Source of the DNA: an uncultured Candidatus Saccharibacteria bacterium
GTDB lineage: Bacteria; Patescibacteriota; UBA1384; 2-12-FULL-50-11
NCBI GenBank assembly: GCA_964599405.1
Contig: CAZRED010000002.1
Location: 44,198 to 108,197 of the forward strand
Reading direction: 5' to 3'
Length of the DNA stretch: 64,000 bases
A program made the translations under genes and the position numbers. How positions within the stretch are numbered: position 1 is the stretch's first letter; every line of letters starts with the position of its first letter. A model generated the notes under the pieces. The model saw only the letters and a list, made by a program, of their open reading frames with translations. It had not been told where the DNA came from and searched no databases. Shown one piece after another: positions 1 through 64,000 of this stretch.

Positions 1-378
1 ATGTTTATATTCTCGCTATTTTTCAGCCTAGCAGTGCTCGTTATTTACTGGCTTAACCGTGGCGAGGGCGTTGGAGTAGCCCGGACTGCCGCCTTTACGG
101 CGCTGGTAGTGTTGGAGCTGGCGCGAATATACATGATCCGCTTCCGCTACCGACTGCCGTTCTTCTCGAATCCTTATCTGATATTTTCGGTCCTGGGGTC
201 GCTCGCTCTTCAGCTGGCGATTTTGACACTGCCGATTCTGCGGGAGATTTTTGAACTGGAAGCGCTTTCCAGAGAACAGTGGCTGCCAATCATTGTTGTG
301 GCGGCCGGATTTTTAACTATTCCAATAATTCTTGCCCGTCCCCGCCGTTCGGTGACGAACGGTAGCGGGATGGTGTAG
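1..378 (+). CDS. C-terminal fragment of a P-type cation-transporting ATPase (5' end outside window)
   Basis: Frame is open from base 1 with no start codon. The product is very hydrophobic and resembles the C-terminal transmembrane helices of P-type ATPases (…AFTALVVLELARIYMIRF…YLIFSVLGSLALQLAIL…). Confidence 0.45.
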   Translation: MFIFSLFFSLAVLVIYWLNRGEGVGVARTAAFTALVVLELARIYMIRFRYRLPFFSNPYLIFSVLGSLALQLAILTLPILREIFELEALSREQWLPIIVVAAGFLTIPIILARPRRSVTNGSGMV

Positions 379-399
379 GATATTAGATATGGGTGGGGT

Positions 400-1224
400 A
401 TGCAGCTGTTAGATTTTTTCTTGCCATCGGCATTAGCGAAAGGGGAGCAAGTTGGCTCAATTTTCGAAAGCGTCAAAAGGCTCGATCAACTTGTTGTTGA
501 AAGCTCGCTCCAAGCCGTCTATGTGGCGGCGATTGCGCTAGCGATCTTGCTGTTTATTGCCATTATTTTACGTAACCCCAGCGAGTCGTCCAAACGGGTA
601 CTTTTCTGGTCAATCGCCAGTATTATCGTTATTACCACCGGCTTACTAATTGGCATGACCGCCTATTTAAATCAAGCTTCCGTCACCAAGGGGCCGGTTC
701 ATTGGCACGCCGACTTTGAAATCTGGGCCTGTGGCACCAAGCAGGATTTGAAAGATCCGGAAGGAATCGCCAATAAAATCGGCACCCCGACACTGCACGA
801 ACACGGCGATCTGCGCATCCACGTCGAGGGAGTGGTGGTGGACTACCCAGATGTCAATTTGGGAGCGTTCTTTCGGGTCATCGGCGGCGAACTAACCGAT
901 AAAAGCTTAACGATTCCCACCAACAGCGGCACGGTTAACTATATCTCGGGACAAAAATGTCCAGGCTCTGGCCAAGCCGCCGAGTTGCAAGTTTTCGCCA
1001 TTACCGCCGACTTGCAGAATCGCACCTACAGCCAACGCCAAATTGCCAACCCCGATCAGTACCAGTTCACCCAAGACTCACGGGTACCGCCGGGAGACTG
1101 TCTGATTATTGAGTTTGCGCAACCGTCTAGCCGAACCAACCAACTCTGCCAAAGCTACGACGTGGCCAAAGTTACCGGTGAATTAACGGCTGAAGTGCCG
1201 TATCTGGAGGACGATGGGCATTGA
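400..1224 (+). CDS. hypothetical membrane-anchored exported protein
   Basis: 274-aa ORF with an N-terminal TM segment and a His-rich region (HWHADFEIW…HEHGDLRIHVEG). No family recognised. Confidence 0.4.
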   Translation: MQLLDFFLPSALAKGEQVGSIFESVKRLDQLVVESSLQAVYVAAIALAILLFIAIILRNPSESSKRVLFWSIASIIVITTGLLIGMTAYLNQASVTKGPVHWHADFEIWACGTKQDLKDPEGIANKIGTPTLHEHGDLRIHVEGVVVDYPDVNLGAFFRVIGGELTDKSLTIPTNSGTVNYISGQKCPGSGQAAELQVFAITADLQNRTYSQRQIANPDQYQFTQDSRVPPGDCLIIEFAQPSSRTNQLCQSYDVAKVTGELTAEVPYLEDDGH

Positions 1225-1918
1225 CCTGCCAACACTCGGTATCGTTTTAACGGCGGCCGCCGTTGATTCGGTGAACCCCTGCGCCATTGGCGTACTAATC
1301 CTGATGGTTTCGGTTGTATTGGGCAATCAAGGCTCAATTAAGCGGTTATTACTGCTCGGCGGTTTATACATCTTTGCCGTCTTTGCCACCTATCTTATTG
1401 CTGGCCTCGGCCTAGTCTACTTTTTAGGCGCCATCCCGTTGTGGGTTACCGAATACTTGTCGATTACCGTTGGTGCCCTGGTGATTTTCGCCGGAATCCT
1501 GGAGATTAAAGATTTCTTTTGGTACGGCCGAGGCTTCTCGCTCCATATTCCGGCCGTCTTCGCCAATAAGATTAAGCAAATGTCCTCGAAAATCACCGTG
1601 CCGAGCGTTATCTTGCTCGGTGCGTTTGTCTCGGCGGTGGAGCTACCCTGTACCGGCGCGCCGTATTTAGCCATCATTTCTATCTTGTCCGTCAACTTTA
1701 ACGCCTCGGCGTTTTTGATGCTGGTGCTTTACAACATCGTCTTTGTAGCGCCGCTGATTATTATTCTGCTGCTGGTGGCGGCCGGAGTAAAAGTTAGCGC
1801 TGTTAAGCAGTGGAAGCAAGATAACAAGCACTACATGCGTTTAGCTGCCGGGGCTTTGCTGCTGGTATTGGGTTGGCTGTTAATATTAATTGCTAATGGC
1901 ACAATTAACTTTGGCTAA
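1214..1918 (+). CDS. ccdA: cytochrome c-type biogenesis / thiol:disulfide transporter CcdA (DsbD transmembrane-domain family)
   Basis: Polytopic membrane protein with the two conserved Cys in TM helices (VNPCAIGVL…ELPCTGAPYLAI) characteristic of CcdA/DsbD-beta. Confidence 0.7.
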   Translation: MGIDLPTLGIVLTAAAVDSVNPCAIGVLILMVSVVLGNQGSIKRLLLLGGLYIFAVFATYLIAGLGLVYFLGAIPLWVTEYLSITVGALVIFAGILEIKDFFWYGRGFSLHIPAVFANKIKQMSSKITVPSVILLGAFVSAVELPCTGAPYLAIISILSVNFNASAFLMLVLYNIVFVAPLIIILLLVAAGVKVSAVKQWKQDNKHYMRLAAGALLLVLGWLLILIANGTINFG

Positions 1919-1921
1919 ACG

Positions 1922-2191
1922 ATGAAGCATATTGTTAAACGGGCCGGGCACAACGAAACCTACGACCAGAAAAAAGTTTACGCCTCCGTTTATGCTGCTT
2001 GTTTGGCAGTCCGCGCCCAAGCCAGCGACGCCGAGCTAATCGCCGAGGAGGTAGTGAAAGATATTGAGAAATGGATTTCCGACAAACACCAGATTAATTC
2101 CCACCAAATTGCCCGCGAAGTAACCAGGTCGCTGCGCCTTTACAACTCCGACGCCGCTTACCTTTACGAACATCACCGGGATATTTCATGA
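1922..2191 (+). CDS. stand-alone ATP-cone domain protein
   Basis: 89 aa, MKHIVKRAGHNETYDQKKVYASV… matches the ATP-cone fold of NrdR/RNR N-termini. It lacks the NrdR zinc ribbon. TGA stop overlaps the next ATG. Confidence 0.55.
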   Translation: MKHIVKRAGHNETYDQKKVYASVYAACLAVRAQASDAELIAEEVVKDIEKWISDKHQINSHQIAREVTRSLRLYNSDAAYLYEHHRDIS

Positions 2192-2475
2192 GCACACCGA
2201 AGATCACTATCTACACCACCCACACCTGCCCGTTTTGTAAAATGGAGAAGGCTTTTTTAACGGAAAAGGGTGCCGCCTATACCGAGATCTTTGTGGACGA
2301 TGACGAAGGCAAAAAAGGCGAGATGATTAATATCTCTGGCCAAATGGGTACGCCGGTAACGCGTTTGGCCTACGACGACGGTGAACAGCGCCAGCTGGTT
2401 GGCTTCAATCAAGCCGCCCTGGCTAAGCTTGTGGCCGGCGAAAAAGTTGGTGAGCCGTTAGTCCAACCAGCTTAG
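2188..2475 (+). CDS. glutaredoxin-like protein (NrdH/Grx family)
   Basis: 95 aa with a CPFC redox motif (TCPFCKMEKAFL) and thioredoxin-fold spacing. Translationally coupled to the ATP-cone gene. Confidence 0.7.
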   Translation: MSTPKITIYTTHTCPFCKMEKAFLTEKGAAYTEIFVDDDEGKKGEMINISGQMGTPVTRLAYDDGEQRQLVGFNQAALAKLVAGEKVGEPLVQPA

Positions 2476-3053
2476 CTGGCTACTTCTACCCGATTACGCC
2501 CGCCCTCTTTAGCTCGGTAGAGAGCTTTGTCGGCAGCATCAATTAACGTGTTGGTATCCATTTTCTCCGTCAGTGAGGCAACGCCGAAACTGGCGGTCAC
2601 CAAAATATCTTTATCTTGGTAGTGAACTGGCTTCTCCTCGATGCTTCGACGGAGGTTTTCCGCCACCGTGGCCGCGTCGGTTTCGTTGGCCCCAAGTAAA
2701 CCGATTACTATCTCCTCGCCGCCGTAACGGCCGACGATATCGCTGCCCCGAACACCTTGACGCAACCTGTTAGCGACTTCTTTCAAAACATGGTCGCCGC
2801 CGCCGTGTCCGTGGGTGTCGTTGATGACCTTGAACTTGTCGATGTCAATAAAAATCAGCGCGAAGTTTTTTAGAATCAAGCCCTTGCGCTGCTCGGGGTT
2901 TTCCAATTGATAGCTAGTCTCGTTAACAAACGGCTCAATCCGTTCAAACAGGCCGCGGCGGTTGAGAATCCGGGTCAGTTCGTCGGTAATTAACTCTTCT
3001 TGCAGTTGGCGAACCTTCGTTTGGAGTTGCTGAATTTTTTCAAGATGGTCCAT
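2472..3053 (-). CDS. GGDEF-domain diguanylate cyclase with N-terminal coiled coil (active-site variant GGEEI)
   Basis: RYGGEEIVIGL, DxLTGL-like upstream region and a KxxDxxG-like motif. The fifth motif position is I rather than F. Confidence 0.7.
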   Translation of the reverse strand: MDHLEKIQQLQTKVRQLQEELITDELTRILNRRGLFERIEPFVNETSYQLENPEQRKGLILKNFALIFIDIDKFKVINDTHGHGGGDHVLKEVANRLRQGVRGSDIVGRYGGEEIVIGLLGANETDAATVAENLRRSIEEKPVHYQDKDILVTASFGVASLTEKMDTNTLIDAADKALYRAKEGGRNRVEVAS

Positions 3054-3112
3054 AGGCTAAGTATATACCACTGGTTCGGTGCGGGGTAATTAATACCTGG
3101 CATAATGTAGTT

Positions 3113-4006
3113 ATGCCGTTAGTTATTTTTTGGTTGACACCAGTGGCTTTAGTTCTGGTTTTGGCGTTACTACTTATTCGCGTCCAACCGAAACATCGGC
3201 CGAAGCTGATCTTAGTTGAACCGCTACTACTGTTAATTAATCAGTGGCACGTTAGCCGGATTGTCGGTAATGAATCGGCCGTCCGCCGGCAGCTAGCGCT
3301 GTGGCAGGAGGGATTAGAGCTCAACCAAAGCGTTATTGAACAGCTGGCCCGTCAGATTATCAAAGCCCCTGGCGCCAAAGCTAATCCAGCAACAATTTTG
3401 GAGCAGCGCCGGCTGCCGTTTTGGGCCGAGCAACGTCTGGTGGAAACACTTGGTAAAAAAAACGCCGTTCTCTGCGGGCCGGTCGGCGAGTTGTTGGAGT
3501 ACTGTAATGTCGATGAGAACGGCGAATTAACTGGTTCGAAGCGGCAAGAATGGCAAGATTTAGCAGCGACAGCCGCTCGTAACGGTTTCATGGCCTTAGC
3601 GTTTGCAGAAACTAGTGGCAATGCCGAGTTGGCCGACAAATCCTACCAATTCATTGGTCTGGCCGTGCTGGAACCAGTTTACAACCAAGAAATGTCGCAA
3701 AAGCTCCGCTCATTAGCTGCGCAAGGCCAGCTGCGCTTTCTTTCCTTTTTGCCCATTGCCCTGCTGGAAAATATCCGGGAAAAAATCTTGCCTGCTAATG
3801 CCCCGCCCAATACTGTTTCAGGCGAGGAGTTGCAAGAAATGCCGCCGGCCGAGCAAGAAGCGGCCATTGAGCGCTCGGTTATCTACGGCGGAATTCCCAC
3901 CCGCCACCGCTACTACATTGCTCGGCAATTACAGCGCCACCACGAGCTAATTGTTGCCTCACGTTTGCCGCAAGACAGCGACATCCCGGCCGATTTACTA
4001 CTGTAA
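3113..4006 (+). CDS. hypothetical membrane-anchored protein
   Basis: 297-aa ORF with an N-terminal TM helix. No recognisable domain. Confidence 0.35.
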   Translation: MPLVIFWLTPVALVLVLALLLIRVQPKHRPKLILVEPLLLLINQWHVSRIVGNESAVRRQLALWQEGLELNQSVIEQLARQIIKAPGAKANPATILEQRRLPFWAEQRLVETLGKKNAVLCGPVGELLEYCNVDENGELTGSKRQEWQDLAATAARNGFMALAFAETSGNAELADKSYQFIGLAVLEPVYNQEMSQKLRSLAAQGQLRFLSFLPIALLENIREKILPANAPPNTVSGEELQEMPPAEQEAAIERSVIYGGIPTRHRYYIARQLQRHHELIVASRLPQDSDIPADLLL

Positions 4007-4049
4007 AACTGGACTCGCGGCCAACGCCCCCTTCAGGTAGAATTGGGCT

Positions 4050-5279
4050 ATGCAGAAGGAATTCTTGCAACCTCTTAGTGGCTTCCGCGACTACGCTAAA
4101 CCGACGAAAGATCGGGTGCTTCGAGCTGTCCGTGAAACATTCAGGCGTTACGGCTACCAACCACTAGAGACGCCGTCGATTGAACGGCAAGAAATTCTTC
4201 TCGGTAAGCTCGGCGAAGATAGCCAAAAACAACTTTATTTGTTTGAAGATAACGGTGGCCGGAAAGTCGGGCTGCGCTACGATTTAACGGTGTCGTTAGC
4301 TCGCTACGTGGCCGGCAATTTGGGGGCATTGGCGCTGCCGTTTAAACGTTTTGAAATTGGCGACGTTTGGCGAGCCGAGCGAGCCCAAAAAGGGCGACAA
4401 CGCCAATTTACCCAAGCTGATGCGGATATTATTGGGCTGGATTCACTAGCAGCGGAAGAAGAACTGCTGCGAGTAATCGGCGACGTCGACAAAACGTTGA
4501 AATTGGGCTTGACCGTGCTGGTCAACGACCGCCGTTTAGCCCAAGCGCTACTCGAGAAAATTAACGTCCCGGCCGACAAACAGGCAGTATTTTTGCAGAT
4601 AATTGATAAAGCCAAAAAAGTTGAAGCTGGCGAGCTGGATAAAGAGTTGGGTCGGCTCGGGTTGAGCGATACTCAACTTAAACAAACACGGATGTACTTT
4701 TTGGCTGACAGTGAAGCGGATTTAGAGAAGCTGGACGTGTCGGAGACATTAAAACAACCACTAGAGCAGCTCGTAAAATTAGCCGAAGGCCTCGGCCTGA
4801 GAGCCCGGGTGGATTTGGGGATGGTTCGGGGGCTGGAGTACTATACCGGCACGATAATTGAAGCAGTTGCTGATGATTTCCCGTCCAGCTTGGTCGGTGG
4901 CGGCCGTTACGACAATCTGGTGGAGCAGTTTAACGGCCAAAAAGTACCGGCAGTCGGCATTTCTTTCGGTATTGATCGGATTGTTGACCTGCTCGATAGT
5001 CGCGCCCCTAGCGCCGAACCGGTGTTGTTTATTGTCAATCTGCCGGAAACCAAAAACGAACTAGAGCAGTGGGCCAGCGAGCTACGAGCGAGCGGAACCA
5101 ACGTCGAAATTTATCTGGATGCCAATGTGGAGATGGGCAAACAAATTAAGTACGCCTTCAAACGAGGGTTCCAAGAAGTCTATCTGCCGTTTGAGCCGGA
5201 GTGGCAGCGCGGCGAAGTCGTGGTCAAAGATTTGGAGACTGGCGATCAAAAAGCGGTAGCGCGCGCATCTTTGCAGTAA
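4050..5279 (+). CDS. hisS: histidyl-tRNA synthetase
   Basis: Class II HisRS motifs (LRYDLTVSLARYVA, GGGRYDNL, anticodon-binding C-terminus). ATG at 4050. Confidence 0.9.
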   Translation: MQKEFLQPLSGFRDYAKPTKDRVLRAVRETFRRYGYQPLETPSIERQEILLGKLGEDSQKQLYLFEDNGGRKVGLRYDLTVSLARYVAGNLGALALPFKRFEIGDVWRAERAQKGRQRQFTQADADIIGLDSLAAEEELLRVIGDVDKTLKLGLTVLVNDRRLAQALLEKINVPADKQAVFLQIIDKAKKVEAGELDKELGRLGLSDTQLKQTRMYFLADSEADLEKLDVSETLKQPLEQLVKLAEGLGLRARVDLGMVRGLEYYTGTIIEAVADDFPSSLVGGGRYDNLVEQFNGQKVPAVGISFGIDRIVDLLDSRAPSAEPVLFIVNLPETKNELEQWASELRASGTNVEIYLDANVEMGKQIKYAFKRGFQEVYLPFEPEWQRGEVVVKDLETGDQKAVARASLQ

Positions 5280-8155
5280 TGGCCGACAAAACCGACTTTC
5301 AGCAGAAATTTGCCAGTCAATTTGCCTTGGAAGAAGCGGTACTAGCCTACTGGCAGAAAAACCAAACTTTCGAAAAAACTCTCGAGCAAACCAAAAACGG
5401 CGAAGTTTTCTCCTTTTACGACGGTCCGCCGTTTATCACCGGTATTCCGCACTACGCGACCCTTTTGCCGAGCATCGCCAAGGACGTGATCCCCCGTTAT
5501 CAAACAATGAAAGGCCGCTACGTCCGGCGCATCTGGGGTTGGGATACTCACGGCTTGCCAGCCGAAAATCAGGTAGAAAAACAGCTCGGGCTGAAGACTA
5601 AAAAAGACATTGAAAAGCTCGGTGTCGATAAATTTATTGCCGCCTGCCGGCAGTACGTGGCTCAAACTTCTGATCAATGGCGTTGGTACATCGACCACAT
5701 TGGCCGCTGGGCCGAGCTGGATAAGGCCTATCGGACCGACCAGTTGAGCTATATGGAATCGGTGATATGGGCGTTCAAACAGCTCTATAACAAAGATTTA
5801 ATCTACCGCGGTCGCCGGGTGTCGCTGTACTGCACCCGCTGCGCCACGCCACTCTCGAAATTTGAAGTAACGATGGACGAAGGCAGTTATCGCGATGTCG
5901 TTGACCCAGGCGTGACGATGGCCTTTCGCTTGAAAAACGATGATGTCTACCTGTTAGCCTGGACCACCACCCCCTGGACGCTCCCGGCCAATATGGCCTT
6001 GGCGATCGATCCGAAAGCCGAATACGTCAAAGTCACAGATGGTAAAAAAAGTTATATTTTGGCGCATCAGGCGCTCGAGCGATTTCAGGACGGCAATCTC
6101 CAGGTACTCGAGCATATTCCTGGCAAGAAACTGGTTGGCGAGAGCTACGAGCCGCTCTTTAACTTTGTTCAAGAACCAACCGAGCCGGATTTCAAAATAT
6201 ACGGCGCGGATTTTGTCTCAATGGATGAGGGCACCGGTATTGTTCATATCGCTCCGGGCTTTGGCGAAGACGACACGAAATTGGGTGAAGCTAACGGTCT
6301 AACCACCCTCTTAACATTGGACGACGAGGGCCATTTTCTACCGGTTATTAAAGATTGGGCCGGAATGTTTTATCGCCAGGCCAACGAGCCAATTACGGCT
6401 AATTTGAAAGAGCGCGGGCATCTTTTCCGCGAGGAAAAAGTTACCCATTCCTATCCGCACTGCTACCGCTGCGACACGCCGCTGATCTACAAGTCGCAGG
6501 TGTCGTGGTATCTGAAAATTGATCAACTACGAGCGGATTTACTGAAGAAAAACAAAGAAATTAACTGGGTCCCCAAACATTTTGGCACGGGCCGGTTTAA
6601 ACATAATGTAGAAACGGCTCCGGACTGGTCGCTAAGTCGTACCCGCTACTGGGGGACGCCGATTCCGGTTTGGGAAACGGCGGATGGGGAGTTGTTTGTG
6701 CCGGAATCGGTGGCGGAGATCGAGAAACTTTCCGGCCAAAAAATCACCGACTTACATCGCCCGGCGATTGACGCAGTGGAGCTGAAACTGCCCAGCGGCA
6801 AGAAAGCCAAGCGAGTCAAAGAAGTGCTGGATGTTTGGTTTGAGAGTGGCTCCATGCCGTACGCTCAGGATCACTATCCGTTCGAACACGAACCAGAATT
6901 CACCAAACATCACCCGACCGACTTTATCATTGAATACACCGGCCAACTCCGCGGTTGGTTCTACTATCTCCATGTTTTGAGCAATGCCCTGTTTGGCAAA
7001 AATAGTTTTAGAAACGTGGCGGTAACTGGTGTGCTGATGGGTAACGATGGCCGGAAGATGAGTAAATCCTACGGCAATTATCCGGATCCGCGCCTAACGA
7101 TTGAAAAATACGGTGGTGAAAGCCTCCGGCTCTACTTTTTAACCAGTAAAATCATGTCCGGCGAAGATACGACGATTGCCGAGGAAGAAATTCGCGAGCA
7201 ATCCCGGTTGCTGAACGTGCTGCAGAATTCGTTTCAGTACTACATCACCTATAACCAATTCCGCCAGTCTGCGGCCAAACCAAAGCCACAGCTGTTAGAT
7301 AAATGGCTGTTAGTGCGGGCTAAGGAACTGGAGTTGGCCGTTGATGCGGGTTTGTCGGCGTTCGATTTTCAAGCTGCCGGAAAAGCCGTTCGGCCGTTCG
7401 TGGAGGATCTTTCCACTTGGTATATTCGGGCCAATCGCGATCGCTTTGTCGCCGGCGATGCGGCAGCGCTCGACACATTGGGCGAGGCACTGCGGCGTTT
7501 CGCTGTGGCGGTGGCGCCAATCTTGCCGTTTAGCGCCGAAACAATATATACAGCGCTTGCAGCGCTAGGTAATGCCAAGGAGTCGGTTCATCTGGAGAAT
7601 TTTCCGGTGACCAGCGAGCTATCCGGCGGTGAGCAAAAACTAGTTGATGATGTTGTCGAAATTCGGGAGATTTGTTCGGCCGGCAATATGTTGCGCTCGC
7701 AAGTAGGAATTTCGCTTCGTCAGCCACTGGGCAAGCTCTACATCGAGGGGAAGACCGTCGTTCAGGCCAGTAAAGACTACCAGCGCATTGTTACGGATGA
7801 GCTGAACGTCAAGGAAGTGGTTTTCGGCGCGCCGAAAAAGAAACTGGAAGAAACAAGCGTTGGCGAAGTAATGATTTATCTCGATACCGAGCTGACGGAA
7901 GAACTGAAGCAAGAAGGCCGTCTGCGCGAGCTGCTGCGCAAGCTCCAAGATGCCCGCAAAAAAGCCGGGCTCAACGTTGGTGAAAAAGTAGTATTGCGCT
8001 ACTACACCGAAGACCCAGAAATGTCAGAATTGTTCATGAAAAACACCAATGCCATCGTCGAGGCGGCCACGTTTTCCAAACTAGAATCTGTCGCTTCACC
8101 CAACGGCCTGGAAGAACTTTCCAGCGAGTCTATTAAATATTCTTTTAAAAAATAA
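5279..8155 (+). CDS. ileS: isoleucyl-tRNA synthetase
   Basis: Class I IleRS with a HYAT-type HIGH region, a KMSKS motif (GRKMSKS) and an editing CP1 domain. ATG at 5279 overlaps the hisS stop (TAATG). Confidence 0.9.
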   Translation: MADKTDFQQKFASQFALEEAVLAYWQKNQTFEKTLEQTKNGEVFSFYDGPPFITGIPHYATLLPSIAKDVIPRYQTMKGRYVRRIWGWDTHGLPAENQVEKQLGLKTKKDIEKLGVDKFIAACRQYVAQTSDQWRWYIDHIGRWAELDKAYRTDQLSYMESVIWAFKQLYNKDLIYRGRRVSLYCTRCATPLSKFEVTMDEGSYRDVVDPGVTMAFRLKNDDVYLLAWTTTPWTLPANMALAIDPKAEYVKVTDGKKSYILAHQALERFQDGNLQVLEHIPGKKLVGESYEPLFNFVQEPTEPDFKIYGADFVSMDEGTGIVHIAPGFGEDDTKLGEANGLTTLLTLDDEGHFLPVIKDWAGMFYRQANEPITANLKERGHLFREEKVTHSYPHCYRCDTPLIYKSQVSWYLKIDQLRADLLKKNKEINWVPKHFGTGRFKHNVETAPDWSLSRTRYWGTPIPVWETADGELFVPESVAEIEKLSGQKITDLHRPAIDAVELKLPSGKKAKRVKEVLDVWFESGSMPYAQDHYPFEHEPEFTKHHPTDFIIEYTGQLRGWFYYLHVLSNALFGKNSFRNVAVTGVLMGNDGRKMSKSYGNYPDPRLTIEKYGGESLRLYFLTSKIMSGEDTTIAEEEIREQSRLLNVLQNSFQYYITYNQFRQSAAKPKPQLLDKWLLVRAKELELAVDAGLSAFDFQAAGKAVRPFVEDLSTWYIRANRDRFVAGDAAALDTLGEALRRFAVAVAPILPFSAETIYTALAALGNAKESVHLENFPVTSELSGGEQKLVDDVVEIREICSAGNMLRSQVGISLRQPLGKLYIEGKTVVQASKDYQRIVTDELNVKEVVFGAPKKKLEETSVGEVMIYLDTELTEELKQEGRLRELLRKLQDARKKAGLNVGEKVVLRYYTEDPEMSELFMKNTNAIVEAATFSKLESVASPNGLEELSSESIKYSFKK

Positions 8156-8158
8156 AAT

Positions 8159-8180
8159 GCCCCGCCGTTTCCGGCGGGGC
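8159..8180. terminator. GC hairpin between convergent ileS and lipoprotein gene (T-run only on minus strand)
   Basis: Perfect hairpin gccccgccg-tttc-cggcggggc. The A-run lies 5' on the + strand, so it reads as a U-run for the minus-strand gene. Confidence 0.6.
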
Positions 8181-8186
8181 ATATGA

Positions 8187-9938
8187 CTAACGGAACTTCC
8201 GTATGATCAGATTTTTTCGCTGCCCGACACCGTTACCGGTGTTAAGACCGCGCGGAGCGCGAGTATGCGGCGGCGATGGCCAGAGATTCTGATAATACTC
8301 TGTCAGCATCGTCACCGTCGTAGCTTGGTTATTAGCTCGCTCGTAGACGAGCGTGTGCTCAAGCGAACGAGCGCGCATCTCAATGGGCACTTCCCAGATT
8401 TTTAGCCCGGAATACTGATTCCGGTCAGGAACATCGCCTATCGATAGGTACGCCTCCCATCCGGCCGGCAGCACTACATCCCACTCCCGAAACTCGGGCG
8501 GGAAGAAGACTCCCGGTGGGGAATTGGGGTCGTACCAAACAACGCCAAGCCACTCACCATTCTTATTGAACGAGTCGAACGTCAACGTTTTTAACGTTAC
8601 CGTTTGCGAGGAGTAGTTGCGTATTTGGACGTCCCAAAGCCAGCCGTCCGGCCCGGCTTCCACCGGATTTGGCAAGAGCAAAACCTCAACAGCATTAGCT
8701 CCTGGCTGACCGTTGATAAAGCTGATCAAGCGACCGATGTCGCCAGACTTCTTCACCAACTCAGTGTGCCCAGCTGACCAATCAACGTGCCGAACGACAA
8801 CACCCGACGTGTTCTCTTCCAGTTGTTGACCAACTGCCGTGGCGTTGGAGAACGGAACCACCAAGTCTAGTCCACCACCGATAAGGTAGTAATTGACGTG
8901 GCCACGCTGGCCCTGGGTGTCTTTCAGCTCGTTAACGAACGCTCCGGTTGAGCGTAAGTCGTTGAGTGACGCCGTATTGAACGACAGCAGACCTCGGTAC
9001 TGCGGTTCATCACCGGGCGCGTTAAGATAGAGCCCGACAAAGAACGCAATCAGGCTACCTAAGTCGGCCAGCGGTGTTCCGAGGTGCGGCGAACAAACAA
9101 AGTAGCAGTTATCTACCGCGTAAGTTTCGCCAAGTACCTCCAGTGCGTAGCGCGTTACTAGACCACCCCACGAGTGAGCGTAAACGTCAACTACCTTGCC
9201 GCTATTGCGGTAGGGTTGAAGTTCATCGCGCAGGCGGGTGGCAGCTGCGACGCCGTCCAAGCGCCAATCATAGCTGAACGAATAGACGTTGGTGTAGCGC
9301 CCGGTTTGCATCAGTTTGCTTGCCAGAGCCGCAAAGTCGTCGTAGGAATCGGCAAAGCCATGAACAATCAAGGCGCTCCGCCCGGTGGCAAAAGCTCCCG
9401 AGCCGGCCACTTTCACCAATTCCGTTTCCTGATCGGGCGGCGGGGCAGAGGGGAAGAAAGCAATAGCAATCAGTCCCATCAGCGTTCCCGGCCCCCGACC
9501 CCGACTAAGCGACTCCTTGGGAACGGTGACGTTGATAGTTTGGCCAACTACTTCGCTATCCAGAACCTCCCAGCCAGTTTCAGTTTTAGCGACAGCGATG
9601 CTATCGCCCGCCTGAGCTGGCTTCGGAAAGCGAACCGTCAAATCCAAGGTTGGTTCTGACGATGGTTCAAGCACGATGCCAGAGCTTGATTCTACGCCAT
9701 GCTGATTGGGCACGGCGTATTGATTGGCGTTCCATTGTTCGACCACCAGTTCGGTGGCAACCGGGAATGTCCCGGCATCAACAACGATGGTGGCGTCTTC
9801 TACCTGCTGCTGAACAGCTTGGTTAGCTGGGATTTGGATAGTCACGACGGAGTTGGGGGAGATTTGGCTTCCGCCGCCTCCACCACCACATCCGTTCAAA
9901 ACGACGAGAATTGTAAATACGAGAGCGAATCTCCTCAT
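8187..9938 (-). CDS. lipoprotein with alpha/beta-hydrolase (lipase/esterase, PGAP1/DUF676-like) domain
   Basis: Signal peptide plus lipobox LNGC followed by a Gly6 linker. GxSxG nucleophile elbow (YAHSWGGLV) in an alpha/beta-hydrolase context. The C-terminal ~200 aa are of unknown function. Confidence 0.6.
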   Translation of the reverse strand: MRRFALVFTILVVLNGCGGGGGGSQISPNSVVTIQIPANQAVQQQVEDATIVVDAGTFPVATELVVEQWNANQYAVPNQHGVESSSGIVLEPSSEPTLDLTVRFPKPAQAGDSIAVAKTETGWEVLDSEVVGQTINVTVPKESLSRGRGPGTLMGLIAIAFFPSAPPPDQETELVKVAGSGAFATGRSALIVHGFADSYDDFAALASKLMQTGRYTNVYSFSYDWRLDGVAAATRLRDELQPYRNSGKVVDVYAHSWGGLVTRYALEVLGETYAVDNCYFVCSPHLGTPLADLGSLIAFFVGLYLNAPGDEPQYRGLLSFNTASLNDLRSTGAFVNELKDTQGQRGHVNYYLIGGGLDLVVPFSNATAVGQQLEENTSGVVVRHVDWSAGHTELVKKSGDIGRLISFINGQPGANAVEVLLLPNPVEAGPDGWLWDVQIRNYSSQTVTLKTLTFDSFNKNGEWLGVVWYDPNSPPGVFFPPEFREWDVVLPAGWEAYLSIGDVPDRNQYSGLKIWEVPIEMRARSLEHTLVYERANNQATTVTMLTEYYQNLWPSPPHTRAPRGLNTGNGVGQRKNLIIRKFR

Positions 9939-10001
9939 GGTTTTCTCCAGTTCCGTGTGTTAAGGAACGTACTAACCAGATTTTACCAATTAATAAGATA
10001 T

Positions 10002-10031
10002 AAAAAAACGGACCACATTGCTGTGGTCCGT
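10002..10031 (-). terminator. rho-independent terminator of gene 10052..10660
   Basis: On the minus strand: hairpin acggaccaca-gcaa-tgtggtccgt followed by T7. Confidence 0.7.
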
Positions 10032-10051
10032 TGAATTCGGACTTTGTCGGT

Positions 10052-10660
10052 TTAACCGCCGATAATCGGGTAGGGCTTGAACCAGTCCTTGAGTAGTTTC
10101 TTCAAGGTGTTGCCGACAGCCTTTACTTGGAACTCGCTGCCCTTCTCGATACCAGTCAAGAAGGAGCTCCCCGAGGCCTTGCCCTGGAGGGTGACGGCAT
10201 TTATTATCGGTTCTTGCTTGACGGCGTCAACCAGCCAGAGCTTGATCGTCACTGCGCCCTGTCTTTTCGGGAAAAGACCGCCAGATGTTCCCTGGCTGCT
10301 GGCGACGATGATCGGGAAGATCACCAATGTTGCGCCGACTCGCTTACCAATCTTGATGAGGTTGGCGCGATTTTGCTGTTCGTCGTCGCTGAAATTTATC
10401 TTCAGATCGGCGATCGCTTTGGCGACGGTGTCAGGAGCTACAACGGTAAAACCGTGGCTGGAGAATTCCGTCGCCAGCCAGTCGTGACCGGCTTTGATCT
10501 GCCGCTCCTGAAGTTCCACCCACTTATCGCCGCTCTGATTGATGATTGGCACGATTGCGACCTTAGTGCCTTTTGGGTAAGTCTGGGCTGAAGCGGCCGT
10601 GATGGCCACCAGCGCAAATGCGAATAAGATAATCAACTTGTTCATGAACATTTTCTCCAT
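10052..10660 (-). CDS. secreted hypothetical protein (signal peptide)
   Basis: N-terminal MNKLIILFAFALVAITAASA signal peptide. No known domain recognised. Confidence 0.45.
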   Translation of the reverse strand: MEKMFMNKLIILFAFALVAITAASAQTYPKGTKVAIVPIINQSGDKWVELQERQIKAGHDWLATEFSSHGFTVVAPDTVAKAIADLKINFSDDEQQNRANLIKIGKRVGATLVIFPIIVASSQGTSGGLFPKRQGAVTIKLWLVDAVKQEPIINAVTLQGKASGSSFLTGIEKGSEFQVKAVGNTLKKLLKDWFKPYPIIGG

Positions 10661-10800
10661 AAAGAGACGGGAATATTATAGAATAAATTTATTAGCGTAT
10701 CAAGGGATGCGGGGGCGTTTTTTGAAAACGCCTCATAATATTCTTGAGATTCCGACCAGAATCAGTTACAATAACCCGGCCAAATTGGCACAGGAGTATT

Positions 10801-11382
10801 TTGAAGTTTCGCTATTTAACACTTGTCACAACTCTCGTCACTTTGCTTCTCACCATACTAGTCATCGGTTGCGGTGGCGGCGGTGGTGGGAACTCGATTT
10901 TCCGTGGTTCGTGGTTGGGCGCTTGGAGCGACTACTACGAGGAAGATACCGGGTTCTACTCGGTCAACGTCAGCGGTAGCGGCAGTTTCAATGGAACTGC
11001 CACAAACGATCTGTGCGGTAGCTCTGGCTCCGCCACCGGTTCGTTCGGCAACAGCTCGACGAAGTTGAATATGAAGTTCAACGAGAACAACGTTTGCTAC
11101 AAGTACAGCGTTAAGGCCTCGGGCGACCCGATGACCCCATACGCAAACGGGTATTCGACAGTCGTCGATGCCAAGTACTACGACCGATTCGGGACCTATA
11201 TCGGCACCGTTGTCTGGGCGGTCTATATGGAGCGCAACTTTGCGATGGGACCGGACGCCCCAGCCCGGATTACGGTCAAGCAGTTGACCCCCAGGCTTTC
11301 CGGCGGCCAGCCCGTCGACATGAGTGCCATCAAGAAGGGCGACGGCAAACTGCCGAGCCCACCCATCCCCGATTCACCTTAA
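10801..11382 (+). CDS. hypothetical lipoprotein (Cys-Gly6 N-terminus). Start uncertain: TTG 10801 preferred, alternative TTG 10744.
   Basis: MKFRYLTLVTTLVTLLLTILVIGC|GGGGGG is a typical lipoprotein signal/lipobox. AGGAG sits 3 nt upstream of the 10801 TTG. Gly/Ser/Thr-rich mature protein. Confidence 0.45.
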   Translation: MKFRYLTLVTTLVTLLLTILVIGCGGGGGGNSIFRGSWLGAWSDYYEEDTGFYSVNVSGSGSFNGTATNDLCGSSGSATGSFGNSSTKLNMKFNENNVCYKYSVKASGDPMTPYANGYSTVVDAKYYDRFGTYIGTVVWAVYMERNFAMGPDAPARITVKQLTPRLSGGQPVDMSAIKKGDGKLPSPPIPDSP

Positions 11383-11395
11383 CGGTTGATCGGCC

Positions 11396-11433
11396 ACAGG
11401 GCAGTTCCAATTGGAGCTGTCCTGTTATTTTTT
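11396..11433 (+). terminator. rho-independent terminator
   Basis: acagggcag-(12 nt loop)-ctgtcctgt followed by tatttttt. Confidence 0.75.
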
Positions 11434-11504
11434 ACACCAGGGCGAACGAACCGTTATCCCTTCTGGCAAGTTTAATTTTCCGCCCAAGTAGCTATTATCC
11501 AATT

Positions 11505-11924
11505 ATGGCTGATGAATCGTTCGGGGTGATACCTTTTAGAAAAACCGAAACCGGGCTAGAGTTCCTGCTCGTTAAACATGCTCAAGGGCATTGGGGATTT
11601 CCGAAGGGTCATCCTATCGGTAACGAATCTCATATTGAGACAGCGTTGCGGGAGCTGAAAGAAGAAACGGGGGTTACTGACTGTAATATAATTGGCGATA
11701 AAACCTGGAAACAAAAATACACAATCGAAAAATCTGGTAATTCTACGGAGAAAATCGTTGAGTATTTTCTTGGCGAAGTACTTAGCGCTAATAAAAATGT
11801 AGACAGTAAAGAAATATTAGAATGTCGCTGGTGCAATTTCGAAGACGCTATAGAACTACTGTCACATCCCGAAAGTAAAGGCATGCTGGAGTCAGTATTT
11901 TCTTTCATAAACCCCAAACGATAA
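11505..11924 (+). CDS. Nudix hydrolase
   Basis: Nudix box GHWGFPKGHPIGNESHIETALRELKEETG (GX5EX7REUXEEXGU). Confidence 0.8.
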   Translation: MADESFGVIPFRKTETGLEFLLVKHAQGHWGFPKGHPIGNESHIETALRELKEETGVTDCNIIGDKTWKQKYTIEKSGNSTEKIVEYFLGEVLSANKNVDSKEILECRWCNFEDAIELLSHPESKGMLESVFSFINPKR

Positions 11925-12790
11925 TGGACATACCGAAAAAGATAAGTGACTTAGGCCTACAGCGAGGCCACTATATTGTAATTGGCAGCGGAGTAATGGG
12001 CGCTCTAAACTTGCGACCAATTAACGACATTGATTTGGTCGTTAACCCAAATAAATATGCAGAACTCAAGAACAGAGATTGTGTTGAAAAAGTTCATGAC
12101 GATGAAACCAGGGAGCTGCTCTTCGGTGTCTACGGAATTAAAACCAGCTGGGACTCACCTAATAGCGGCGATAATTTACAGGAGCTGCTTAGCGATTCAA
12201 TTGAAATTGAAGGTGTTGCGTATATTAGCCCCCAACGCTTACTACGTTGGAAGAAGCGGATGAAACGTGCTAAAGACAAGAAAGATATACTGTTTCTAGA
12301 AAAATTCCTAAATACTCAACAAGACAGATTCACAGAAAAACCAACTTTGTACATAATGTGCGGCTTACCATTTGCTGGTAAATCGAGGTTAGCAAAAGAG
12401 CTAAGCGAAAATCGTGGCTGGAAGGTAGTAGCAGTCGACGAAATTAAAACCAAACGTGGGCTACGTGATGTTTGGCAAGATATGAAACCAGAAGATTGGA
12501 CAGATATTTTTGCAGAGGCAGAGCGTCAAACGGAGAGGGAGTTATTAGGCGGTCGAAGTGTGATCTATGACTCAACTAACCACACCAAACATAGCCGGGA
12601 TAAATTGCGTGAGCTTGCAAAACGTTGCCATTGTTCAGCTAAGTTGATTCTGGTTGATGTGTCTCCTGATGTTGCCGAGTTTAGGTGGAAAGCCAATAAG
12701 GAGTCTGGCGAACGGATGGATTTGCCGGAGTGGGCTTTCCGAACGGCTCTTGGCGACTGGGAACCACCGGTAGGGGATGAGCAGGATTAG
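11924..12790 (+). CDS. fusion protein: minimal pol-beta-type nucleotidyltransferase (N-term) + P-loop kinase of the AAA_33/zeta-toxin/chloramphenicol-phosphotransferase-like class (C-term)
   Basis: N-terminal IGSGVMGALNLRPINDIDLVV (G[SG]…DxD NTase motif). C-terminal Walker A CGLPFAGKS plus DEIK/DSTN kinase-like motifs. The start overlaps the Nudix stop. Confidence 0.55.
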   Translation: MDIPKKISDLGLQRGHYIVIGSGVMGALNLRPINDIDLVVNPNKYAELKNRDCVEKVHDDETRELLFGVYGIKTSWDSPNSGDNLQELLSDSIEIEGVAYISPQRLLRWKKRMKRAKDKKDILFLEKFLNTQQDRFTEKPTLYIMCGLPFAGKSRLAKELSENRGWKVVAVDEIKTKRGLRDVWQDMKPEDWTDIFAEAERQTERELLGGRSVIYDSTNHTKHSRDKLRELAKRCHCSAKLILVDVSPDVAEFRWKANKESGERMDLPEWAFRTALGDWEPPVGDEQD

Positions 12791-13065
12791 ACACAAGACC
12801 GAAAGAGTGCGAACTCAAGTAGGTCTTAGCTTTTAGCGGGCTATCCTAGCGCTCGGGCAAATCCAACCGATAAAACATGTAACGTTTTTACAAAACTAGC
12901 TGAAACCAATTGATTTGTTACTAATATTTCTATAAAATTTCTCTGACTTAGCTCGTTTACATTTTGGCTGACAGGTAACTTTGGGCGGTAAGTGTTATAA
13001 GCAAGAACTGCTTTTAACAAACCGACTTTAGATTCAACAGATTCAGCTGAAAAGGAATCCGCAAG

Positions 13066-14136
13066 ATGAAAAAATTTAACTCTACTTCCCGTGAAATGCA
13101 GGACAATTTTTTCGCTTGCCGAGGTTGGAGGCGAAAAAAATGTCCACACTGTTTCGGAGAATACTACACGAAACGCGACCTACCACACTGCGGCTCTTAC
13201 CTGTGTGCTGGCAGCTATTCGTTCCTTTCTTTCCCTTCGCCAAAGGCACAGCTCGATATGGCGGCATGTGTTCGCAGGCTACAGACGTCCTTCATTGGCC
13301 ACGGCTACCAACTTCACCGACCGATCGCAGTTGTCCGTAATAACGAGCGAACCCTTTTCGCAAGTACGGCTGGCCAGATTTATGACGATCTGATCTACGG
13401 ACAGATATCAGAGAGCAGCTCGAAGTGGCACTTAGTAGTTCAACCGGTGATCCGGTTGCAGGAGATCGATCTCATTAGCTCCATCGACGGGATCTCCAGC
13501 TCGTTCATACATAGTGCAACTGAGTGTTGGAACACTACACAGGGTAACCACCTTGAGACGTTTGATCGCTGGTTGGATTTCTTTTCCGCCCTCGGTCTAC
13601 ATGCGGGCGGTTTCTGTCTTAAGATCGAGCGTGACACCAATAATTGGGCAGGACGCACTATCACGTCAGAGATGCTTCGGGTGCATTACGGTGGGCTTGA
13701 GGTTGGTGTTGCAAATTTCTTTTTCGACATTTCTCAGCCAAACGGTTCCCTGGCGACTCTGAGCGATGTTGGCGTAGGCCTAGAACGATTAATATGGGCC
13801 GTAAACAAATCGCCTATGTATTTGGATAGTATTGGACCTCCCCCGTGTGTTAGAATGCACACGAGGGTAGTGCTCCACGCAATCCGTACGGCGACGCTTA
13901 TGGCGGGTTCGGGTGTTGTGCCAGGTCATAGAAACCATGGGTCAAAGCTTCGCGCTATGATCAGGTTAGTGACAGAGGAGGCACATCATCTCAATCTTTA
14001 CGAACTCGTAAGCCATTACTACCGACAGTGGTCCACATTTGCGGATTATCTTTCGGTACCTCAGGAGCAGGTTTACTTGATAATTTGGGGAGAAATTAAT
14101 CGAGAACTCAGTCTTGGGGCTGACAGGAATCAGTGA
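13066..14136 (+). CDS. truncated alanyl-tRNA synthetase catalytic-core paralog (class II aaRS fold) with an N-terminal Cys-rich insertion. Lacks the tRNA-recognition, editing and C-Ala domains.
   Basis: Colinear with the AlaRS N-terminal domain: NFFACRGW ~ FLDFFHSKGH; RTLFASTAGQIYDDLIYGQ ~ PTLLFTNAGMNQFKDVFLG; LEVGVANFFFDIS…SDVGVGLERLIWAV ~ IEIWNLVFMQFNR…VDTGMGLERIAAVL; LHAIRTATLMAGSGVVPGHRNHGSKLRAMIRL ~ [32 protein letters not shown]. A CPHC…HC…C insertion of about 45 aa sits after the first motif. Confidence 0.6.
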   Translation: MKKFNSTSREMQDNFFACRGWRRKKCPHCFGEYYTKRDLPHCGSYLCAGSYSFLSFPSPKAQLDMAACVRRLQTSFIGHGYQLHRPIAVVRNNERTLFASTAGQIYDDLIYGQISESSSKWHLVVQPVIRLQEIDLISSIDGISSSFIHSATECWNTTQGNHLETFDRWLDFFSALGLHAGGFCLKIERDTNNWAGRTITSEMLRVHYGGLEVGVANFFFDISQPNGSLATLSDVGVGLERLIWAVNKSPMYLDSIGPPPCVRMHTRVVLHAIRTATLMAGSGVVPGHRNHGSKLRAMIRLVTEEAHHLNLYELVSHYYRQWSTFADYLSVPQEQVYLIIWGEINRELSLGADRNQ

Positions 14137-14146
14137 GAAAAACCAT

Positions 14147-14821
14147 ATGAAAACAAAAACCAAACGTATCTTTCTCGGCGGGGGTGGGGATGCAGAGGAC
14201 TCGAAGCTTATTGATGAACAATTCGTCAAGAGCATTGATCCATCAAAACCTACCATATACGTCCCTAACGCTATGCCCTCAGAGGGCTATCAGTCCTGCC
14301 TGGACTGGTTCCGACCAACAATGAAGGCGCTCGGTATAGCTACAATCGAAATGTGGGAGGATCTTCTCCCCCACCGCCCAATCAACGACATATCTGGGAT
14401 TTACATCGGAGGAGGCGATACGGTGAAGTTGCTAGATGAAATTCGTACCGCTGGCTTTGATCAGTACCTCTCCCAAGTAGCGCAAAGTGGCATCCCGTTG
14501 TACGGTGGTAGCGCTGGTGCGATTGTCTTTGGCGAGGACATTAGAACCGCACCAGAAGCGAGCCACCTAACACCAGGTGATGCAAAGGGACTTAGGATCC
14601 TAGTAGGTCACTCAATCATGTGTCACTACGAACAGCAAGATGAGACGCAAGTCCGGACACTCCAAAAAACAATTGGGATGCCAATCATTGCTATTCCCGA
14701 AAAAGCCGGTGCATGCATCGAGGGAAAAACACTGACGAATTACGGCTCAGTTCCGCTGTATATCTTCCGGGACAACGAGGAAACAGGGCTAGACACAGGA
14801 GAATCCCTTGAACTCGAATAA
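14147..14821 (+). CDS. peptidase family S51 protein (peptidase E / cyanophycinase-like class I glutamine amidotransferase-like fold)
   Basis: IYIGGGDTVKLL…YGGSAGAIVFGEDIRT parallels PepE IVIVGGGNTFQLL…YIGWSAGANLACPTIRT (Ser nucleophile motif). ATG at 14147 chosen; an upstream TTG at 14114 would overlap the preceding gene. Confidence 0.65.
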   Translation: MKTKTKRIFLGGGGDAEDSKLIDEQFVKSIDPSKPTIYVPNAMPSEGYQSCLDWFRPTMKALGIATIEMWEDLLPHRPINDISGIYIGGGDTVKLLDEIRTAGFDQYLSQVAQSGIPLYGGSAGAIVFGEDIRTAPEASHLTPGDAKGLRILVGHSIMCHYEQQDETQVRTLQKTIGMPIIAIPEKAGACIEGKTLTNYGSVPLYIFRDNEETGLDTGESLELE

Positions 14822-14828
14822 CAAAATT

Positions 14829-14868
14829 GGGGGTGTATCACTTAGCGTGCGTACACCCCCTTCTTTTT
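14829..14868 (+). terminator. terminator-like hairpin immediately upstream of the MAT start codon
   Basis: gggggtgta-(14 nt)-tacaccccc followed by ttcttttt. The RBS AAGGA and the ATG of the next gene lie within 10 nt downstream. Confidence 0.55.
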
Positions 14869-14875
14869 AAGGACA

Positions 14876-16123
14876 ATGTCTTACTCCTTTGGACCAAGCG
14901 CAATTAAAAAAGGAAACCTGACTGTATATTCCCGTAGCCCGGTCTGGGACAGTGAGTTCGAGACAATTGAAAGAAAAGGAATCGGGCATCCAGATACTAT
15001 AGCCGATATTTTAGCTAGTAAAGTAAGTCAGGAGTATTCGAGGTATACCATTACACATTGTGACAAGCTCGTTCTTCATCACCAGGTAGATAAACTCATG
15101 ATTATTGGTGGAAAAACTAAAGTCTATTTTGGCGGAGGGGAGTTCACTGAGCCAATTCGTATTATTGTTGCCGGTAGAGCAACATATAACTACAAGAACC
15201 TGGCTATCCCCGTTGAAAATATTGTGCTTAATACAATTAAGGCATATTTTCTGAAACATTTCCCGATGGTAAATCCAGAAGAAGATTTAGTTATTGAGAA
15301 TAGACTCACTACGTACCCTGGACCAGGAACAATCACAACATCGGCGGGTGCTATTGCTAGGATGTTTAATCCTAGAACCGCGAAAGAAGTAAGAGGGTAC
15401 GAAAAATATGTAGCAAATGACACTTCTTACTGCATCTCTTATTATCCTTATTCTTCGCTCGAGACGGCCGTCCTTGGACTGGAGTCTTATTTACAGTCAC
15501 TACAAATTAAGAAAAAGTTTCGGTGGATTGGCTCGGACGTCAAGATAATGGCAGTAAGGAATGGCAACAATGTGGAAGTAACTATGTGCATTCCACAAAT
15601 ATCCGGACAAGTAGAGTCGCTTAATAACTACTGGGAAAACTTAGAAATAATCAGCCCGCTGGTTAACGAGTTTCTTAATAAGAAGTGCCCAAAGTATGAT
15701 TTTAATATCTCTATTAATACAAAGGACGATTACGAGAGGTTCAACGTCTACCTAACTTACACCGGGGCATCGTTATCGGGAGATATTGGTGTGGTTGGGC
15801 GTGGCAACAGAACTAACGGACTCATTACTTCCAACCGGCCGATGAGTGCAGAAGGTACAAATGGTAAAAACCCAAGATACTATTCAGGATTTATATATGG
15901 CGTACTAACAAAACAAATATCGAAGGCACTATTCGATAAGTTGGGGAAACCTGCCGTAGTTGAGATAGTCTCTCAAAACGGGGGGAATTTATTAGAACCT
16001 TGGGAGGCAAGAATCGTTTGCGAAGCAGATCCAAAGAAAATCCAGAAGGTATATGAGTCTTGTTTGAGTAAAATACCCCGTATTACAACAGACTTTATTC
16101 GGGGCAAGATTGTGAATTACTAA
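14876..16123 (+). CDS. archaeal-type S-adenosylmethionine synthetase (methionine adenosyltransferase, PF01941 type)
   Basis: Near-colinear with M. jannaschii MAT: [13 protein letters not shown]; [24 protein letters not shown]…IVAGRAT; [14 protein letters not shown]; [20 protein letters not shown]…[28 protein letters not shown]. Not the bacterial MetK fold. Confidence 0.85.
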
Positions 16124-16130
16124 TACAGGT

Positions 16131-16622
16131 ATGAAGTACCAACCCCTTTTGCGCCACATCGAGATAAAGAGATCCGCTAGAGACGAAGACCTGGCGATAG
16201 TAGTTTTTAAACCCTCATGTCCCCGTGAGGCGATAGCCCGGTTTAGGAGTTATTGCTCAGAGAACCATATCAGTATTTTGCAAAAGAAAGAGACCCTACT
16301 CTCTCGAGATGCTGTTGTCGCTCTTTACCCTAAAATCTTTTCGTTTTCCAATGAGGATCTGAAATTTGGACTCGCTTGGAAGAAACAAACGATTGATTAC
16401 CTAACTTCTGCGCCGAGCAGATGTTTCTTAGTAGGGGGAGAAGATGTTTATAGTAAGTTGTCAAAATATAAATACCGCCTTCGTGACCGGTATGGAAAAA
16501 TTACCCATCCTAAGGCAGTTTTATCTACTGAAGATTTTTTTGAAAAAGTTATAAAAAACATCGTTCATGTTATTGATGAGCACGAGCTCCAAAACGGTCT
16601 CTGGGTATTATTTGATAACTAG
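16131..16622 (+). CDS. nucleoside-diphosphate-kinase-fold protein (divergent NDK-like)
   Basis: AIVVFKPSCP ~ NDK FSIIKPNAV; NIVHVIDE at the position of the catalytic NxxHGSD His; overall length and spacing match the NDK fold. Confidence 0.45.
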   Translation: MKYQPLLRHIEIKRSARDEDLAIVVFKPSCPREAIARFRSYCSENHISILQKKETLLSRDAVVALYPKIFSFSNEDLKFGLAWKKQTIDYLTSAPSRCFLVGGEDVYSKLSKYKYRLRDRYGKITHPKAVLSTEDFFEKVIKNIVHVIDEHELQNGLWVLFDN

Positions 16623-17131
16623 CGGCTATTCTTAATAAATTCTTTGATGACTTGAATGTCCCGGAGCTGTTTTTCTCCATGTAGATAGCTCTTATACCGG
16701 ACCATCTTGTCTGGCTTCATCAATTTCAATCTCTTCCCAGCCCAGTTAACAGGATATGTGTCATTCAAACTGTACCTGAAGATTTTCCACTCAGAACTTG
16801 CATCGTCAAAAATTTTTTGTGAGTCCCCATTGGTTAGTTCTATTATTTGACCTTTATAATTCAAAGCCATCATCAGAACTACCCACTCGCTGTCTATATA
16901 CAATTCTGGCCCAAATTGCACAAATTTCCCAACTTTTTTGAGCAAGCGAGGAAAATCTTTCTCTTGTATATCAATATCAATGTCGTTAATTGGTCTGTCG
17001 GCACCGTAGAAGCGTGCGGCCACTCCGCCCAAGACTTGGTATGGGATATTCTCTTCTTCTAGAATAGAGATGATCCACTTCAGCGCCACGTTAACTCGTG
17101 GAGTTAGGCTGATGGGGCTTAATTCAAGCAT
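16619..17131 (-). CDS. small-molecule nucleotidyltransferase of the Lnu(A)/lincosamide-nucleotidyltransferase-like family
   Basis: YQVLGGVAARFYGADRPINDIDIDI resembles LnuA YWLDGGWGVDVL…HRDIDIDF; about 170 aa, as in that family. Confidence 0.6.
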   Translation of the reverse strand: MLELSPISLTPRVNVALKWIISILEEENIPYQVLGGVAARFYGADRPINDIDIDIQEKDFPRLLKKVGKFVQFGPELYIDSEWVVLMMALNYKGQIIELTNGDSQKIFDDASSEWKIFRYSLNDTYPVNWAGKRLKLMKPDKMVRYKSYLHGEKQLRDIQVIKEFIKNSR

Positions 17132-17154
17132 CTTTTTATGCCATAATCATTACA

Positions 17155-17652
17155 ATGTTTAAAGGGTTGGAGCAAATCAATACTAGCAGTAACGCTAATC
17201 AAAACTTTGCGTTAGTCCTCCAGCTAACGGAGAAGATAGATAACAATGCAGACGCTTCATCGGTTATCAATGAGCTGATAAAAATATACTGGGATTTAGA
17301 CGGAGTCCCTCGCTACCATATAATAGTAAGTTTTATCGAGCATAACCGTACAGACGTATTAGGATTCCTTAAAAAGGTTTTATCTGAAGACACAAGCGAA
17401 CTGATCCGTCATGAGGCCGCTTTTGGTATCGGACAGATGGGAGACTCTACGCAACAGTTCGCACTAGCCGATTCTCTTAAGAACGATACTTCAGCTATTG
17501 TACGTCATGAAGCCGCTATTGCGTTAGCAACTGTTGGAAGCCGGCAATCTATAGGAGTCCTGCAAGAAGTAATAAGTGACGCTAGCGAAGAAGAAGTAGT
17601 GACTGAGTCGGCCGAGTATAGCCTCCGTCTGATTATAGAAAGTAGTAAATAA
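17155..17652 (+). CDS. HEAT/PBS-lyase-type repeat protein
   Basis: Two tandem repeats IRHEAAFGIGQMGD / VRHEAAIALATVGS typical of HEAT-like (PBS lyase) repeats. Confidence 0.55.
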   Translation: MFKGLEQINTSSNANQNFALVLQLTEKIDNNADASSVINELIKIYWDLDGVPRYHIIVSFIEHNRTDVLGFLKKVLSEDTSELIRHEAAFGIGQMGDSTQQFALADSLKNDTSAIVRHEAAIALATVGSRQSIGVLQEVISDASEEEVVTESAEYSLRLIIESSK

Positions 17653-17658
17653 AAATAA

Positions 17659-17687
17659 GGCAACCACATAATGTGGTTGCCTCTTTT
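17659..17687. terminator. bidirectional rho-independent terminator between convergent genes
   Basis: ggcaaccaca-taa-tgtggttgcc with T-rich runs on both sides. Confidence 0.75.
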
Positions 17688-17697
17688 GGGTTGTCTG

Positions 17698-18765
17698 TTA
17701 CCTCCCAGCGATAAAGTCCTCGACTTTCTGCCTGGCTATCCCCAGTGACACTAGGTGCAGTGGGTGTTTGAAGAAGTAGGCGCTCCAATCCTGGTAGCCA
17801 GAGAGGTTTCTGTCTAACGATAGCTTCATAGCGCGAACTGCATCAACCATCACTCCAGCGTTGTTTGGGGAGTCTTCGACTGACATCTTCATCTCAATCT
17901 CAAAGGGGAAGTCACCAAACTGCCTTCCCTTGATATTGATGTAAGCAATCTTATTATCGCCGAGGAATCGTATATAGTCAGCCGGGACTACCTTTATGTC
18001 CTCGGTGCCAGCTTCGAAGATGATTGGATCGGTCTTTGACACCTTCTTCGAAGTAAGACGCAGATGATCTGTGAGGTTGTCAAAATCCATATTCCCACCT
18101 ATGTCCAGTTGGTAGGAATTCTCTACGATTTGTCCACGCTCGCGGACTAGAGATACGAGTGTTCGGTGAAGGATAGTGGCACCAACCTGGCTTTGGATGT
18201 CATCCCCGGCGCACGGAATACCGGCTTGCCTAAACTTCTCCGCCCAGACTGGGTCGGATGCAATAAATTCAGGCACGCCGTTTATAAACGCAACTCCTGC
18301 GTCAAGACAGGCTTGGGCGTAAAACCGCGTCGCTTCCTGTGACCCTACCGGCAAGAAAGAAATACAAATTTCCGTATCGCTCTCTCTAAGTTTCCTGACA
18401 ACAGATTCCGGCTCTTCTCGGAGGGGGAAGTACTCACGCATATGCGGTGCAATTCCATCTCCAATAAAACCCGCCTCAACTGCTACGCCATATGTAGGCA
18501 CGCAAGCGAACTTATGGGAGTTCGTGGGCAACACCCAAATAGCTTCGGAAATGTCTTTGCCAATTTTATTAGCGTTTACGTCGAAAGCGGCAACTACCTG
18601 TATATCTGCAATGAGATATCCGCCAAAGTCATTGTGCATGAGGCCCGGTATGGGAGGTGATGTTTGGCCAACGTCCTTATAGTACTCGAGGCCCTGGATG
18701 AAGGAACTGGCGCAATTTCCCACGCCAACGATTGCGATTTGAATCTTTTTGTTTTTTCTAGTCAT
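17698..18765 (-). CDS. myo-inositol-1-phosphate synthase family (NAD-dependent cyclitol synthase)
   Basis: N-terminal Rossmann IAIVGVGNCASSFIQG (cf. GxGGNNGST); GDDIQSQVGATILHRTLVSLVRERG ~ MIPS GDD(I/L)KSGQTK…; SYQLDIGGNMDF ~ SYNHLGNNDG. Confidence 0.65.
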   Translation of the reverse strand: MTRKNKKIQIAIVGVGNCASSFIQGLEYYKDVGQTSPPIPGLMHNDFGGYLIADIQVVAAFDVNANKIGKDISEAIWVLPTNSHKFACVPTYGVAVEAGFIGDGIAPHMREYFPLREEPESVVRKLRESDTEICISFLPVGSQEATRFYAQACLDAGVAFINGVPEFIASDPVWAEKFRQAGIPCAGDDIQSQVGATILHRTLVSLVRERGQIVENSYQLDIGGNMDFDNLTDHLRLTSKKVSKTDPIIFEAGTEDIKVVPADYIRFLGDNKIAYINIKGRQFGDFPFEIEMKMSVEDSPNNAGVMVDAVRAMKLSLDRNLSGYQDWSAYFFKHPLHLVSLGIARQKVEDFIAGR

Positions 18766-18944
18766 TGTCTTTTCCTGTAAAGGTCCAGGGAGCGGTTCTC
18801 CCTTATGGTTTGGAATTCTACAGTTTTGTTAATTGATAATCAATACAATAACTGGTGATTCTAAAAATTATTTATCAAGTAGTTGATTAAGAGCTATCTG
18901 GTCGTGCAAGTCTTGCTTACGATCCTAAATATGGGCATAATATC

Positions 18945-18973
18945 TTGACTCTTCTCGAGAAGTGTGGTATAAT
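18945..18973 (+). promoter_or_regulatory. sigma70-like promoter (TTGACT-17 bp-tgGTATAAT, extended -10) for the GNAT gene. Predicted near-leaderless transcript.
   Basis: -35 at 18945-18950, -10 at 18968-18973 with a TG at -15/-14. The ATG at 18988 lies about 8 nt from the predicted TSS with no SD. Confidence 0.55.
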
Positions 18974-18987
18974 TTTAGCTCGAGTGA

Positions 18988-19593
18988 ATGCACATGAACA
19001 GAATCAACTTTAGACTCGCAAGAGGGGAAGAAGAGCTGTATGAAATATTAGCTCTGCGGTATAGAATCTTTGCGCTCGAAAAGGGGTGGATCGCAACGAA
19101 CCCAAGTGGCATTGACTTTGACCAGTGGGATTTCGCAAGCAGCCACCTTTGTGCCGTGGATGAATCTGGCAAGGTACTTGGTACCATGAGATTGATTCAC
19201 AATTCGCCCTTCGGATTCCCTGGTGAAGCCGCTTGTCCGTGCTTAATTGGTTCGTCGAAAGATCGGACTTATGAAGTATCGAGACTTGCTGTCGAGGAAC
19301 AGGAAAGAGGAAGACGCTCGCTAATCCTTATTGGTCTCTGCAGGTTAGTGCCTAGACTGGCAAAACTGCACAAGATTGATGATTGGATTGTGGTAGTGGA
19401 CAAGCCGGTTGCAAGAATTCTGAAAGGCCTAGGTTTCAACTTTGACTTCACTGGAGAGGTTGTTGACCATTTGGGATCACCGTGCGTTCCGTTGAGATGC
19501 ACCATGACCGAGGCAAGAAGAGTTCTATACCAGCCAAACTTATCGGAGCTTTTGGCAACTCACATCGAGGAAGCCTATGAGACTATCGAATGA
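18988..19593 (+). CDS. GNAT-fold N-acyltransferase of the autoinducer-synthase/FeeM N-acyl-amino-acid-synthase-like family
   Basis: LRYRIFALEKGW…VSRLAVEEQERGR pattern typical of PF13444 / exosortase-associated N-acyl amino acid synthases. Confidence 0.55.
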   Translation: MHMNRINFRLARGEEELYEILALRYRIFALEKGWIATNPSGIDFDQWDFASSHLCAVDESGKVLGTMRLIHNSPFGFPGEAACPCLIGSSKDRTYEVSRLAVEEQERGRRSLILIGLCRLVPRLAKLHKIDDWIVVVDKPVARILKGLGFNFDFTGEVVDHLGSPCVPLRCTMTEARRVLYQPNLSELLATHIEEAYETIE

Positions 19594-19600
19594 CCCATGA

Positions 19601-19625
19601 CGGCCGCATTACTGCGGCCGTTTTT
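19601..19625 (+). terminator. rho-independent terminator
   Basis: cggccgca-ttac-tgcggccg followed by ttttt. Confidence 0.8.
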
Positions 19626-19661
19626 GTTTAGATTTTTATCTCTAGGTGGTACTTTGGAAAT

Positions 19662-20465
19662 ATGGAAATATTTAATTATTCAGATTTTACACAGAGAAAC
19701 ATTGGAATAATATCCGTTTCTGATCAAGAAAAAGTGCGAACCTCTACGATCGCAATTGCAGGATGTGGGGCAGATGGTGGAGCACCCGCTATATCACTAG
19801 CAAGACTCGGCGTTAGTAATTTTAGGCTAGCAGATCCAGATGTTTTTGATTACAGCAATATTAATAGGCAGGAAGGTGCATTTACTGACACCATTAATAC
19901 GAAGAAAGCAAGGGAGATTGAATTAATAATAAAAAAAATAAATCCAGAGGCTAATGTCACAATCTACACAGAGGGTATTAATGAAGACAATGTGAATGAG
20001 TTTATTGAAGGGTCAGATATCGTCTTGGACGAGATAGACTATAGAAAGCCAAAGTATGCGCTTCTATTACACATAGTGGCGAGGAAACTGAATATCCCAG
20101 TAATTACTACTGTATCAGTTGGGTGGAACGCTTTTCTTTTCTATTTTGATCCATCTGGACTCACGTTTGAGGAGTACGTAAAAAAGGAGCCTCTTTCTGT
20201 TGAAGATAATTTTGAAGTAAACCCTTCTGCTTACGCACCAGAGTTACCCTCATATATTTCTGAAGAACTTTTAAAGGATATACTTTCAGAAAAAGTGGAG
20301 ATACCAGTTGTAGATCCCGCTGTTAGATTGGCGTCTGCACTAGCAAGCTCCTTTTGTATTTTTTGGTTGACTGGCGCAAAGAAGATAATGGCTGTTCCCC
20401 ATTATTACTCGGCGGGTGATTTATTACTGAAGCAGGAAAGCTTTAATAATTTGCGTAGGTCTTAA
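19662..20465 (+). CDS. ThiF/MoeB/E1-like adenylyltransferase (stand-alone, 267 aa)
   Basis: Rossmann nucleotide-binding motif IAIAGCGADGGAPAISLARLGV. No rhodanese, E2 or peptide-clamp domain, and no adjacent ThiS/MoaD-like ORF. Confidence 0.75.
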   Translation: MEIFNYSDFTQRNIGIISVSDQEKVRTSTIAIAGCGADGGAPAISLARLGVSNFRLADPDVFDYSNINRQEGAFTDTINTKKAREIELIIKKINPEANVTIYTEGINEDNVNEFIEGSDIVLDEIDYRKPKYALLLHIVARKLNIPVITTVSVGWNAFLFYFDPSGLTFEEYVKKEPLSVEDNFEVNPSAYAPELPSYISEELLKDILSEKVEIPVVDPAVRLASALASSFCIFWLTGAKKIMAVPHYYSAGDLLLKQESFNNLRRS

Positions 20466-22756
20466 TGGACGGACTGATTCTGTATTTGATTCTGGCATTC
20501 TTTGTCGTGATGAATTTGGTTTTGGGTTTGGTAGTTTTAAGAGCTGACTCAAAATCGGCTACCAATCGCCTTTTCGCCGGCTTCATCCTTTCGGTACTTG
20601 CTTGGCTCGTCACCAATGCAGTCGCTGATGCATCGGCGACTGCGACACTAGTTACCAGTTGGACTAAAATAACCATGGCCTCAGCGGCAAGCATTCCCTG
20701 GCTGCTACTACTTTTCACTTTAGTTTTTCCAACGAACGAGAAGTTAAGTAGAAAAACCATAATTCTACTGACCGTTCCTTATATGTTGGTGGCGCTTTTG
20801 TCCCTATTTACGGGACAAATTATTCAATCAGCAATATCAGTGGATAATGTAACACAGGTTACTTTTGGAAACTTAATCATTCTTTACGCAGCGTTCCTGT
20901 TGTTTTACGCGTGTTCATCCGTTTGGATACTAATACGAAAATTTAAACGTGCTGTGGGTATAGCACGGGCACAGATCGCATACTTTCTATTAGGCTTATC
21001 GCTTTTTATCATTTCTGCGTTAACAACTAATCTTATTCTCCCGGTAGTATTTCAAATCTTTTATTTAACCCCCTTTGGTTCGCTAACTACGGGGTTCTTA
21101 CTGGGGTTCACTGCTTACGCAATTGTTAGACATGGGCTCTTTAACATAAAAGTAATCTTAGCGCAGATTGCCGTCGTGTCCTTGGTGTTGGTAAACGGAA
21201 TCCAGTTATTCGAATCAGATAGTGTTGGTAACTTAGTTTTAAGGTCCGCAGTGTTTATTTTAGTCGCTGGGTTTGGGTACCTCTTTGTTAGGTCTGTGAT
21301 TAATGAGGTCAAAAGAAGAGAAGAGGTCGAGAAGCTTGCTCAAGAAAAAATAGAAGCACTAGGAGAATTGGAGCTTCGAAATAAAAACTTAGCGACACTG
21401 CAACAGATATCCGACATTGTTCTGAATGAAAACGATACAAAACAAATGGTTCAGAAGATTTTAGACGAAATTCCCAAGCAACTTGAATCATGCGTCAGTG
21501 GTCTGCTCTCGATTGTTAAAGACGGCAAACTAACGGCATACGCGATTAGCAGGAACAACCTATCACAAAAAGTCGTGGCAATGATCGGTGGGAGCTTGGA
21601 TAAGTATAGTTTCCCAATCAAGAAAGAATATAACCGGATTCACGAGGCGCTGGTGGATAAAAAGTCGATCGACTCGGATAATCTGACCGACTTTATCTCC
21701 CCGCCGATTCCTAAGGCTGTGGCTGCTTCCATTCAAACGTTAATCGGCGCCAAACATATTGAAGTGTTCCCGCTCTATGCTGGTGGTGAGCCACTAGGGG
21801 TAATGTTGTTTGTCTTTAATAAACCCGGCGCCGAAGTACATGAGAAAAACTACGCCATTGCCAAAGCAATTTCCGATGACTTGAGTTTGGCGGTACAACG
21901 AGCTCAAGCTTTTGAGCAGTTACAGGCGGCCAACGAGTATTTAGCCCAGCTGGACAAGATGAAAGATGAGTTCATCTCTATGGCCTCGCACGAGCTGAAT
22001 ACGCCGCTGGCGGCCATCGAGGGCTACCTGTCGATGATTCTGGACGAGAACATGGGCAAGATCGATAAACAAAGTCGCACCTACCTAAACCGGGCTTACG
22101 CCAGTTCCAAGCGCCTAGCAGAGTTGATTCTAGACTTGTTGAACGTCTCCCGAATTGAGCAAGGCCGGCTGAAGATGAAGTATGAAGAAATCTCCGTCGC
22201 CGAAATGGTGGAAAGCGTTATTCACGAGCTGCAAATTAAAGCCGACGGCAAAAAAATCTATCTAAAAACCGCCTTCGCCAAGGATTTGCCGAAAGTTTGG
22301 TGCGACCCCGACCGAATCCGGGAAGTGATCGTTAACCTGACCGGTAATGCCATTAAGTTTACGGACAAAGGCGGCATTACTATCAAGGCTAGCCAGCCAG
22401 ACGCCAAAAATATCCGTGTCCAGGTAGTCGATACCGGCCGGGGTATTGCCAAAGAAGACCAGCCCAAGCTCTTCCAGAAGTTCTCTCAAGTCAAGCGGGA
22501 AGTGGACGAGCACCAAGGCAGCGGTCTGGGACTCTACATCAGCAAGAACTTTGTGGAGCTGCATAACGGCAAGATCTGGGTGGATAGCGAAACCGGCAAG
22601 GGCGCGGCCTTCAGTTTTGAGCTGCCACTGATTAAAGAGCCGCCGAAAGAAGTGAAAGGGGCAGTACTGGAAGGACCGTTGAGCGCGCCACGGATTGAGC
22701 GAGGCAACCCAATGGAAGTGCCGACCGGCATTAAAGAGTCGGCGAAGAAAACTTAA
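20465..22756 (+). CDS. sensor histidine kinase (polytopic N-terminal sensor, coiled coil, HisKA + HATPase_c)
   Basis: About 8 TM helices in the N-terminal 290 aa; H-box SMASHELNTPLAAIEGY; N, G1 and G2 boxes (NLTGNAIKFT, DTGRGI, GSGLGL). Confidence 0.8.
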   Translation: MDGLILYLILAFFVVMNLVLGLVVLRADSKSATNRLFAGFILSVLAWLVTNAVADASATATLVTSWTKITMASAASIPWLLLLFTLVFPTNEKLSRKTIILLTVPYMLVALLSLFTGQIIQSAISVDNVTQVTFGNLIILYAAFLLFYACSSVWILIRKFKRAVGIARAQIAYFLLGLSLFIISALTTNLILPVVFQIFYLTPFGSLTTGFLLGFTAYAIVRHGLFNIKVILAQIAVVSLVLVNGIQLFESDSVGNLVLRSAVFILVAGFGYLFVRSVINEVKRREEVEKLAQEKIEALGELELRNKNLATLQQISDIVLNENDTKQMVQKILDEIPKQLESCVSGLLSIVKDGKLTAYAISRNNLSQKVVAMIGGSLDKYSFPIKKEYNRIHEALVDKKSIDSDNLTDFISPPIPKAVAASIQTLIGAKHIEVFPLYAGGEPLGVMLFVFNKPGAEVHEKNYAIAKAISDDLSLAVQRAQAFEQLQAANEYLAQLDKMKDEFISMASHELNTPLAAIEGYLSMILDENMGKIDKQSRTYLNRAYASSKRLAELILDLLNVSRIEQGRLKMKYEEISVAEMVESVIHELQIKADGKKIYLKTAFAKDLPKVWCDPDRIREVIVNLTGNAIKFTDKGGITIKASQPDAKNIRVQVVDTGRGIAKEDQPKLFQKFSQVKREVDEHQGSGLGLYISKNFVELHNGKIWVDSETGKGAAFSFELPLIKEPPKEVKGAVLEGPLSAPRIERGNPMEVPTGIKESAKKT

Positions 22757-22792
22757 CTTGAAAATAAGGGGAGATTTGCTAGGTTTATTACG

Positions 22793-23209
22793 ATGACCGA
22801 AACATTCAAAAGCATCTTATTAGTGGACGACGACCTGACACTGCGGGAGATGTACATGGAGCGTCTGAAGGCCGAAGGCTTCACTGTGGAGATGGCTAAA
22901 GACGGCGAGGAAGCTCTAGCCAAAGCCGCCGATTTGCAGCCAAATATTATCTTACTTGATATTATGATGCCGAAAATTAACGGACTGGATGTGCTGAAAA
23001 AACTCAAACAAGACAGTGCTACTTCCAGCATTCCGGTCATTGTCTTAACGGCGTTAATCCAAGACCGCGAAAAAATGGAGAGCATCACCCGCGGTGCCGA
23101 TGACTATATTGTTAAATCAGAAACCATGCCGGGCGATGTGATTCAAAAAATTAAAGCTGTTCTCGACCACCCAAAAGCTCACGATCAGACCGAAGGAACT
23201 AAGGAGTAG
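22793..23209 (+). CDS. stand-alone response-regulator receiver domain protein
   Basis: ILLVDDD…ILLDIMMP…K motif set of CheY-like receivers. No output domain. Confidence 0.8.
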   Translation: MTETFKSILLVDDDLTLREMYMERLKAEGFTVEMAKDGEEALAKAADLQPNIILLDIMMPKINGLDVLKKLKQDSATSSIPVIVLTALIQDREKMESITRGADDYIVKSETMPGDVIQKIKAVLDHPKAHDQTEGTKE

Positions 23210-23228
23210 GCTGAAAACCGCGCGGCAA

Positions 23229-24581
23229 TTGGAGGGGACGGCGCTGCGGGAAAACGGCCGAGAAATTGATTATATCCGGGTTGAAGGCGGCAATCCCTTG
23301 GTTGGCGAAATTGTGCTAAAAGGCGCCAAAAATACCGTGCCCAAATCGATGGTGGCAGCAATGCTGACCGACGAATTTTGCCAATTGGAAAACGCGCCAG
23401 AGATTGAAGACGTGGAGATTATCACTAAAATTATCGAGCTGTTGGGTGGCACGGTGACCAACGACACAGTAAGCGATGTGATTACCATTGAAACACCCGA
23501 TATCAAAACACCAAAAGCTAAGGAAATGGTTCGCTACACCGGCAAAAGCCGGATTCCGATCCTTTTTGCCGGTCCGCTGCTGGCTCGCTTGGGCGAGGCG
23601 ATAATCCCGATGCCTGGTGGCTGTGACATTGGGAGCCGGCCGGTGGATTTTCACATCCAAGCTTTGGAAAAGCTCGGTGCTACCGCTGTTGCCAAAGGCG
23701 ATTACTACTTATTGAAGGCCGATGGGCTGGTGGGAACAAAAATTGCTCTGAACTATCCGAGCGTCGGCGCCACCGAGCAGGTGTTGCTGGCCAGTGTTTT
23801 AGCTAAAGGCGTGACCGAGCTGACCAACGCCGCGGTGGAGCCAGAGATTATTGATTTAATTTCGGTGCTGCAGAAAATGGGCGCAATTATTTCGGTGGAT
23901 ACCGATAGAGTGATTACGGTTGTCGGCGTGGAAAAATTGCACGGCTATCGCCACGTGGCAATGCCGGATCGGATTGAGGCCGGCTCCTGGGCTTGTGCGG
24001 CTGCTGCTACCAACGGCCGAATTTTTGTCCGGGGCGCCCGGCAGCTGGAAATGATGACTTTTCTAAACAAGTTTCGCCAAGTCGGTGGCGAGTTTGATAT
24101 TAGCGACGAAGGTATTACGTTCTTTCGGGCCCGGCCACTCCAGTCAATCTCTTTGGAAACCGGCGTTCATCCCGGCTTTATGACTGACTGGCAGCAGCCG
24201 TTTGTGATTCTACTAACTCAAGCTCACGGCGCTTCAATTGTTCACGAAACCGTCTACGAAAACCGCTTTGGTTATGTTGAGGCGTTGAACAAAATGGGGG
24301 CAAAGATTCAGCTTTACAACAAGTGTCTCGGTGGTAATGACTGCCGCTACACTGGTACCAACTACCTGCATAGCGCCGTCGTTACCGGCCCAACGCCGCT
24401 GCACGGCACCGAGATTGAAGTACCGGATTTGCGTGGTGGCTTTTCTTACGTGATTGCGGCTCTAGTGGCCAGCGGCGAGTCAAAAATTACCAACATGGCG
24501 ATTATTGGCCGCGGCTACGAACATATCGTCGACAAGCTCAAAGGCCTAGGCGCCAAAATCTTAGAAGTCGGCGAGAACTAG
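23229..24581 (+). CDS. murA: UDP-N-acetylglucosamine 1-carboxyvinyltransferase
   Basis: Colinear with MurA (IRVEGGNPLVGEIVLKGAKN…; GGCDIGSRPVDFH). Starts at a TTG with a 10-aa N-terminal extension; exact start uncertain. Confidence 0.85.
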   Translation: MEGTALRENGREIDYIRVEGGNPLVGEIVLKGAKNTVPKSMVAAMLTDEFCQLENAPEIEDVEIITKIIELLGGTVTNDTVSDVITIETPDIKTPKAKEMVRYTGKSRIPILFAGPLLARLGEAIIPMPGGCDIGSRPVDFHIQALEKLGATAVAKGDYYLLKADGLVGTKIALNYPSVGATEQVLLASVLAKGVTELTNAAVEPEIIDLISVLQKMGAIISVDTDRVITVVGVEKLHGYRHVAMPDRIEAGSWACAAAATNGRIFVRGARQLEMMTFLNKFRQVGGEFDISDEGITFFRARPLQSISLETGVHPGFMTDWQQPFVILLTQAHGASIVHETVYENRFGYVEALNKMGAKIQLYNKCLGGNDCRYTGTNYLHSAVVTGPTPLHGTEIEVPDLRGGFSYVIAALVASGESKITNMAIIGRGYEHIVDKLKGLGAKILEVGEN

Positions 24582-24586
24582 CCGCG

Positions 24587-26008
24587 TTATAGTATCGGCT
24601 CTTCTTTCCACGACAGGATGGCGAACGACCCAGTCGTTGGAAACTGCGGCGGCGGATTTAAGGCTAGGTGATCGTCGTAGGTTTGGACAGTGGTCTGGTA
24701 ACCGCTGGTCACCGTTCCCGCAGCGTTGACCCAACTCCACGTCCACCAGGAGTTACTGCCGATACCGCCGTAAATGGAGATTTTCGTTTTGACGTTGCCG
24801 ATGTAGCGTGGTCGGTAAACGCCGCCCTTTTGGCTAAGCAGATAGGCGTCAATATTGAGATCGGCTTCGGAGTTGGAGTTAACAATCAGATCGCTCTGAC
24901 TAATTAGCCCCAAAGCCACCGAGCCATCTTTAATGGTGTAGTTGATGTCGTTTTGGAGAAAAATGTTGGTATTAGTGTTGGCGGTGTCTGGTAGGCGGCC
25001 AGAAGCCAGAGTGATGCGCGAGCTAACCGTCCCCCAAACCCAAGCGTTATCGGCCACGAAAATAATGCCATTATTTGGCAAGGCTCTTGGGGTACTTTCC
25101 CAAACCACGCTCTGCATCAAAGAGCTATGGCGGTTATGGCTAACGCAGTTGCCGCCCAAACTACCGTTATCCAGACTGGCAGTAACTTTACCGACGGTCA
25201 TGGTGTTGTTGGCGTTGAATTGGATGGCGTAACCGCTGTGGGTTTTTTGACCTTGAGCGTTGAGCAGGGTTGGTAGGAGAACGCCGTTGGTATTGGCAGC
25301 CAGCTGCAAGTCGTTCAAATCGGTGGTTAACTGGTTGAAACCAACCTGCAGAACGGGAAACTGCCAGTAGGTTTGGGGGCCGCCGATGCCCCAAATACCA
25401 TTTTTCACTTGGCCGTTGCCGCCGAAACATGCGGTGGGCGTGTAAGTGGTAGCGCCGGAGGAGACAACGCCGTTGGCCGTGCCGTCGTAGTGGATGCCTT
25501 TATTGGAGTGGACCAAGCCATTAGTGCTTTCGGTGTCGCCAAACCAAACTTCCGAGTTGGTAACGAACGAATATTGGGCAAACGATGGAATACCGAGCGT
25601 TGCGACCACCGTCCGTTGCTCACCGGTGGTGGAAGTACCCTGGGAGCGGACAGTGACGGTGGTGCCGCCTAGGCCGGGCGGGGTAATGGTGATGTCGTAA
25701 GTGCCAAGGGTGTCGCCGTTAGCATTCTTATATGTGTGGGTATAGGGGCCATACGGGCCGGGGCCAGTACAGGCCTGGCCGTCGCAGTAGTCTTGGTTAT
25801 TATGCGACAGGTGCCAAAGATAGTAGTTTATTCCAGCTTCGGCGATGCTAAGCGATTGGTTGGACTGGCTCTGATGTTTGGTGACCAGGTAGTTATTGAT
25901 CACCAAGCTCATGATCGCTGTCACAGTAATCAACATAATCGTGGCAAAGCCGAGTAGCATCGGTAGGAAATAGCCTGGTTTAGCGGCTTGTATCTTAAGA
26001 TGTTTCAT
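24587..26008 (-). CDS. PilX-like minor pilin / pilus tip-associated protein (hydrophobic N-terminus, no prepilin peptidase motif)
   Basis: N-terminal KPGYFLPMLLGFATIMLITVTAIMSL resembles PilX_N. Gly/Thr/Asn-rich beta-type C-terminus. Last gene of the pilus operon. Confidence 0.45.
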   Translation of the reverse strand: MKHLKIQAAKPGYFLPMLLGFATIMLITVTAIMSLVINNYLVTKHQSQSNQSLSIAEAGINYYLWHLSHNNQDYCDGQACTGPGPYGPYTHTYKNANGDTLGTYDITITPPGLGGTTVTVRSQGTSTTGEQRTVVATLGIPSFAQYSFVTNSEVWFGDTESTNGLVHSNKGIHYDGTANGVVSSGATTYTPTACFGGNGQVKNGIWGIGGPQTYWQFPVLQVGFNQLTTDLNDLQLAANTNGVLLPTLLNAQGQKTHSGYAIQFNANNTMTVGKVTASLDNGSLGGNCVSHNRHSSLMQSVVWESTPRALPNNGIIFVADNAWVWGTVSSRITLASGRLPDTANTNTNIFLQNDINYTIKDGSVALGLISQSDLIVNSNSEADLNIDAYLLSQKGGVYRPRYIGNVKTKISIYGGIGSNSWWTWSWVNAAGTVTSGYQTTVQTYDDHLALNPPPQFPTTGSFAILSWKEEPIL

Positions 26009-26583
26009 AGGTTTGTCTTTAGATTACGAAGATTTATCTTCGTTGTCACCACAATTGGGTTGGTCAGGATATTGCTGGTATCGAGAGCGGAGAGGTTGGG
26101 TTCGATCACTCGAACAGCGGAGATTGAGACGGGGAAGGCCAGTAAGGCGCTGTTTTCGTCGTAGTATTTGAACAGCGGTAGGTTGACGGAATTAGTCGAC
26201 TTACCGATCAGTGTGTGAATTTTAGCGTCGGACGGGTTGTAGCTATAATTGGGTGCCGTCCCAGAAGGTGGGGTAACAGAATATTTAATGGCTGCTCCCT
26301 GAATGTAGAAGTTAATTTCACTGGGATCGCTGTCGGCGACGTTGGGATAGCCATACATTTTGACATTCGTTTGGGTGGCTTCCAGGATTTCGGTGGAGCT
26401 GCGCAGTACCCGTATCAGCCGATCGATAGCCAGGTTCAGTTCGGTTTGGACAATCGACAGTGTCTGAACTTCTCGGTTGTTCCGGTAGGACTGACTGATA
26501 AAGCCAACCACCAGGCCGCCAAGTAATGAGACGATAAACATCGTTACTAACAGTTCAACAAGAGTGAAGGCCGGTTTTCTCAT
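26005..26583 (-). CDS. prepilin-type N-terminal cleavage/methylation domain pilin (pseudopilin)
   Basis: MRKPAFTLVELLV… is a class III signal with Glu at +5 but Ala at -1. ATG at 26583 overlaps the upstream stop (ATGA). Confidence 0.7.
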   Translation of the reverse strand: MRKPAFTLVELLVTMFIVSLLGGLVVGFISQSYRNNREVQTLSIVQTELNLAIDRLIRVLRSSTEILEATQTNVKMYGYPNVADSDPSEINFYIQGAAIKYSVTPPSGTAPNYSYNPSDAKIHTLIGKSTNSVNLPLFKYYDENSALLAFPVSISAVRVIEPNLSALDTSNILTNPIVVTTKINLRNLKTNL

Positions 26584-27974
26584 GGAATAATAAAGCCGCC
26601 AATTTGGGTAATAATTTTTCCGATCGAATTGATGACGATATCCCAACCACCGCTAACCGCTCCGGTTAAATTGAGAGTTACGGTAATAGTTTTGCCGTTG
26701 GCGTCGACGTTGGTTTGGGTGGGGATGATATCGGCTTGACCAACTTTGACTAGCTTGACGGTGCTGGAGCCATCAAAGTCTTCGCCGTCCAGAGCGACGT
26801 CTAGAATAGTTCCGGTGACGCCAGAGGCCGGTGCCACCGAATTAAGCTGCGGCCAGCTAACGTCGGTGGTGACCACAAAGGTAACGGCCAGCGAGGTGTT
26901 AGGGTCGACGGAAACATCTTGGTAGGGGCTGGTATTGACTAGGTAGTAACCGGATGGGGTACTTAAAGAGTACGAGTCCCACTCGATATCGCTGAAAGTG
27001 GCAACGCCGCTGCCGTCAGTGGTTTGGTTGTAGATATTCTTCGGGGTGTCGGGGTTGGTGGCGGTAATTTTGTTGGAGGTAGCCGTAATTGAAACGTTGG
27101 TTACCGGTGTCCCGCTTTCGCTAACGACCGTTACCACCATATCGGCCAATCTGTCGATGGCCAGGGTCTGAATTGTTACTTGTTGAATATTAACGTCGAC
27201 ATCCGGTTGAAATTGGTTAGGGTTCTGCGAGGTTCGGCTGGTGGTGAAGTCGGTAGAGTAGCCGTTTTTGGTAGCGACAATGTGGTAGCCGTTCTGGTTG
27301 TCTGGCGGCAGATTAGCCACAAATAAATAGCCTTGGGCGTTGGTTAGCCCCTGGATTGTAACGGAGTTATCGTTGTTAGTAATATCGACCGTGGCGTCGG
27401 CTACCGGCAGACCCTCGGCATCGATAATTTTTACTAAAATAATACCGGTATTAGTCGGTGTTTCGGCGGCTTTGGCGGCGGCGTTGCTGGAGAGCTTAAC
27501 CAACACGGTCGGCGTTCCTACCTTAAGCGCTTCCACGTTGATGCGCTTGTAGTCAACCGGTACGACGTCCTGGGCGTTGGAGACGGTGCCATCGGTACAC
27601 TCATATACCCCCGGGCCGGCCGGGATGGCGCAGCCGTCAAAGGCGTCGTCCACAAAAATAATCGCCGTGTTCAGTGTCAGCGATACCCCGCCACGGGTAA
27701 CGGTTTGGCTGTCTGGTATAGTGCCGTGCGGCAAGATGGTGCCGTTTTGGGTGGACAGCGAGTCGTAAGGGAGGTTGCGTAGGTACTCCATCTGCTCGTT
27801 GGCTAGGGCTCCGGCCAGAGTGCGGACCTTACCGGAGTCGGTGGCTCGCAGCATCACCACAAATGCGCCAATCACCGCTCCGAAGACGACAACGATAACC
27901 ATCGAATCGATAATTAGTTCTACCAGGGTAAAAGCCGGTTTTTTCCGGCCAAGCTTACCGGGCAAACGGATCAT
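26580..27974 (-). CDS. large (464 aa) prepilin-type N-terminal domain protein, probable adhesin-like minor pilin
   Basis: MIRLPGKLGRKKPAFTLVELII… class III signal, again with Ala at -1. Thr/Val/Asn-rich repetitive beta-rich body. ATG at 27974. Confidence 0.55.
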   Translation of the reverse strand: MIRLPGKLGRKKPAFTLVELIIDSMVIVVVFGAVIGAFVVMLRATDSGKVRTLAGALANEQMEYLRNLPYDSLSTQNGTILPHGTIPDSQTVTRGGVSLTLNTAIIFVDDAFDGCAIPAGPGVYECTDGTVSNAQDVVPVDYKRINVEALKVGTPTVLVKLSSNAAAKAAETPTNTGIILVKIIDAEGLPVADATVDITNNDNSVTIQGLTNAQGYLFVANLPPDNQNGYHIVATKNGYSTDFTTSRTSQNPNQFQPDVDVNIQQVTIQTLAIDRLADMVVTVVSESGTPVTNVSITATSNKITATNPDTPKNIYNQTTDGSGVATFSDIEWDSYSLSTPSGYYLVNTSPYQDVSVDPNTSLAVTFVVTTDVSWPQLNSVAPASGVTGTILDVALDGEDFDGSSTVKLVKVGQADIIPTQTNVDANGKTITVTLNLTGAVSGGWDIVINSIGKIITQIGGFIIP

Positions 27975-28698
27975 TACGCCCGAAGCTGCCTTCCTTACTG
28001 ATGTCGGGAGTGGCGGTGTAGCTGTCGAAACTGGCAAACAGCGTTGCCGCCTTGGTTAGCAGATCGGCAGAAAAATTACTGTCGGCGACTTGGGCGGGGA
28101 GCCAGAACGTTTGGCCACTGATACTGGCGCTTAATCCATCATTAGTGCTAGTGATCGAAACTCCGGTGACCGCATTCCAGCGGATAAATGTGGCCAACTT
28201 GCGGATTAAGACCCGAGTAGTATTGAAGTCAAATTGCCCAGCTATGGTGAATTGGGTTTGTGAGCTGGCGGCGGTGGCGATAGGCTGGGAGTTAGCGGTG
28301 GTTCCGGCGGAGACGTTATCGTCGCCGGTGCTGGCGGGAGCCGGTTGAGCAACGACGGCTGTGCCACTAAACGGTAGGGTGATGGTTGGGCTAATCCCTA
28401 GCGATTGAGCCAGGCCCTCTAATTGCAGCATGAGAATATCCGAACCCGGTTCGGTGGGTAGGGCGTTACTAGCTAAGTCGAAGTATTTATTTAGATCGGC
28501 TTCTTTGGCCGAAAAAGCGGCTAGCGAATCAACGCTGGCTTGGGCGGCCGCTACCTGGTCTGATAAGATCTGTTGCTGATTTTTAATCTCCCGGTATTTG
28601 TTGATAGCTGGCGGATAAAAGAACCAAATTCCGGTCACGGCCACTGCCAAAAATAGGAGGGTGGCGATGAGGAAAGTTCTGTTGGTTAGTAGGGTCAT
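27955..28698 (-). CDS. pilO: type IV pilus assembly protein PilO
   Basis: N-terminal TM followed by a coiled coil (YREIKNQQQILSDQVAAAQASVDSL) and the PilO C-terminal fold; position after PilN. Confidence 0.6.
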   Translation of the reverse strand: MTLLTNRTFLIATLLFLAVAVTGIWFFYPPAINKYREIKNQQQILSDQVAAAQASVDSLAAFSAKEADLNKYFDLASNALPTEPGSDILMLQLEGLAQSLGISPTITLPFSGTAVVAQPAPASTGDDNVSAGTTANSQPIATAASSQTQFTIAGQFDFNTTRVLIRKLATFIRWNAVTGVSITSTNDGLSASISGQTFWLPAQVADSNFSADLLTKAATLFASFDSYTATPDISKEGSFGRNDPFAR

Positions 28699-28700
28699 GA

Positions 28701-29183
28701 TTATTTAGCTTTCAAGGTGAGGCTAATCGAAAACGAGTAGCTTTTACTGCCGGCGGTCTCACCCTCGGTAACGCTAGCTATTGAGGCGGCGGCGAAAGTG
28801 GGGGCGGTAGCCAACTTATCCTGGAAGAGAACGATTGAACGACGGGTGGGCGTAGTTCCGGAAACTGTAATAACTGCCCCCTTGCTGGCGTCGCTGGTAA
28901 TCGAAACGGTTGTTAAGACGGTGTCTTGCGGCGTGGAAGCGGCGATATCGCCAAGTACCGTATCCCAGTTGGTGCCGCTGCGATACTTGCCGGACTGTTC
29001 GATTCGTCCGTCGATAAAGCTGGCTTTTTCAGCTAGCCCGCTGTATTTCTGCTCCTGCACCGTTAGGGCGTCCAGTTGAGCCTGCTGATCGTCTAAATTA
29101 ATCTGGGCAACGTAGCTGAAGGTGGTAATTGCCACGGCGCCAAGGGTAATGGCGATAATCGTGGCGGCATAGCCAGTTAGCAC
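28701..29183 (-). CDS. pilN: type IV pilus assembly protein PilN (annotated from GTG 29183; true start probably upstream at a non-canonical codon)
   Basis: TM segment plus periplasmic coiled coil. The conserved cytoplasmic INLAPKEIKGRQ segment lies in-frame upstream of the first canonical start, beginning 3 nt after the pilM stop. Confidence 0.55.
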   Translation of the reverse strand: MLTGYAATIIAITLGAVAITTFSYVAQINLDDQQAQLDALTVQEQKYSGLAEKASFIDGRIEQSGKYRSGTNWDTVLGDIAASTPQDTVLTTVSITSDASKGAVITVSGTTPTRRSIVLFQDKLATAPTFAAASIASVTEGETAGSKSYSFSISLTLKAK

Positions 29184-29248
29184 CAGATAGATCCGAGAAT
29201 TCTGGTTCTGCCGTCCTTTTATTTCCTTGGGAGCTAAGTTAATTATGA

Positions 29249-30244
29249 CTAAGCCTCCCGCATCGCTAGGCCGATGGCGTCGGCAAAGGTGTGGGTTAGT
29301 TCCGGCGGAACCGGGAAGCGATGGGTATCAACATTTTTAAACGGCTCGGCTAGGGCAACAGGTAGGCCGGTCTCGGACTTAAATAGCTCGGCGATGCCAG
29401 GGATGCCGGCGCCGGTGCCGGAGATAATAATTCCTTCAATTTTCACGCCCGGGCAGATGCGGTTTTCAAAAAACTTAATGACGTGAACTAGTTCATCAAA
29501 AACCGGTGCAATCTTCGCTTTCAATTCGGGCACCGGACCGGTAATCTTTTCGGCGATCATATGCGTTCCCCAAGGGACAGTCGAAGTGACTGTCAAGTCG
29601 TGCCCCTCCGCTACTGACACGCCAGTCCCCCCAACGCCCATGTCTATAATTATTCTAGCTTTTTTATCGTTAGTTCCCACTACCGAGCGGACAATTGCCC
29701 CTGGCTTAATATCAATCCCACCGAGCTCTAGCTTACAGAGCTGGCAAAGTTCAACGATTGAATCAACTAAAGTTTTTTTAGTAGCGGCAGCGAAAATTGT
29801 TTGATTGGTGGGCTTGGAGCTGGCCGGGGATTTGCTCGGTTTTGCTCCGGGTTTTTCTTCTGCAACGGACTTGTCTGGCGGTAGGAGGTCGTTTTTGCCA
29901 ACGGGGTTGCAGCTACTCTGGCTAACTTCGAAGTCTATATGGTATTCGTCTGGGTTAATCGACAGCCGTTCGGCCAGCTCGAAGGGTAGGGCTTTTTCCA
30001 GCTCCTGCTTAGTTAAAATTGGCATCGCTAAGGTGGCAGAAAAAATCACTGATTCTGGCAGCGCAAACATCGCCACGTGGCCGCTAATTGGGTGAGGTTT
30101 GGCGGCCCGCAAGGACTCGCTGACTACTTTGGCGATCTCCTGGACGTTTTCCAAGGTGTTAACCTTCCAGGAGCTGGGCGGGATATTGGCTAGGTGCATT
30201 CCCTGCAACCAATACCGCGAACCCTTCTTCTCCAGGCCAACCAC
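29249..30244 (-). CDS. pilM: type IV pilus assembly protein PilM (actin-like ATPase). First canonical start is GTG 30244; the conserved GVDIG N-terminal motif lies in-frame upstream.
   Basis: FtsA/actin-like motifs (IDMGVGGTGVSVAEG…; GGIDIKPGAIV). The in-frame upstream sequence IGKIVVGVDIGFETVKVV is preceded directly by GAGGAGGG. Confidence 0.7.
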   Translation of the reverse strand: MVGLEKKGSRYWLQGMHLANIPPSSWKVNTLENVQEIAKVVSESLRAAKPHPISGHVAMFALPESVIFSATLAMPILTKQELEKALPFELAERLSINPDEYHIDFEVSQSSCNPVGKNDLLPPDKSVAEEKPGAKPSKSPASSKPTNQTIFAAATKKTLVDSIVELCQLCKLELGGIDIKPGAIVRSVVGTNDKKARIIIDMGVGGTGVSVAEGHDLTVTSTVPWGTHMIAEKITGPVPELKAKIAPVFDELVHVIKFFENRICPGVKIEGIIISGTGAGIPGIAELFKSETGLPVALAEPFKNVDTHRFPVPPELTHTFADAIGLAMREA

Positions 30245-30342
30245 TTTGACCGTTTCGAAGCCGATATCAACACCAACTACTATCTTACCGATTTTCCCTC
30301 CTCATCTGTTTATTCTGAAGATTTGGTCGTTACCCGTCAAAT

Positions 30343-31551
30343 CTAGAAAGCATCGACAAGGTTGTAGATTGGCCCCAGTACCGAAGCAACGACAAAACCA
30401 ATACCAATACCCATTACCACCAACATAATCGGCTCCAGCAGAGTAGTTAGGTTCTTTGATAAGCTGTCGACTTCCCGGTCGTAAAACGAGGCGATCTCCA
30501 GCAGCACCGATTCCATATTGCCGGACTCCTCCCCAAGACTAACCAGTTGAGCAACCATCGGTGGAAAAAGGTCTTCGTGCTCGATAGCGCTAGAGAAAGT
30601 TTTGCCAGACTCAACCGATTTTTCAATCCGGGCAAAGGCCCGATCATAGTGAACATTACTGATAGTTTTCCGGATAATTTGAATCGACACCAAAATTGGC
30701 AAACTGGCTTTAATTAACATTGCCATCGTCCGGGAAAAACGAGCCATGTATACTTTTTTCGTTAACCCGCCGAAAATCGGAATCTTAATCTTGGCCTTAT
30801 CGTAGAACTCTTGTCCTCTGGGGGTGCGAGCCCACAGCCGGAGCAGAAAGACCGAGCCAACCAAGGAAGGGATAATCAGCCACCAGAAATTTCGGGCGAT
30901 ATTGCTGGTGCCAATCAGTATCCTGGTTAAAATTGGCAGTTCGGTGCCGGATTCGGTGAAAATTGTTTGTAGCGATGGGATAACAAACAGAACGATTAAG
31001 ACCACCACTCCAATCAGCAACGTGAAAATAACCGCCGGGTAGATCATGGCGCCTTTTACCTTGCCGACCAGGTCGGCTTCTCGCTCTTGTTGGTCGGCCA
31101 GTGTCAGCAGAACTTCCGAGAGCTGTCCGGTTTGCTCACCGGCTCGAATTACCGCGATATAGATTTGCGGGAAAACGTCCGGGTAGCGCTCCATCGCTTT
31201 CGAAAGAATCTGCCCGCCGCGAACTTTGTCGATCATGTCCTTCAAGACGTCGTGGAAGTATTCGTTCTCGGTCTGTTTGCTTAACGATTCCAGGGCCTTA
31301 ATAATCGAGAGGCCGGCTTTATTCATAACCGCCAGTTGGCGGGAGAAGATAATTTTTTCTTTCAATCCAACTTTTTTATGGAAAATTCCACTGCCACGGC
31401 GTTTCTTCTCACTAGTTTCAGTAATTGACAAAACAAAGTAGTTTTGGCCGCGCAAAAGCCGGTTGGCTTCAGTAATACTCTCCGATTGGATAATGCCCTT
31501 GCTGGCTTTTGTTTCTCCCGGTTTTCTTACTTCGTAGGTAAATAGCCCCAT
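30343..31551 (-). CDS. pilC: type IV pilus assembly platform protein PilC (GspF family)
   Basis: Two GspF repeats with three TM segments. N-terminus MGLFTYEVRKPGETKA is typical of PilC; ATG at 31551 chosen. Confidence 0.85.
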   Translation of the reverse strand: MGLFTYEVRKPGETKASKGIIQSESITEANRLLRGQNYFVLSITETSEKKRRGSGIFHKKVGLKEKIIFSRQLAVMNKAGLSIIKALESLSKQTENEYFHDVLKDMIDKVRGGQILSKAMERYPDVFPQIYIAVIRAGEQTGQLSEVLLTLADQQEREADLVGKVKGAMIYPAVIFTLLIGVVVLIVLFVIPSLQTIFTESGTELPILTRILIGTSNIARNFWWLIIPSLVGSVFLLRLWARTPRGQEFYDKAKIKIPIFGGLTKKVYMARFSRTMAMLIKASLPILVSIQIIRKTISNVHYDRAFARIEKSVESGKTFSSAIEHEDLFPPMVAQLVSLGEESGNMESVLLEIASFYDREVDSLSKNLTTLLEPIMLVVMGIGIGFVVASVLGPIYNLVDAF

Positions 31552-31552
31552 C

Positions 31553-33502
31553 TTAGTCGCGGGCGACGCGCCAGACCTCTTCAATGGTAGTAACGCCGGC
31601 CATCGCTTTCAGGATACCGTCCTGCTTCATCGTAATCAGCCCCTCTTTGAAGGCTTGGGCGACAATTTCGCTGGTGCTAGCGTGCTTCAGGGCCAGCTGG
31701 CGGATTGGCTCGGTAATTGATAACACTTCAAAGATACCAATACGCCCGGAGTAGCCACTGTTGTTACAGGCTTCGCAGCCTTGGCCAACGTAAAATTTAT
31801 TGATTTTTAGCGCTGCCGATTTCTCCGGCTCCGGCATTAAGTCCATTTCTTTTTTCACCGCTTCCACATCCTCCGGTTTAATTGGTGCTTCTTTACGGCA
31901 TTTCTCACAGATTTTTCGACACAACCGTTGGCCGACTACTGCATTGAGCGAAGAGGTAATTAAAAACGGTTCAATTCCCATATCGAGCAGTCGGGGGATA
32001 GCGCCGGCCGAGTCATTGGTGTGGAGCGTGGAAAGCACAATATGGCCAGTTAAGGCGGCATTAATGGCAATATCGGCCGTTTCGCGATCGCGAATTTCTC
32101 CCACCATCACCACGTCGGGGTCTTGGCGCAAAATTGAGCGCAAACCGGTAGCAAAGGTGAAGTCAATCTTCGAATTCACCTGGCTTTGGTTGACTTCCGG
32201 CATTCGGTATTCGACGGGATCTTCCATAGTAACGATGTTAATGCCGGGGTCATTAATAGTGCTAATTGCCGAGTAGAGGGTAGTGGATTTACCGGAGCCA
32301 GTCGGACCGGTCACCAGAATCATGCCGTGGGATTTCTTGATGTTATCGCTCAGTATCTTCAAATTCCGGCCAGTGATACCCTGTTCTTCGAAGCTCATTA
32401 CGCCCTTGCTGTGCATTAGAACGCGAGCAACCACTTTCTCGCCGTTGACAGTGGGCAAGGTGGAAATACGGAAATCGACTTTCTCGCCGTCCATCAGAAT
32501 TTGAATCCGGCCATCTTGGGGCAGGCGGGTTTCGTCAATTTTCAAGTTAGAAAGAATTTTAATTCGGGAAATTACGCCACTTTTGACTTGTTTGGGCAGC
32601 GTCAATACTTTGCGTAGCACACCATCCACCCTGAAACGCACCTGAACTTCTTCTTCCAACGGCTCAATATGAATATCAGAAGCTTTTTCCCGAACCGAGC
32701 GTTTCAAGAGTGATGCGACAATTTTGGCAGCTGGAGAGGTTTCGGTAATTTCTTCGTCATCAGCAGCATCTTTTTTGGCTTCTTCGTCTTCGTCAACTGT
32801 CTCCAGTTCTTCGCTGGATTTCACCAGCTCTTTTAGGTCGGCTTGGAGCGAGGTGTATTGGTCGAGAATCCGGTTAACGTCGTCGAGGGTAGTGATAAAT
32901 GGCCGAATAATTTTTCCAGAAGTTTTACGGATAGTGTTGAAAGCCTCTTCGTTTTCTGGGTCGGTCATGGCTACTGACAGTGTGTTGCCTTCTAAAGCAA
33001 ACGGCACAGCCAAATACTTCCGGGCAATTTTATCAGGAATCAAAGCCAGGATATTTTTGGGGATCTGCTTACCGGAGAGCTCAATAAATTGAACATCGCT
33101 GCCGCGGGTTTGGAGCGGACTAATCCGGAATGTCTCGTCGATTGGTTGGAGGGGCGCTTCGGTGGCCGGAGTAGCGGTCAAGGAATCCTTAATCGCCTCG
33201 TTGACTGTGAATTCGATAGTGGTGGCCGCATCCAACTTTAAGACCTGCCTCTTACCGCCGAAATTAGTCGTGACTTTGCGGCTGGGTAGTCGAACTAACT
33301 TGAAAGTGCCCAGATCGGGCAGCTCTACCGCTTCATCAGCGCGGAGTGCTTCTCCAATCACGTCAGTACCGGCTTTCAAATAGGCCCGCACCTTAAATGT
33401 CGGCAACTTCGTCGCTGTGGCGATTTTTTTAATCACATCATTTGTTACTGCCAACTCACCCTCCTCTATGCATGCTAGCAAAAGAGCGACAATTTGACAC
33501 AT
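31553..33502 (-). CDS. pilB: type IV pilus assembly ATPase PilB (GspE family) with an N-terminal HU/IHF-like DNA-binding domain fusion
   Basis: Walker A GPTGSGKSTTLYS, Asp box, Walker B, His box, and a CxxC…CxxC tetracysteine motif. N1 domain of GspE type. The first ~95 aa (VTNDVIKKIATATKL…GTFKLVRLPSRKVTTNFGGKRQVLKLDAATTIEF…AIKDSL) align along the whole length of HU/IHF (BHL fold). ATG at 33502. Confidence 0.85.
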   Translation of the reverse strand: MCQIVALLLACIEEGELAVTNDVIKKIATATKLPTFKVRAYLKAGTDVIGEALRADEAVELPDLGTFKLVRLPSRKVTTNFGGKRQVLKLDAATTIEFTVNEAIKDSLTATPATEAPLQPIDETFRISPLQTRGSDVQFIELSGKQIPKNILALIPDKIARKYLAVPFALEGNTLSVAMTDPENEEAFNTIRKTSGKIIRPFITTLDDVNRILDQYTSLQADLKELVKSSEELETVDEDEEAKKDAADDEEITETSPAAKIVASLLKRSVREKASDIHIEPLEEEVQVRFRVDGVLRKVLTLPKQVKSGVISRIKILSNLKIDETRLPQDGRIQILMDGEKVDFRISTLPTVNGEKVVARVLMHSKGVMSFEEQGITGRNLKILSDNIKKSHGMILVTGPTGSGKSTTLYSAISTINDPGINIVTMEDPVEYRMPEVNQSQVNSKIDFTFATGLRSILRQDPDVVMVGEIRDRETADIAINAALTGHIVLSTLHTNDSAGAIPRLLDMGIEPFLITSSLNAVVGQRLCRKICEKCRKEAPIKPEDVEAVKKEMDLMPEPEKSAALKINKFYVGQGCEACNNSGYSGRIGIFEVLSITEPIRQLALKHASTSEIVAQAFKEGLITMKQDGILKAMAGVTTIEEVWRVARD

Positions 33503-33593
33503 AAATGTCCTCTGAGTGTGACAGTGACAATGGGGGTGGTCTGTGGCAATATGAGCCCATGCAAAAAAGAGGGAGAAATGGCCTGGGTGGTCG

Positions 33594-35099
33594 ATGACCA
33601 CACTCTACCGGCTTTATCGGCCGACCCATTTCGGTGAAGTAATTGGCCAGGATCATATCCGCTCGGTGCTTCAAAACACGGTGGCTAAAAACGCGATTGG
33701 CCAAGCCTACCTTTTCTCCGGTCCGCGGGGAAGCGGCAAGACTACCGTAGCTCGGCTCTTTGCCAAAGCCGCCAACTGCCAGAAGCCAGCTAAAGACGGC
33801 AACCCCTGCAATAAATGCGCTAGCTGCCAAGAAATTATGGACGGGCGAGCGGTGGATGTGTTGGAAATTGATGCCGCATCGAACCGGGGAATCGATGAAA
33901 TCCGCGAATTACGCGAAAGAGTAAATTTCACACCGGTCGCCGCCAAATTCAAAGTTTACATTATTGACGAGGTGCATATGCTCACCCGTGAAGCATTTAA
34001 TGCCCTGCTCAAGACCCTGGAAGAGCCGCCCACTCACGCCATTTTTATCTTAGCTACTACCGAATTACACAAAGTGCCAGAAACAATCATTTCGCGCTGC
34101 CAACGTTTTGCTTTTCGCCGGGCCAGCGATCAAGAGCTCCAGCAGTTATTAGAAACTGTGGTCGGTAAAGAAAAAATTCCTCTGGCGGCCGAAGCGTTTG
34201 AAGTGATTATCCGCCGAGCCGAAGGGTCGTACCGCGACGCACTGTCGCTGCTCGGCAGCCTTTCGGCCCATGGCGGCAATATTAGTCACGATCAAGCTTT
34301 GATGCTACTGGGGTTGCCGCCACAACAGCTGCTAGAGGGTATCGTTACCGACTTGGAACAGGGCAACGCCGGGGAGCTGCAAGCCAAACTGATTGCGGCG
34401 CTGACCGCCGGGCACGACCTAGTGATTTTAACGAAGGTCTTAGCCGACCATTACAAGAAAAGGATCCTGCAATCTGGCGAAATTGGCGAAAAAATCGGCC
34501 GCGACGCGGCCATTTTAGAGCAGCTGTTAGTGGCCCTAACCCGTAGTCGCTACAGCAGCGACCCGACTGGCTCGGTACTCGCTCGGCTCCTGTCGGTGTG
34601 TACGGCGATTAACAGCCAAGCGGCCAAATCTGCGCCTACTAAACCAGTGATGGTGTCCTCTGAGCAAACTCAAGTCAAAGACCTTCATCAACCCACCGAT
34701 GATCCTCTCGACGCCCAGAAGCCAACTGAAGCTGCTAACGTTGATGCTGTCACTAGTCCGGTTAAACCCATCGAAGGAATGGAAGAATTCTGGAGCGCCT
34801 TTTTGCACGAAATGAAACAACACAACCACGCCCTCTACATGTTGCTACGCTCGGCGATTCTGCTGGATTTAACGGATGAAAAAATGCTGCTGGCAGTGCG
34901 TTTTCGTTTTTACTCCGAGCGGCTTTTTGAAGTGAAAAACCGCCAGCTGATTGAAGCCTCGGCCGAAAAGTTGCTTGGCAAAAAAATTACTCTAGAGTGC
35001 GAAGTGCGTAGCGACTTGGATACCGGAGCAGGCGGGGGCGAGGATTTGGTCAGCGCTGTTGTTGACGTCTTTGAATTGGAGAAATCCCCCGATGAATAA
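33594..35099 (+). CDS. dnaX: DNA polymerase III subunit gamma/tau
   Basis: RFC-box/AAA+ motifs (GPRGSGKTT, DEVHML, SRC). Divergent from pilB. Confidence 0.85.
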   Translation: MTTLYRLYRPTHFGEVIGQDHIRSVLQNTVAKNAIGQAYLFSGPRGSGKTTVARLFAKAANCQKPAKDGNPCNKCASCQEIMDGRAVDVLEIDAASNRGIDEIRELRERVNFTPVAAKFKVYIIDEVHMLTREAFNALLKTLEEPPTHAIFILATTELHKVPETIISRCQRFAFRRASDQELQQLLETVVGKEKIPLAAEAFEVIIRRAEGSYRDALSLLGSLSAHGGNISHDQALMLLGLPPQQLLEGIVTDLEQGNAGELQAKLIAALTAGHDLVILTKVLADHYKKRILQSGEIGEKIGRDAAILEQLLVALTRSRYSSDPTGSVLARLLSVCTAINSQAAKSAPTKPVMVSSEQTQVKDLHQPTDDPLDAQKPTEAANVDAVTSPVKPIEGMEEFWSAFLHEMKQHNHALYMLLRSAILLDLTDEKMLLAVRFRFYSERLFEVKNRQLIEASAEKLLGKKITLECEVRSDLDTGAGGGEDLVSAVVDVFELEKSPDE

Positions 35100-35102
35100 T
35101 AG

Positions 35103-36467
35103 ATGAGTAATAGTAGCAAAGAGCCCCTAGGCAAATTGCCGCCGCAAAACACTGAAGCCGAAGCCGCCGTGTTAGGTGCGGTATTGGTGAATAAAGAAGC
35201 CATCGACAAAATCGCCGATGTGATTGTTGATCAAGATTTTTACCGCCACGACCACCAAATTATTTTTCGGGCGATACTGCGGCTCTACGAAAAGCGCTCA
35301 CCGATTGATTTGGTTACTTTAACCAACGAACTGGACGGTTTGAAACAGCTTGATGAAATTGGCGGCCCGGCTTATTTGGCGCAGTTGGTTAATAATGTTC
35401 CTACCGCTCTGCACGTCGCTCGCTACGCCGAGATTGTTCACCAAAAAGCGGTGCTACGGCGGATTTTGGCGGCCGGACAAAAAATCACTAGTCTCGGTTA
35501 TGAAGAGGATAAAGAGGTGGACGAAGTGTTGGACGAGGCCGAAAAAGCCCTGTTTGGCGTCAGCCACCAGCTAATTAAAGATAATTTCTTGCCGATTTCC
35601 GATATTTTGGCGGCGAGTTTTGACCGCATTGACCAGCTGCACCGCGAAAAAGGGATGCTTCGCGGTGTCACTACCGGCTTTAAGGATTTAGACAACAAAC
35701 TCTCCGGCTTGCAGGCCTCGGATTTGGTGATTATCGCTGCTCGCCCCAGTATGGGTAAAACGACGTTCGCGTTGAATATCGCCCTCAATGCGGCCATTCA
35801 AGGCAAAACGCCAGTGGGCTTTTTCTCGCTGGAGCAGAGTAAGGAACAGGTGGTAGATCGGTTAATCTCTGCCCAAGCGATGGTAGACGGCTGGAAACTA
35901 CGCACCGGTAACTTGCGCGAAGACGACTTCCCGGCGATCGGAATGGCGATGGGGACATTGGCCGAGGCGCCGATTTTTATCGACGATTCGCCACTACTCA
36001 CTCCGATTGAAATTCGTACCCGCGCCCGCCGGCTGAAGGCCGATCATAACTTAGGCCTAATTGTTGTTGACTACCTCCAGTTGGTGGATAGTGGCGGCTA
36101 CGGTGGCAACGATAACCGGGTGCAGCAGGTCTCGGAGATTTCCCGCTCGCTGAAAGCCCTGGCTCGCGAGCTGAACGTGCCGGTAATTGCCCTTTCCCAG
36201 CTCTCCCGCGCCGTCGAGAGCCGCGATAAAAAAATTCCCCAGCTGTCGGACTTGAGAGATTCGGGTTCAATTGAGCAAGATGCCGACGTGGTGATGTTTC
36301 TGTACCGCGAAGACTACTACGATCGCGATACCGAGCGCAAAGGCATTACCGACGTGATGATTCGCAAACACCGCAACGGCCCAATTGGCGAAATCGAACT
36401 GCACTTCAAGCCAGAACAAGGCCGCTTCTACGGCGTCGAGCGCAAAGCCAAAGCCAAGGCGGAGTAA
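35103..36467 (+). CDS. dnaB: replicative DNA helicase DnaB
   Basis: DnaB N-terminal domain (PQNTEAEAAVLGAVL) plus RecA-like C-terminus with Walker A ARPSMGKT. Confidence 0.9.
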   Translation: MSNSSKEPLGKLPPQNTEAEAAVLGAVLVNKEAIDKIADVIVDQDFYRHDHQIIFRAILRLYEKRSPIDLVTLTNELDGLKQLDEIGGPAYLAQLVNNVPTALHVARYAEIVHQKAVLRRILAAGQKITSLGYEEDKEVDEVLDEAEKALFGVSHQLIKDNFLPISDILAASFDRIDQLHREKGMLRGVTTGFKDLDNKLSGLQASDLVIIAARPSMGKTTFALNIALNAAIQGKTPVGFFSLEQSKEQVVDRLISAQAMVDGWKLRTGNLREDDFPAIGMAMGTLAEAPIFIDDSPLLTPIEIRTRARRLKADHNLGLIVVDYLQLVDSGGYGGNDNRVQQVSEISRSLKALARELNVPVIALSQLSRAVESRDKKIPQLSDLRDSGSIEQDADVVMFLYREDYYDRDTERKGITDVMIRKHRNGPIGEIELHFKPEQGRFYGVERKAKAKAE

Positions 36468-36513
36468 CTAGATAATTGCTCCAAGTAGATAATTTCGTTA
36501 CGCTCGTTTTTGC

Positions 36514-38385
36514 ATGTCAGATACCAAAAACCCCGTTTTTGCCGATTTAAACCCTGCCCAAATTGCAGCCGTTAAAGCCACCGAGGGGCCAGTACTGATT
36601 CTGGCAGGCGCCGGGAGTGGCAAAACCAAGTGTCTAACCCACCGTTTGGCTTTTATTGTTGACCAAAAACGGGCGAATCTAAGTGAAATCCTCTGTATAA
36701 CTTTCACAAATAAAGCGGCCCAAGAACTAGCCGAGCGGATTTTGAAAATTCTCGGCCAGCCGCTAGCTGCACACCAAAAAAATCCAGCGTTTGCCATTCG
36801 CCGCTTACTGCCGTGGGTGGGCACATTTCACTCGGTTTGCGTGCGAATTTTGCGAGCCGAGCACGTTGCTGCGGGGATTTCGCGCAGTTTCACCATTTTT
36901 GACTCCGACGACTCGCTATCTACTGTCAAACAAATCCTTAAAGACAAAAACCTCGACCCCAAGCAGTACAGCCCCCAAGCGATTCGTTCAATTATTAGCC
37001 ACAACAAGAATGAGCTGATGACTCCAGATCAGTACGAGCCGTATGCCCAAGGGCATTTTCAAACGATTGCTCTGGAAGTTTTCCGAGCCTACGAGAAGCA
37101 GTTGGGCGAACTTCAAGCGCTCGACTTCGATGACCTAATTGGCCGAACCGTAAAAGTACTCAAGGAGAACAAAGAAGTGCGCGAGAGATATCACCAGCAG
37201 TTTAAGTACGTGATGGTGGACGAGTACCAGGACACCAATAAAGCCCAGTATCAGCTAACTCGTTTACTAACCAACCCGAAAACCAACAATCTTTGCGTGG
37301 TAGGCGATGATTTTCAGTCGATTTATGCCTGGCGCGGCGCTAATTTCCAGAATATTTTGAACTTTGCCCGGGATTACACCAACACGACTATTATCAAATT
37401 GGAACAGAACTACCGCTCGACTAAAACTATTCTGGCCGCCTCGGATGCGATTATCAAAAAGGTTAAGAAACGCTCCAACAAAACTATCTGGACCGACAAT
37501 GAGGCCGGCCCGCCGATCACCATTTTCGAAGCCAACAACGCCTACGCCGAAGCGGATTTTATCGCCACGGAAATTCGCAGTCTGCGCGGGCTAGGCTACA
37601 ACTGGTCCGACGGTGCCATTCTGTACCGAACCAACGCCCAGTCCCGTATTTTGGAAGAAATCTTTCTCTCGGAAGGTGTACCGTATCGTCTAGTCGGGGC
37701 GCTGCGCTTCTACGAACGCAAGGAAGTGAAAGATATGCTCTCTTATATCCGGTTTATCGCTAATCAAAACGACACCCACTCGTTGGCGCGGATTATCAAC
37801 CTGCCGCCACGGGGTATCGGGCCGAAAACTTTCAAAGCCGGCGGTGAAAAGGTTCAGCAATTTCTGGACCAGATGGAAATAATTCGCCAGAGCGTTGGGC
37901 AAAATCCTCCGGCAGCTATTTTGGAGCAAGTCCTTAAGGCCACCCGCTATCAAGCTTTTGTTGACGACGGCACGGAGGAAGGGGAGAGCCGTTGGGAGAA
38001 CGTCGAGGAATTGCGTAACTTAGCCCAAGAGTTCGAGACGATTGAAGACTTTTTGGAGCACGTGGCGCTGGTTTCAGACGTCGACAACTTCGACCGGGGA
38101 GCGGACGCGGTAACGCTGATGACTCTGCACTCTTCCAAGGGTTTGGAGTTTACCACCGTCTTTCTGGCCGGCCTGGAAGAGGGACTGTTTCCCCATATGC
38201 GCTCGCTGGAAGACGACGCCGAAATGGATGAAGAGCGCCGGCTTTGCTATGTTGGCATGACCCGAGCCAAGAAGCGGCTCTACATGACCATGGCTCGCTC
38301 CCGAATTACCCACGGCGGCCTGACGATGACTCTGCCGAGCCGTTTCCTGGCGGAGATAGATTCCAGTCTTGTCGACCGGGTCTGA
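36514..38385 (+). CDS. pcrA: ATP-dependent DNA helicase PcrA/UvrD family
   Basis: SF1 helicase motifs (AGAGSGKT, DEYQDTN, …VGDDFQSIY…). Confidence 0.85.
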   Translation: MSDTKNPVFADLNPAQIAAVKATEGPVLILAGAGSGKTKCLTHRLAFIVDQKRANLSEILCITFTNKAAQELAERILKILGQPLAAHQKNPAFAIRRLLPWVGTFHSVCVRILRAEHVAAGISRSFTIFDSDDSLSTVKQILKDKNLDPKQYSPQAIRSIISHNKNELMTPDQYEPYAQGHFQTIALEVFRAYEKQLGELQALDFDDLIGRTVKVLKENKEVRERYHQQFKYVMVDEYQDTNKAQYQLTRLLTNPKTNNLCVVGDDFQSIYAWRGANFQNILNFARDYTNTTIIKLEQNYRSTKTILAASDAIIKKVKKRSNKTIWTDNEAGPPITIFEANNAYAEADFIATEIRSLRGLGYNWSDGAILYRTNAQSRILEEIFLSEGVPYRLVGALRFYERKEVKDMLSYIRFIANQNDTHSLARIINLPPRGIGPKTFKAGGEKVQQFLDQMEIIRQSVGQNPPAAILEQVLKATRYQAFVDDGTEEGESRWENVEELRNLAQEFETIEDFLEHVALVSDVDNFDRGADAVTLMTLHSSKGLEFTTVFLAGLEEGLFPHMRSLEDDAEMDEERRLCYVGMTRAKKRLYMTMARSRITHGGLTMTLPSRFLAEIDSSLVDRV

Positions 38386-38404
38386 AGCGATTAGGATATT
38401 CTTC

Positions 38405-38884
38405 ATGGATACATTGCGCTTTCGGGGCGAAATAACCGGCCGAGTAACAGTTCTTCATAATCAGCTAACAGCTGCGTCTTGCCTATCTTTCTTGCTAATT
38501 CTGGCAATTATTTGGCTCAACCAAAGTCAACAAGTCGAACTGGTGCCTTGGCTACTGCTTGGCATCCAACCGGTGTTTGCCGCACTCGCCTTTAACTATC
38601 AAGCTAACCAGATAACGATGGAGGCGTTGGCTAAATATTTAATTACTTCCGAATCGCAAGATAAAGTTTGGGAGAGTGTTTGGGACAACTATAAAAAGAA
38701 CATCCGGTTGGCCAGCGTGTTGAAAACAACCGGATTAATACTGCCACAGATTCTTATTCTGGCTTGGCTTACCATCAACTGTTCGGAACTTAATCAACTG
38801 CAGAAACTTGTACTGGCTTTTGACTGGTTAATGGGGTTATTGGTTCTGATTAACTTCCGTTTTAAAATCCGACCGCCGGCTTGA
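38405..38884 (+). CDS. hypothetical membrane protein
   Basis: ORF with 3-4 predicted TM helices. No family recognised. ATG 38405 chosen to avoid overlap with pcrA. Confidence 0.3.
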   Translation: MDTLRFRGEITGRVTVLHNQLTAASCLSFLLILAIIWLNQSQQVELVPWLLLGIQPVFAALAFNYQANQITMEALAKYLITSESQDKVWESVWDNYKKNIRLASVLKTTGLILPQILILAWLTINCSELNQLQKLVLAFDWLMGLLVLINFRFKIRPPA

Positions 38885-38920
38885 CTCTTTGACAACTGGG
38901 GCTAGTGTAGATACACAGTC

Positions 38921-39883
38921 ATGTCTCGACCAATCTGGTTGGTTGTCGGTATTAGTGCTCTTATTTTTGCCGCTTTTTCGTTTTTGCGTCCAGCCGATGC
39001 TATCGAGCAAAAAATTGCCGCTACCAATTCGCTCCATCCGGTGGAAGTATTTCAGAGCGACGCCTCGGCGCGTTCGTTGAGCGAGGCGTTTGCGTTGGCG
39101 GGTGTTGAATACTACCCAGAAGATCGAATCACCGCTTTTCCCAACCCATCTCTAGGTTTAGGCAGCGTTATTACCGTTGAGCGAGCGCTGCCAATTGCTC
39201 TGAAAGACGGCAAACGTTCGTATTTAATCCGCACCTGGCAGAGTACGGTTGGGGAGCTGTTGAATGAAAAAAAGATTACTCTGATGGCCGAGGATCGGAT
39301 TTCCCCTTCGCTGGCCACACCGCTTCAAATCAATTTGCCAATAACTATCACTCGGGTAGCTCGGACAACGGTGGTGGAAACGGAAGTGATTCAGTACCAA
39401 ACAATAATTGAAAAAGACTATACCCAGTTCGTTGGAGCGAGCACTGTTCTGACTTCAGGCAAGAACGGGGAAAAACAGAACACTTATTTAGTAATCAGGG
39501 AGGATGGAGACCTTATTAGCAAAACTTTGACTGGTAGCGTTGTAACTATTCAGTCGCAAACCGCCCGAGTCCGGCAAGGGGGCTTGAACCCAGTTTCCAG
39601 TAAATGCGCGCAGTATAAAGATTGGGTAGTTGACGCTAGTTTGAAAAATAAAATTGATCCAAATGCGCTGTTTTACCGCATGCAAAAGGAGAGTAACTGT
39701 AATCCAAACTCCATTGCCTCGGCTGGCTACCAGGGATTATTACAGTATGACCCAGTACTTTGGGTGACATTGAGTGCCAAAGCTGGGTTGCCGGGTGCGA
39801 GCATTTGGGACGCGAAAAGTCAGATATACGTGACTGCTTGGGCCTGGGCAAACGGACACCGTTCCCGCTGGCCAAATCCATAG
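38921..39883 (+). CDS. secreted cell-wall protein with G5 domain and C-terminal Rpf-like transglycosylase domain (YabE-like architecture)
   Basis: Signal/TM anchor; central G5-like segment; C-terminal KESNCNPNSIASAGYQGLLQY…W resembles the resuscitation-promoting-factor transglycosylase signature. Confidence 0.5.
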   Translation: MSRPIWLVVGISALIFAAFSFLRPADAIEQKIAATNSLHPVEVFQSDASARSLSEAFALAGVEYYPEDRITAFPNPSLGLGSVITVERALPIALKDGKRSYLIRTWQSTVGELLNEKKITLMAEDRISPSLATPLQINLPITITRVARTTVVETEVIQYQTIIEKDYTQFVGASTVLTSGKNGEKQNTYLVIREDGDLISKTLTGSVVTIQSQTARVRQGGLNPVSSKCAQYKDWVVDASLKNKIDPNALFYRMQKESNCNPNSIASAGYQGLLQYDPVLWVTLSAKAGLPGASIWDAKSQIYVTAWAWANGHRSRWPNP

Positions 39884-39948
39884 AATAAACTGAAAAACGG
39901 CGAGCCTAACCCTCGCAAAAATATGTGTTTCAGGGTAAAATTGCGCTG

Positions 39949-40755
39949 ATGAATCCGTCTGAAATTCTAAAAACCCTCGATAAATTTCCCAACAAAAAGT
40001 TTGGGCAGCATTTTTTAACCGACGTTAAAGCCCTTGCCGACATCGTTGAGGCCGCCGAACTCTCTAAGAATCAGACGGTTGTGGAAATCGGGCCGGGCTT
40101 GGGCGTATTAACCGAACAGCTCTCACAAAAAGCCGGCCGGGTGATTGCCGTGGAGGCCGATCGAGAACTGGCAGAGTACCTTCGTGACCGCAACCTGCCC
40201 AATGTCACCGTCATTACCGGTGATGCGCTGCAGGTGGAGTGGGATTTGACTATTGAGGGCGAATACAAAGTCGTTGCCAATATTCCTTATTCAATTACAT
40301 CACCGCTCTTAAGAAAGATTTTCTCGCTGACCAAAAAGCCAACCGAAGTGATTTTATTGGTTCAAAAAGAGCTAGCGGAACGCCTAGTGGCGGTACCAAA
40401 AACCCGCGCTCGCGGTTTTATGACTGTTTTGCGGGAAGCCAATGCTGGAGCAGAGATTTTACGAACAGTTAGCCCAGGCAGTTTTTACCCAGCGCCAAAA
40501 GTGGACTCCGCCGTTATCAAAATTACACCGTTCAAAGAAAGTAAAATGGAGCTGCTCTTCTGGCCGATTGTTGAATCTGGCTTTCGCCATAAGCGCCAAA
40601 CTCTTGCTAACGCTTTATCGGCCGATTTGCAGATTGCCAAAAGCGAAACCGCTAAAGTCTTGGAGAGTCTAAAGCTTACCGCCATGGCTCGGGCCGAAGA
40701 ACTGTCGTTTGAGCAATGGGAAAAACTCTGCACCGTTTTAAAGGAGAAAATCTAA
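39949..40755 (+). CDS. rsmA: 16S rRNA (adenine1518/1519-N6)-dimethyltransferase RsmA/KsgA
   Basis: FGQHFL…VVEIGPGLGVLT SAM-binding motifs and NIPY motif. ATG 39949 (MNPSEIL…) preferred over the upstream GTG at 39925. Confidence 0.85.
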   Translation: MNPSEILKTLDKFPNKKFGQHFLTDVKALADIVEAAELSKNQTVVEIGPGLGVLTEQLSQKAGRVIAVEADRELAEYLRDRNLPNVTVITGDALQVEWDLTIEGEYKVVANIPYSITSPLLRKIFSLTKKPTEVILLVQKELAERLVAVPKTRARGFMTVLREANAGAEILRTVSPGSFYPAPKVDSAVIKITPFKESKMELLFWPIVESGFRHKRQTLANALSADLQIAKSETAKVLESLKLTAMARAEELSFEQWEKLCTVLKEKI

Positions 40756-41414
40756 TGCTCTATATCGTGGCAACGCCAATCGGTAATCTGGAAGACATCA
40801 CCTTCCGGGCTGTCGATATTCTCAAAACTGTCGAGAAGATTTACTGTGAAGATACCAGGAGAACACGTATTCTCCTTGCTCGCTTTAGCATAACTACCCC
40901 AACCGAAAGTTTTCATCATTACTCCGACGGAAAAATCGCTCAAATCATCAAAGACCTCCAAGATGGCGCCGATTTTGCCTACGTTAGCGACGCCGGTACA
41001 CCGGGGATTGCCGACCCGGGCGGGAAGCTAGTCGAAGCGGCGCACATTGCTGGTGTACAGGTAGTGCCAATTCCTGGTGCCTCTTCCGTAACAGCCCTAC
41101 TCTCCGTTGCCGGTATCCCAGCCAATCAGTACCGCTTTGCTGGTTATGTCCCCACTAAGAAGGGTCGCCAAACATTCATAAAGAAACTTTTGGAAGCCGA
41201 TGAAGCGGTAGTCTTTTTTGAAACAGCGCCGCGAATTCAGAAATTTTTCGACCAAGTAATTGCCCTCGGTGGTGCTGACCAGGAATTTGTTGTTGGCCGT
41301 GAACTAACTAAAAAGTTCGAAGAAGTTAAACGCGGCAATCCAATTGAGCTAAAAGAGGATTTCGCTAAACCGCTCGGCGAATTTGTGGGCGTGATTAACC
41401 CGAAAAAAAGTTAG
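40755..41414 (+). CDS. rsmI: 16S rRNA (cytidine1402-2'-O)-methyltransferase RsmI
   Basis: MLYIVATPIGNLEDIT… tetrapyrrole-methylase fold. ATG overlaps the rsmA stop. Confidence 0.85.
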   Translation: MLYIVATPIGNLEDITFRAVDILKTVEKIYCEDTRRTRILLARFSITTPTESFHHYSDGKIAQIIKDLQDGADFAYVSDAGTPGIADPGGKLVEAAHIAGVQVVPIPGASSVTALLSVAGIPANQYRFAGYVPTKKGRQTFIKKLLEADEAVVFFETAPRIQKFFDQVIALGGADQEFVVGRELTKKFEEVKRGNPIELKEDFAKPLGEFVGVINPKKS

Positions 41415-41632
41415 ATATTTTTCCATAGTCGGCAAGATAGCCGACTAAGCAACTTCTCCTCGGCTGTAGTAGTTGCTATAGTAAGACAACAGTTGATTGT
41501 TATCTTTAATCTAAGCAGGGGAACTGCCTGGCTCACCGTCGAGCCAGCTGGCCTGAAACCCACAACCAAGGCTTTTTGCGCAAACTGCTTTGGATTGGCT
41601 AGTAAGCCAAGGGAGATACTAAAAGACACCAA

Positions 41633-41661
41633 GGGCTCGCGCCCGTCGCGAGCCCAGTTTT
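41633..41661 (+). promoter_or_regulatory. terminator-like hairpin in the 278-nt leader of metG (possible attenuator)
   Basis: gggctcgcg-cccgt-cgcgagccc followed by agtttt, 32 nt upstream of the metG GTG. The leader contains further hairpins (tagtcggc…gccgacta; ctggctc…gagccag). No T-box consensus seen. Confidence 0.4.
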
Positions 41662-41692
41662 AGTCAGCTGGCTCTTAAGGTAAGATTTAGGG

Positions 41693-43123
41693 GTGAAAAA
41701 GACCTACATTACTACCTCCATCGCATACATTAATGCCGAGCCGCATATCGGTTTTTTGTTGGAGCTGTTATCGGCGGATGTGTTAGCCCGCTACCACAAA
41801 CTTCAGGGCGAAGAAGTATTTTTTACCACTGGCACTGACGAGCACGGCTCGAAAATTGCTCAAGCGGCCGAGGCGGCGGGCAAAGAGCCGCAAAAGTACG
41901 CCGACGAAATTTCCAAAAAGTTTGAAAAACTCGGCAAGGATTTTGGGATTGAATTTGATTTCTTTGTCCGCACTACCGACCCAAAACATAAGAAATTCGC
42001 TCAAGAGCGCTGGAAACAGCTGGAAAAAGCTGGGGCTTTGGAGAAGCGCAAATATAAAGGTTACTACTGCGTTGGCTGTGAGGCCTTTAAAACCGAACGG
42101 GAAATCGCCGGCAATAAATGCTTAATTCATGAAAAAGAGCTAGAAGTAATCGAGGAAGAGAACTGGTTCTTCAAGCTATCAGATTACCAAGAGAAAATTT
42201 TGGAGTGGTTAATTCAGGAAAAACCGGTCAAGCCGGAGGGGCGTTTGAACGAAGTTATCAACGTTGTTAAAGAGCTGGAAGACATTAGTTTTAGCCGACC
42301 GAAAGACAAATTGAGCTGGGGCGTGCCCGTGCCTGCCTCGCCAGCGAAGCAAGGCGGGCCGGGGGATCCCGAGCAAACAATGTATGTCTGGGCCGATGCC
42401 CTCTGGAACTATTTGTCGGTCTTTGAGCTGGCGGGCAAGGACAGTAAAGAATACTGGCCGGCTGACCTGCAGATTATCGGCAAAGATATTTTGAAATTTC
42501 ATGGGGCAATATGGCCAGGGCTACTATTAGCTTGTGGCTACGAATTGCCAAAAAAACTACTAGTCCACGGGTTTGTGAATGTGGACGGTAAAAAAATGTC
42601 GAAATCGCTTGGCAATGTAATTACGCCGAAAGAGTTGCTGGAGCGTTACGGCCGGGAGGCCACCCGCTACCTGATTTTCCGCCAACTTTCGTACTACGAA
42701 GACAGTAATTTCACTTGGGAGGATTTTGACGCCATCTATAACGGCGATTTAGCTAACGGTATCGGCAACTTAGCGAACCGAGTAATTGGCTTGCTGAAGC
42801 GCTTTAAAGCGGAATCAGTGGTGCCAAAAAAGGTGGAAATTGAGTCGGCACTAGCTGACGAAGATTTTGGTGCGGAGCTGGAAAAAGTCCGGAGCTTACT
42901 GGGCGCTGCCGACCAGTGGATTACCGAAGTGGAGCCCTGGAGCTGGGGTAAAGACGAGCCGGTGTCTAAGGACCAAATAAACAATTTAATTGACCAATCC
43001 AACCTATTTGAAATTGCTGTCCGGCTGGAGCCGTTCATGCCCGAAACGGCCCAGTCTATCCGGGAGCAGCTAAAAACTCTGAAAGCCGAACCGCTCTTCC
43101 CGCGCTTGGTTACACCCACGTAG
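41693..43123 (+). CDS. metG: methionyl-tRNA synthetase (short form)
   Basis: HIGH-region equivalent (AEPHIGF), KMSKS, and zinc-knuckle Cys pairs (CVGCEAF…C). GTG start. Confidence 0.9.
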   Translation: MKKTYITTSIAYINAEPHIGFLLELLSADVLARYHKLQGEEVFFTTGTDEHGSKIAQAAEAAGKEPQKYADEISKKFEKLGKDFGIEFDFFVRTTDPKHKKFAQERWKQLEKAGALEKRKYKGYYCVGCEAFKTEREIAGNKCLIHEKELEVIEEENWFFKLSDYQEKILEWLIQEKPVKPEGRLNEVINVVKELEDISFSRPKDKLSWGVPVPASPAKQGGPGDPEQTMYVWADALWNYLSVFELAGKDSKEYWPADLQIIGKDILKFHGAIWPGLLLACGYELPKKLLVHGFVNVDGKKMSKSLGNVITPKELLERYGREATRYLIFRQLSYYEDSNFTWEDFDAIYNGDLANGIGNLANRVIGLLKRFKAESVVPKKVEIESALADEDFGAELEKVRSLLGAADQWITEVEPWSWGKDEPVSKDQINNLIDQSNLFEIAVRLEPFMPETAQSIREQLKTLKAEPLFPRLVTPT

Positions 43124-43270
43124 AGCGGCACGTTGTTTGAGCGACTTACGCAGCCGTCTTGGCACGGTCGCACCCCTGGTGCGCAAGCGGCGAGGAATTA
43201 AGCGTAGCGATTTTGCGAAGCAAATTCTGAACAGAGGTGATGATTCGCTGGACGAGCAAGCGGTCGCGAA
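43124..43270. repeat. left copy of a ~140-bp inverted repeat pair (partner at 45985..46122)
   Basis: Its reverse complement matches 45985-46112 with about 88 % identity over about 130 nt (shared core …cgcttgctcgtccagcgaatcatcacctctgttcagaatttgcttcgcaaaatcgcta…cttaattcctcgccgcttgcgc…ccaagacggctgcgta.gtcgctcaaa). Confidence 0.8.
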
Positions 43271-43328
43271 AATAATGTGACGCTCGTAGCTAGCTTGCCT
43301 TTTTCCAGGTATTTGCCAACATTGAGGT

Positions 43329-44177
43329 ATGTTACTTGCCTTCATCTCCGCCATCTCTTCGGCGGCCAGCACTATCTACGATAAGTGGCTACTTACCCGC
43401 GAGCGGCTATCGATTGGGACGCTGCTCTCGATCGGTTTCTTGCTAATCGCTGGCATCACACTGACACTAACCCCGTTTTTAGGGGCGATTGATTGGGACT
43501 TGGCGCTACTGCCTAACAGCCTGTTCCTGCTGTTTATTATGGTAATTCTAGCGACGGCTTGGAACGTGCTCTACTATCAGGGGCTACAGAAACAGAAAGT
43601 CCACGACCACGAGTTAATGATGATGCTGGCGCCGGTGCTAACAATCTTGCTGGCTGCCGTCTTCTACCAAGAAGAGCTGGATATGCGGGTATTTTGGCTG
43701 GCGATTATTGCCAGCTTAACGCTGCTGTTTGCCAAGGGCCAAAAAGAACACTTCTTTCTGAACCAAAACTCCTACAACACTTTTCTGGCGGTGGTACTGC
43801 TCTCGGCCGAAACTATTGTTATTCGCGAGCTACTTTACTCGTACACGCCGGTGGCGCTTTACTCTGTTCGAACCATAATCTTGGCGGTGTTCTTTATGCT
43901 CTACTACCGGCCGCGTTCGTCGCAGATATCAATCCGGCACTGGTGGATGGTGGCCGGCAGTGCCCTACTTGGGGTAATCCTGATGCTAACCCGCTACTAT
44001 TCCTTTGCCGAGACCGGCATTATCTACACGATGTTGGTGTTGGTAATCTCGCCGATGATTGTCTACTTTGCCTCCTGGGAGATGCTCCACGAAAAAATCC
44101 GTCCGCGCATTTTGATTGCCGCGGTAGTGATATTAACCTGTGTGACACTGGCCACCACGATTATTTTCGGTAGTTAA
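43329..44177 (+). CDS. EamA/DMT-family membrane transporter
   Basis: 10-TM duplicated EamA-like topology, 282 aa. Confidence 0.6.
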   Translation: MLLAFISAISSAASTIYDKWLLTRERLSIGTLLSIGFLLIAGITLTLTPFLGAIDWDLALLPNSLFLLFIMVILATAWNVLYYQGLQKQKVHDHELMMMLAPVLTILLAAVFYQEELDMRVFWLAIIASLTLLFAKGQKEHFFLNQNSYNTFLAVVLLSAETIVIRELLYSYTPVALYSVRTIILAVFFMLYYRPRSSQISIRHWWMVAGSALLGVILMLTRYYSFAETGIIYTMLVLVISPMIVYFASWEMLHEKIRPRILIAAVVILTCVTLATTIIFGS

Positions 44178-44959
44178 TGCGCGCGCTAGATTCACACGCC
44201 CATCTGGATTTTTCCAATTTCGATGCTGATCGCAATACTTTAGTTGCCGAGCTGGCTAAAGAGCGGATCGGCGTTATCAATATCGCCACCGATAAGGAGT
44301 CGCTAGGAAAAGTTGATCAGCTGTCGCGCGACAATCCGCTAATTTGGGGAGCGGTGGGGATTCACCCCACCGAAGTCGGGCCAAAAGCGGTGCTGAATAT
44401 TAGCGAAATAATTAACAAATTAACCGAACTGCGCGCAAATAATCCAAAAATTGTGGCGATCGGAGAAATCGGGCTGGATTATTTTCACTCCCAGGAACAT
44501 ATCGGCGATCAAAAAGTGGTGTTGCAGGAGCTGCTGAACTACGCCAAGGCCGAAGATTTACCGGTTATTTTTCACTGCCGCAATGCATATGGCGATTTGC
44601 TGACGATTTTACAGCGCTATTCGGGTTTGCGGGGAGTAATTCACTGTTTCAACGGCAACGCCGAACAAGCCAAAGGCTTTTTGGACGCGGGGCTGCACTT
44701 GTCGTTCACCGCGATGCTAACCTACAAAGCTAACGAGGGTTTGCGGGTGGTTGCTCGCGACGTACCGCTGGAAAAACTTTTGTTGGAAACAGACGCACCG
44801 TTTCTGGCGCCGCAATCGAGGCGGGGGGAGCGCAACGACCCCCGAGCGATTCTGGAAATTGCCGAGCTGCACGGCCAGCTGCGTGGAATTTCAACCGAAG
44901 AAATTTTAGAGCAAACAACCGCCAATGCCGTTAAACTGTTTGGCTTGGAAGCGAGCTAG
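44177..44959 (+). CDS. tatD: TatD-family metal-dependent hydrolase (DNase)
   Basis: DSHAHLDF N-terminal motif, GEIGLDY, internal His and C-terminal Asp of the TIM-barrel amidohydrolase fold. Confidence 0.8.
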   Translation: MRALDSHAHLDFSNFDADRNTLVAELAKERIGVINIATDKESLGKVDQLSRDNPLIWGAVGIHPTEVGPKAVLNISEIINKLTELRANNPKIVAIGEIGLDYFHSQEHIGDQKVVLQELLNYAKAEDLPVIFHCRNAYGDLLTILQRYSGLRGVIHCFNGNAEQAKGFLDAGLHLSFTAMLTYKANEGLRVVARDVPLEKLLLETDAPFLAPQSRRGERNDPRAILEIAELHGQLRGISTEEILEQTTANAVKLFGLEAS

Positions 44960-44977
44960 CTGCTACGCTAAAAACAG

Positions 44978-45952
44978 ATGAACTGGGTAGATTTCCTAAT
45001 TATTATCACCTTCGGGATTTATCTGTACGAGGGTCTGCGCCGCGGCTTTATTGAACAGCTACTAGAACTGCTCGGCTTCTTTTTAACAATTATTTTGGCA
45101 CTCTGGACCTACAAGCCGCTTGGCGGTTGGCTGGTGGAGAACGTCGGCCTGGTGGCCGGAGTGGCCGAACCAATTGGATTCTTGTTGGTCTGGGTGTTTT
45201 TGCAGGCGATGTATTCGCTGGCATTGAAGCTTTCGTACCCACTGATTCCAGAAAAAATTCGTAGCGCTACCTTCAATCGAGCCACTGGACTGATACCGGC
45301 ATTTATTCGTGCCTTAATTGTCGTCGGAGTTTTATTGACGTTAGTAACGATTGCCCCCGTACCGGGGCGGCTCAAAGAGACGGTTAGCGACTCGTTAATT
45401 GGTTCAAAGTTCGTCGCTCGTTCGTCGCAAATTGAAGGCTTTATTAACCGGATTTTTGGTCGCAACGTCAAAGATAGCCTGACGTTTATCACCGTGCCGG
45501 CTCAGACAGAAGAAATTATCGCGCCGAATGAAACGGTTGACTTGAAGTTCAGCACCACTGATGTGGAGGTGGATAACGAGTCGGCAACGGAAATGCTGGA
45601 TTTAATTAACGACGAACGGGCAAAAGTTGGTCTGCACGCATTAATTTGGGACGAAGAGTTGGCCGATGTAGCCCGGGCGCACTCAAAAGACATGTTTGCC
45701 CGCGGTTATTTTTCGCACACTAACCCCGACGGCCTGTCGCCGTTTGACCGGATTGATCGAGCGGGGATTGATTTTAAAGCGGCCGGCGAGAACCTGGCTT
45801 ACGCTGCTAACGTCGAGCTGGCACACAACGGGCTGATGCGCTCCGAGGGGCATCGGGCGAACATTTTGGAGGTAGACTTTGGCCGGGTCGGTATCGGGGT
45901 GATTGACGGCGGAATCTACGGCAAGATGTTCACGCAGAATTTTCGGGACTAG
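44978..45952 (+). CDS. membrane protein with N-terminal CvpA-like TM domain and C-terminal CAP/SCP/PR-1 domain
   Basis: Four N-terminal TM helices (CvpA-like). C-terminal HSKDMFARGYFSHTNPDG…GENLAY…HRANIL CAP-domain signatures. Confidence 0.55.
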   Translation: MNWVDFLIIITFGIYLYEGLRRGFIEQLLELLGFFLTIILALWTYKPLGGWLVENVGLVAGVAEPIGFLLVWVFLQAMYSLALKLSYPLIPEKIRSATFNRATGLIPAFIRALIVVGVLLTLVTIAPVPGRLKETVSDSLIGSKFVARSSQIEGFINRIFGRNVKDSLTFITVPAQTEEIIAPNETVDLKFSTTDVEVDNESATEMLDLINDERAKVGLHALIWDEELADVARAHSKDMFARGYFSHTNPDGLSPFDRIDRAGIDFKAAGENLAYAANVELAHNGLMRSEGHRANILEVDFGRVGIGVIDGGIYGKMFTQNFRD

Positions 45953-45984
45953 TGAACGGGGCGGAAGCTCTTCTCGCGACCGCT

Positions 45985-46122
45985 TGCTCGTCCAGCGAAT
46001 CATCACCTCTGTTCAGAATTTGCTTCGCAAAATCGCTATGCTTAATTCCTCGCCGCTTGCGCCCATCGGGCGACCATGCCAAGACGGCTGCGTACGTCGC
46101 TCAAAGAGTCCCGCCCCTTAGC
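45985..46122. repeat. right copy of the inverted repeat pair
   Basis: See left copy. Ends about 35 nt before the -10-like TATAAT (46143-46148) of mnmA. Confidence 0.8.
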
Positions 46123-46155
46123 TAGTTAGGGTTTTCCAGGTATAATTTTGGCGTT

Positions 46156-47301
46156 ATGAAACGTGTAATTGCTTTAATGAGCGGAGGAGTAGACTCTTCC
46201 GTTACTGCTGCCCTCTTGAAAGAGCAGGGCTATGATGTGATTGGGGTATATATTTTGGGCTGGACCGGTACCGACGAGTTTCCTTGTGCTTGGCAGAACG
46301 AGCAGGCCGATGCCCAGGCCGTGGCCGAAAAGCTGGGGATTCCGTTTTACACTGTTAACCTGTCAAAAGAGTACGAAACAGAAGTAATTGATACCTTTTT
46401 TGCCGGATACAACGCCGGTCGCACTCCTAACCCGGACATTATCTGTAACCGGGAAATTAAGTTCAAACATCTCTGGCAAGCAGTCCGACAATTTGAACCA
46501 GACTTTGTTGCTACCGGCCATTACGCCAAAATGAAAGAAGTTCGAAACCCGAAATCAGGTATTTCTGCCCCCGCGATTGTTAAATCGCGGGATGTAGACA
46601 AGGATCAAACATATTTTCTCTGGGGAATTGACAAGGCAATGCTGTCGAAAATCTTGTTCCCGCTGGGCGAAATGACGAAAAAACAGGTTCGCGAGCTAGC
46701 TAAAAAACACAACCTACCAACTGCCGCCAAAAAAGACAGCCAGGGAATTTGCTTCGTGGGGCCGCTGAAAGTCCGGGAGTTTCTGCGTAGCAGGGTTAAA
46801 AGCCGTCCTGGAAAGGCAGTACTGCCAACTGGCGAAGTGGTGGCCGAGCATGAAGGAGTGGAGTTCTACACCATCGGCCAACGTTTGGGTGCTGGCTCGG
46901 TGGCTTGGACCGGCGATGTCCCACCGCTCTTTGTAGCGGCTAAGGATCAAAAAACCAACACGCTAGTTGTTTCCGGCGACCATGACACGTTTGCCGATAG
47001 TTTTGTGGCCGACCAACCGAATTGGCAACAACCCGTCGCTGATTCTTTCGATTGCCTGGTGAAAGTGCGCTACCGCCAAGCCGACGTCAAAGCCAAGGTT
47101 AATGTCGTTAAGAACCAACTCCACATCACCCTGGCTGAACCAGTTCGGGCAATTACGCCGGGGCAATCGGTGGTTTTTTACTCAAACGACGGTTCACTAC
47201 TAGGTGGGGGAATCATTGCCGCTGTACCAACAGCCGACGAACTGGTACAAAAGGTACATGGAGCAAGAGCGCGCCAAACCTCTCGACGTCGCTCGAGGTA
47301 A
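46156..47301 (+). CDS. mnmA: tRNA-specific 2-thiouridylase MnmA
   Basis: PP-loop SGGVDSS, catalytic Cys residues, colinear with MnmA. The 3' end overlaps the next gene. Confidence 0.85.
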   Translation: MKRVIALMSGGVDSSVTAALLKEQGYDVIGVYILGWTGTDEFPCAWQNEQADAQAVAEKLGIPFYTVNLSKEYETEVIDTFFAGYNAGRTPNPDIICNREIKFKHLWQAVRQFEPDFVATGHYAKMKEVRNPKSGISAPAIVKSRDVDKDQTYFLWGIDKAMLSKILFPLGEMTKKQVRELAKKHNLPTAAKKDSQGICFVGPLKVREFLRSRVKSRPGKAVLPTGEVVAEHEGVEFYTIGQRLGAGSVAWTGDVPPLFVAAKDQKTNTLVVSGDHDTFADSFVADQPNWQQPVADSFDCLVKVRYRQADVKAKVNVVKNQLHITLAEPVRAITPGQSVVFYSNDGSLLGGGIIAAVPTADELVQKVHGARARQTSRRRSR

Positions 47302-48424
47302 ACGACTCGCCGTTAGCCGGTTTTTAACAGTTGTTGCCGCGCTTTTGGTGTTTGGGGCTGGTGTTTTTGTTGGCACCTCGGCCGAGCGCAGCAGAACCGT
47401 CCTCGACCTATCGAAGCTTTGGCGGGTTTATTCTTTAATATCTGAAAACTACCCGGGCGAAATTAATAAAGAAACAGCGGTTGATGGAGCGATTCGTGGG
47501 CTGGTGGATAGCCTTGGGGACCCCTATAGTGCGTACCTCGGTGAAGTAGAGCGACGTCAGCTAGAGGAAGATTTAAGTGGCCAATTTGAAGGAATCGGCG
47601 CAATCCTTACCCAAAAAGATGGGACAACGGTAATTGTTGAACCAATTGAGGGCTCGCCGGCAGCTATTGCCGGATTACAGAAAGACGACGTAATTACGGC
47701 CGTTGGCGACGAAGTAGTGGCTGGCCTGGTGTTGGAAGACGTGGTGTCAAAAATTCGCGGACCGAAGGGCACGAAAGTTACCCTGACAATTCTCCGTGAT
47801 GGAACCGAGCTAACCATGGAAATTGAGCGCGGTACCATCACAGTGGAATCGGTTAAGTCGGAAAAACGTGGCGATATCGGCATTATTCATATCAGACAGT
47901 TCGGCGACGATACGGTGGAGGGGGTGCGCTCGGCGATTGCCGATTTAGAGAAACAGAATGTCACGGCCTACTTGATTGATTTACGCGATAACCCGGGAGG
48001 CTATCTCAACTCCGTTCCACCTATTGCCGGTTTCTTTTTGCCGCCAGGCTCAACGGTGGTCAAGCAACTTTACCAGGGGGGACAGAAAGATGAGCTGCGC
48101 ACCACCGAAGCGCCACTAGTATCGACGAAACCGCTTTACATATTTATCAACGGCGGCTCGGCCTCGGCCTCCGAAATTTTAGCCGGAGCGCTGCAGGATC
48201 ACGGTCGGGCAACGGTACTCGGCGAAAAATCTTACGGCAAGGGCTCGGTTCAGGACATCATTAACCTGCGCGGCAACACGGCGCTGCGCCTAACCATTGC
48301 CGAATGGATTACGCCAAACGATCGACACATTTCTAAGGTAGGGATTGAGCCGGATCAGCAAATTGTTAACGACGACAATGCGGCGGGGCTGCAACAAGCT
48401 CTAGATTTCATCGCCAGCCACTAA
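47258..48424 (+). CDS. ctpA: carboxyl-terminal processing protease (S41 family, PDZ domain)
   Basis: N-terminal TM anchor, PDZ domain, and S41 catalytic region (…GGSASASEILAGAL…, catalytic Ser/Lys spacing). ATG 47258 has an AAAGG RBS; an upstream GTG at 47204 is an alternative. Confidence 0.75.
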   Translation: MEQERAKPLDVARGKRLAVSRFLTVVAALLVFGAGVFVGTSAERSRTVLDLSKLWRVYSLISENYPGEINKETAVDGAIRGLVDSLGDPYSAYLGEVERRQLEEDLSGQFEGIGAILTQKDGTTVIVEPIEGSPAAIAGLQKDDVITAVGDEVVAGLVLEDVVSKIRGPKGTKVTLTILRDGTELTMEIERGTITVESVKSEKRGDIGIIHIRQFGDDTVEGVRSAIADLEKQNVTAYLIDLRDNPGGYLNSVPPIAGFFLPPGSTVVKQLYQGGQKDELRTTEAPLVSTKPLYIFINGGSASASEILAGALQDHGRATVLGEKSYGKGSVQDIINLRGNTALRLTIAEWITPNDRHISKVGIEPDQQIVNDDNAAGLQQALDFIASH

Positions 48425-48445
48425 TTCTTTTGGCATACTAATTTT

Positions 48446-48688
48446 ATGCCCGAGACACTGCTATCGCTCGACAAAGATAAAGCCGCTGCCCGTACCGAAG
48501 CGCCGTTGCCAAATGCTGCCAAGCCAGAACTACGAAGTATTGGTGTAACGGCGGTAGCAATACTGTTTCTACTAGCATTTGTGTTGCTAGTCTGGATTGT
48601 TATATCGCTAGTCCGGCCAAACAGTGGGCTGGATGCGGTATTTCCATTTTTAACTGGTGCTGCTAATTCCGATAATTTAAGCTTTTAG
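48446..48688 (+). CDS. small hypothetical membrane protein
   Basis: 80-aa ORF with one TM helix. Confidence 0.3.
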   Translation: MPETLLSLDKDKAAARTEAPLPNAAKPELRSIGVTAVAILFLLAFVLLVWIVISLVRPNSGLDAVFPFLTGAANSDNLSF

Positions 48689-48725
48689 TTCTAGCACGTC
48701 AGGATATTTTTGCTACACTAACCCT

Positions 48726-49277
48726 ATGACAACAACTTGGTGGATTATCGGAGTCGCAGGAGTACTTGTTCTTTGGCTAATTGCCATCTACAACGGTTTG
48801 GTTCGCTTGAAAAATCGAACTGACGAAGCTTGGAGCGATATTGATGTTCAACTGAAGCGCCGCTATGATTTGATTCCAAATTTGGTGGAAGCCGTTAAGG
48901 GCGTTACTAAACAGGAGCAGGAAGTCTTTACCAAAGTAACCGAAGCCCGCTCTAACGCGATGAAGGCTCAGGGGGTAGAAGCGAAAGGCAAGGCTGAAAA
49001 TATGCTGTCCGAAACCTTGAAAAGTTTGTTTGCCGTTTCTGAAGCTTACCCAGACTTGAAATCTTCGCAGAACTTTCTGCAGTTGCAGGGCGAATTAACT
49101 GATACTGAAGATAAAATTCAAGCCGCTCGTCGGTTCTACAACACTAACGTTCGCGATTTGAATACCAAGATTGAAACTTTCCCGAACAATATGGTGGCCG
49201 GCATGCTCGGCGCTGCCAAGCGTGAGTTCTTTGAAGCGGACGAGAGCGAAAAAGAACCGGTCAAGGTTCAGTTTTAA
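48726..49277 (+). CDS. lemA: LemA family protein
   Basis: N-terminal TM plus the conserved LemA region (IAIYNGLVRLKNRTDEAWSDIDVQLKRRYDLIPNLV). Confidence 0.8.
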   Translation: MTTTWWIIGVAGVLVLWLIAIYNGLVRLKNRTDEAWSDIDVQLKRRYDLIPNLVEAVKGVTKQEQEVFTKVTEARSNAMKAQGVEAKGKAENMLSETLKSLFAVSEAYPDLKSSQNFLQLQGELTDTEDKIQAARRFYNTNVRDLNTKIETFPNNMVAGMLGAAKREFFEADESEKEPVKVQF

Positions 49278-49285
49278 CGCATTTC

Positions 49286-49420
49286 TTTGCAGAGGACAGG
49301 GGGCTTAGTTGCGAAGCAGCCCCCTATCCTCTGCACTCCAACCCCCGCACGCTTCTCTACGAGGTGTGGAGAAAAACGGGCTCATAACCTGCTGTGGGTT
49401 AGATTCGCACCGTTTTTCAG
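49286..49420 (+). repeat. copy A of a two-copy structured element (~135 nt; partner 62213..62354). Candidate cis-regulatory RNA.
   Basis: Long hairpin GCAGAGGACAGGGGGCU-UAGUUGCGAAGC-AGCCCCCUAUCCUCUGC. It is followed by the conserved ACUCCAACCCCCGCACGC, then a variable region with shared blocks (GUGGAG…GGCUCA…ACCUGCUGUGGGU) ending in a U-run. Confidence 0.7.
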
Positions 49421-49469
49421 CTATTTCTATCTAGAAATAAGACATCTTTTCCCTTAAACTAAGGGGGAA

Positions 49470-52354
<2,885 letters not shown>

Positions 52355-52624
52355 GTATTGATTCCTAATCCTATATATAGGATAATCCCTTTGCATACTG
52401 TAGTACGCCTTTTGGGCTTGATGAAGTAAGTAGGCCTGGTGCCGAGAAAGCTGACCACTTGTTGGTCCATAGGGTATGTCGGGGTTGGGCAACCATTCCT
52501 GGGAGAGGCGTCATCGCCAGAACCTAAAGTCCAGGTCCACACAAGTGCGCCGAGACAGATTCGACCCCGCCGGTACCGGCGGGGTCATTCAATTTTAAAT
52601 AAAAAAAGCCGCTAGCCGGGTGGG

Positions 52625-53197
52625 CTAGCGGATGATCGAAGCGATCAGGTTGTGCTTCAACGCCTCTTTGGCGGTGAAGCGGTGGGATTTGAACCACATC
52701 GCCCTGGTAGTCGAGTAGCTCTTTCCCATTGCCTTGGCAAGGGCGCGGATCCACTGAACTTCCCTTTTCTCAGCGAATTCTGTCTCCAGAAACTCTTCTG
52801 TTAGGCGTCGTTTCCGTTCAGCGATGGATTGTTTGCTGACGGCATCGCAACCTCGTCCCATTGGGTGGATCATGATGATTGCGCCAGTAGAAGCGAATCT
52901 TTTTTCGCGTGGGAGCGAAAGGAAGACCCTAACCCCAGCCGACATTACGTATGTCATAGCGATGATCTGGAGATCGACAAAGCTACTGGCGAACTTAATT
53001 CGCTCGGCAACTGCATCTCCATCGACAGAATTACCCCCAGTTGTGGACAGAAGAATGGTTGCCTTCTTCACCTTGTCATCACTATTGACGATCTTCTCAA
53101 TTGCGGCGTCGAACGACTTGATCATGCCAGAGTCGACGTCTCCCGTCAGAGTGATGAGGGTTCCAAGTTTCTTCAGGTTGTTAATCTTCAATCTCAA
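52625..53197 (-). CDS. divergent ClpP-family serine protease (phage prohead-protease-like), not a housekeeping clpP
   Basis: LITLTGDVD ~ ClpP IIFLTGEIND. Ser in VMSAGV ~ AASMG and His in IMIHPMG ~ VMIHQPLGG. Too divergent for a canonical clpP. It sits between a ligA 3'-end duplication and has its own terminator (gccgctagcc-gggtg-ggctagcggc-T7 at ~52603-52631 on the minus strand). Confidence 0.55.
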   Translation of the reverse strand: MRLKINNLKKLGTLITLTGDVDSGMIKSFDAAIEKIVNSDDKVKKATILLSTTGGNSVDGDAVAERIKFASSFVDLQIIAMTYVMSAGVRVFLSLPREKRFASTGAIIMIHPMGRGCDAVSKQSIAERKRRLTEEFLETEFAEKREVQWIRALAKAMGKSYSTTRAMWFKSHRFTAKEALKHNLIASIIR

Positions 53198-53281
53198 TAC
53201 CTCCGTACTGTGTTGGGATTATACCCCGAAACATAGAAAAAGTCAATCTGTTGAGGTAATATTTTACTCCTTGAAGCCCAA

Positions 53282-53336
53282 AAACTTGGTGCGAAGGTTT
53301 TGAGCGAAAAAGAGTTTCTGAAGTTAGTTGGGTAGG
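53282..53336 (+). repeat. degenerate duplicate of the ligA 3' end (encodes …[20 protein letters not shown])
   Basis: About 80 % nt identity to ligA 52300-52354, which encodes …[20 protein letters not shown]. With ligA it brackets a 0.93-kb segment containing the ClpP-like gene. Confidence 0.6.
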
Positions 53337-53337
53337 A

Positions 53338-54519
53338 TTACCGTGTTCCCCATTTGGTATTGCTAAGGGTAGCGAGTGCATAGATTCTCGTCGGGATAAG
53401 TAGGAAAACGTGCAAAAACCCGTAAGCTACGAAGACCAAAAATCCGAAATCTCGGGTTCGATAAATGCCGTAGAGCGACCGTAGTAAGGCAATACCAATA
53501 AGTACCGCCAAGTACTGCCAGAGAATGCGGATGTCGATAAACGCTGCCTGATAAATCATAGCGATTAATGCCGCGAGCAGTAAAAAGGGCAGAATGAACT
53601 GCATCAATAGGTCGTAGATCATATAGAAGTGGTGTCTGTGAAAAAATTTAAACGTCCAAAGCATCTCTCGGTAGAAACTCTTATTCCAACGGACCTGTTG
53701 CTTCAAATAGTCGCGCAACTTTTCAGGAACGAAAGTATAAGCGATGGCTTGGTTGTCGAAAACTACCTGATAACCTTTTTCGAGAATTAAGTTGGTGAGA
53801 TGTCGATCGTCTCCATAAGTACAGTTTTTTCCGAGGAAGAATTGGGAAACATACTGCTCCTTAACTTGGTCAACAATACTTTTTCGGTAAGCCGAGAATG
53901 GCCCAGAGCAACACATCAGTACCGAGTAATATCCTTGTGCAGCTCGTTCCTGATGAAACGCTGTCCAGTATCTGTAACTGACTAGCCTGGTTAGGAAGTT
54001 CCTTTTCTTGTTTTCGACGCGTACATCTCCGGTTACTGCTCCAACTCTCGGATTTTTAAACCTTTTGACGATTTGAGAAATTGCTTCCGGAGAGTGAAGG
54101 ATAGTGTCGGAATCTATTGTTACTAAAATATCACCTCTTACCACATCAAACGCCAACTTCTGGGCGTTGCGTTTGCCAGCGTTTCGTTCAGACATAATTA
54201 CATGAACATTTTTTCCGGTCATCTCTCGATATAAACCCTGTAACTGTGGCGTCATTCTTGAACCGTCATCTACCACTATTACTTCCAGGTCTCGATGTCG
54301 CTGTTGTAGTATCGACCCAACACAGGCTCGTAAAATTGCTACATCTTCGTTATAAGTGGGAATAATTACAGTAACTTTCTCGTAGTGGTTTTGATGGAAC
54401 CCGCGAAAAACGGGGTGTTTTTGACGGCGATGCTCTAAGTGTCCAACCCACATTTGAGTCAAAATATGCAAGAGAGCTAGTATTCCATATACTGTTAGAA
54501 GCCAAAATAGTGTTGTCAT
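53338..54519 (-). CDS. processive family-2 glycosyltransferase (PgaC/IcaA/NodC/HAS-like; QxxRW motif) with N- and C-terminal TM helices
   Basis: VTVIIPTYNED…DSDTIL…QQVRWNKSF, with a C-terminal cluster of 4-5 TM helices. Confidence 0.75.
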   Translation of the reverse strand: MTTLFWLLTVYGILALLHILTQMWVGHLEHRRQKHPVFRGFHQNHYEKVTVIIPTYNEDVAILRACVGSILQQRHRDLEVIVVDDGSRMTPQLQGLYREMTGKNVHVIMSERNAGKRNAQKLAFDVVRGDILVTIDSDTILHSPEAISQIVKRFKNPRVGAVTGDVRVENKKRNFLTRLVSYRYWTAFHQERAAQGYYSVLMCCSGPFSAYRKSIVDQVKEQYVSQFFLGKNCTYGDDRHLTNLILEKGYQVVFDNQAIAYTFVPEKLRDYLKQQVRWNKSFYREMLWTFKFFHRHHFYMIYDLLMQFILPFLLLAALIAMIYQAAFIDIRILWQYLAVLIGIALLRSLYGIYRTRDFGFLVFVAYGFLHVFLLIPTRIYALATLSNTKWGTR

Positions 54520-54528
54520 TTTATCTTT

Positions 54529-54587
54529 TTGCTAACTTTCTGTTAGATATTTAGCAAATAATAACATAATTGCTAACAGATTGTTAG
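54529..54587. promoter_or_regulatory. cluster of three palindromic operator-like sites in the GT2/XRE divergent intergenic region
   Basis: gCTAAC-tttct-GTTAG (54531-54546), TTAGCAA-(13 nt)-TTGCTAA (54551-54576), and gCTAAC-agatt-GTTAG (54572-54587). Confidence 0.5.
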
Positions 54588-54625
54588 TGGTTGGTTGTGG
54601 CTTGGATTTCTACTGTTTATTTGAA

Positions 54626-54862
54626 ATGGCAAAGCCAAAATTTTACGATGAGGCCGAATTTACAACGTTTCGTAAAAGCATTGGCGATAAAGTCCAGTTG
54701 TTAAGAAAGTCAAAAGGTTTTACTCAAGAAAAGCTGGCGGAGGCGACAGGGCTGGATCGGGTAGCGATTGGCTATATCGAGCAAGGGTTTCGAGCCCCGC
54801 GATTAAAGTCGCTTTTTATTATTGCTAACGCCCTTGAGTGTGAAGTAAAAGACTTTTTTTAG
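54626..54862 (+). CDS. XRE-family helix-turn-helix transcriptional regulator
   Basis: IGDKVQLLRKSKGFTQEKLAEATGLDRVAIGYIEQG is a canonical Cro/C1-type HTH. ATG 54626. Confidence 0.7.
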   Translation: MAKPKFYDEAEFTTFRKSIGDKVQLLRKSKGFTQEKLAEATGLDRVAIGYIEQGFRAPRLKSLFIIANALECEVKDFF

Positions 54863-54930
54863 GCGGTTCGGAAGGATTTAGACGTTCGGGGTTGCTTGTA
54901 ACCCCACCTGACAGATATACTCAACCAAGA

Positions 54931-55233
54931 ATGTCACATCTGTTGCCAGAAGAAGTAAACCACCTTGCCAAACTCGCCCGGCTTTCGTTAAATACCGAAG
55001 AAAAGAACCAATTCTCCAAGCAATTGCCGGAAATTATTGATTTTATTGACCAATTACAGAGCGCTGAAGTGACCGATGTATCGGAAACAAAAGCTATCAG
55101 TCAAGACCAGCTACGCGACGATACAGAGGGAAGTGACTCACTGTCGTTGGAGCAACTAGAGAAGCTAGCGCCTAAGTGGCAAGACAACCAAGTTGTCGTT
55201 CCAGCAGTATTCGGGGAGAACGAAGATGACTAA
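54931..55233 (+). CDS. gatC: aspartyl/glutamyl-tRNA amidotransferase subunit C
   Basis: MSHLLPEEVNHLAKLARLSLNTEEK… is a typical GatC. ATG 54931. Confidence 0.8.
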   Translation: MSHLLPEEVNHLAKLARLSLNTEEKNQFSKQLPEIIDFIDQLQSAEVTDVSETKAISQDQLRDDTEGSDSLSLEQLEKLAPKWQDNQVVVPAVFGENEDD

Positions 55234-56515
55234 CCTGAACATTTTCTTGCATGATCAGGAGCTACAAGCCACAACTACGGGCGAACTAACAGGCCTGAAA
55301 ATCGCCATCAAAGACAATATTTCTGTCAAAGACTGGCCGTTGACGGCTGGCTCAAAAATCCTTGAAGGTTACATTGCGCCGTACGACGCGACAGTGGTGC
55401 GCAAACTCAAAGAACACGGCGCGGTGTTAAAAGGTAAAACCAATCTTGACGAGTTTGCGATGGGCTCTAGTACCGAGAACTCGGCTTATGGCGCTACCAA
55501 AAACCCTTGGGACACTGAACGGGTTCCCGGCGGGTCCTCCGGCGGTTCAGCAGCAGCTGTAGCGGCAGATTTGGCCGATGCGTCTCTGGGAAGCGACACC
55601 GGCGGCTCCATCCGCCAACCGGCCGCTTTTTGCGGCGTAACTGGTCTAAAGCCAACCTACGGTAGTGTCTCTCGTTATGGCTTGGTGGCACTGGCTTCGT
55701 CACTAGACGTGATTGGCCCGATGGCTCGATCCGCCGAAACAGTGGAGAAAGTGTTCGCCGCTATTTCCGGCCAAGACAAATACGACCAAACAACTATCGA
55801 TTATCGCTATGAACCAGTTAAAACCGATATTTCTAAGCTGAAAATCGGCCTACCGAAAGAACTCTGGGATTTGGAGATTGACCCGGAAGTCAAAGAAGCC
55901 GCCAAAGAGTTTGTGGACCATTTCAGGGCCGAGGGAGCAACCATCAGCGAAGTTTCCTTGCCGTCACTGCCGCTAGCGCTGCCGGCTTACTACATTATTT
56001 TACCGGCGGAAGCGTCAGCCAACTTGGCCAGATACGACGGTATTCGCTACCAAGCCAGCGCCGCCGCCAAAAATCTACTGGAAAAGTATCTGAATACCCG
56101 CGCTCTATTTGGTCCGGAAGTGAAGCGGAGAATACTGATTGGGACTTATGCACTATCAGTCGGTCATTACGACGCCTACTATCAGGTAGCGACCAATGTC
56201 CGCAGACAGATAGAAAAAGAACACGAGGCAGTTTTTAAAGAGGTAGATGTGCTAATTTCACCAACTACGCCAACGCTGCCGTTCAAATTTGGCGAACGCC
56301 AAGACCCGGTGGCAATGTACCAATCGGATCTGCTAACAGTGGGGGCCAATTTAGCCGGTGTACCGGCAATTTCCGTACCGATTGGTTTTAGCAAAAACAA
56401 CCTGCCAATCGGCGGGCAAATTATTGCCAATAACCGAGCCGAAAACGTGTTACTGTCACTGGCCAAACAGTTCCAAAAGGACACTGATTATCACAAAAGG
56501 AAGCCCCATGGGTAA
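55226..56515 (+). CDS. gatA: aspartyl/glutamyl-tRNA amidotransferase subunit A
   Basis: Amidase signature GGSSGGSAAAVAADLADASLGSDTGGSIRQPA. Start overlaps the gatC stop. Confidence 0.85.
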   Translation: MTNLNIFLHDQELQATTTGELTGLKIAIKDNISVKDWPLTAGSKILEGYIAPYDATVVRKLKEHGAVLKGKTNLDEFAMGSSTENSAYGATKNPWDTERVPGGSSGGSAAAVAADLADASLGSDTGGSIRQPAAFCGVTGLKPTYGSVSRYGLVALASSLDVIGPMARSAETVEKVFAAISGQDKYDQTTIDYRYEPVKTDISKLKIGLPKELWDLEIDPEVKEAAKEFVDHFRAEGATISEVSLPSLPLALPAYYIILPAEASANLARYDGIRYQASAAAKNLLEKYLNTRALFGPEVKRRILIGTYALSVGHYDAYYQVATNVRRQIEKEHEAVFKEVDVLISPTTPTLPFKFGERQDPVAMYQSDLLTVGANLAGVPAISVPIGFSKNNLPIGGQIIANNRAENVLLSLAKQFQKDTDYHKRKPHG

Positions 56516-56732
56516 AAAGCAGCGCGAGAAAAAACTGGAGCGAGTAGAGCAGACACAGGCTGAAAAACAGGCAATCGAACAGCGCCGAGCCGAGCGATTG
56601 GCCCCGATTTACCGTTGGGTAAAAAGACTAACACTGGCGGCGGTCGCGACGTTTGTGATTTTATACTTTGGGGTAATTATTAACGGCAAACTGCCGGATA
56701 TATTGGTGCGCCTAACGGAGAAAGGACAGTGA
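56508..56732 (+). CDS. small (74 aa) membrane-anchored protein inserted in the gat operon
   Basis: MGKKQREKKLERVEQTQAEKQAIEQRRAERL… charged helix followed by one TM helix. AAAGGAAG RBS. Start overlaps the gatA stop and the stop overlaps the next start (TGATG). Confidence 0.35.
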   Translation: MGKKQREKKLERVEQTQAEKQAIEQRRAERLAPIYRWVKRLTLAAVATFVILYFGVIINGKLPDILVRLTEKGQ

Positions 56733-57115
56733 TGGGTTGGTTTAGTTTTGGCAAAAAAACTCCTAAAACCGGGTTCCGCAGCGTTGACTGGCTAGAAGTG
56801 GAAGGGAAACTGCGCTCGCTGGACGCGATGGCCGCATCTGCCGACCAAGCAATGACTAAACAACTGATTATTCAGGCCGATATGCTAGTGGATTATGTAC
56901 TGAAACAGGCAAACGTTCCCGGCCAAACGATGGGCGAGCGGCTGAAGTCGATTCAGTCAATCGCCGATCGCTCGACGCTCAATATGCTCTGGGGCGTTCA
57001 TAAGAAACGTAACGAGTTGGCTCACGAATCTGGTAGTTTTGTGGCGAGCTGGGAAAAAGACAAGCTTTACCAAGACGCCAAGATGGCGATCTCTAACCTA
57101 CGGGGGTTGCGATGA
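56732..57115 (+). CDS. hypothetical alpha-helical protein with a HEPN-like Rx4H motif
   Basis: 127 aa with VHKKRNELAHESG, an R-x4-H motif near the C-terminal third. Translationally coupled on both sides (TGATG upstream; ATGA with gatB). Confidence 0.3.
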   Translation: MGWFSFGKKTPKTGFRSVDWLEVEGKLRSLDAMAASADQAMTKQLIIQADMLVDYVLKQANVPGQTMGERLKSIQSIADRSTLNMLWGVHKKRNELAHESGSFVASWEKDKLYQDAKMAISNLRGLR

Positions 57116-58473
57116 GTAACTGGAAATTAACCGTTGGCATGGAAGTGCACGTGGAGCTGCAGACGGCCACGAAGCTGTTCTGCGGCTGTAAAAATGACCC
57201 GTTTCATAGTGCGCCCAACACCAATGTTTGTCCGGTTTGTTACGGTCTGCCAGGGGCACTGCCGGTTTTGAACAAAAAGGCCGTGGAGATGACGGTGAAG
57301 CTGGGGCAGGCGCTGAAGGGCGAGATTGCCAATGAGACATTTTGGGCACGCAAGAATTACTTCTACCCGGATTTGCCGAAGGGCTATCAAATTTCCCAGT
57401 CTAGTACGCCGTTGATTGAAAACGCAATAGTTACAATTGACGGCAAAGACCACCGAATTGCTCGGATCCACCTGGAGGAAGACGCTGGAAAGCTAATGCA
57501 CTCGCCAGACAAAACTCACTCGCTAGTTAACTATAACCGGGCCGGGGTGCCGTTGATTGAGATTGTTACCGAGCCGGATTTTGATTCAGCTGAATCCGCC
57601 AAGCGGTTTTGCCAAGAACTCCAGCGAATCCTGCGAAGCTTGGATATCTCTCAAGCGGACATGGAGAAAGGCTTAATGCGCTGCGAAGCCAATATCTCGG
57701 CTTCCAAAGACGGCAGTACCAGTGGAACAAAAGTAGAGGTAAAAAACATTAACTCGTTCCGTTCGGTGGAAAAGGCGATTAACTTCGAGTTTGAGCGGCA
57801 GACCAAAGCGCTGGAAGCGGGCGAAAAACTTCAGCAAGAAACTCGCACCTGGGATGAAAATAGCAGTAAAACAGTGGTGATGCGCACCAAAGAAACCAGT
57901 GCCGATTACCGTTATTTCCCCGAGCCGGACTTGCCGTTTGTGGCAATTAGTATTAGCGAAGCTAGCGATCACCAGTTGCCGGACGACCAACGAAAACAGC
58001 TGGCAGAGTTGGGCATTCCCGAAGACATTGCCAGGGTAATGGTTGATCGGGGAGAAAGTAAAAAGATTGCTACGATTTTTGACAAGAAGGGTAAAAGCTA
58101 CGCCGTAGAAGCAGCAAAGCTATCTGCGGTGAAACCAAAATTTGCAGAATTTGACACGGATGAGCAAATAGATTTTCTGGAACTCAAAGAGAAATTTGGA
58201 TGGGGGAGCGCGCTAATCGACGCGATCATTAATTCGTGTTCGGAATCCGGTGAGAATTTGAGTGAATTTGCCCTGAAGATGTATGGAGATAAATACGATC
58301 TCATGTCCATATGCTCAGAAGTTATTGCCGAGAACCCGAAAATTGTGGCGGATTTCCAAGCCGGTAACCAAAACGTTCTCAATGCTCTGGTTGGCAAAGT
58401 AATGGCCAAAACTAAAGGTACGGCCAATGTTGTCCAAGCTCGAGCCGAGCTAGAAAAGCAACTCCAAAGCTAG
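57112..58473 (+). CDS. gatB: aspartyl/glutamyl-tRNA amidotransferase subunit B
   Basis: MSNWKLTVGMEVHVELQTATKLFCGC… is a canonical GatB N-terminus, with a GatB/YqeY C-terminal domain. Confidence 0.9.
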   Translation: MSNWKLTVGMEVHVELQTATKLFCGCKNDPFHSAPNTNVCPVCYGLPGALPVLNKKAVEMTVKLGQALKGEIANETFWARKNYFYPDLPKGYQISQSSTPLIENAIVTIDGKDHRIARIHLEEDAGKLMHSPDKTHSLVNYNRAGVPLIEIVTEPDFDSAESAKRFCQELQRILRSLDISQADMEKGLMRCEANISASKDGSTSGTKVEVKNINSFRSVEKAINFEFERQTKALEAGEKLQQETRTWDENSSKTVVMRTKETSADYRYFPEPDLPFVAISISEASDHQLPDDQRKQLAELGIPEDIARVMVDRGESKKIATIFDKKGKSYAVEAAKLSAVKPKFAEFDTDEQIDFLELKEKFGWGSALIDAIINSCSESGENLSEFALKMYGDKYDLMSICSEVIAENPKIVADFQAGNQNVLNALVGKVMAKTKGTANVVQARAELEKQLQS

Positions 58474-58494
58474 CTGTGCTAGTATTAGTAGGAG

Positions 58495-59034
58495 ATGGGC
58501 TTTACCTCATTTATTGACCGAATTGTTGAGATTGCGGCAGCGGCTTGGGACAAACTGCCCCAAGTTTTATTAACGCTTATCCTTGGTTTTCTCTTGATAA
58601 AGCTGATCAAAGCCTTGCTCCACGGTGTGATCCGGGTATCGCGCGCTAACCAGGCCCTGAAGGGCGTGCTGATGTCGGTCGTTGATGTTGGCCTATGGCT
58701 TCTGGTACTAGCGGCCATTTTGCAGCAGATTGGCCTTGGCCAGGTGGCGCTGGCGTTGTCTGGCACGGTGGCGGTGGCCGGTATCGCCATCTCGATCGGC
58801 TCGTCGGTGTTTATTCAAGATATGGTGGCAGGCGTATTTTTGGCCCAAGACCCGGACTTCAATGTGGGAGATACTATTGAGCACGTTGGCGTGGAGGGTA
58901 TAGTGGAAAGAATGGATGCTCGAAAAGTGCGCCTACGCGATAACGACGGCAACCTGCACGTTTATCCAAACTCGTCGTTCGACAAGGATTCGTGGATTGT
59001 AATTGAACAACGCTCTACTAAAGGAGGTAGATGA
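58495..59034 (+). CDS. small mechanosensitive channel MscS-family protein
   Basis: 3 TM helices plus the MscS beta-domain (VGDTIEHVGVEGIVERMDARKVRLRDNDGNLHVYPNS). Confidence 0.65.
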   Translation: MGFTSFIDRIVEIAAAAWDKLPQVLLTLILGFLLIKLIKALLHGVIRVSRANQALKGVLMSVVDVGLWLLVLAAILQQIGLGQVALALSGTVAVAGIAISIGSSVFIQDMVAGVFLAQDPDFNVGDTIEHVGVEGIVERMDARKVRLRDNDGNLHVYPNSSFDKDSWIVIEQRSTKGGR

Positions 59035-59288
59035 CCCAAATTGAGTTGATAAACTATCTGTCGATTGTGGTACTGATTGGTTTTATTATTGCCCTGGGCT
59101 ATTTAATTGTGTTACTGCACCGGGCTAACCGAATCGTCGCCAAGCTCGACAACTTGCAGGCGACATTTGCCAGTTTTGTTTCCGAGATTGTTCCGGCAAT
59201 TGTTAATATCGGCACGATCAGTTCGGCGATGCACGGCATTCTGCGAGCACTCCATATCGAGAAAGAAGAAAAGAAGAGCAAGAAGTAA
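59031..59288 (+). CDS. small membrane protein
   Basis: 85 aa, one TM helix, strong RBS AAAGGAGG. Start overlaps the upstream stop. Confidence 0.35.
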   Translation: MTQIELINYLSIVVLIGFIIALGYLIVLLHRANRIVAKLDNLQATFASFVSEIVPAIVNIGTISSAMHGILRALHIEKEEKKSKK

Positions 59289-59291
59289 CTA

Positions 59292-60452
59292 ATGGACGCG
59301 AAGATTACCAAACCGCCGTTTTTTGTTGCCGCTAGTTTGGCGGTGGTTCTACTTTCGATACTAGGTACTTTTGCCACATTGTATTTTTTGTCGGCCACTC
59401 CTACCGGCGAAGCGATACGCAGCCGATTAGGTCTGGATAATCTGGAGACCTTCAATATCCAAACCAGCCGCACCGACAAAATTATCGTGGAAGAATCGTC
59501 AGCCATTATTGATGCCAGTAAGAAAATTAGCCAAGCAGTCGTTAGTATCAACGGCAAGGGAGCCCCGGTGGCCAGCTTTTTTGGCATTCAAACTCCCGAA
59601 ACAGCCGGTACCGGCTTTATCGTCACTAGCGACGGTCTGGTTGCCACCAATAAACATGTCATTGCTGATTTGGTGACTTTTACGGTGACCACTTCTGAAG
59701 GCAAGAGCTATCCTGGGACGGTGGTAGCGAAAGACCCGGCTTCGGATTTTGCGTTAGTTAAAATTGATGCTCGCGGTCTGCCAGTAGCCGAACTAGGCGA
59801 TTCCGACAGGTTAGATGTTGGTCAGTGGGTAATTGCCGTTGGCAACGCCTTGGGCGAGTTTCGTAACTCAGTTACAGTTGGGGTGATTTCGGCGTTGGAA
59901 CGGTTAGCTAACCCTAGCGACAGTAACGGCACAACCGAGGCGCTCGACGGCCTGATTCAAACCGACGCGGCGATTAACCCAGGTAATTCCGGCGGCCCAC
60001 TGGTCAATTTAGCCGGACAAGTGATTGGCATTAATACCGCCATTGCCGGAGATGGTCAGAATATCGGCTTTGCTATCCAAGTGAACGATTTGAAAAAAGC
60101 GCTGGATTCCTACCGCAAGAACGGCGCCATCATCCGGCCGTACATTGGTGTTCGTTATCAAACCATTACCAAAGCGATTGCCGCTTCGTTGGAGCTGCCA
60201 GTGGAAGAGGGGGCACTAGTGGTGGCGGGAACCGGGGCACCAGCCGTAGCACCTGGTTCGCCAGCTGAAGCGGCCGGGCTGAAAGATAAAGACATTATTA
60301 CCAGGGTTGATAACCGAACAGTCACGGAAACGACGCCTCTGGCGCGGGTAATTCGGGAGTACCAGCCCGGCAATAAAGTGGTGTTAACGATATTGCGTAA
60401 CGGCGCCACGATGACAGTGGAGCTGACGCTCGGCGAACTGAAAGGTAACTAA
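59292..60452 (+). CDS. htrA: HtrA/DegP-family serine protease with PDZ domain
   Basis: Catalytic triad context (TNKHV; D; GNSGGPLVN) plus a C-terminal PDZ. N-terminal TM anchor. Confidence 0.85.
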   Translation: MDAKITKPPFFVAASLAVVLLSILGTFATLYFLSATPTGEAIRSRLGLDNLETFNIQTSRTDKIIVEESSAIIDASKKISQAVVSINGKGAPVASFFGIQTPETAGTGFIVTSDGLVATNKHVIADLVTFTVTTSEGKSYPGTVVAKDPASDFALVKIDARGLPVAELGDSDRLDVGQWVIAVGNALGEFRNSVTVGVISALERLANPSDSNGTTEALDGLIQTDAAINPGNSGGPLVNLAGQVIGINTAIAGDGQNIGFAIQVNDLKKALDSYRKNGAIIRPYIGVRYQTITKAIAASLELPVEEGALVVAGTGAPAVAPGSPAEAAGLKDKDIITRVDNRTVTETTPLARVIREYQPGNKVVLTILRNGATMTVELTLGELKGN

Positions 60453-61306
60453 ACCTTGAGCGGTAGGAAAAAGGCGTAGCGGTCGTAACCGGCCAAGTCT
60501 TTTTCAATCACCACTTCGTGACTGGGGAGAAATTGGTTAGCTAGAGCTTTCACTGGTTCACCGTGGGTGTGCCACATCTCAATGGCGGCGATGCCATCCG
60601 GAGCGAGATAGTCCGAGAGCTGTTCGATAAACGGCGTAATATACTTCAGACCGTCAATACCGGCTTCTATCGCTACCATCGGCTCCCAATCAAGAATTTG
60701 GTCGGTTATAAAGGCCAGTCGCTCGGTCGGGACGTACGGCAAGTTCGCAATAACCAAATCGTATTGGTTCTTCGGAACTTTTTCGAATAAATTACTCTCG
60801 ATAAATTCAATGTCAACGCCGTGGGTATTGGCATTTTCTTCGGCTAGCTCGAGGGCGTCGGCGGAAATATCAGTCGCTGTCACGGTCGCATCGGGAAAGA
60901 ATTTTTTCAAACTGATGGCAATTGGCCCGGAACCGGTGCCAATTTCCAGAAAATGCTTTTCTTGCAAGTGAAAGTCTTTGATCTGCTTATTCACTAATTC
61001 CACCAGAAATTCGGTTTCGGGCCTCGGGATTAGGCCACGTTTGTCGCTGCGCAGTTTTAGGCCCATAAACGGCTGCTCTTCCAGAATGTAGCCGAGTGGG
61101 CAGCCCTGGAGGCGTTTGGCGACCATTTTTTCCAGGGCGACACCGACGGCGGGCGGGACTTCCTCTTCTGGGTGGGTATTCAGCCAAGCACTATCTTGAT
61201 GGAGGATTTTACCCAGCATAAAGCCGGTTTCTCGTTCGCCGTGGATGTAACCGTTATCACGTAACTGGTCGGTAGCGTCACGAAGTAAGTCTTCAACGGT
61301 CATCAA
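60449..61306 (-). CDS. prmC: release factor glutamine methyltransferase PrmC (HemK)
   Basis: SAM motif and NLPYVPT. Downstream of prfA. Confidence 0.85.
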
Positions 61307-62171
61307 TACCTAGATTGGCCAACCGTAAGCTTTCGACGATATTTTCTAAATCGCCGTCCATAATTTTCTCAATATTGTGCCAACTTTTATTAATCCGGTG
61401 GTCGGTAACCCGGCTCTGGGGGAAATTATAGGTGCGGATTTTGTCGCTGCGATCGCCAGATTTAATCATATCACGCCGAGCGCTACCGATTTCTTGGGAC
61501 TGTTTTTCCTGTTCGAATTCCCACAGCCTGGAGCGCAGCACGTTCATGGCTTTTTCTTTGTTTTGAAGCTGGCTGCGGCCGTCTTGGCAAGTAACCACCA
61601 GGCCGGTGGGGATATGGGTGATTCGCACTGCCGAATCGGTGGTATTAACGCCTTGACCCCCATGGCCGCCCGAGCGGTAAACATCAATACGTAATTCGTC
61701 GTTTTTTATTTGGATATCAACGTCTTTAGCTTCCGGTAGTATGACGACACTGGCGGCGGAGGTGTGAACCCGGCCGGATTTCTCGGTTCTAGGCACTCGC
61801 TGAACCCGGTGAACGCCCCCCTCGAAGCGCAGTTTGGCGTAGGCGCCTTGGCCAACAACTCGGGCTGTTAGCGACTTTACCCCACCCAACTCAGACTGGT
61901 TAAGTTCGATTATCTCTAATTTCCAACCCTGGGTGTGAGTGTAGCGTTCGTACATTCGCAGTAGCTCTTTGGCAAACAGCTCGGACTCGTCGCCGCCACT
62001 ACCGGCACGGATTTCCAGCACCACATTGCGGGAGTTAACTGGGTCGAGAGCGTCGAGTTCGTTCTTCAACTTAGCCACTTCTTCCTGGGCTAACTCTAAG
62101 ATATCTCGATCAGCTGCTTCTTTCAGCAGTTGTTCGGCTTCCGCCAAGCGTTTTTTGATTTCTTCAATCAT
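61293..62171 (-). CDS. prfA: peptide chain release factor 1 (short form, N-terminal domain reduced)
   Basis: GGQ motif and [18 protein letters not shown] (PxT tripeptide, RF1-type). 292 aa versus ~360 in E. coli. Classic prfA-prmC arrangement. Confidence 0.8.
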
Positions 62172-62212
62172 TATTGTTATTCTAACAGGTTTAGAAACCT
62201 AAATCATTGTTT

Positions 62213-62354
62213 TTTGCAGAGGACAGGGGGACTAGTTGCGAAGCGTCCCCCTACCCTCTGCACTCCCACCCCCGCACGCTGCCCCGGGCGGGTGGAGCAA
62301 AAGCTGGCTCACGGACCTGCTGTGGGTCAGGCTCGCCGCTTTTGCGCTTTTTCG
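62213..62354 (+). repeat. copy B of the structured element (partner 49286..49420)
   Basis: Same hairpin with compensatory changes (GGGGGAC…GUCCCCC versus GGGGGCU…AGCCCCC). Conserved ACUCCCACCCCCGCACGC. Ends in GCCGCUUUUGCGCUUUUU. Begins about 45 nt from the prfA start on the opposite strand and about 200 nt upstream of rpmE. Confidence 0.7.
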
Positions 62355-62551
62355 TGTAAGGGCAGATGTTATTCGAAAAGTGTGTCGGAGACACTTTTGC
62401 TTGGTGTCGCTAATGCGACAAAAGTGTTGAGACGCAAGCCGCCGGTTTCGCTGGAAAACTGGACGGCGTCTTTGAGAGTAATATCTGCCCGCCACCCCGC
62501 CAACCTGTTGATTACCATATTTTGTTCTGTTACAATTTCTTGGTAAATACG

Positions 62552-62776
62552 ATGAAAAAAGACATCCACCCAGAGTACTATCCGCAGGCCAAAATCACTT
62601 GCTCGTGCGGCAACACCTTCACCCTCGGCGCTACTGTGCCGGAATTGCGCGTGGAAATCTGCTCTAACTGCCACCCGCTCTACACCGGTAAAGCCAAGTT
62701 TGTGGACACCGCTGGCCGCTTGGATCGCTTCAAAGCCCGTTTGGAGAAAGTCCAGACCAAAAAGGAGACTAAGTAA
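62552..62776 (+). CDS. rpmE: 50S ribosomal protein L31
   Basis: MKKDIHPEYYPQAKITCSCGNTF… with the CxxC…C zinc-ribbon form. Confidence 0.85.
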   Translation: MKKDIHPEYYPQAKITCSCGNTFTLGATVPELRVEICSNCHPLYTGKAKFVDTAGRLDRFKARLEKVQTKKETK

Positions 62777-63630
62777 TGGGTATCCCAACGCTCGTTGAGC
62801 TAGCGGAAGCCGGCGCCCATTTCGGTCATCATCGCTCCCTGACTTTTCCGAAAGCCAAAGAGTTTGTTTACGTAGTCAAAAGCAATGTGGCACTTATTAA
62901 CCTGGAAAAAACACAACAGGCGCTAGAGACAGCCCAGCAGGTAATTCAGGAGCATCTCGCTGCCAATAAGCCAATTTTATTTGTCGGCACCAAACGCTCG
63001 GTTCGCAACATTACCAAAACCGCCGCTGAAGCGGTTAATTCCCCGTATATTACCGAGCGTTGGTTTGGCGGGATGCTGACTAACTTCTTGACGATGCGTG
63101 AAAACATCAAGCGGATGAACGAGCAAGAAGAATTTCTAGCTAGTGAAAAAGCCCAGAAGCTAAGCAAAAAAGAACGGCTAGTATTAGAGAACAAACTTGA
63201 GCGAACCAAGCGTTTCCTGGGCGGCGTGGCGACACTTAAAGATATCCCGGCGCTGATTGTGCTGGCCAGTGCTAGCGAAGATAAAATTGCCATCGAAGAA
63301 GCCAATCAGTTGGGCGTGCCGGTGGTTTCGATTACCGATACCGACATGAACCCAGATTTAATTACTTACCCAATTCCCGCCAACGATGACGCTCCGAAAG
63401 CCGTTGAGCTGATTTTGCAGACAATAATTACTCCTTCCAGCAAGAAAGTTGCCAAAATTGCCCCAGCAGAAGCTGAAGAACTAGTAGAAAAAGCACCAAC
63501 AGCCAAAAAGACAGTTATCAAAAAGGCTACAGCAGTCAAAAAAGTAGTTGCCAAGAAGCCTGCCGCAAAGAAACCGATAGCGAAAGCAGCTAAAAAAGTT
63601 GCTAAAAAAGCCGTAACCAAGAAAAAGTAA
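62776..63630 (+). CDS. rpsB: 30S ribosomal protein S2 with Lys/Ala-rich C-terminal extension
   Basis: LAEAGAHFGHHRS… and the S2 core. An H1-like C-terminal tail of about 60 aa (…KKTVIKKATAVKKVVAKKPAAKKPIAKAAKKVAKKAVTKKK). Confidence 0.85.
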   Translation: MGIPTLVELAEAGAHFGHHRSLTFPKAKEFVYVVKSNVALINLEKTQQALETAQQVIQEHLAANKPILFVGTKRSVRNITKTAAEAVNSPYITERWFGGMLTNFLTMRENIKRMNEQEEFLASEKAQKLSKKERLVLENKLERTKRFLGGVATLKDIPALIVLASASEDKIAIEEANQLGVPVVSITDTDMNPDLITYPIPANDDAPKAVELILQTIITPSSKKVAKIAPAEAEELVEKAPTAKKTVIKKATAVKKVVAKKPAAKKPIAKAAKKVAKKAVTKKK

Positions 63631-64000
63631 TGGCCGTCACAGTTGACCAAATTAAATCACTACGAGCTAAGACGGGCCTCGGTATTAACGATGTTAAATC
63701 GGCTCTGGAAGAAACCGGTGGCGACGAAGCCAAAGCGATCGCTTGGCTGAAGGAAAAGGGTCTTTCGACGGTAGCCAAAAAGGCTGACCGCTCCACCTCC
63801 CAGGGTTTAATTGACGTTTACGCCCATGCCGGGCGGATTGGCGCGATGGTAGAAGTGAACTGCGAAACCGATTTTGTCGCCCGTAACGACGACTTTAAAG
63901 CTTTCGTCCACGATCTCGCCTTGCAAGTGGCTTCAATGAACCCGGAAAACGTTGACGAACTGCTCAAGCAAGAGTTCTTCAAAGATCCGGCTCTGACAAT
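63630..64000 (+). CDS. tsf: elongation factor Ts (3' end outside window)
   Basis: UBA-like N-terminus MAVTVDQIKSLRAKTGLGINDVKSALEETGGD… and the start of the dimerisation domain. Confidence 0.85.
   Translation, partial: MAVTVDQIKSLRAKTGLGINDVKSALEETGGDEAKAIAWLKEKGLSTVAKKADRSTSQGLIDVYAHAGRIGAMVEVNCETDFVARNDDFKAFVHDLALQVASMNPENVDELLKQEFFKDPALT

Follow-up and report, generated by a model that had tools for sequence, protein, structure and literature searches.

The 64-kb window, that is, the whole stretch of DNA analysed, originates from a Patescibacteria (CPR) bacterium and carries, flanked by housekeeping genes, an AT-rich island at 11505-20465. A sequence-only reading had interpreted the eleven open reading frames of this island as a candidate for one dedicated, undescribed system, which raises the question of which genes belong together and what they do. 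All eleven are present, and they are listed here with the accompanying signals and the histidine kinase that follows.

11396..11425, + strand: terminator-like hairpin at the island's left edge (13-bp stem, 7 G-C pairs, then a T-run)
11505..11924, + strand: Nudix hydrolase, recurrent accessory (PF00293, E 1.9e-18; GC z -3.7)
11924..12790, + strand: fusion of a minimal NTase (residues ~1-135) and an AAA_33/KTI12-like P-loop kinase (142-282), recurrent accessory (AAA_33, E 1.4e-18)
13066..14136, + strand: truncated archaeal-type AlaRS paralog (AlaRS-like), core gene 1
14114..14821, + strand: S51 serine hydrolase, core gene 2 (PF03575, E 1.7e-22; PepE/cyanophycinase family, class-I GATase-like fold)
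14876..16123, + strand: archaeal-type methionine adenosyltransferase (MAT; SAM synthetase), core gene 3 (PF01941, 322 bits, E 7e-96)
16131..16622, + strand: ORF163, conserved in the sub-lineage, 7-nt gap after MAT
16619..17131, - strand: small stand-alone NTase (NTase170; motif LGGV...NDIDIDI, weak PF14907 match)
17155..17652, + strand: HEAT-repeat protein, lineage-specific (HEAT_2, E 1.2e-20)
17657-17683: bidirectional terminator
17698..18765, - strand: myo-inositol-3-phosphate synthase (MIPS) family, recurrent accessory (PF01658, E 3.8e-27)
18945-18973: promoter-like site (11/12 matches, plus TG)
18988..19593, + strand: FeeM/LuxI-like GNAT (FeeM/Autoind_synth match)
19599-19622: terminator
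19662..20465, + strand: stand-alone ThiF/E1-like adenylyltransferase (PF00899, E 5.7e-31)
20465..23209, + strand: 7TM histidine kinase and response regulator (mildly low GC)

The earlier domain assignments were mostly right, with clear matches to Nudix, AAA_33, Peptidase_S51, PF01941, HEAT_2, Inos-1-P_synth, FeeM/Autoind_synth GNAT and ThiF. Both NTase calls are based on a G[SG]...DxD motif read in the sequence (IGSG...NDIDLVV at 11924-12790) together with very weak Pfam matches. In NCBIfam, the Nudix hydrolase has no equivalog and the S51 hydrolase lies below the equivalog cut-offs of PepE and cyanophycinase. The MIPS protein matches TIGR03450 over its full length with 377 bits, below the equivalog cut-off of 638.

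The island is foreign DNA in a CPR chromosome, carrying a horizontally mobile, putatively metabolic module. As had been claimed, base composition drops, as seen in windowed GC and in per-gene z-scores; GC3 and codon use deviate as well. In 1-kb windows, GC amounts to 0.395-0.48 at 12-22 kb against ~0.51 in the flanks, and across the left-edge hairpin gene GC changes from 0.549 (10744-11382) to 0.410 (Nudix). Relative to 34 flank genes (mean GC 0.506, sd 0.026), the Nudix, MAT, ORF163, NTase170, HEAT and ThiF genes have GC z-scores between -3.2 and -4.7 and GC3 z-scores from -1.7 (NTase170) to -4.5. The AlaRS-like, S51 and MIPS genes are near the host in GC (0.49) and deviant in codon use (z -1.9 to -2.9). 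ThiF is by far the most deviant (GC 0.383, z -4.7; codon-preference z -5.1, the lowest), which suggests a separate acquisition. Since the deviation differs from gene to gene, the island is real but compositionally mosaic. Beyond ThiF, GC stays mildly low as far as 23.2 kb, across the genes for the histidine kinase and the response regulator. The totals of promoter-like and terminator-like sites show no excess over shuffled controls.

In a comparison set of ~50 related loci, the conserved core consists of the archaeal-type MAT, the truncated AlaRS paralog and the S51 hydrolase. A Microgenomates bacterium and a Woesearchaeota archaeon have the three genes side by side, as do 35 metagenome loci, an Aenigmarchaeota MAG, L048-L050 and the 29%-identical outlier P0070; any locus missing a core partner stops at a contig edge. 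The S51 gene always adjoins the AlaRS-like gene, immediately downstream in most loci, and MAT does so wherever the contig reaches. In four loci (L018, L030, L049 and P0042), the AlaRS-like and S51 genes are fused, encoding a single polypeptide of ~607-622 aa. The conservation of gene neighbourhood, which had been proposed as a check, is thus found for these three genes in every related locus, and MIPS, P-loop kinases, Nudix, ORF163 and NTase170 recur. The three-gene module is undescribed and is transferred whole between CPR bacteria and DPANN archaea. Near-identical cassettes have different flanks in L004 and L005, a large serine recombinase adjoins the module in some loci, and in other hosts its GC is 0.52-0.55 within flanks of 0.35-0.47. 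No matching defence or biosynthetic system was found with PADLOC or in the literature, in line with the earlier statement that no single described system has this gene set. The idea of a dedicated, undescribed system therefore stands for a mobile subset with aminoacyl and nucleotide chemistry; it does not for the eleven genes as one set, about half of which merely lie nearby.

After its N-terminal zinc ribbon, the AlaRS-like protein has a class II catalytic core and the first part of the helical domain for tRNA recognition, and it lacks the editing and C-Ala domains. Its Pfam score is weak (19 bits vs. a cut-off of 30.3). The family profile matches archaeal AlaRS in the PDB with E 4e-22, and the AF2 model (pLDDT 88.5) has a TM of 0.76-0.79 to 3wqy/2ztg, in agreement with the catalytic core proposed earlier. 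Its supposed Cys-rich insertion is not an insertion, because archaeal AlaRS has the same N-terminal zinc ribbon. C26, C29, C42, C47, R130, F147, D234, E240 and R241 are invariant in the family, the last five being mapped on archaeal AlaRS. The adenylate-forming residues are kept (motif-2 Arg, adenine-stacking Phe, alpha-amino-holding Asp and motif-3 Arg), and the pocket for the side chain has been re-modelled. With 71 clusters among 5.8 billion proteins, every one unnamed or 'hypothetical', the family is rare.

The start of the S51 gene was set at 14147 by the gene caller on an identical contig. Its Ser-His-Glu triad (S133, H171, E196) is invariant across 27 family members. MAT matches archaeal MATs in the PDB over its full length (E 7e-59) with the catalytic motifs kept. 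It falls into a clade of its own, in which ~100 clusters lie at 45% identity or above; beyond a gap, the next are at 40% or below. From these retained residues, all three core proteins are predicted to be catalytically competent. In L050, a second, degenerate AlaRS-like paralog adjoins an S66 (MccF-family) peptidase, a second pairing of such a kind.

A gene of the MAT clade is also present on a 470-kb contig of the myxobacterium Hyalangium rubrum. Its neighbours are an orthologous rSAM/SPASM enzyme (41% identity), a Tmk-like kinase, a B12-rSAM enzyme and two ATP-grasp ligases, which replace AlaRS-like/S51. The locus adjoins MbtH, thioesterase and PKS-NRPS genes. That a non-homologous amino-acid ligase fills this slot speaks for ligation onto a metabolite as the role of the AlaRS paralog.

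Across loci, the core is accompanied by exchangeable nucleotide-handling genes, i.e., kinases (Tmk-like, AAA_33, APH, PfkB) and phosphohydrolases (Nudix, His_Phos_1, HD), plus MIPS or a radical-SAM/SPASM enzyme. Because Tmk-like kinases, MIPS and Nudix also serve ordinary housekeeping in small genomes, operon packing may account for some of this adjacency. Nudix genes lie near the module also in L030 and L050, a homologue of the window's kinase domain directly adjoins the AlaRS-like gene in L033 (30% identity, 151 aa), and MIPS adjoins the module in ~15 loci, in three arrangements. The conserved unit of the window's sub-lineage comprises AlaRS-like, S51, MAT, ORF163, NTase and MIPS, the MIPS of L049 being 80% identical to the window copy. 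NTase170 is paralogous to the N-terminal domain of the 11924-12790 fusion; it has homologues in L045 (52%) and L049 (71%), and the former weakly matches an aminoglycoside 2''-adenylyltransferase (E 0.018). ORF163 has homologues at the same position in L045 (53% identity) and L049 (51-71%). The NDK fold once ascribed to it is uncertain: no Pfam family matches, the AF2 model failed (pLDDT 42), and the assignment depends on a pairwise alignment to E. coli Ndk (E 0.002) in which H146 lines up with the catalytic His. It may be NDK-like. The window variant thus has two small NTases and possibly an NDK-like ORF; it lacks a radical-SAM enzyme, a transporter and any obvious resistance copy of a target enzyme.

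Our preferred reading, held tentatively, is that the module is a pathway for an aminoacylated SAM- or adenosine-type metabolite, following the logic of ascamycin (AcmF) and sinefungin. The chemistry is deduced from domain families and analogy. From SAM, the module would make and process a small molecule of adenosine type that carries a conjugated amino acid. MAT would supply SAM as scaffold or co-substrate, or shield the producer from a SAM look-alike. Phosphate groups would be added and removed by the kinases and phosphohydrolases in 'cryptic' steps of the sort typical of pathways to nucleoside natural products. The AlaRS paralog would join a small amino acid to the nucleoside, either through an aminoacyl-adenylate that it forms itself or, in the manner of AcmF, from Ala-tRNA. 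The S51 hydrolase would strip or proof-read the aminoacyl group, and this could serve pro-drug release, immunity or editing. A further building block or modification would come from MIPS or the radical-SAM enzyme.

One precedent is AcmF, a truncated, tRNA-dependent AlaRS-like enzyme that alanylates a 5'-modified adenosine and has a partner hydrolase, AcmE (PMC12945691). Sinefungin is a SAM analogue. In its pathway, cryptic phosphorylation relies on a kinase and a phosphatase, Ala-tRNA-dependent ligases take part, and some clusters have a natural fusion of the phosphatase with a ligase (bioRxiv 10.64898/2026.05.21.726688). The 4'-thiothymidine cluster combines an rSAM enzyme, a nucleoside kinase and an NTPase (PMC12691670). 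The B12-rSAM enzymes of L004 and Hyalangium are just 22% identical, so the parallel with sinefungin concerns logic and not orthology. Against the pathway, a ligase fused with a hydrolase that undoes its own product is not an obvious design. The gaps in the window variant (radical-SAM enzyme, transporter, resistance copy) also count against it, as does the possibility that MAT is the only SAM synthetase of the cell. To our knowledge, there are no known secondary-metabolite producers among CPR/DPANN organisms.

It is less likely, but deserves consideration, that the module acts on tRNA. The AlaRS paralog would then dock a tRNA acceptor stem, and would either charge the tRNA with a non-standard amino acid or use SAM to modify the tRNA 3' end; S51 would replace the lost editing domain, in trans or in cis, and the KTI12/PSTK-like kinase, NTases and Nudix would act on the RNA end. 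The first tRNA-recognition helices are indeed kept, with DxxRT..L....G..P...N.G..LR aligning to 'ADHxR...DGVxPSNxGRGYVLRR' of AlaRS, and the alignment of the AF2 model to archaeal AlaRS spans ~425 columns and takes in the tRNA-recognition domain. That domain is just partial, however, and the window copy is ~35 C-terminal residues shorter still than the family. The Asn that reads G3:U70, which we take to be N303 in E. coli, has its position in the AlaRS-like family mapped by motif, and most members have His there. In the fusions, S51 occupies the position of the AlaRS editing domain; the window kinase matches KTI12 (E 3e-11), a family related to the tRNA kinase PSTK; and AcmF, as noted, depends on tRNA itself. 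Yet no tRNA gene is consistently linked, the sole recurrent ARAGORN call lying inside the S51 CDS of near-identical cassettes, and MIPS, rSAM, a carbamoyltransferase and the ATP-grasp substitution in Hyalangium are left unexplained.

Anti-phage defence appears rather improbable. Like prokaryotic viperins with their nucleotide kinases, the module might make a modified nucleotide, or it might keep SAM available during infection, MAT replenishing what a radical-SAM enzyme uses or phage SAM lyases destroy. Like defence islands, the cassette is mobile and has a patchy distribution, and Tmk-like kinases and Nudix/NTPase genes recur. In Ardenticatenaceae, a set of APH, Tmk-like kinase, rSAM, MAT and GT2 lies between an nSTAND NTPase, a Metallophos-NB-ARC-TPR protein and an integrase. 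The third-best NCBIfam match of the module rSAM is the prokaryotic viperin (77 bits), and it also matches MoaA, both acting on NTPs; but the viperin cut-off is 180, the module rSAM has a SPASM domain, which viperins lack, and the window variant has no rSAM. No core gene has a PADLOC match, and the AlaRS paralog-peptidase fusion would have no explanation. No relatives of the module were found in 2.9 million viral contigs, which is neutral here.

A similarly low probability is given to ordinary reduced-genome metabolism, in which MAT would be the cell's SAM synthetase from archaea, S51 a dipeptidase freeing scavenged amino acids and the AlaRS paralog a degenerate or auxiliary alanine-activating enzyme, with the genes travelling together merely through joint acquisition. 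The host is a CPR bacterium with housekeeping flanks, other loci often flank the module with housekeeping genes as well (SerRS, ThyA-like, dNK, DnaA, DnaX), MAT looks fully functional, and the window contains no bacterial metK, ndk or alaS. Nevertheless, a family of 71 clusters cannot be a general CPR/DPANN housekeeping solution. The linkage is kept down to 29% identity and across domains, with fusions, and the cassette is compositionally foreign in several hosts. MAT is fragmented in one contig, and hence dispensable there. Myxobacteria possess bacterial MetK, and the MAT-clade gene of Hyalangium is an extra gene adjoining its PKS/NRPS cluster. The mosaic of housekeeping substitutes, put forward earlier as the alternative, thus does not account for the core triad, whose three genes cross domains together and enter foreign-GC contexts.

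That all eleven genes form a single microcin-C-like or aminocyclitol antimetabolite pathway, with an MccB-type ThiF and with GNAT and NTases for tailoring or self-resistance, is highly improbable: the genes do share one compositional island, and ThiF, GNAT and histidine kinase genes lie a few genes from the module in L004/L007, but ThiF, FeeM-GNAT and HEAT have no homologues in other module loci except for a match of 28% over 86 aa, in the Rossmann region, to a longer ThiF in L004, the window's ThiF is an E1 domain only (267 aa), and the FeeM gene has, as had been pointed out, its own promoter-like site and terminator. ThiF, FeeM-GNAT and HEAT are therefore regarded as co-resident island cargo, outside the module. 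They are confined to this genome, L003 being the window's own contig recovered again, so the analogies to microcin C (MccB/ThiF) and FeeM are left without comparative support; nor do tailoring genes for an aminocyclitol recur across loci. In the nearest relative, L049, dnaX follows directly after MIPS, and HEAT, FeeM-GNAT, ThiF and the histidine kinase are missing. The 7TM histidine kinase/response regulator is possibly associated with the module, as similar kinases are found near it in L022/L040 (24% identity, full length) and L004/L007 (40%, kinase core).

The island under study (11505-20465) differs from its surroundings in base composition, as the sequence-only reading had noticed: GC in 1-kb windows ranges from 0.395 to 0.48 across 12-22 kb, against ~0.51 in the flanks. 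The eleven ORFs assigned to it by that reading were all found at the same coordinates. Besides a Nudix hydrolase, a fusion of a nucleotidyltransferase (NTase) with an AAA_33 kinase, a HEAT-repeat protein, a FeeM-like GNAT and a ThiF-family protein, they comprise the following genes:

13066-14136, AlaRS-like protein
14114-14821, S51 hydrolase
14876-16123, archaeal-type MAT (SAM synthetase)
16131-16622, ORF163
16619-17131, minus strand, small nucleotidyltransferase (NTase170)
17698-18765, minus strand, myo-inositol-1-phosphate synthase-family enzyme (MIPS)

Measured against 34 flank genes (GC mean 0.506, sd 0.026; GC3 mean 0.568, sd 0.055), the Nudix, MAT, ORF163, NTase170, HEAT and ThiF genes have GC z-scores of -3.2 to -4.7, and ThiF has the lowest codon-preference z-score (-5.1). 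The AlaRS-like, S51 and MIPS genes have a GC content near that of the host (0.49), yet their codon use is deviant (z -1.9 to -2.9). Because GC and codon use deviate unevenly from gene to gene, the island is real but compositionally mosaic; it tapers through the histidine kinase and response regulator genes to 23.2 kb. No att-like or direct repeats were found in a repeat search of its flanks. The GNAT gene is indeed framed by a promoter-like site and a terminator, and the terminator at 11396-11425 is present as well. The flank genes encode HisRS, IleRS, DnaX, PcrA, MetRS, LigA, GatB and PilB, and the best named relatives of LigA belong to Patescibacteria, Berkelbacteria and Saccharimonadales; together, these point to a chromosome segment of a CPR bacterium. 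A contig identical to that of the window is recorded in NCBI (154 kb) and in run SRR6868922; it was retrieved with the AlaRS-like protein (as L003), whereas an exact look-up of the MAT protein gave no match. Rfam and tRNA scans of the window gave no match.

The AlaRS-like, S51 and MAT genes form a conserved, mobile module that is shared by CPR bacteria and DPANN archaea, and gene context is the decisive evidence for it. With the AlaRS-like profile, 35 further metagenome loci were gathered, and all neighbouring ORFs were clustered. MAT is found in 34 of 42 loci (related genomic or metagenomic loci are designated by L numbers), and every locus without it stops at a contig edge. The S51 gene comes after the AlaRS-like gene wherever the contig continues. 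Both are fused in L018 and L030 (607-614 aa), in the family protein P0042 and in L049, the nearest relative of the window, which indicates that the two are functionally linked. An Aenigmarchaeota MAG keeps the triad, and so does the member that has diverged furthest (29% identity), whose context is archaeal. An identical AlaRS-like protein and cassette lie between unrelated flanks in L004 and L005, a large serine recombinase adjoins the cassette in L005, L006 and L028, and the cassette has a GC of 0.52-0.55 versus 0.35-0.47 in the flanks of L005, L011 and L014. A viral origin was rejected, as no relative turned up when 2.9 million viral contigs were scanned with a profile.

The neighbourhood that had been read as one eleven-gene set thus recurs in part: the triad and some accessories do, while HEAT, FeeM-GNAT, ThiF and the histidine kinase are missing in L049 and lie outside the conserved unit. 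The order in the window sub-lineage is AlaRS-like, S51, MAT, ORF163, NTase (minus strand) and MIPS (minus strand); it is whole in L049, where dnaX directly follows, and partial in L045. Identity between the window and L049 is 74% for MAT, 80% for MIPS, 71% for the NTase and 54% for the AlaRS-like protein. A conserved outer shell of ThiF, GNAT and histidine kinase, hinted at by L004 and L007, was rejected because the genes show too little homology and L049 lacks them.

Some further genes were observed around the module. A histidine kinase lies nearby in three arrangements (window 20465-22756; L022 16077-18248; L040 7201-9384; L004 13633-15273). The L022 and L040 kinases match the 7TM kinase of the window over the full length at 24% identity, and the L004 kinase mainly over the kinase core (40%). 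Absent from L049, this kinase might regulate the module or be a mere syntenic neighbour. Genuine aaRS genes (HisRS, IleRS, SerRS, class II tRNA-synt_2 of AspRS type and class Ib of Trp/Tyr type) are found ~3-10 kb from the module in many loci, for instance at 4050-8155 in the window, 1778-4393 in L004, 3818-5062 in L035, 10680-13291 in L049 and 2040-3356 in L022. In L004 and L007, a B12-rSAM gene lies upstream of the cassette; past it (L004 15355-21176) follow genes for an arginase/agmatinase-family enzyme, a long ThiF-family protein, a GNAT, a GARS-type ATP-grasp enzyme, a SAM decarboxylase and an EamA transporter. This SAM/polyamine-flavoured neighbourhood is reminiscent of the sinefungin gene set.

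The AlaRS-like family is small: at 90% identity, its members form 71 clusters, almost all without a name, in a set of 5.8 billion proteins. The window protein scores 19.1 bits with PF01411, under the gathering score of 30.3, and a 27-member profile matches the archaeal AlaRS structures 2ztg, 2zze and 3wqy over residues 11-274 (E ~4e-22). The AF2 model (pLDDT 88.5) superposes on archaeal AlaRS with Foldseek TM values of 0.76-0.79. The N-terminal zinc ribbon falls within the profile match and is therefore an ancestral archaeal AlaRS feature, not the Cys-rich insertion it had been taken for. In the helical tRNA-recognition region, the match to the profile is weak. With 356 aa in the window and 391 aa in relatives, versus 739-906 aa for archaeal AlaRS, the full canonical architecture is missing: the editing and C-Ala domains are absent, and only the first recognition-domain helices are kept. 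Invariant in the 27 members are the four ribbon Cys, R130, F147, D234, E240 and R241. By motif mapping, we take R130 to be the motif-2 Arg (E. coli R69), D234 the alpha-amino-binding Asp (D235) and E240/R241 part of motif-3 'GLER'. The class II catalytic-core residues of canonical AlaRS (motif-2 Arg, alpha-amino Asp, motif-3 Arg) are all kept. The alanine-pocket strand reads EIGVANFF, versus EVATLVFM in archaea. The protein thus looks like an active adenylate-forming enzyme with a changed substrate pocket.

The window protein and its closest relative, P0002, lack the C-terminal ~35 residues found in nearly all others, and a 275-bp non-coding gap precedes the window gene. A second, far more divergent AlaRS-like paralog (373 aa, without zinc ribbon) is found in L050 (489-3801, minus strand), ~10 kb from the main module and adjoining a 375-aa unknown protein, an S66 (MccF-family) peptidase and a methyltransferase. 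In this paralog, 'GFGIET' stands in place of motif-3 'GLER', and adenylation has therefore probably been lost, as in AcmF of the ascamycin pathway.

Membership of the hydrolase in S51 is indicated by PF03575 (80.6 bits versus a cut-off of 23.9), and its GGSAG elbow aligns with PepE structures. The Ser-His-Glu triad (S133, H171, E196) is invariant in 27 S51 sequences. The protein stays under the NCBIfam equivalog cut-offs for PepE (52.6 versus 156) and cyanophycinase (35.4 versus 126.6). A second S51 paralog is located ~3 kb downstream in L045 and in a second contig sharing its AlaRS-like protein. ARAGORN reported a tRNA-like element of 83 nt, its anticodon having four bases (cgaa), in six loci (L004 and L005 11201-11283, L006 3797-3879, L009 2574-2656, L019 984-1066, L011 2591-2673), that of L011 being read as tRNA-Ser(cga). 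It sits just inside the S51 5' end, directly past the AlaRS-like stop codon, and is absent from the window. A module-linked tRNA gene was rejected: all occurrences fall within S51 coding sequence, in cassettes that are nearly identical, so the call is probably spurious.

The window MAT scores 321.9 bits with PF01941 (cut-off 27, residues 18-411) and matches the MAT structures of P. furiosus, M. jannaschii, T. kodakarensis and S. solfataricus (E 7e-59), with which its catalytic motifs GHPD, ANDTS and GDxGxVGRGNR align. By these matches, it is classified as a bona fide archaeal-type MAT. Judging from the alignments, the catalytic residues of all three core proteins are intact. In L045, the MAT gene (9934-11171) is fragmented; it is intact (415 aa) in the second contig with the same AlaRS-like protein. 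The MAT clade comprises ~100 clusters with identities of at least 45%; the next sequences are at 40% or below. The genomic relatives closest to the window MAT come from a Microgenomates bacterium (61% identity) and from a Woesearchaeota archaeon (57%), and AlaRS-like and S51 genes adjoin MAT in both.

This MAT clade is also carried by the cultured myxobacterium Hyalangium rubrum (L046; JAXIVS010000008.1, 252343-273593), together with an rSAM/SPASM enzyme, a RimK-type ATP-grasp enzyme, a Tmk-like kinase, a B12-rSAM and an ATP-grasp_5/CoA-ligase protein. The rSAM/SPASM enzyme is orthologous to the CPR one (41% identity), and the set borders MbtH, thioesterase, CmlA and PKS-NRPS genes. AlaRS-like and S51 genes are both missing from this locus; in the natural-product-rich Hyalangium, ATP-grasp ligases replace them. 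One of these two ATP-grasp enzymes weakly resembles inositol-trisphosphate kinase. In an Ardenticatenaceae MAG (L047; JACKBS010000034.1), the set consists of APH, a Tmk-like kinase, rSAM/SPASM, MAT and GT2. The occurrence of the MAT clade with such partners in both points to a deeper invariant, namely this MAT accompanied by radical-SAM and nucleotide-handling enzymes, with different enzyme families taking the ligase slot.

Pfam upholds the Nudix, AAA_33 kinase, S51, archaeal MAT, HEAT, MIPS, FeeM/LuxI-like GNAT and ThiF calls of the sequence-only reading, and both small NTases are backed by a G[SG]...DxD motif read from the sequence. The NDK fold proposed for ORF163 is unproven: there is no Pfam match even at E up to 5 and no PDB sequence match, and AF2 without alignment gave a pLDDT of 42. 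Pairwise BLASTP against an approximate E. coli Ndk sequence gave E 0.002, with NIVH146VID opposite NGTH118GSD, the motif of the catalytic His. MIPS reaches 95 bits with PF01658 (cut-off 27) and 377 bits over the full length with TIGR03450, under its equivalog cut-off of 638; it may be a MIPS-family enzyme acting on another sugar-phosphate. A perfect 20-nt inverted repeat, GACCAATTAACGACATTGAT, at window 12015-12034 and 16976-16995, codes for the active-site motif RPINDID in each of the two NTase genes; outside it, these paralogs on opposite strands have diverged. It could reflect gene conversion or serve as a recombination substrate.

Recurrent accessory genes in loci carrying the module or its MAT clade
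dTMP-kinase-like kinase, under the equivalog cut-off: 13 loci
MIPS: 13 loci, L002 and L049
Radical-SAM/SPASM enzyme: 10 loci and L046-L048
AAA_33 kinase: window and L033
Nudix: window, L030 and L050
His_Phos_1: L002 and L042/43
TobZ-type carbamoyltransferase with amidohydrolase: L001 and L050
APH, PfkB and dNK kinases; HD nucleotidase: recurrent

A plausible, if tentative, reading is that the module makes and processes an amino-acid-conjugated adenosine or SAM-type metabolite. It is based on three precedents, namely AcmF, the sinefungin pathway and minimal rSAM-kinase-NTPase nucleoside clusters. AcmF of the ascamycin pathway (Streptomyces sp. 80H647) is a truncated AlaRS-like protein with aminoacylation and tRNA-recognition domains only; it puts L-Ala on a 5'-modified adenosine, the acceptor sitting in the adenylate site, and its partner, the hydrolase AcmE, takes the alanine off (PMC12945691). 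It lacks the ATP/alanine activation residues (N219Q, D232E) and needs Ala-tRNA (PMC12945691). As judged from this published description, the AlaRS-like family shares the truncated two-domain architecture and the pairing with a hydrolase. In contrast to AcmF, it keeps R130, D234, E240 and R241 invariant, and is archaeal-AlaRS-derived with a zinc ribbon. Because the activation residues are retained, the paralog could form its own aminoacyl-adenylate. Moreover, the hydrolase is of S51 type and sometimes fused, whereas AcmE is a secreted alpha/beta hydrolase; the module has no sulfamate genes, is always accompanied by MAT and is hosted by CPR/DPANN rather than actinomycetes.

The sinefungin cluster (sinA-G, R) yields a SAM-like nucleoside amino acid and encodes a radical-SAM enzyme, a kinase and a phosphatase for cryptic phosphorylation, and alanine-appending enzymes; a phosphatase-ligase fusion is natural in some clusters, and peptidases are believed to take the alanines off at a later stage (bioRxiv 10.64898/2026.05.21.726688). 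Its ligases are PEARLs (LanB-like), while that of the module is an aaRS paralog; its core B12-rSAM, arginase and ACAT have no counterpart in the window, and it lacks MAT, MIPS and S51. By domain search, the window has kinase and Nudix genes only, and no rSAM, arginase or LanB-like gene; L004 has B12-rSAM and arginase near the module. Orthology via B12-rSAM is not claimed, the L004 and Hyalangium enzymes being only 22% identical. The likeness is one of shared logic, not homology. The thmA-C genes for 4'-thiothymidine combine an rSAM, a nucleoside/nucleotide kinase and an NTP-hydrolysing enzyme in a compact mobile cassette (PMC12691670). Prokaryotic viperin-kinase pairs are likewise compact mobile sets of this kind. 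Both differ from the module by the absence of MAT, aaRS paralog and peptidase; the window variant has no rSAM, and the rSAM of the module carries a SPASM domain and stays below every equivalog cut-off.

In the mycothiol pathway, inositol from the MIPS Ino1 is combined with the CysRS-paralog ligase MshC, acting via an aminoacyl-adenylate, and the GNAT MshD. The combination of MIPS, aaRS paralog and GNAT is similar. In comparison, the window has neither an MshA glycosyltransferase nor an MshB deacetylase, the aaRS paralog is class II and AlaRS-derived (MshC is class I and CysRS-derived), MIPS is present in only ~1/3 of module loci, GNAT is not conserved, and MAT and S51 have no counterpart there.

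A narrower version of the metabolite reading, which seems quite doubtful, holds that the AlaRS paralog is re-tooled to use SAM, which resembles an aminoacyl-adenylate because it is an adenosine bearing an alpha-amino acid. With the fused S51, this would yield a new class of aminoacyl-SAM (or SAM-charged tRNA or inositol) metabolite; ultra-small CPR and DPANN episymbionts would pass the capacity on laterally and turn the product on their hosts as a signal or antimetabolite. A tRNA-directed function is unlikely. A defence module that makes modified nucleotides or protects SAM is rather improbable. The Ardenticatenaceae set is flanked by a 1741-aa nSTAND NTPase, a Metallophos-NB-ARC-TPR protein and a phage-type integrase, and looks like a defence island setting. 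In PADLOC-DB 2.0, no match was found for the AlaRS-like, S51, MAT, MIPS, kinase or ORF163 proteins, so that a known anti-phage system was rejected; ThiF had generic E1-domain matches, and HEAT and Nudix marginal ones. Plain housekeeping of reduced genomes is similarly improbable. No second metK, ndk or alaS lies within the 64-kb window, a result that is uninformative because the window is only part of the genome.

In microcin C, MccB performs a ThiF-type adenylation, and MccF is an S66 immunity peptidase cleaving the aminoacyl-nucleotide bond. Aminoacyl-nucleotide chemistry with a serine peptidase, the ThiF-family gene of the island and the L050 S66 peptidase beside the second AlaRS-like paralog recall this system. 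The module peptidase is S51, not S66, and no MccD/E-type genes were seen. The proposed MccB analogy is not supported, as ThiF does not recur with the module: apart from a 28% match over 86 aa in L004, no other module locus has it, nor does L049. The eleven-gene microcin-C/aminocyclitol model of the sequence-only reading is thus very improbable.

Nucleoside-amino-acid conjugate pathways with an aaRS paralog are already known as a kind of system. What is new is the gene composition, the archaeal AlaRS ancestry with adenylation residues kept, the obligatory MAT, the S51 fusion and the CPR/DPANN distribution. The statement that no single described system has this gene set holds for PADLOC, NCBIfam names and the searchable literature, in which no description of the combination was found. 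Much of microbial diversity belongs to CPR bacteria and DPANN archaea, which are thought to be host-dependent, with a minimal metabolism; to our knowledge, almost nothing is known of their specialised small molecules. This rare, strictly linked, sometimes fused cross-domain module of aaRS paralog, dedicated SAM synthetase and peptidase is a concrete, testable candidate for such chemistry. If it does make an amino-acid-conjugated metabolite, it would represent a second, independent re-purposing of AlaRS for small-molecule aminoacylation after AcmF, with adenylation residues intact, and a compact enzyme set for amino-acid-nucleoside conjugates. If that metabolite is an aminoacyl-SAM, this would be the first dedicated secondary-metabolite pathway common to CPR and DPANN. 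Even as housekeeping, the module would reveal how SAM synthesis is supplied in reduced genomes. The cluster of the cultured Hyalangium rubrum offers an experimentally tractable entry point.

Outside the island, one further low-GC gene was observed (53338-54519, minus strand; GC 0.430, z -2.9). Probably another lateral acquisition, this gene codes for a family-2 glycosyltransferase that includes a chitin-synthase-like region.

Follow-up and report, generated by a model that had tools for sequence, protein, structure and literature searches.

We identified an intact gene for a stand-alone catalytic core of the alanyl-tRNA synthetase (AlaRS) type in the window, that is, the whole 64-kb stretch of DNA that was analysed, and found that this gene is near-obligately coupled to genes for a Peptidase_S51 hydrolase and an archaeal-type SAM synthetase. 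The gene occupies positions 13066-14136 of the forward strand, where a single open reading frame of 356 amino acids runs uninterrupted, and its product belongs to a widespread family that is uncharacterised and undescribed. Our working interpretation, which we put forward tentatively and at somewhat less than even confidence, is that the protein is an adenylate-forming amino-acid ligase that serves a non-tRNA, SAM-linked acceptor outside normal translation and is paired with a deacylase.

The product consists of the aminoacylation domain of an archaeal-type AlaRS and the first helices of the tRNA-recognition domain. An initial annotation had proposed a truncated paralogue of the AlaRS catalytic core, and profile, sequence and structure comparisons bear this out. 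Residues 9-256 align with positions 2-260 of the 902 positions of the NCBIfam archaeal AlaRS model TIGR03683 (E 1.4e-13), and the sequence matches the A. fulgidus AlaRS structures 2ztg and 3wqy (E 1.5e-9). The AF2 model (pLDDT 89) superposes on the archaeal AlaRS structures 2ztg, 3wqy and 2zze in Foldseek with TMq values of 0.77-0.80, at only ~18-21% sequence identity, so that the proposed structural overlay was also obtained. The proposed profile match was recovered with TIGR03683, whereas the match to Pfam tRNA-synt_2c (residues 263-343 against profile positions 269-354, including the RRIIRRA helix) scores 19.1 bits, under the curated cutoff of 30.3. The equivalog cutoffs for canonical alaS are not reached with either TIGR03683 (50 bits against 744.7) or TIGR00344 (20.9 bits against 457).

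In place of the four-domain AlaRS architecture (a catalytic, a tRNA-recognition, an editing and a C-Ala domain), this protein ends within the first tRNA-recognition helices, which form its helical C-terminal part (13852-14136, forward strand). As the annotation had stated, the reading frame stops before the editing domain and C-Ala, and coding sequence for these domains was found neither in the 64-kb window nor in ~90 related loci when an approximate E. coli AlaRS sequence was used as query. The window copy is ~35 C-terminal residues shorter than the usual family length of 391 amino acids. Its closest relative (P0002) lacks the same tail and ends alike, and no tail remnant can be seen in any frame, and we therefore rejected the idea that the C-terminus was shortened by a frameshift or by decay into a pseudogene. 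No riboswitch, T-box or tRNA-like element was matched in Rfam at threshold within positions 10500-20500, and the 64-kb window contains no tRNA genes. The pI of the protein was considered as a hint of RNA binding and gave no information.

The residues needed for adenylation are retained throughout the family. Conservation was counted in 67 members from two clades that share 25-33% mutual identity, and in a further alignment of 37 sequences. The class II motif 2 core QPVIR (Q126, P127 and R130; 13441-13455, forward strand) is 100% conserved among the 67 members of both clades, as are D234, G238, E240 and R241 of the motif 3 region SDVGVGLER (S233 to R241; 13762-13788, forward strand), and F147 and W194 are likewise invariant. 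Class II motifs 2 and 3 and the alpha-amino-binding Asp of canonical AlaRS are therefore all present (R130, D234, G238, E240 and R241). We take R130 and D234 to be the equivalents of E. coli R69 and D235, the pocket residues whose retention the annotation had asked about, and both are invariant. The residues that read the G3:U70 pair are another matter in the window copy: position 288, equivalent to the G3:U70-reading Asn N359 of A. fulgidus, is His (H in 81% of clade 1, to which the window copy belongs, and N in 83% of clade 2), and the region that would hold the equivalent of A. fulgidus D450 lies beyond the C-terminus and is absent. The basic residues R274, R296 and R346 are conserved in the helical domain.

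A Cys-rich insertion of ~45 amino acids had also been proposed, and here the alignments led to a different view. The N-terminal four-Cys element (C26, C29, C42 and C47; 13141-13206, forward strand) has the form CxxC...C....C and aligns residue for residue with the CPKC...CGDPPC ribbon of 2ztg ('RKRCPKCGKHFWT...ICGDPPCE'). All four Cys residues are invariant in the 37-sequence alignment; in clade 1 they are kept in 100% of members and in clade 2 in 80-86%. Judged from these alignments, the element is a zinc ribbon native to archaeal-type AlaRS, and it is an extension only relative to the bacterial enzyme.

The next gene on the forward strand (14147-14821; PF03575, E 1.7e-22) encodes a Peptidase_S51 serine hydrolase with a class I glutamine-amidotransferase-like fold, and a TTG at 14114 offers an alternative start with which the gene would overlap the AlaRS-like stop codon. 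The Ser-His-Glu triad of the S51 family is present at S133, H171 and E196 (numbered from the 14114 start) and is conserved in 62/62, 62/62 and 61/62 sequences, respectively. PepE-type peptidases are the best matches, with weak matches to GATase_3 and PdxT. The protein scores below the equivalog cutoffs for both PepE and cyanophycinase, and therefore represents a separate subfamily. The third core gene (14876-16123, forward strand; PF01941, E 6.9e-96) encodes an archaeal-type methionine adenosyltransferase (MAT, or SAM synthetase), which matches archaeal MATs in the PDB at E 7e-59 and scores 295 against NCBIfam equivalog cutoffs of 435-577. Among the ~70 loci with enough flanking sequence to be counted, the AlaRS-like gene is immediately followed by the S51 gene in 69 of 71, and the cassette includes a MAT gene in 67 of the 68 with room for it. 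The AlaRS-like and S51 proteins are fused in four cases (P0042, P0049, L032 and L042). The hydrolase thus either adjoins the AlaRS-like protein or is fused at its C-terminus, the site of the editing domain in AlaRS.

The family comprises at least 259 clusters at 50% identity (members scoring E<=1e-30, the best homologues E 1e-160), with members of ~390 amino acids, almost all of them within 350-420, and is carried mostly by CPR and DPANN genomes. No relatives were found among IMG/VR, INPHARED phages or PLSDB plasmids, and a phage or plasmid origin was set aside. The AlaRS-like protein, the S51 hydrolase and the MAT did not match any defence-system model in PADLOC-DB 2.0, and we accordingly rejected a known anti-phage defence system; among the accessory proteins, kinases resemble VakA and PDC-M51B, and radical-SAM proteins match pVip models over a generic core.

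Around the three core genes, the neighbours vary with clade. In clade 1 they include nucleotide kinases, inositol-phosphate synthase, radical-SAM/SPASM enzymes, phosphatases and Nudix proteins, in clade 2 a full-length seryl-tRNA synthetase (SerRS), and in the distant clade 3 genes of glycan and amino-sugar metabolism (GT1, GT2, polysaccharide deacetylase and DegT aminotransferase). Canonical full-length SerRS adjoins 18 loci, which represent at least four AlaRS-like lineages (25-33% identity) and at least four gene arrangements, and tRNA-Ser genes lie beside several clade 2 cassettes. The coupling to S51 and archaeal-type SAM synthetase and the SerRS link in the sister clade were not part of the initial annotation. 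It counts against our interpretation that in genomes of CPR and DPANN organisms the archaeal-type MAT, and SerRS too, may simply be the copy used for housekeeping. Searches of the literature for AlaRS together with viperin, on Peptidase_S51 with AdoMet_Synthase and on archaeal-type MAT in CPR returned nothing relevant, nor did a search combining aaRS-like proteins, SerRS self-resistance, SAM and nucleoside antibiotics.

The window illustrates the clade 1 pattern. Upstream on the forward strand are a Nudix hydrolase (11505-11924; PF00293, E 1.9e-18) and a P-loop kinase of the AAA_33/KTI12/PSTK-like type (11924-12790; AAA_33 E 1.4e-18, KTI12 E 3e-11, PSTK TIGR03574 E 1.8e-5), whose N-terminus is a putative minimal nucleotidyltransferase on the reading of a GS...DxD motif. 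The neighbour family that holds the NUDIX protein of locus L007 recurs near the cassette in four other loci. Downstream, a 163-amino-acid protein (16131-16622, forward strand) has a homologue in locus L006 and no Pfam, NCBIfam or PADLOC match, so that its family is unassigned; its resemblance to an NDK-like neighbour in L015 was not significant, and that assignment was dropped. It is followed on the reverse strand by a 170-amino-acid nucleotidyltransferase-like protein (16619-17131; weak NTP_transf_5 match, E 0.0027), with a 52% identical homologue also in L006, and by a myo-inositol-1-phosphate-synthase family enzyme (17698-18765; PF01658, E 3.8e-27). The latter matches TIGR03450 at E 8e-113, yet scores 377 against a cutoff of 638. 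Thirteen non-redundant loci (the window and 12 others) carry an inositol-phosphate synthase gene no more than 4 kb from that for the AlaRS-like protein, and the enzyme is 81% identical in L002, L003 and L012.

Further neighbours across the family are an NDK-like protein, a histidine phosphatase and a HAD phosphatase, as well as kinases of the dTMP-kinase/dNK type that resemble viperin-associated kinases. Prokaryotic viperin itself was considered and rejected: the neighbouring radical-SAM proteins match pVip over the generic N-terminal core only, contain SPASM and pass no NCBIfam cutoff. Taken together, the accessory genes suggest a link with small molecules of a phosphorylated or glycosidic kind and not with translation.

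Links to SAM go beyond the MAT gene. A distant family member (P0154) is fused to a class I SAM-methyltransferase-type domain recognised by Pfam, and motif reading together with a weak CbiT match suggests a methyltransferase-type fusion in another (P0206); the MAT gene is again present in the clusters of both. Methyltransferase and radical-SAM/SPASM genes recur as cassette neighbours. Since many cassettes nevertheless contain no recognisable SAM consumer, the role of the MAT is left unexplained unless the AlaRS-like enzyme or the S51 hydrolase uses SAM. SAM may be a substrate, or the MAT may just supply a cofactor; this ambiguity and the scarcity of SAM consumers both weigh against our interpretation.

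We infer from these observations a three-enzyme module of AlaRS-like ligase, Peptidase_S51 hydrolase and archaeal-type SAM synthetase. The AlaRS-like enzyme would bind ATP and a small alpha-amino acid, of the size of Ser, Ala or Gly, to form an aminoacyl-adenylate, this specificity being a guess from an alignment. The aminoacyl group would then be handed on to a non-tRNA acceptor, at one of its hydroxyls or amines, and in a module this small the acceptor would have to be drawn from common metabolites. The simplest candidates would be SAM itself and small molecules of the adenosine, sugar or cyclitol type that are derived from SAM or tailored with it, made with the help of the neighbouring SAM synthetase. 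The S51 hydrolase would finally remove or relay the aminoacyl group, whether for proofreading, for uncapping of a protected product or for transfer.

A more specific version of this proposal is possible though doubtful: the trio may be a new system for aminoacylation without tRNA, occurring chiefly in CPR bacteria and DPANN archaea, that makes and reversibly uncaps an aminoacylated SAM or SAM-derived nucleoside, which would represent a new class of aminoacyl-nucleoside metabolites. The AlaRS core would have been taken over to act as a ligase for small molecules and the S51 peptidase would have replaced the editing domain. The product could mimic an aminoacyl-adenylate and target SerRS, or it could be a conjugate for signalling or protection.

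The enzyme-rich operon is what would be expected of an aaRS-derived biosynthetic ligase, as the annotation had suggested, but the analogy it drew with amino acid:carrier-protein ligases was not supported. These SerRS-like ligases resemble our protein in being truncated class II aaRS cores that handle small amino acids (Gly and Ala) and a non-tRNA acceptor; they differ in their aaRS ancestor and in needing a carrier protein armed with phosphopantetheine. No carrier-protein or phosphopantetheinyl-transferase family (PP-binding, ACPS) was found among the Pfam-scanned window neighbours, the locus gene tables and the selected neighbours; for most metagenome loci (L021-L089) the neighbours were covered by clustering only.

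Charging of RNA by a minimal enzyme is an unlikely but substantial alternative. The core would aminoacylate the CCA end of a tRNA or tRNA-like stem without using G3:U70, and S51, which occupies the place of the editing domain, would be a trans-editing deacylase. The domain boundaries are nearly the same as those of the E. coli fragment AlaRS368N and of N. equitans AlaRS-alpha, an archaeal-type protein from a DPANN-type organism with an N-terminal zinc ribbon like that of A. fulgidus AlaRS, and AlaRS-alpha alone charges minihelices weakly and independently of G:U (PMC11392972). [quoted passage not shown] The conserved basic residues of the helical domain also fit such an enzyme. A tRNA-related role is conceivable, since the N359-equivalent Asn persists in 83% of clade 2 members and this clade has links to SerRS and tRNA-Ser genes.

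Against RNA charging, the protein is only ~20% identical to archaeal AlaRS and falls far below the TIGR03683 cutoff, the clade of the window has His at the Asn position, and a bacterial host would be expected to use a bacterial-type alaS. The window protein is also highly divergent from the 461-residue mini-AlaRS and ~100 residues shorter, without the Asp450 region. Moreover, RNA charging leaves unexplained the near-obligate SAM synthetase and the kinase, inositol-phosphate-synthase, radical-SAM and glycan neighbours.

Distinctly less probable is a transferase of the AcmF type, in which an adenosine-type molecule would sit in the ATP/AMP site and receive its aminoacyl group from an aminoacyl-tRNA (in clade 2, Ser-tRNA supplied by SerRS). 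This would yield an aminoacyl-nucleoside that might inhibit an aaRS, with S51 serving for uncapping or immunity and SerRS as the donor-charging enzyme or a resistant copy. AcmF is a truncated AlaRS that has no editing domain and no C-Ala, it acts on an adenosine-type small molecule, and it is accompanied in ascamycin biosynthesis by the full-length AlaRS AcmD and the aminoacyl-removing hydrolase AcmE, the same functional trio as would be proposed here (PMC12945691). The SerRS genes at 18 loci, their recurrence in several lineages and arrangements and the nearby tRNA-Ser genes fit this scheme, as does the product of MAT, a 5'-substituted adenosine. AcmF, however, uses Ala-tRNA as donor and has lost adenylation residues (N219Q and D232E; PMC12945691), whereas all of them are kept in our family, the two families being compared by description only. 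The invariance of D234 and of the ATP-binding residues R130 and R241 disfavours the AcmF-type transferase and favours real use of ATP.

Other differences from AcmF concern architecture and companions. AcmF retains the whole tRNA-recognition domain and the window protein is shorter; AcmE is an alpha/beta hydrolase, not homologous to S51, and the partners here are Peptidase_S51 and a near-obligate archaeal-type SAM synthetase. A full-length aaRS companion is restricted to the SerRS of clade 2, the window cassette and the rest of its clade having no neighbouring aaRS that is part of the cassette. Genes for export were not recognised, nor was any for resistance apart from SerRS.

Pairing of a synthetase with a GATase-fold protein, with fusions between the two, is a hallmark of amidotransferases. 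On this model the AlaRS-like synthetase would adenylate a carboxylate and S51, by virtue of its GATase-like fold, would give ammonia, in chemistry of the MurT/GatD, CobQ or AsnA type. The observed fusions and the weak GATase_3 and PdxT matches are compatible with such a two-part enzyme, which we regard as improbable: the nucleophile is the invariant Ser of an S51-type triad and not a glutaminase Cys, and the best matches are to PepE-type peptidases.

There is very little chance that the gene is the housekeeping alpha subunit of a split alaS. Split alaS with halves far apart in the genome is known from the DPANN Nanoarchaeota (PMC11392972), and many family carriers are CPR or DPANN. AlaRS-alpha, however, is a true half of AlaRS, has a beta partner and conserves Asn359, whereas the window protein is strongly divergent (~18-21% identity to archaeal AlaRS), has His at the Asn359 position and is encoded in a low-GC stretch of a bacterial genome. 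Identical cassettes bear different flanks in different genomes, with a serine recombinase adjoining one of them, and some copies lie within glycan gene clusters. A split alaS completed by a neighbouring partner had been named as a finding that would change the interpretation, and this was rejected: the downstream gene is the S51 hydrolase, no adjacent gene completes AlaRS, and no homology to the AlaRS C-terminus or AlaRS-beta gene was seen in the window or any fetched locus (the ~90 loci searched with the approximate E. coli query). The AlaRS-like gene is tied to S51 and MAT and never to an AlaRS-beta gene in these sequences.

The further suggestion, that the protein is catalytically inactive and captures an AlaRS inhibitor as a decoy or for immunity, is scarcely credible, for while extra aaRS copies act as immunity genes in some antibiotic gene clusters, a decoy must resemble the host AlaRS, the host is a bacterium and this protein is ~20% identical to archaeal AlaRS, and the family-wide invariance of the adenylation residues (R130, F147, W194, D234, E240 and R241) and the coupling to two enzymes predicted to be active indicate catalysis.

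For a ligase with a non-tRNA acceptor, the preferred interpretation, there are precedents in other synthetase families. MshC, GluQRS (YadB), EpmA (PoxA) and AsnA are aaRS cores with intact adenylation whose acceptors are, respectively, the amine of a sugar, a diol on a modified base, a lysine of a protein and ammonia. They derive from CysRS, GluRS, LysRS and AspRS, not from AlaRS, and to our knowledge none is coupled to an S51 hydrolase or a SAM synthetase. The mycothiol pathway (Ino1, MshA, MshB and MshC) is brought to mind, in parts of the family, by inositol-phosphate synthase, GT1 and deacetylase occurring together; the window contains no glycosyltransferase or deacetylase, and GT1, polysaccharide deacetylase and DegT are found only in clade 3.

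Among the synthetases, AlaRS is considered to have the most conserved architecture. The aaRS paralogues listed in a 2022 review include none that descends from the AlaRS core (PMC9437257), and apart from AlaX editing fragments, AcmF, reported in 2024, is the sole AlaRS catalytic-core paralogue that we found in the literature; it sets the precedent that a truncated aaRS core can aminoacylate a non-tRNA acceptor (PMC12945691).

Here we describe a large, conserved family that keeps the full adenylation machinery of AlaRS and in which the parts for tRNA handling and editing have been exchanged for a near-obligate S51 hydrolase and SAM synthetase. The family bears on the minimal size of a working AlaRS core, and it is concentrated in CPR and DPANN organisms, of whose metabolism little is understood. 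Should the product prove to be a new aminoacyl-nucleoside or aminoacyl-sugar, the module would represent a new route of tRNA-independent aminoacylation and a possible source of natural products resembling aaRS inhibitors, and three 'hypothetical' genes that keep company with one another in bacteria and archaea alike would gain a function open to testing.

The uninterrupted 356-aa ORF at window positions 13066-14136 (+) encodes a protein homologous to the N-terminal portion of archaeal-type alanyl-tRNA synthetase (AlaRS), as indicated by profile, PDB sequence and structure matches, and the AlaRS motifs reported in the initial annotation are real. Residues 9-256 match positions 2-260 of the 902 in NCBIfam TIGR03683 (E 1.4e-13), the sole meaningful PDB sequence matches are the AlaRS of A. 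fulgidus (E 1.5e-9) and P. horikoshii (E 1e-4), and Pfam tRNA-synt_2c gives a sub-threshold match limited to residues 263-343. An AlphaFold2 model, for which an alignment of 37 relatives was the input, was confident (pLDDT 89, pTM 0.88); it superposes best on archaeal AlaRS chains (TMq 0.77-0.80, 18-21% identity), next on bacterial and human AlaRS catalytic fragments and then on GlyRS alpha subunits. The protein spans the aminoacylation domain and the first helices of the tRNA-recognition domain, roughly the extent of the E. coli 368N and N. equitans AlaRS-alpha fragments (PMC11392972), and Nanoarchaeota AlaRS-alpha is its nearest counterpart in domain boundaries. What had been described as a Cys-rich insertion of ~45 aa is not an insertion: C26, C29, C42 and C47 are N-terminal, align with CPKC...CGDPPC of archaeal AlaRS and are all invariant in the 37-sequence family alignment, and this element is ancestral to archaeal-type AlaRS. 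Of the typical family length of 391 aa, the last ~35 residues are missing from the window protein and from P0002, its closest relative (67% identity). Since P0002 ends likewise and a search of all frames found no remnant of the missing tail, we rejected a pseudogene reading of the short C-terminus and regard the window protein as a natural short-tail variant.

A word-indexed search recovered 70 clusters of the family, and searching 1.84 billion representatives with a profile gave 714 matches at E≤1e-3 (259 of these at E≤1e-30), nearly all family members being 350-420 aa long. Members of clade 1 are ≥36% identical to the window protein and those of clade 2 27-35%, with a distant clade 3 at family-profile E-values of ~1e-53 to 1e-67. 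In 67 full-length sequences drawn from two clades that are only 25-33% identical, conservation is 100% at Q126, P127 and R130 of motif 2, at F147, W194 and D234, and at G238, E240 and R241 of motif 3; we take R130, W194 and D234 to be the equivalents of E. coli R69, W170 and D235. The retained pocket-closing Trp and Gly suggest a small substrate. In the alignment, other pocket positions differ by clade (V/I215 and N217 in clade 1, D215 and A217 in clade 2), and the bound amino acid may therefore not be the same in both. In A. fulgidus AlaRS, N359 reads U70 (PMC11392972); the equivalent position is His in the window protein and in 81% of clade 1, and Asn in 83% of clade 2. Most named carriers are CPR bacteria (Saccharibacteria, Shapirobacteria) or DPANN archaea (Woesearchaeota, Aenigmatarchaeota), the rest being a few other MAGs, and the family was absent from IMG/VR, INPHARED and PLSDB.

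The decisive evidence on the AlaRS-like gene came from its genomic context. Loci were gathered from assemblies, GTDB genomes and JGI metagenomes and annotated using HMMs of the window's cassette genes. A Peptidase_S51 gene (window 14147-14821, +) lies directly 3' of the AlaRS-like gene in 69 of the 71 loci with room for it; the two genes frequently share a few bases, and P0042, P0049, L032 and L042 are fusions of them. An archaeal-type SAM synthetase (MAT, PF01941; window 14876-16123, +) is located within the cassette at 67/68 loci with room. The Ser-His-Glu triad is invariant among the cassette S51 proteins, and the MATs retain the family motifs GHPD, DTS, GRGNR and GKNP, carry an additional loop and score under the NCBIfam equivalog cutoffs. 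At one locus (L006, 9934-11171), frameshifts split the MAT into several ORFs in an otherwise intact cassette, the MAT of its sister contig being intact (415 aa); both contigs have a second S51 paralogue ~2.5 kb 3' of the first. ARAGORN placed a tRNA-like call at the same place in the 5' part of the S51 gene at three related loci (L002 and L003, 11201-11283; L025, 2591-2673), labelled either "tRNA-???" with a 4-base anticodon or tRNA-Ser(cga). The recurrent call, which falls inside coding sequence, is probably spurious, and the window has no equivalent.

Around this core, the accessory genes vary by clade. Those of clade 1 encode dTMP-kinase/dNK-type kinases resembling viperin-associated kinases, inositol-phosphate synthase, radical-SAM/SPASM enzymes matching no known family, histidine phosphatases, a HAD phosphatase, Nudix and NDK-like proteins, and class I methyltransferases. 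In clade 2, a full-length canonical SerRS adjoins the cassette at 18 loci, spanning at least four AlaRS-like lineages and at least four gene arrangements, and tRNA-Ser genes lie beside several cassettes. In one clade 2 lineage (L045, 5096-6831, and L046), genes for a thymidylate-synthase-like protein and a deoxynucleoside kinase come after MAT, AlaRS-like, S51 and SerRS, a set reminiscent of nucleotide-modification pathways. Clade 3 includes fusions of the AlaRS-like domain to class I methyltransferase-type domains (P0154, P0206) and to a 290-aa unknown domain (P0159); its clusters again contain archaeal-type MAT, with GT1, GT2, polysaccharide deacetylase, DegT or class III aminotransferase, GFO/IDH/MocA oxidoreductase and radical-SAM neighbours.

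Gene order in the window runs Nudix, nucleotidyltransferase-kinase, AlaRS-like, S51, MAT, a 163-aa unknown protein, a nucleotidyltransferase-like gene (-), a HEAT-repeat protein and, last, a member of the inositol-phosphate-synthase family (-). Adjoining the cassette are a FeeM/LuxI-like GNAT (18988-19593), a ThiF/E1-like protein (19662-20465) and a HisKA_7TM histidine kinase (20465-22756) with a response regulator, which may form a second accompanying module. Histidine kinase and ThiF genes likewise flank the cassettes of L002 (13633-18545) and L021, the kinase being 40% identical over its C-terminal 239 aa and the ThiF protein weakly similar (E 1.6e-7), and there a GNAT and a 30-aa ORF stand immediately 5' of ThiF, reminiscent of the MccA/MccB arrangement. 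GC content falls to 0.42-0.46 at 12000-22000, across the cassette and GNAT/ThiF genes, against ~0.51 in the flanks, which suggests horizontal acquisition. The flanks of the same cassette differ from genome to genome, and a serine recombinase lies 5' of one cassette and belongs to a neighbour family recurring at four loci. The window yielded neither an integrase nor a tRNA gene, and no Rfam element or tRNA gene adjoins the AlaRS-like gene there. The L003 cassette is close to a PemK toxin and a serine recombinase, and a type IIG (MmeI-like) restriction-modification enzyme is encoded ~3 kb away from an Aenigmatarchaeota MAG cassette (L009/L017, 5580-8468). Such surroundings may be defence islands or mobile regions, though they are not a general pattern. 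None of the core genes has a PADLOC model. LigA, GatB, UvrD and PilB, all encoded in the window, mark it as bacterial, and its dense set of housekeeping genes would fit a small bacterial genome, possibly that of a CPR organism. The PilB/T2SSE-type ATPase (31553-33601, -) has an unusual N-terminal HU-like (Bac_DNA_binding/HU-HIG) domain. Ordinary synthetases (4050-8155, 41693-43123) comprise a 409-aa HisRS-like protein with a Pfam match to the catalytic domain only, a 984-aa class I synthetase with DUF5915 and a short, 476-aa MetRS.

The neighbours handle phosphorylated nucleosides, cyclitols or sugars, and SAM, and the S51 partner sits where AlaRS has its editing domain. We tentatively propose, as a plausible but not yet probable scheme, that the AlaRS-like enzyme would convert a small amino acid to its aminoacyl-adenylate and transfer the aminoacyl group to a non-tRNA acceptor. 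As the minimal module has three genes only, the acceptor would have to derive from common metabolites, SAM or a SAM-tailored molecule being the simplest candidate. The S51 members PepE and cyanophycinase cut after an N-terminal residue bearing a free amine, the type of bond that an aaRS-like ligase would form, and the cassette S51 would thus proofread, uncap or relay the aminoacyl group. Capping and uncapping are familiar from blasticidin biosynthesis. Nature also offers a precedent for such ligase-hydrolase logic in the AcmD/AcmF/AcmE trio of ascamycin biosynthesis (PMC12945691).

Charging of an RNA by the AlaRS-like core, with S51 as trans-editor, is unlikely but a serious rival, because RNA ends can be charged even by fragments of such size (PMC11392972), the canonical identity-reading residues are dispensable in a mini-AlaRS (PMC10036535), and clade 2 retains the Asn and adjoins SerRS and tRNA-Ser; it leaves MAT and the small-molecule neighbours unexplained. 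Transfer from aminoacyl-tRNA as by the truncated AlaRS-like enzyme AcmF, by its published description the nearest relative in concept, is more doubtful still: it agrees with the SerRS link but is at odds with the conservation of the Asp and of the arginines that bind ATP, and AcmF is defined by having lost its adenylation residues. An amidotransferase formed with S51 is improbable, the nucleophile being Ser and not Cys. A housekeeping split alaS is very improbable and the decoy or immunity protein once suggested scarcely credible; divergence from AlaRS, cassette mobility, conserved catalytic residues and enzyme partners count against both. The protein does not qualify as canonical alaS, as it scores far under the cutoffs, has only part of the architecture and does not retain the residues that read tRNA identity. 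A search with an approximate E. coli AlaRS query found no further coding sequence for the tRNA-recognition, editing or C-Ala parts in the window or ~90 related loci.

The earlier idea of an aaRS-derived ligase agrees with the catalytic fold and the fully conserved adenylation residues, whereas its carrier-protein version finds no backing, the carrier protein that such a ligase needs being absent among the annotated neighbours. No entry in a 2022 review of aaRS paralogues descends from the AlaRS core (PMC9437257), and the literature searched held no description of the family or of the AlaRS-like/S51/MAT trio. We rate the protein as a putative aaRS-derived ligase with a new ancestor and new partners, and consider the broader claim fairly probable, namely that it is an active, non-translational aminoacyl ligase that works with S51 and MAT.

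Follow-up and report, generated by a model that had tools for sequence, protein, structure and literature searches.

Gene content of the locus

The window (the whole 64 kb stretch of DNA that was analysed) encodes a predicted methionine adenosyltransferase (MAT) of 415 residues on the plus strand at positions 14876–16123. The two genes immediately 5′ of it, also on the plus strand, encode a truncated paralogue of the catalytic domain of archaeal-type alanyl-tRNA synthetase (AlaRS; 13066–14136, 356 residues) and an S51-family (PepE/cyanophycinase-like) Ser-His-Glu hydrolase (14114–14821), and a hairpin with a T-run (14829–14868, plus strand) lies between the latter and MAT. Downstream of MAT, after a gap of 7 nt, follows the plus-strand gene of an NDK-fold protein of 163 residues (ORF2; 16131–16622), which overlaps by 4 nt a convergent minus-strand gene for a putative minimal nucleotidyltransferase of 170 residues (NT170; 16619–17131). 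Beyond these lie genes for a HEAT/PBS-lyase-repeat protein (17155–17652, plus strand; PF13646, E = 1.2e-20), which is kept in the related loci L081 and L082, and for a myo-inositol-3-phosphate synthase (MIPS; 17698–18765, minus strand; PF01658, E = 3.8e-27; TIGR03450, E = 8e-113). A bidirectional terminator with a 12 bp stem and T-runs on either strand (17658–17682) occupies the intergenic region between the two. A MIPS gene is also found near MAT in six other loci (L002, L006, L008, L070, L081 and L085).

The host is a bacterium, as a preliminary description of this DNA had proposed and as is borne out by the DnaB, NAD-dependent ligase, Pol III tau and PilB encoded in the window; DnaB shares 81% identity with proteins named Candidatus Saccharimonadales. 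The third-position GC content (GC3) of the MAT and ORF2 genes is 0.40–0.41 (0.40 for MAT), compared with 0.56–0.69 in housekeeping genes, and the locus is probably part of a low-GC, horizontally acquired island in the Saccharimonadales chromosome that spans about 11.5–22.7 kb. The island opens with a plus-strand NUDIX hydrolase gene (11505–11924; PF00293, E = 1.9e-18; GC3 of 0.38), followed on the same strand by a gene for an MNT-like nucleotidyltransferase N-terminal domain fused to an AAA_33/PSTK-like kinase (11924–12790; PF13671, E = 1.4e-18, with a weak match to the PSTK model TIGR03574). A homologue of this fusion protein with 29% identity is encoded near the MAT of locus L001, and AAA_33 kinases are also present in the actinomycete cluster.

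The AlaRS-like protein aligns to residues 11–267 of Archaeoglobus fulgidus AlaRS (E = 1.5e-9). It contains the catalytic domain, with the motif-2 arginine (Arg130) and an Asp-x-Gly-x-GLER alanine site, and Arg130, Asp234 and Glu240/Arg241 of the GLER motif are kept in at least 13 of 14 homologues. At only 356 residues it lacks the full tRNA-recognition, editing and C-Ala domains, and it scores 50 bits against the equivalog model TIGR03683, short of the cut-off of 745. From the residues retained, this ligase-like protein seems to have remained capable of adenylate formation. The hydrolase gene probably starts at the ATG at 14147, giving a product of 224 residues as in L081. Like PepE and cyanophycinase of peptidase family S51, the product matches Pfam above the cut-off (PF03575, E = 1.7e-22; 80.6 bits versus 23.9) and has a conserved Ser-His-Glu triad, with Ser133 (in a GGSAGA motif), His171 and Glu196 each present in 14–15 of 15 homologues. 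It differs from both in scoring well under the NCBIfam cut-offs (PepE, 53 versus 156; cyanophycinase, 35 versus 127) and in being fused to, or adjoining, the AlaRS-like protein.

The adenosyltransferase and its conserved neighbours

The 14876–16123 frame holds all of the protein motifs from which an archaeal-type MAT, rather than a bacterial MetK, had been proposed, and profile searches agree with that assignment. The Pfam family PF01941 (AdoMet_Synthase) matches residues 18–411 over profile positions 8–395 of 395 with a score of 321.9 bits (cut-off, 27; E = 6.9e-96), and the MetK domains PF00438, PF02772 and PF02773 give no Pfam match in the protein at E ≤ 0.1. A tblastn search of the window with Escherichia coli MetK returned noise only. 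The nearest solved structures are all archaeal MATs, with E values of about 1e-58: those of Pyrococcus furiosus (6S81), Methanocaldococcus jannaschii (7P82), Thermococcus kodakarensis (TkMAT; 4L4Q) and Sulfolobus solfataricus (4HPV).

In TkMAT, the catalytic histidine is His33 of the GHPD motif, Asp201 and Asp283 bind the ribose, Tyr271 stacks on the adenine, His62, Asn64 and Asn161 contact the methionine carboxylate, and Asp144 and Leu145 of a gate loop touch N6 of the adenine and the side chain of methionine (PMC3853416). The catalytic, ribose-binding and stacking residues align to His38, Asp221, Asp303 and Tyr292 of the window MAT, which are invariant in 23 homologues. Two of the carboxylate contacts are likewise kept (His68 and Asn181); the equivalent of Asn64 is Gln70, a replacement confined to the subclade of the window, as other members of the wider clade described below retain Asn. 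The window MAT resembles the archaeal enzymes in belonging to the same Pfam family from end to end, in the GHPD histidine, the two ribose aspartates, the stacking tyrosine and two of the carboxylate contacts (His68 and Asn181), and in the shared GRGNR and GKNP motifs. We predict from its sequence an adenosyltransferase of the archaeal class (PF01941) that looks active.

The same protein differs from the canonical archaeal MATs in several respects that the preliminary description, sound on the PF01941 class, had overlooked. A neighbour-joining tree of 85 PF01941 proteins, comprising 37 sequences of a separate clade (clade 2) and 48 canonical sequences, places it in clade 2, whose members come from CPR bacteria, DPANN archaea, actinomycetes and myxobacteria. 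The gate-loop Asp and Leu, 98–100% conserved among the 48 canonical sequences, are replaced by Pro-Gly in 97% of the 37 clade-2 sequences, followed by an insertion of 10–20 residues. A further clade-2 signature is the change of GDDG to GD(E/I)G, which in the window MAT reads GDIG and is accompanied there by a change of HHN to HHQ. The best NCBIfam MAT score of the window protein is 295 bits, against cut-offs of 435–577; six clade-2 proteins, the window protein and five others, score 273–350 bits, under every NCBIfam MAT cut-off, whereas each of five canonical-clade controls, two of them from bacterial metagenome-assembled genomes, passes one. Judged by these features, the window MAT departs from the standard housekeeping enzyme of archaea and belongs to a divergent subfamily with a remodelled substrate-gating loop.

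Clade 2 is also set apart by its gene neighbourhood, a conserved set of accessory genes that is missing from canonical loci. Of the 37 clade-2 loci, 27 have an AlaRS-like gene no more than 10 kb from MAT, against none of the 48 canonical loci, these being raw, phylogenetically uncorrected locus counts in which 15 loci are from Streptomyces. Other frequent neighbours are the S51 hydrolase and a SPASM radical-SAM enzyme. The order of the genes differs between phyla: L096 and L097 have radical-SAM–MAT–AlaRS-like–S51, L086 and L001 have the same four genes arranged otherwise, in L085 the AlaRS-like and S51 genes form a single fused gene, and in Streptomyces and Hyalangium the clade-2 MAT gene lies within larger clusters. 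Assignment of the partner radical-SAM enzyme to a named system was rejected, as no NCBIfam family scored above its cut-off (best score 94 bits versus 380). The radical-SAM, GT4 and PIG-L partners known from other loci were not found in the lineage of the window, so the pathway here may differ or be degenerate. The preliminary description was right about the pairing of MAT with the NDK-like gene and missed the upstream AlaRS-like and S51 partners.

Such company suggests an uncharacterised pathway for a small molecule. The clade-2 MAT would make SAM or a close sulfonium analogue for that pathway, joined across phyla by the truncated AlaRS paralogue, the S51 hydrolase and often the SPASM radical-SAM enzyme. 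Alternatively, the PF01941 gene could be a housekeeping replacement, the sole SAM synthetase of the cell, gained from archaea in place of MetK and accompanied by passenger genes that remain beside it by common descent. Descent alone could explain the gene order of the closest loci (L081 and L085, with 74–80% identity), but MAT stays linked to AlaRS-like and S51 genes even at MAT identities of 33–56%, in other phyla, in other gene orders and in one fusion. CPR genomes are reduced, and neither a bacterial metK nor a canonical ndk is present in the 64 kb window, so the PF01941 MAT and the NDK-like protein could be the only SAM synthetase and the only NDK of the cell; yet clade 2 also occurs in Streptomyces and Hyalangium, genera that possess an ordinary MetK. 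Similarly, although the core catalytic residues are all retained, the GC3 of 0.40 is atypical of core genes of this genome, and the window MAT falls under all of the NCBIfam cut-offs that canonical-clade bacterial copies pass. A housekeeping replacement is a credible but doubtful account. It is compatible with a pathway-dedicated role, and the two are not mutually exclusive.

A second alternative is that the enzyme has acquired a new function and makes no SAM at all, using another nucleophile or another NTP, with the AlaRS-like and S51 proteins aminoacylating and trimming its product. In 97% of clade 2, the two gate residues for adenine N6 and the Met side chain have given way to others, the loop of this clade is also longer, and the Asn64-to-Gln change in the subclade of the window would fit an altered substrate; the residues that bind the methionine amino and carboxyl groups and the ribose and that stack on the adenine are nevertheless all kept. 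A precedent exists in AcmF, a truncated AlaRS-like protein that acts on a 5′-modified adenosine in ascamycin biosynthesis (PMC12945691), but the frequent pairing with radical-SAM enzymes is most simply explained by ordinary SAM supply. We consider such a change of function unlikely and favour synthesis of SAM or a close analogue for a dedicated pathway.

The NDK-like protein and the upstream hairpin

ORF2 had been proposed to adopt an NDK-like fold with a catalytic-histidine context (NIVHVID), which is indeed present in the sequence. The fold and the N-x-x-H histidine stand, although neither Pfam (E ≤ 0.1, including PF00334) nor NCBIfam matches the protein and the NDK profile similarity that the preliminary description had asked for is thus not provided by Pfam. 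A profile of its family searched against PDB sequences gave NDKs as the top five matches (E = 0.046–0.54), and among 67 proteins that were aligned from library-wide matches of this profile, 35 are Pfam PF00334 NDKs. The AlphaFold model of ORF2 has a pLDDT of 81, and all of its top 50 Foldseek matches are NDKs (E = 2e-7). Lys27, Tyr66, Arg118, Asn143 and His146 are invariant in the 27 family members, and Lys27, Arg118 and His146 remain invariant, with Asn in at least 90%, across the 67-protein alignment that includes the 35 Pfam NDKs. From the HMMER alignments, we take these five residues to correspond to Lys12, Tyr52, Arg88, Asn115 and His118 of NDK.

The protein differs from NDKs of PF00334 in its low identity (14–20%), in having HVID in place of HGSD, in a distance from the histidine to the C-terminal Trp that is about three residues shorter as read from the alignments, and in forming a small, MAT-linked family (about 27 clusters) rather than a universal housekeeping gene. 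The serine of HGSD and a second phosphate-binding arginine are not matched: HVID stands in the one place, and the GTIRGDF segment aligns to STEDFF in a region where the alignment is uncertain. As read from the alignment, clear equivalents of NDK Arg105 and Ser120 are thus not evident. Judged by the predicted model and the conserved residues, ORF2 is a true NDK-superfamily protein that appears to keep the phosphohistidine machinery and that founds a small family of about 27 clusters.

The pairing with MAT, which the preliminary description had noted and took as a hint of local ATP/SAM turnover, is genuine and recurs in three gene arrangements (tandem, divergent and separated by the S51 gene). 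The family occurs within 1 kb of a clade-2 MAT in eight of ten lineages; two lineages of the family (L092 and L093) have no MAT within 6 kb. MAT and ORF2 are spaced by gaps of 2–7 nt or overlap by 8 nt, and the two genes are probably co-transcribed. NT170, which carries a GG…NDIDIDI motif, is kept beside ORF2 in L081, L082, L085, L088 and L089–L091; its profile matches are weak only (PF14907, E = 0.0027; the TM1012 nucleotidyltransferase, E = 0.64) and its single-sequence AlphaFold model has a pLDDT of 32.

The tight and probably translationally coupled adjacency would also suit a MAT subunit that has no catalytic activity and binds nucleotides or regulates the enzyme, with a role akin to that of the mammalian MAT2B β subunit, and the strong divergence from canonical NDK, with Pfam silent and the Arg105 and Ser120 equivalents not evident, is consistent with such a part. 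Invariance of the Lys, Tyr, Arg, Asn and His residues in all 27 members is, however, unexpected for a dead scaffold, conservation of Lys, Arg and His (and of Asn in at least 90%) extends to true NDKs, and two lineages carry the gene without a nearby MAT. A subunit of this kind seems improbable, and a phosphotransferase remains the preferred reading of ORF2.

The hairpin, GGGGGTGTA...TACACCCCC at 14829–14860 followed by TTCTTTTT (14861–14868), is as strong as the preliminary description had stated (−23.7 kcal/mol, z = −4.6; none of 200 shuffled sequences as stable). It occurs once in the window, with no occurrence expected by chance, and a repeated element was rejected on account of this single occurrence. 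The stop codon of the S51 gene ends at 14821, 7 nt (14822–14828) separate it from the stem, and the T-run ends 7 nt 5′ of the MAT ATG. As in Rho-independent terminators, a GC-rich outer stem of 9 bp and a short loop lead into a tail with T at seven of eight positions, directly after a stop codon. Its one peculiarity is how near the following start codon lies, a spacing that is seen again elsewhere in this compact genome. Hairpins with T-runs of the same kind close no fewer than six other genes of the window, for at least seven gene-end terminators in all, and the one after GNAT201 is followed 34 nt further on by a co-directional ThiF gene. We regard the hairpin, as predicted from its sequence and position, as an ordinary intrinsic terminator that closes the AlaRS-like/S51 unit.

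The same hairpin had been put forward as a regulatory checkpoint, and an attenuator or riboswitch expression platform gating MAT in response to SAM or another signal is most improbable: retention of the hairpin and T-run at the same position in three lineages (that of the window, L081/L082 and L085), with the outer stem conserved, and the lack of a predicted σ70-like promoter between the S51 gene and the MAT ATG, so that read-through may matter, are outweighed by a start only 8 nt after the upstream stop, which leaves no room for a sensor unless an aptamer overlaps coding sequence, by the equivalent terminators of at least six other genes, including that between GNAT201 and ThiF, and by Rfam, which has no family at the gathering threshold anywhere in the window and, at E ≤ 10 in 14300–14950, nothing but one chance lncRNA match. 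The strict and permissive Rfam searches led us to reject a riboswitch or attenuator upstream of MAT. With the hairpin as terminator of the upstream unit, expression of MAT needs read-through or an unrecognised promoter, and either could provide its transcription.

A candidate pathway module and its relation to known systems

Taken as a whole, the region is best explained as a synthase of SAM or an analogue dedicated to a particular pathway, with an ordinary terminator upstream and an NDK-superfamily partner, a reading to which we give a probability of about 0.55. Most probably, the genes form a module in which a SAM synthase serves one particular pathway and a phosphotransferase assists it. 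In such a module, the NDK-like protein would move γ-phosphate between nucleotides and so resupply NTP to MAT and to the putative nucleotidyltransferase.

A more specific but rather improbable proposal, drawn by analogy, is that the divergent PF01941 enzyme, the AlaRS-like ligase and the S51 hydrolase form an unrecognised and widely transferred pathway to an aminoacylated adenosyl- or nucleoside-type metabolite, such as an aminoacyl-adenylate mimic or similar antimetabolite, with a logic like that of ascamycin. The NDK-like protein would then phosphorylate a nucleotide of the pathway rather than balance NTPs in general, and the users would be episymbiotic CPR and DPANN organisms and actinomycetes. 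Lineage-specific partners in this scheme could be a viperin/MoaA-like SPASM radical-SAM enzyme, GT4 and PIG-L, kinases, or the NDK-like/nucleotidyltransferase pair.

Literature searches on archaeal-type MAT in bacteria or CPR, on PF01941 and on AlaRS-like proteins together with SAM returned nothing specific and no description of this gene set, and the database label of clade-2 proteins goes no further than 'methionine adenosyltransferase'. Behind that label is a coherent subfamily with a remodelled substrate gate, whose genes keep company with those of an AlaRS paralogue and an S51 hydrolase in CPR bacteria and DPANN archaea as well as in actinomycetes and myxobacteria. Production of a new SAM-derived or aminoacyl-nucleoside metabolite by the module would amount to new biosynthetic logic in episymbionts; should the module be a SAM supply unit only, it still shows how bacteria with tiny genomes gain archaeal-class core enzymes inside larger cassettes. 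The NDK-like family, for its part, extends a textbook enzyme superfamily by a branch of divergent sequence.

Several known systems were considered and set aside. Anti-phage defence was rejected, as PADLOC is silent for MAT, ORF2, the AlaRS-like protein, the S51 hydrolase and NT170; its sole match is a ThiF-like E1 protein, to generic E1–E2 models. The core genes have no PHROG matches that would indicate a phage origin, and IMG/VR contains no relatives of ORF2 and only distant PF01941 genes. A mycothiol-like pathway (MIPS, GT4, PIG-L and an aaRS-like ligase) was rejected for the window, where homologues of GT4 and PIG-L are absent. Such a pathway is an attractive idea for the loci L007, L008, L011 and L083.

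The ascamycin system, with its AlaRS-like transferase AcmF, AlaRS AcmD and de-alanylating hydrolase AcmE, offers a possible parallel by analogy. In both systems, the gene of a truncated AlaRS-like protein neighbours those of a hydrolase and of an enzyme producing, or predicted to produce, a 5′-modified adenosine, and the actinomycete version of the MAT cluster adds a complete extra aminoacyl-tRNA synthetase, a SerRS. The MAT cluster differs in having no sulfamate genes and in using an S51 hydrolase rather than an α/β-hydrolase. The ligases differ as well: AcmF has lost the residues that activate ATP and alanine (PMC12945691), whereas the AlaRS-like family of the window retains the motif-2 arginine, the aspartate and the GLER motif.

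Sequence class of MAT and its divergent clade

The MAT gene (14876–16123, + strand) encodes a predicted SAM synthetase of 415 residues with every motif quoted in the preliminary description, with which the sequence of 14400–17000 agrees. Pfam PF01941 (AdoMet_Synthase) matches MAT along its full length with 321.9 bits, for a cut-off of 27 (E = 6.9e-96), and the Pfam search shows no MetK-type domains. Among solved structures, archaeal MATs come closest (E about 1e-58), namely those of P. furiosus, M. jannaschii, T. kodakarensis and S. solfataricus. The earlier assignment to the archaeal PF01941 type rather than bacterial MetK is therefore upheld, as is the bacterial origin of the host: the same window encodes DnaB, an NAD-dependent ligase, Pol III tau, PilB and UvrD, and this gene set, together with a DnaB ∼81% identical to proteins named Candidatus Saccharimonadales, identifies a CPR/Patescibacteria bacterium.

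A neighbour-joining tree of 85 PF01941 proteins (GTDB species representatives and fetched metagenomic loci) separates two groups. The canonical group contains archaea and a few bacteria (e.g. Desulfurobacterium and an Acidobacteria MAG). The divergent subfamily, clade 2, includes MAT of the window along with proteins of Patescibacteria, Nanoarchaeota, Woesearchaeota, actinomycetes, Hyalangium and some MAGs labelled Gammaproteobacteria or Bacteroidetes. Residue roles were taken from the T. kodakarensis structure, in which gate-loop residues Asp144 and Leu145 touch adenine N6 and the methionine side chain, respectively (PMC3853416). MAT keeps the catalytic histidine (His38), the ribose-binding Asp221 and Asp303 and the stacking Tyr292. 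Of three carboxylate contacts, His68 and Asn181 are kept, and the position of Asn64 is taken by Gln70. Asp144 and Leu145 are 98–100% conserved across the 48 canonical sequences, whereas 97% of the 37 clade-2 sequences have Pro-Gly instead, followed by an insertion of 10–20 residues. GDDG of the canonical group is GD(E/I)G in clade 2. The scores of MAT and a further five clade-2 proteins, 273–350 bits, are lower than every NCBIfam MAT cut-off (435–577), while five canonical-clade proteins, two of them from bacterial MAGs, clear such a cut-off despite truncated sequences. Judged by its sequence, MAT differs from a standard archaeal enzyme: it is a PF01941 adenosyltransferase whose core active site is intact and whose gate has been remodelled.

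Two independent assemblies among the fetched loci contain a PF01941 gene split into two overlapping ORFs of 196 and 213 residues (L083, 6812–8036, −; L084, 402–1626, −), both beside a divergent NDK-like gene; the gene may truly be split, be read through a programmed frameshift or contain an error common to both assemblies. Distant PF01941 proteins (29–33% identical to MAT) are also encoded on six IMG/VR viral contigs (L098–L103), none of which encodes a member of the NDK-like family.

The NDK-like protein and its linkage to MAT

ORF2 (16131–16622, +) lies 7 nt downstream of MAT and encodes 163 residues, including NIVHVID, from which an NDK-like fold with a catalytic histidine context had been proposed. 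The fold and the histidine are borne out, without a Pfam or NCBIfam profile match: ORF2 matched nothing in Pfam, NCBIfam, PADLOC or PHROGs, and a word-indexed homologue search returned six proteins only. The five best matches of a six-protein profile to PDB sequences are NDKs, but only at E = 0.046–0.54, with the K-P and N-x-x-H segments aligned. NDKs are exclusively found among the best 50 Foldseek matches in the PDB (E = 2e-7) for an AlphaFold model based on the six-protein alignment (pLDDT 81, pTM 0.78). When 1.84 billion representatives were searched exhaustively with a profile, 80 proteins were identified at E ≤ 1e-3, including 27 at E ≤ 1e-10. When ORF2 was aligned with 66 of the matches, 35 of the 67 proteins were Pfam PF00334 NDKs and Lys27, Pro28, Arg118 and His146 were invariant throughout; Tyr66, Trp83, Pro127 and Asn143 join these four as invariant residues of the 27-member core family. 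From the profile alignments and the known NDK active site, we take the conserved residues to correspond to NDK Lys12, Tyr52, Arg88, Asn115 and the phospho-accepting His118. Clear counterparts of NDK Arg105 and of the serine in the HGSD motif are missing. The agreement of profile, model, Foldseek and conserved-residue evidence argues that the fold assignment is right. ORF2 is best described as an NDK-superfamily protein of highly divergent sequence, with its predicted phosphohistidine residues intact and phosphohistidine formation probably retained.

Where the flanking DNA extends far enough, the ORF2 family adjoins a PF01941 gene, in eight of ten lineages (MAT within 1 kb), with intergenic gaps of 2–7 nt or an 8 nt overlap. 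MAT and ORF2 are in tandem in the window and in loci L081/L082, L085, L088 and L089–L091, and in every case are followed by a convergent gene for a 170-residue putative nucleotidyltransferase (NT170 in the window; 16619–17131, −). ORF2 is divergent from MAT in L083/L084 and L011, where MAT is only 36% identical to that of the window, and L094 has the order MAT, S51, ORF2. No MAT lies within 6 kb of the ORF2-family gene in L092 or L093, and in L093 this gene is solitary. In L092 it belongs to an apparent operon upstream of pheST (1462–7249), preceded by a PLP-decarboxylase-like gene, an HAD + GT4 fusion and an APH-like kinase, with an HAD hydrolase also present (domain labels from reading of the sequence, not a profile search). 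The NDK-like gene of L085 (3293–3779) is frameshifted into two pieces. In the window (16619–17154), ORF2 and the NT170 gene share 4 nt, no terminator separates them, and the NT170 gene starts 23 nt from a divergent HEAT-repeat gene, which leaves almost no promoter room.

Upstream hairpin, partner genes and genomic setting

A hairpin (GGGGGTGTA...TACACCCCC, 14829–14860) followed by TTCTTTTT had been put forward as a possible regulatory checkpoint. On the upstream side, the S51-family gene ends at 14821, 8 nt before the stem starts; on the downstream side, the T-run stops 7 nt short of the MAT start codon. The folding energy is −23.7 kcal/mol (z = −4.6, with no shuffle folding as well) and the pattern occurs once in the window. 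Rfam yielded no family in the whole window at gathering thresholds and a single chance match in 14300–14950 at E ≤ 10; a riboswitch has no space here and finds no support. A purpose-written scan of the window for hairpins followed by T-runs located equally strong examples at six other gene 3′ ends: 8150–8199 (−), 10001–10050 (−), 11383–11432 (+), 17648–17697 (−), 19579–19628 (+; next co-directional gene 34 nt on) and 52600–52649 (−). The checkpoint proposal is not sustained by these results; most simply, the hairpin is an ordinary intrinsic terminator that closes the upstream unit within a compact genome. The S51–MAT gap also holds a hairpin and T-run in two related metagenomic lineages, with a stem identical to that of the window in L081/L082 and the same outer stem with a different interior in L085. 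No sigma-70-like promoter was predicted from the S51 gene to the MAT ATG; MAT transcripts may arise by read-through or at a non-consensus promoter.

The AlaRS-like protein (13066–14136, +; 356 residues) aligns with residues 11–267 of A. fulgidus AlaRS (E = 1.5e-9), including the archaeal N-terminal Cys motif. This predicted paralogue keeps the adenylate-forming residues, with the motif-2 Arg, Asp and GLER retained; of the tRNA-recognition domain it has no more than the start, and it lacks the editing and C-Ala domains. The S51 gene (14114/14147–14821, +) encodes a predicted hydrolase with an intact, conserved Ser133-His171-Glu196 triad. Of the 37 clade-2 loci, 27 have an AlaRS-like gene no more than 10 kb from MAT, compared with none of the 48 canonical ones (Fisher p = 3e-14, without phylogenetic correction); 13 of the 37 carry an S51 gene. 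Gene order varies across phyla: AlaRS-like, S51, MAT in the window; MAT, AlaRS-like, S51 in L002, L096 and L097; and convergent in L001. In L085, a 74%-identical relative, AlaRS-like and S51 are fused as one 622-residue ORF (123–1991). Their linkage marks both genes as conserved partners of MAT, and the synteny of MAT, AlaRS-like, S51 and NDK-fold genes crosses phyla. Two AlaRS-like paralogues in L096 (8247–11270; 384 and 393 residues, about 24% identical) flank S51 downstream of a radical-SAM–MAT pair.

Other neighbours are lineage-specific. A SPASM radical-SAM gene is immediately upstream of MAT in L086, L087 (Hyalangium), L096 and L097, and near it on the opposite strand in L001; it matched no named NCBIfam family, the weak best matches being tungsten-cofactor maturase, prokaryotic viperin and MoaA. 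GT4 and PIG-L genes occur near MAT in L007, L008, L011 and L083, and a MIPS gene in L002, L006, L008, L070, L081, L085 and the window, which has no radical-SAM, GT4 or PIG-L homologues. Actinomycetes have a conserved set of AAA_33 kinase, APH, MAT, APH, His-phosphatase, SerRS, GT4 and AlaRS-like genes, in which SerRS is a complete, extra copy that suggests aa-tRNA supply or self-resistance. HAD and DUF1932 reductase-like genes are also present in the actinomycete clusters of L014 (5198–16144), L012 and L015–L029.

Composition gives the stretch of about 11.5–22.7 kb the look of a mosaic island acquired by horizontal transfer. GC3 is 0.56–0.69 for housekeeping genes of the window (IleRS, DnaB, LigA and MurA-like), 0.40 for MAT, 0.41 for ORF2, 0.47 for NT170, 0.39 for the HEAT gene, 0.38 for a NUDIX gene and 0.32 for a ThiF-like gene (the lowest in the island), with intermediate values (0.50–0.53) for the AlaRS-like, S51 and MIPS genes. 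An MNT-like nucleotidyltransferase N-domain (GSG...NDIDLVV) fused to an AAA_33/PSTK-like kinase (11924–12790, +) overlaps the preceding NUDIX gene by 1 base and has a 29%-identical relative near MAT in L001. At 18988–20465 (+), an exosortase-associated/AHL-synthase-like acyltransferase (TIGR03694, E = 3e-21) with its own terminator precedes the ThiF/E1-like adenylyltransferase (PRK08223 family). Elsewhere, the PilB/T2SSE secretion ATPase (31553–33601, −) has a predicted N-terminal HU/IHF-type DNA-binding domain (PF00216, residues 54–141, E = 7.6e-8) ahead of MshEN and T2SSE, an unusual fusion.

Proposed function and comparison with known systems

A dedicated small-molecule pathway would draw its SAM, or a closely related compound, from MAT, as suggested by the radical-SAM partners of this enzyme and by the presence of its gene in actinomycetes and myxobacteria, which possess MetK. 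We consider a housekeeping role for MAT rather unlikely, though it keeps some weight because the visible sequence is limited to 64 kb, which holds neither metK nor ndk. In the proposed small-molecule pathway, ORF2 would either phosphorylate a pathway nucleotide or restore the NTP used by MAT, which consumes ATP, and by the neighbouring putative nucleotidyltransferase; the AlaRS-like and S51 pair would ligate and trim an amino acid on some acceptor. AcmF, the only characterized truncated AlaRS-like enzyme, aminoacylates a 5′-modified adenosine (PMC12945691), so that an adenosyl-type acceptor is conceivable for the pair, if speculative.

The components are of known kinds throughout (PF01941, NDK superfamily, AlaRS catalytic domain, S51 and intrinsic terminator), and the hairpin element itself is ordinary. 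The literature searched contained nothing specific on the divergent PF01941 clade, its neighbourhood or the MAT-linked NDK-like family. The clade with its gate-loop signature, its AlaRS-like, S51 and radical-SAM neighbourhood and the MAT-linked NDK-like family thus appear to be previously undescribed.
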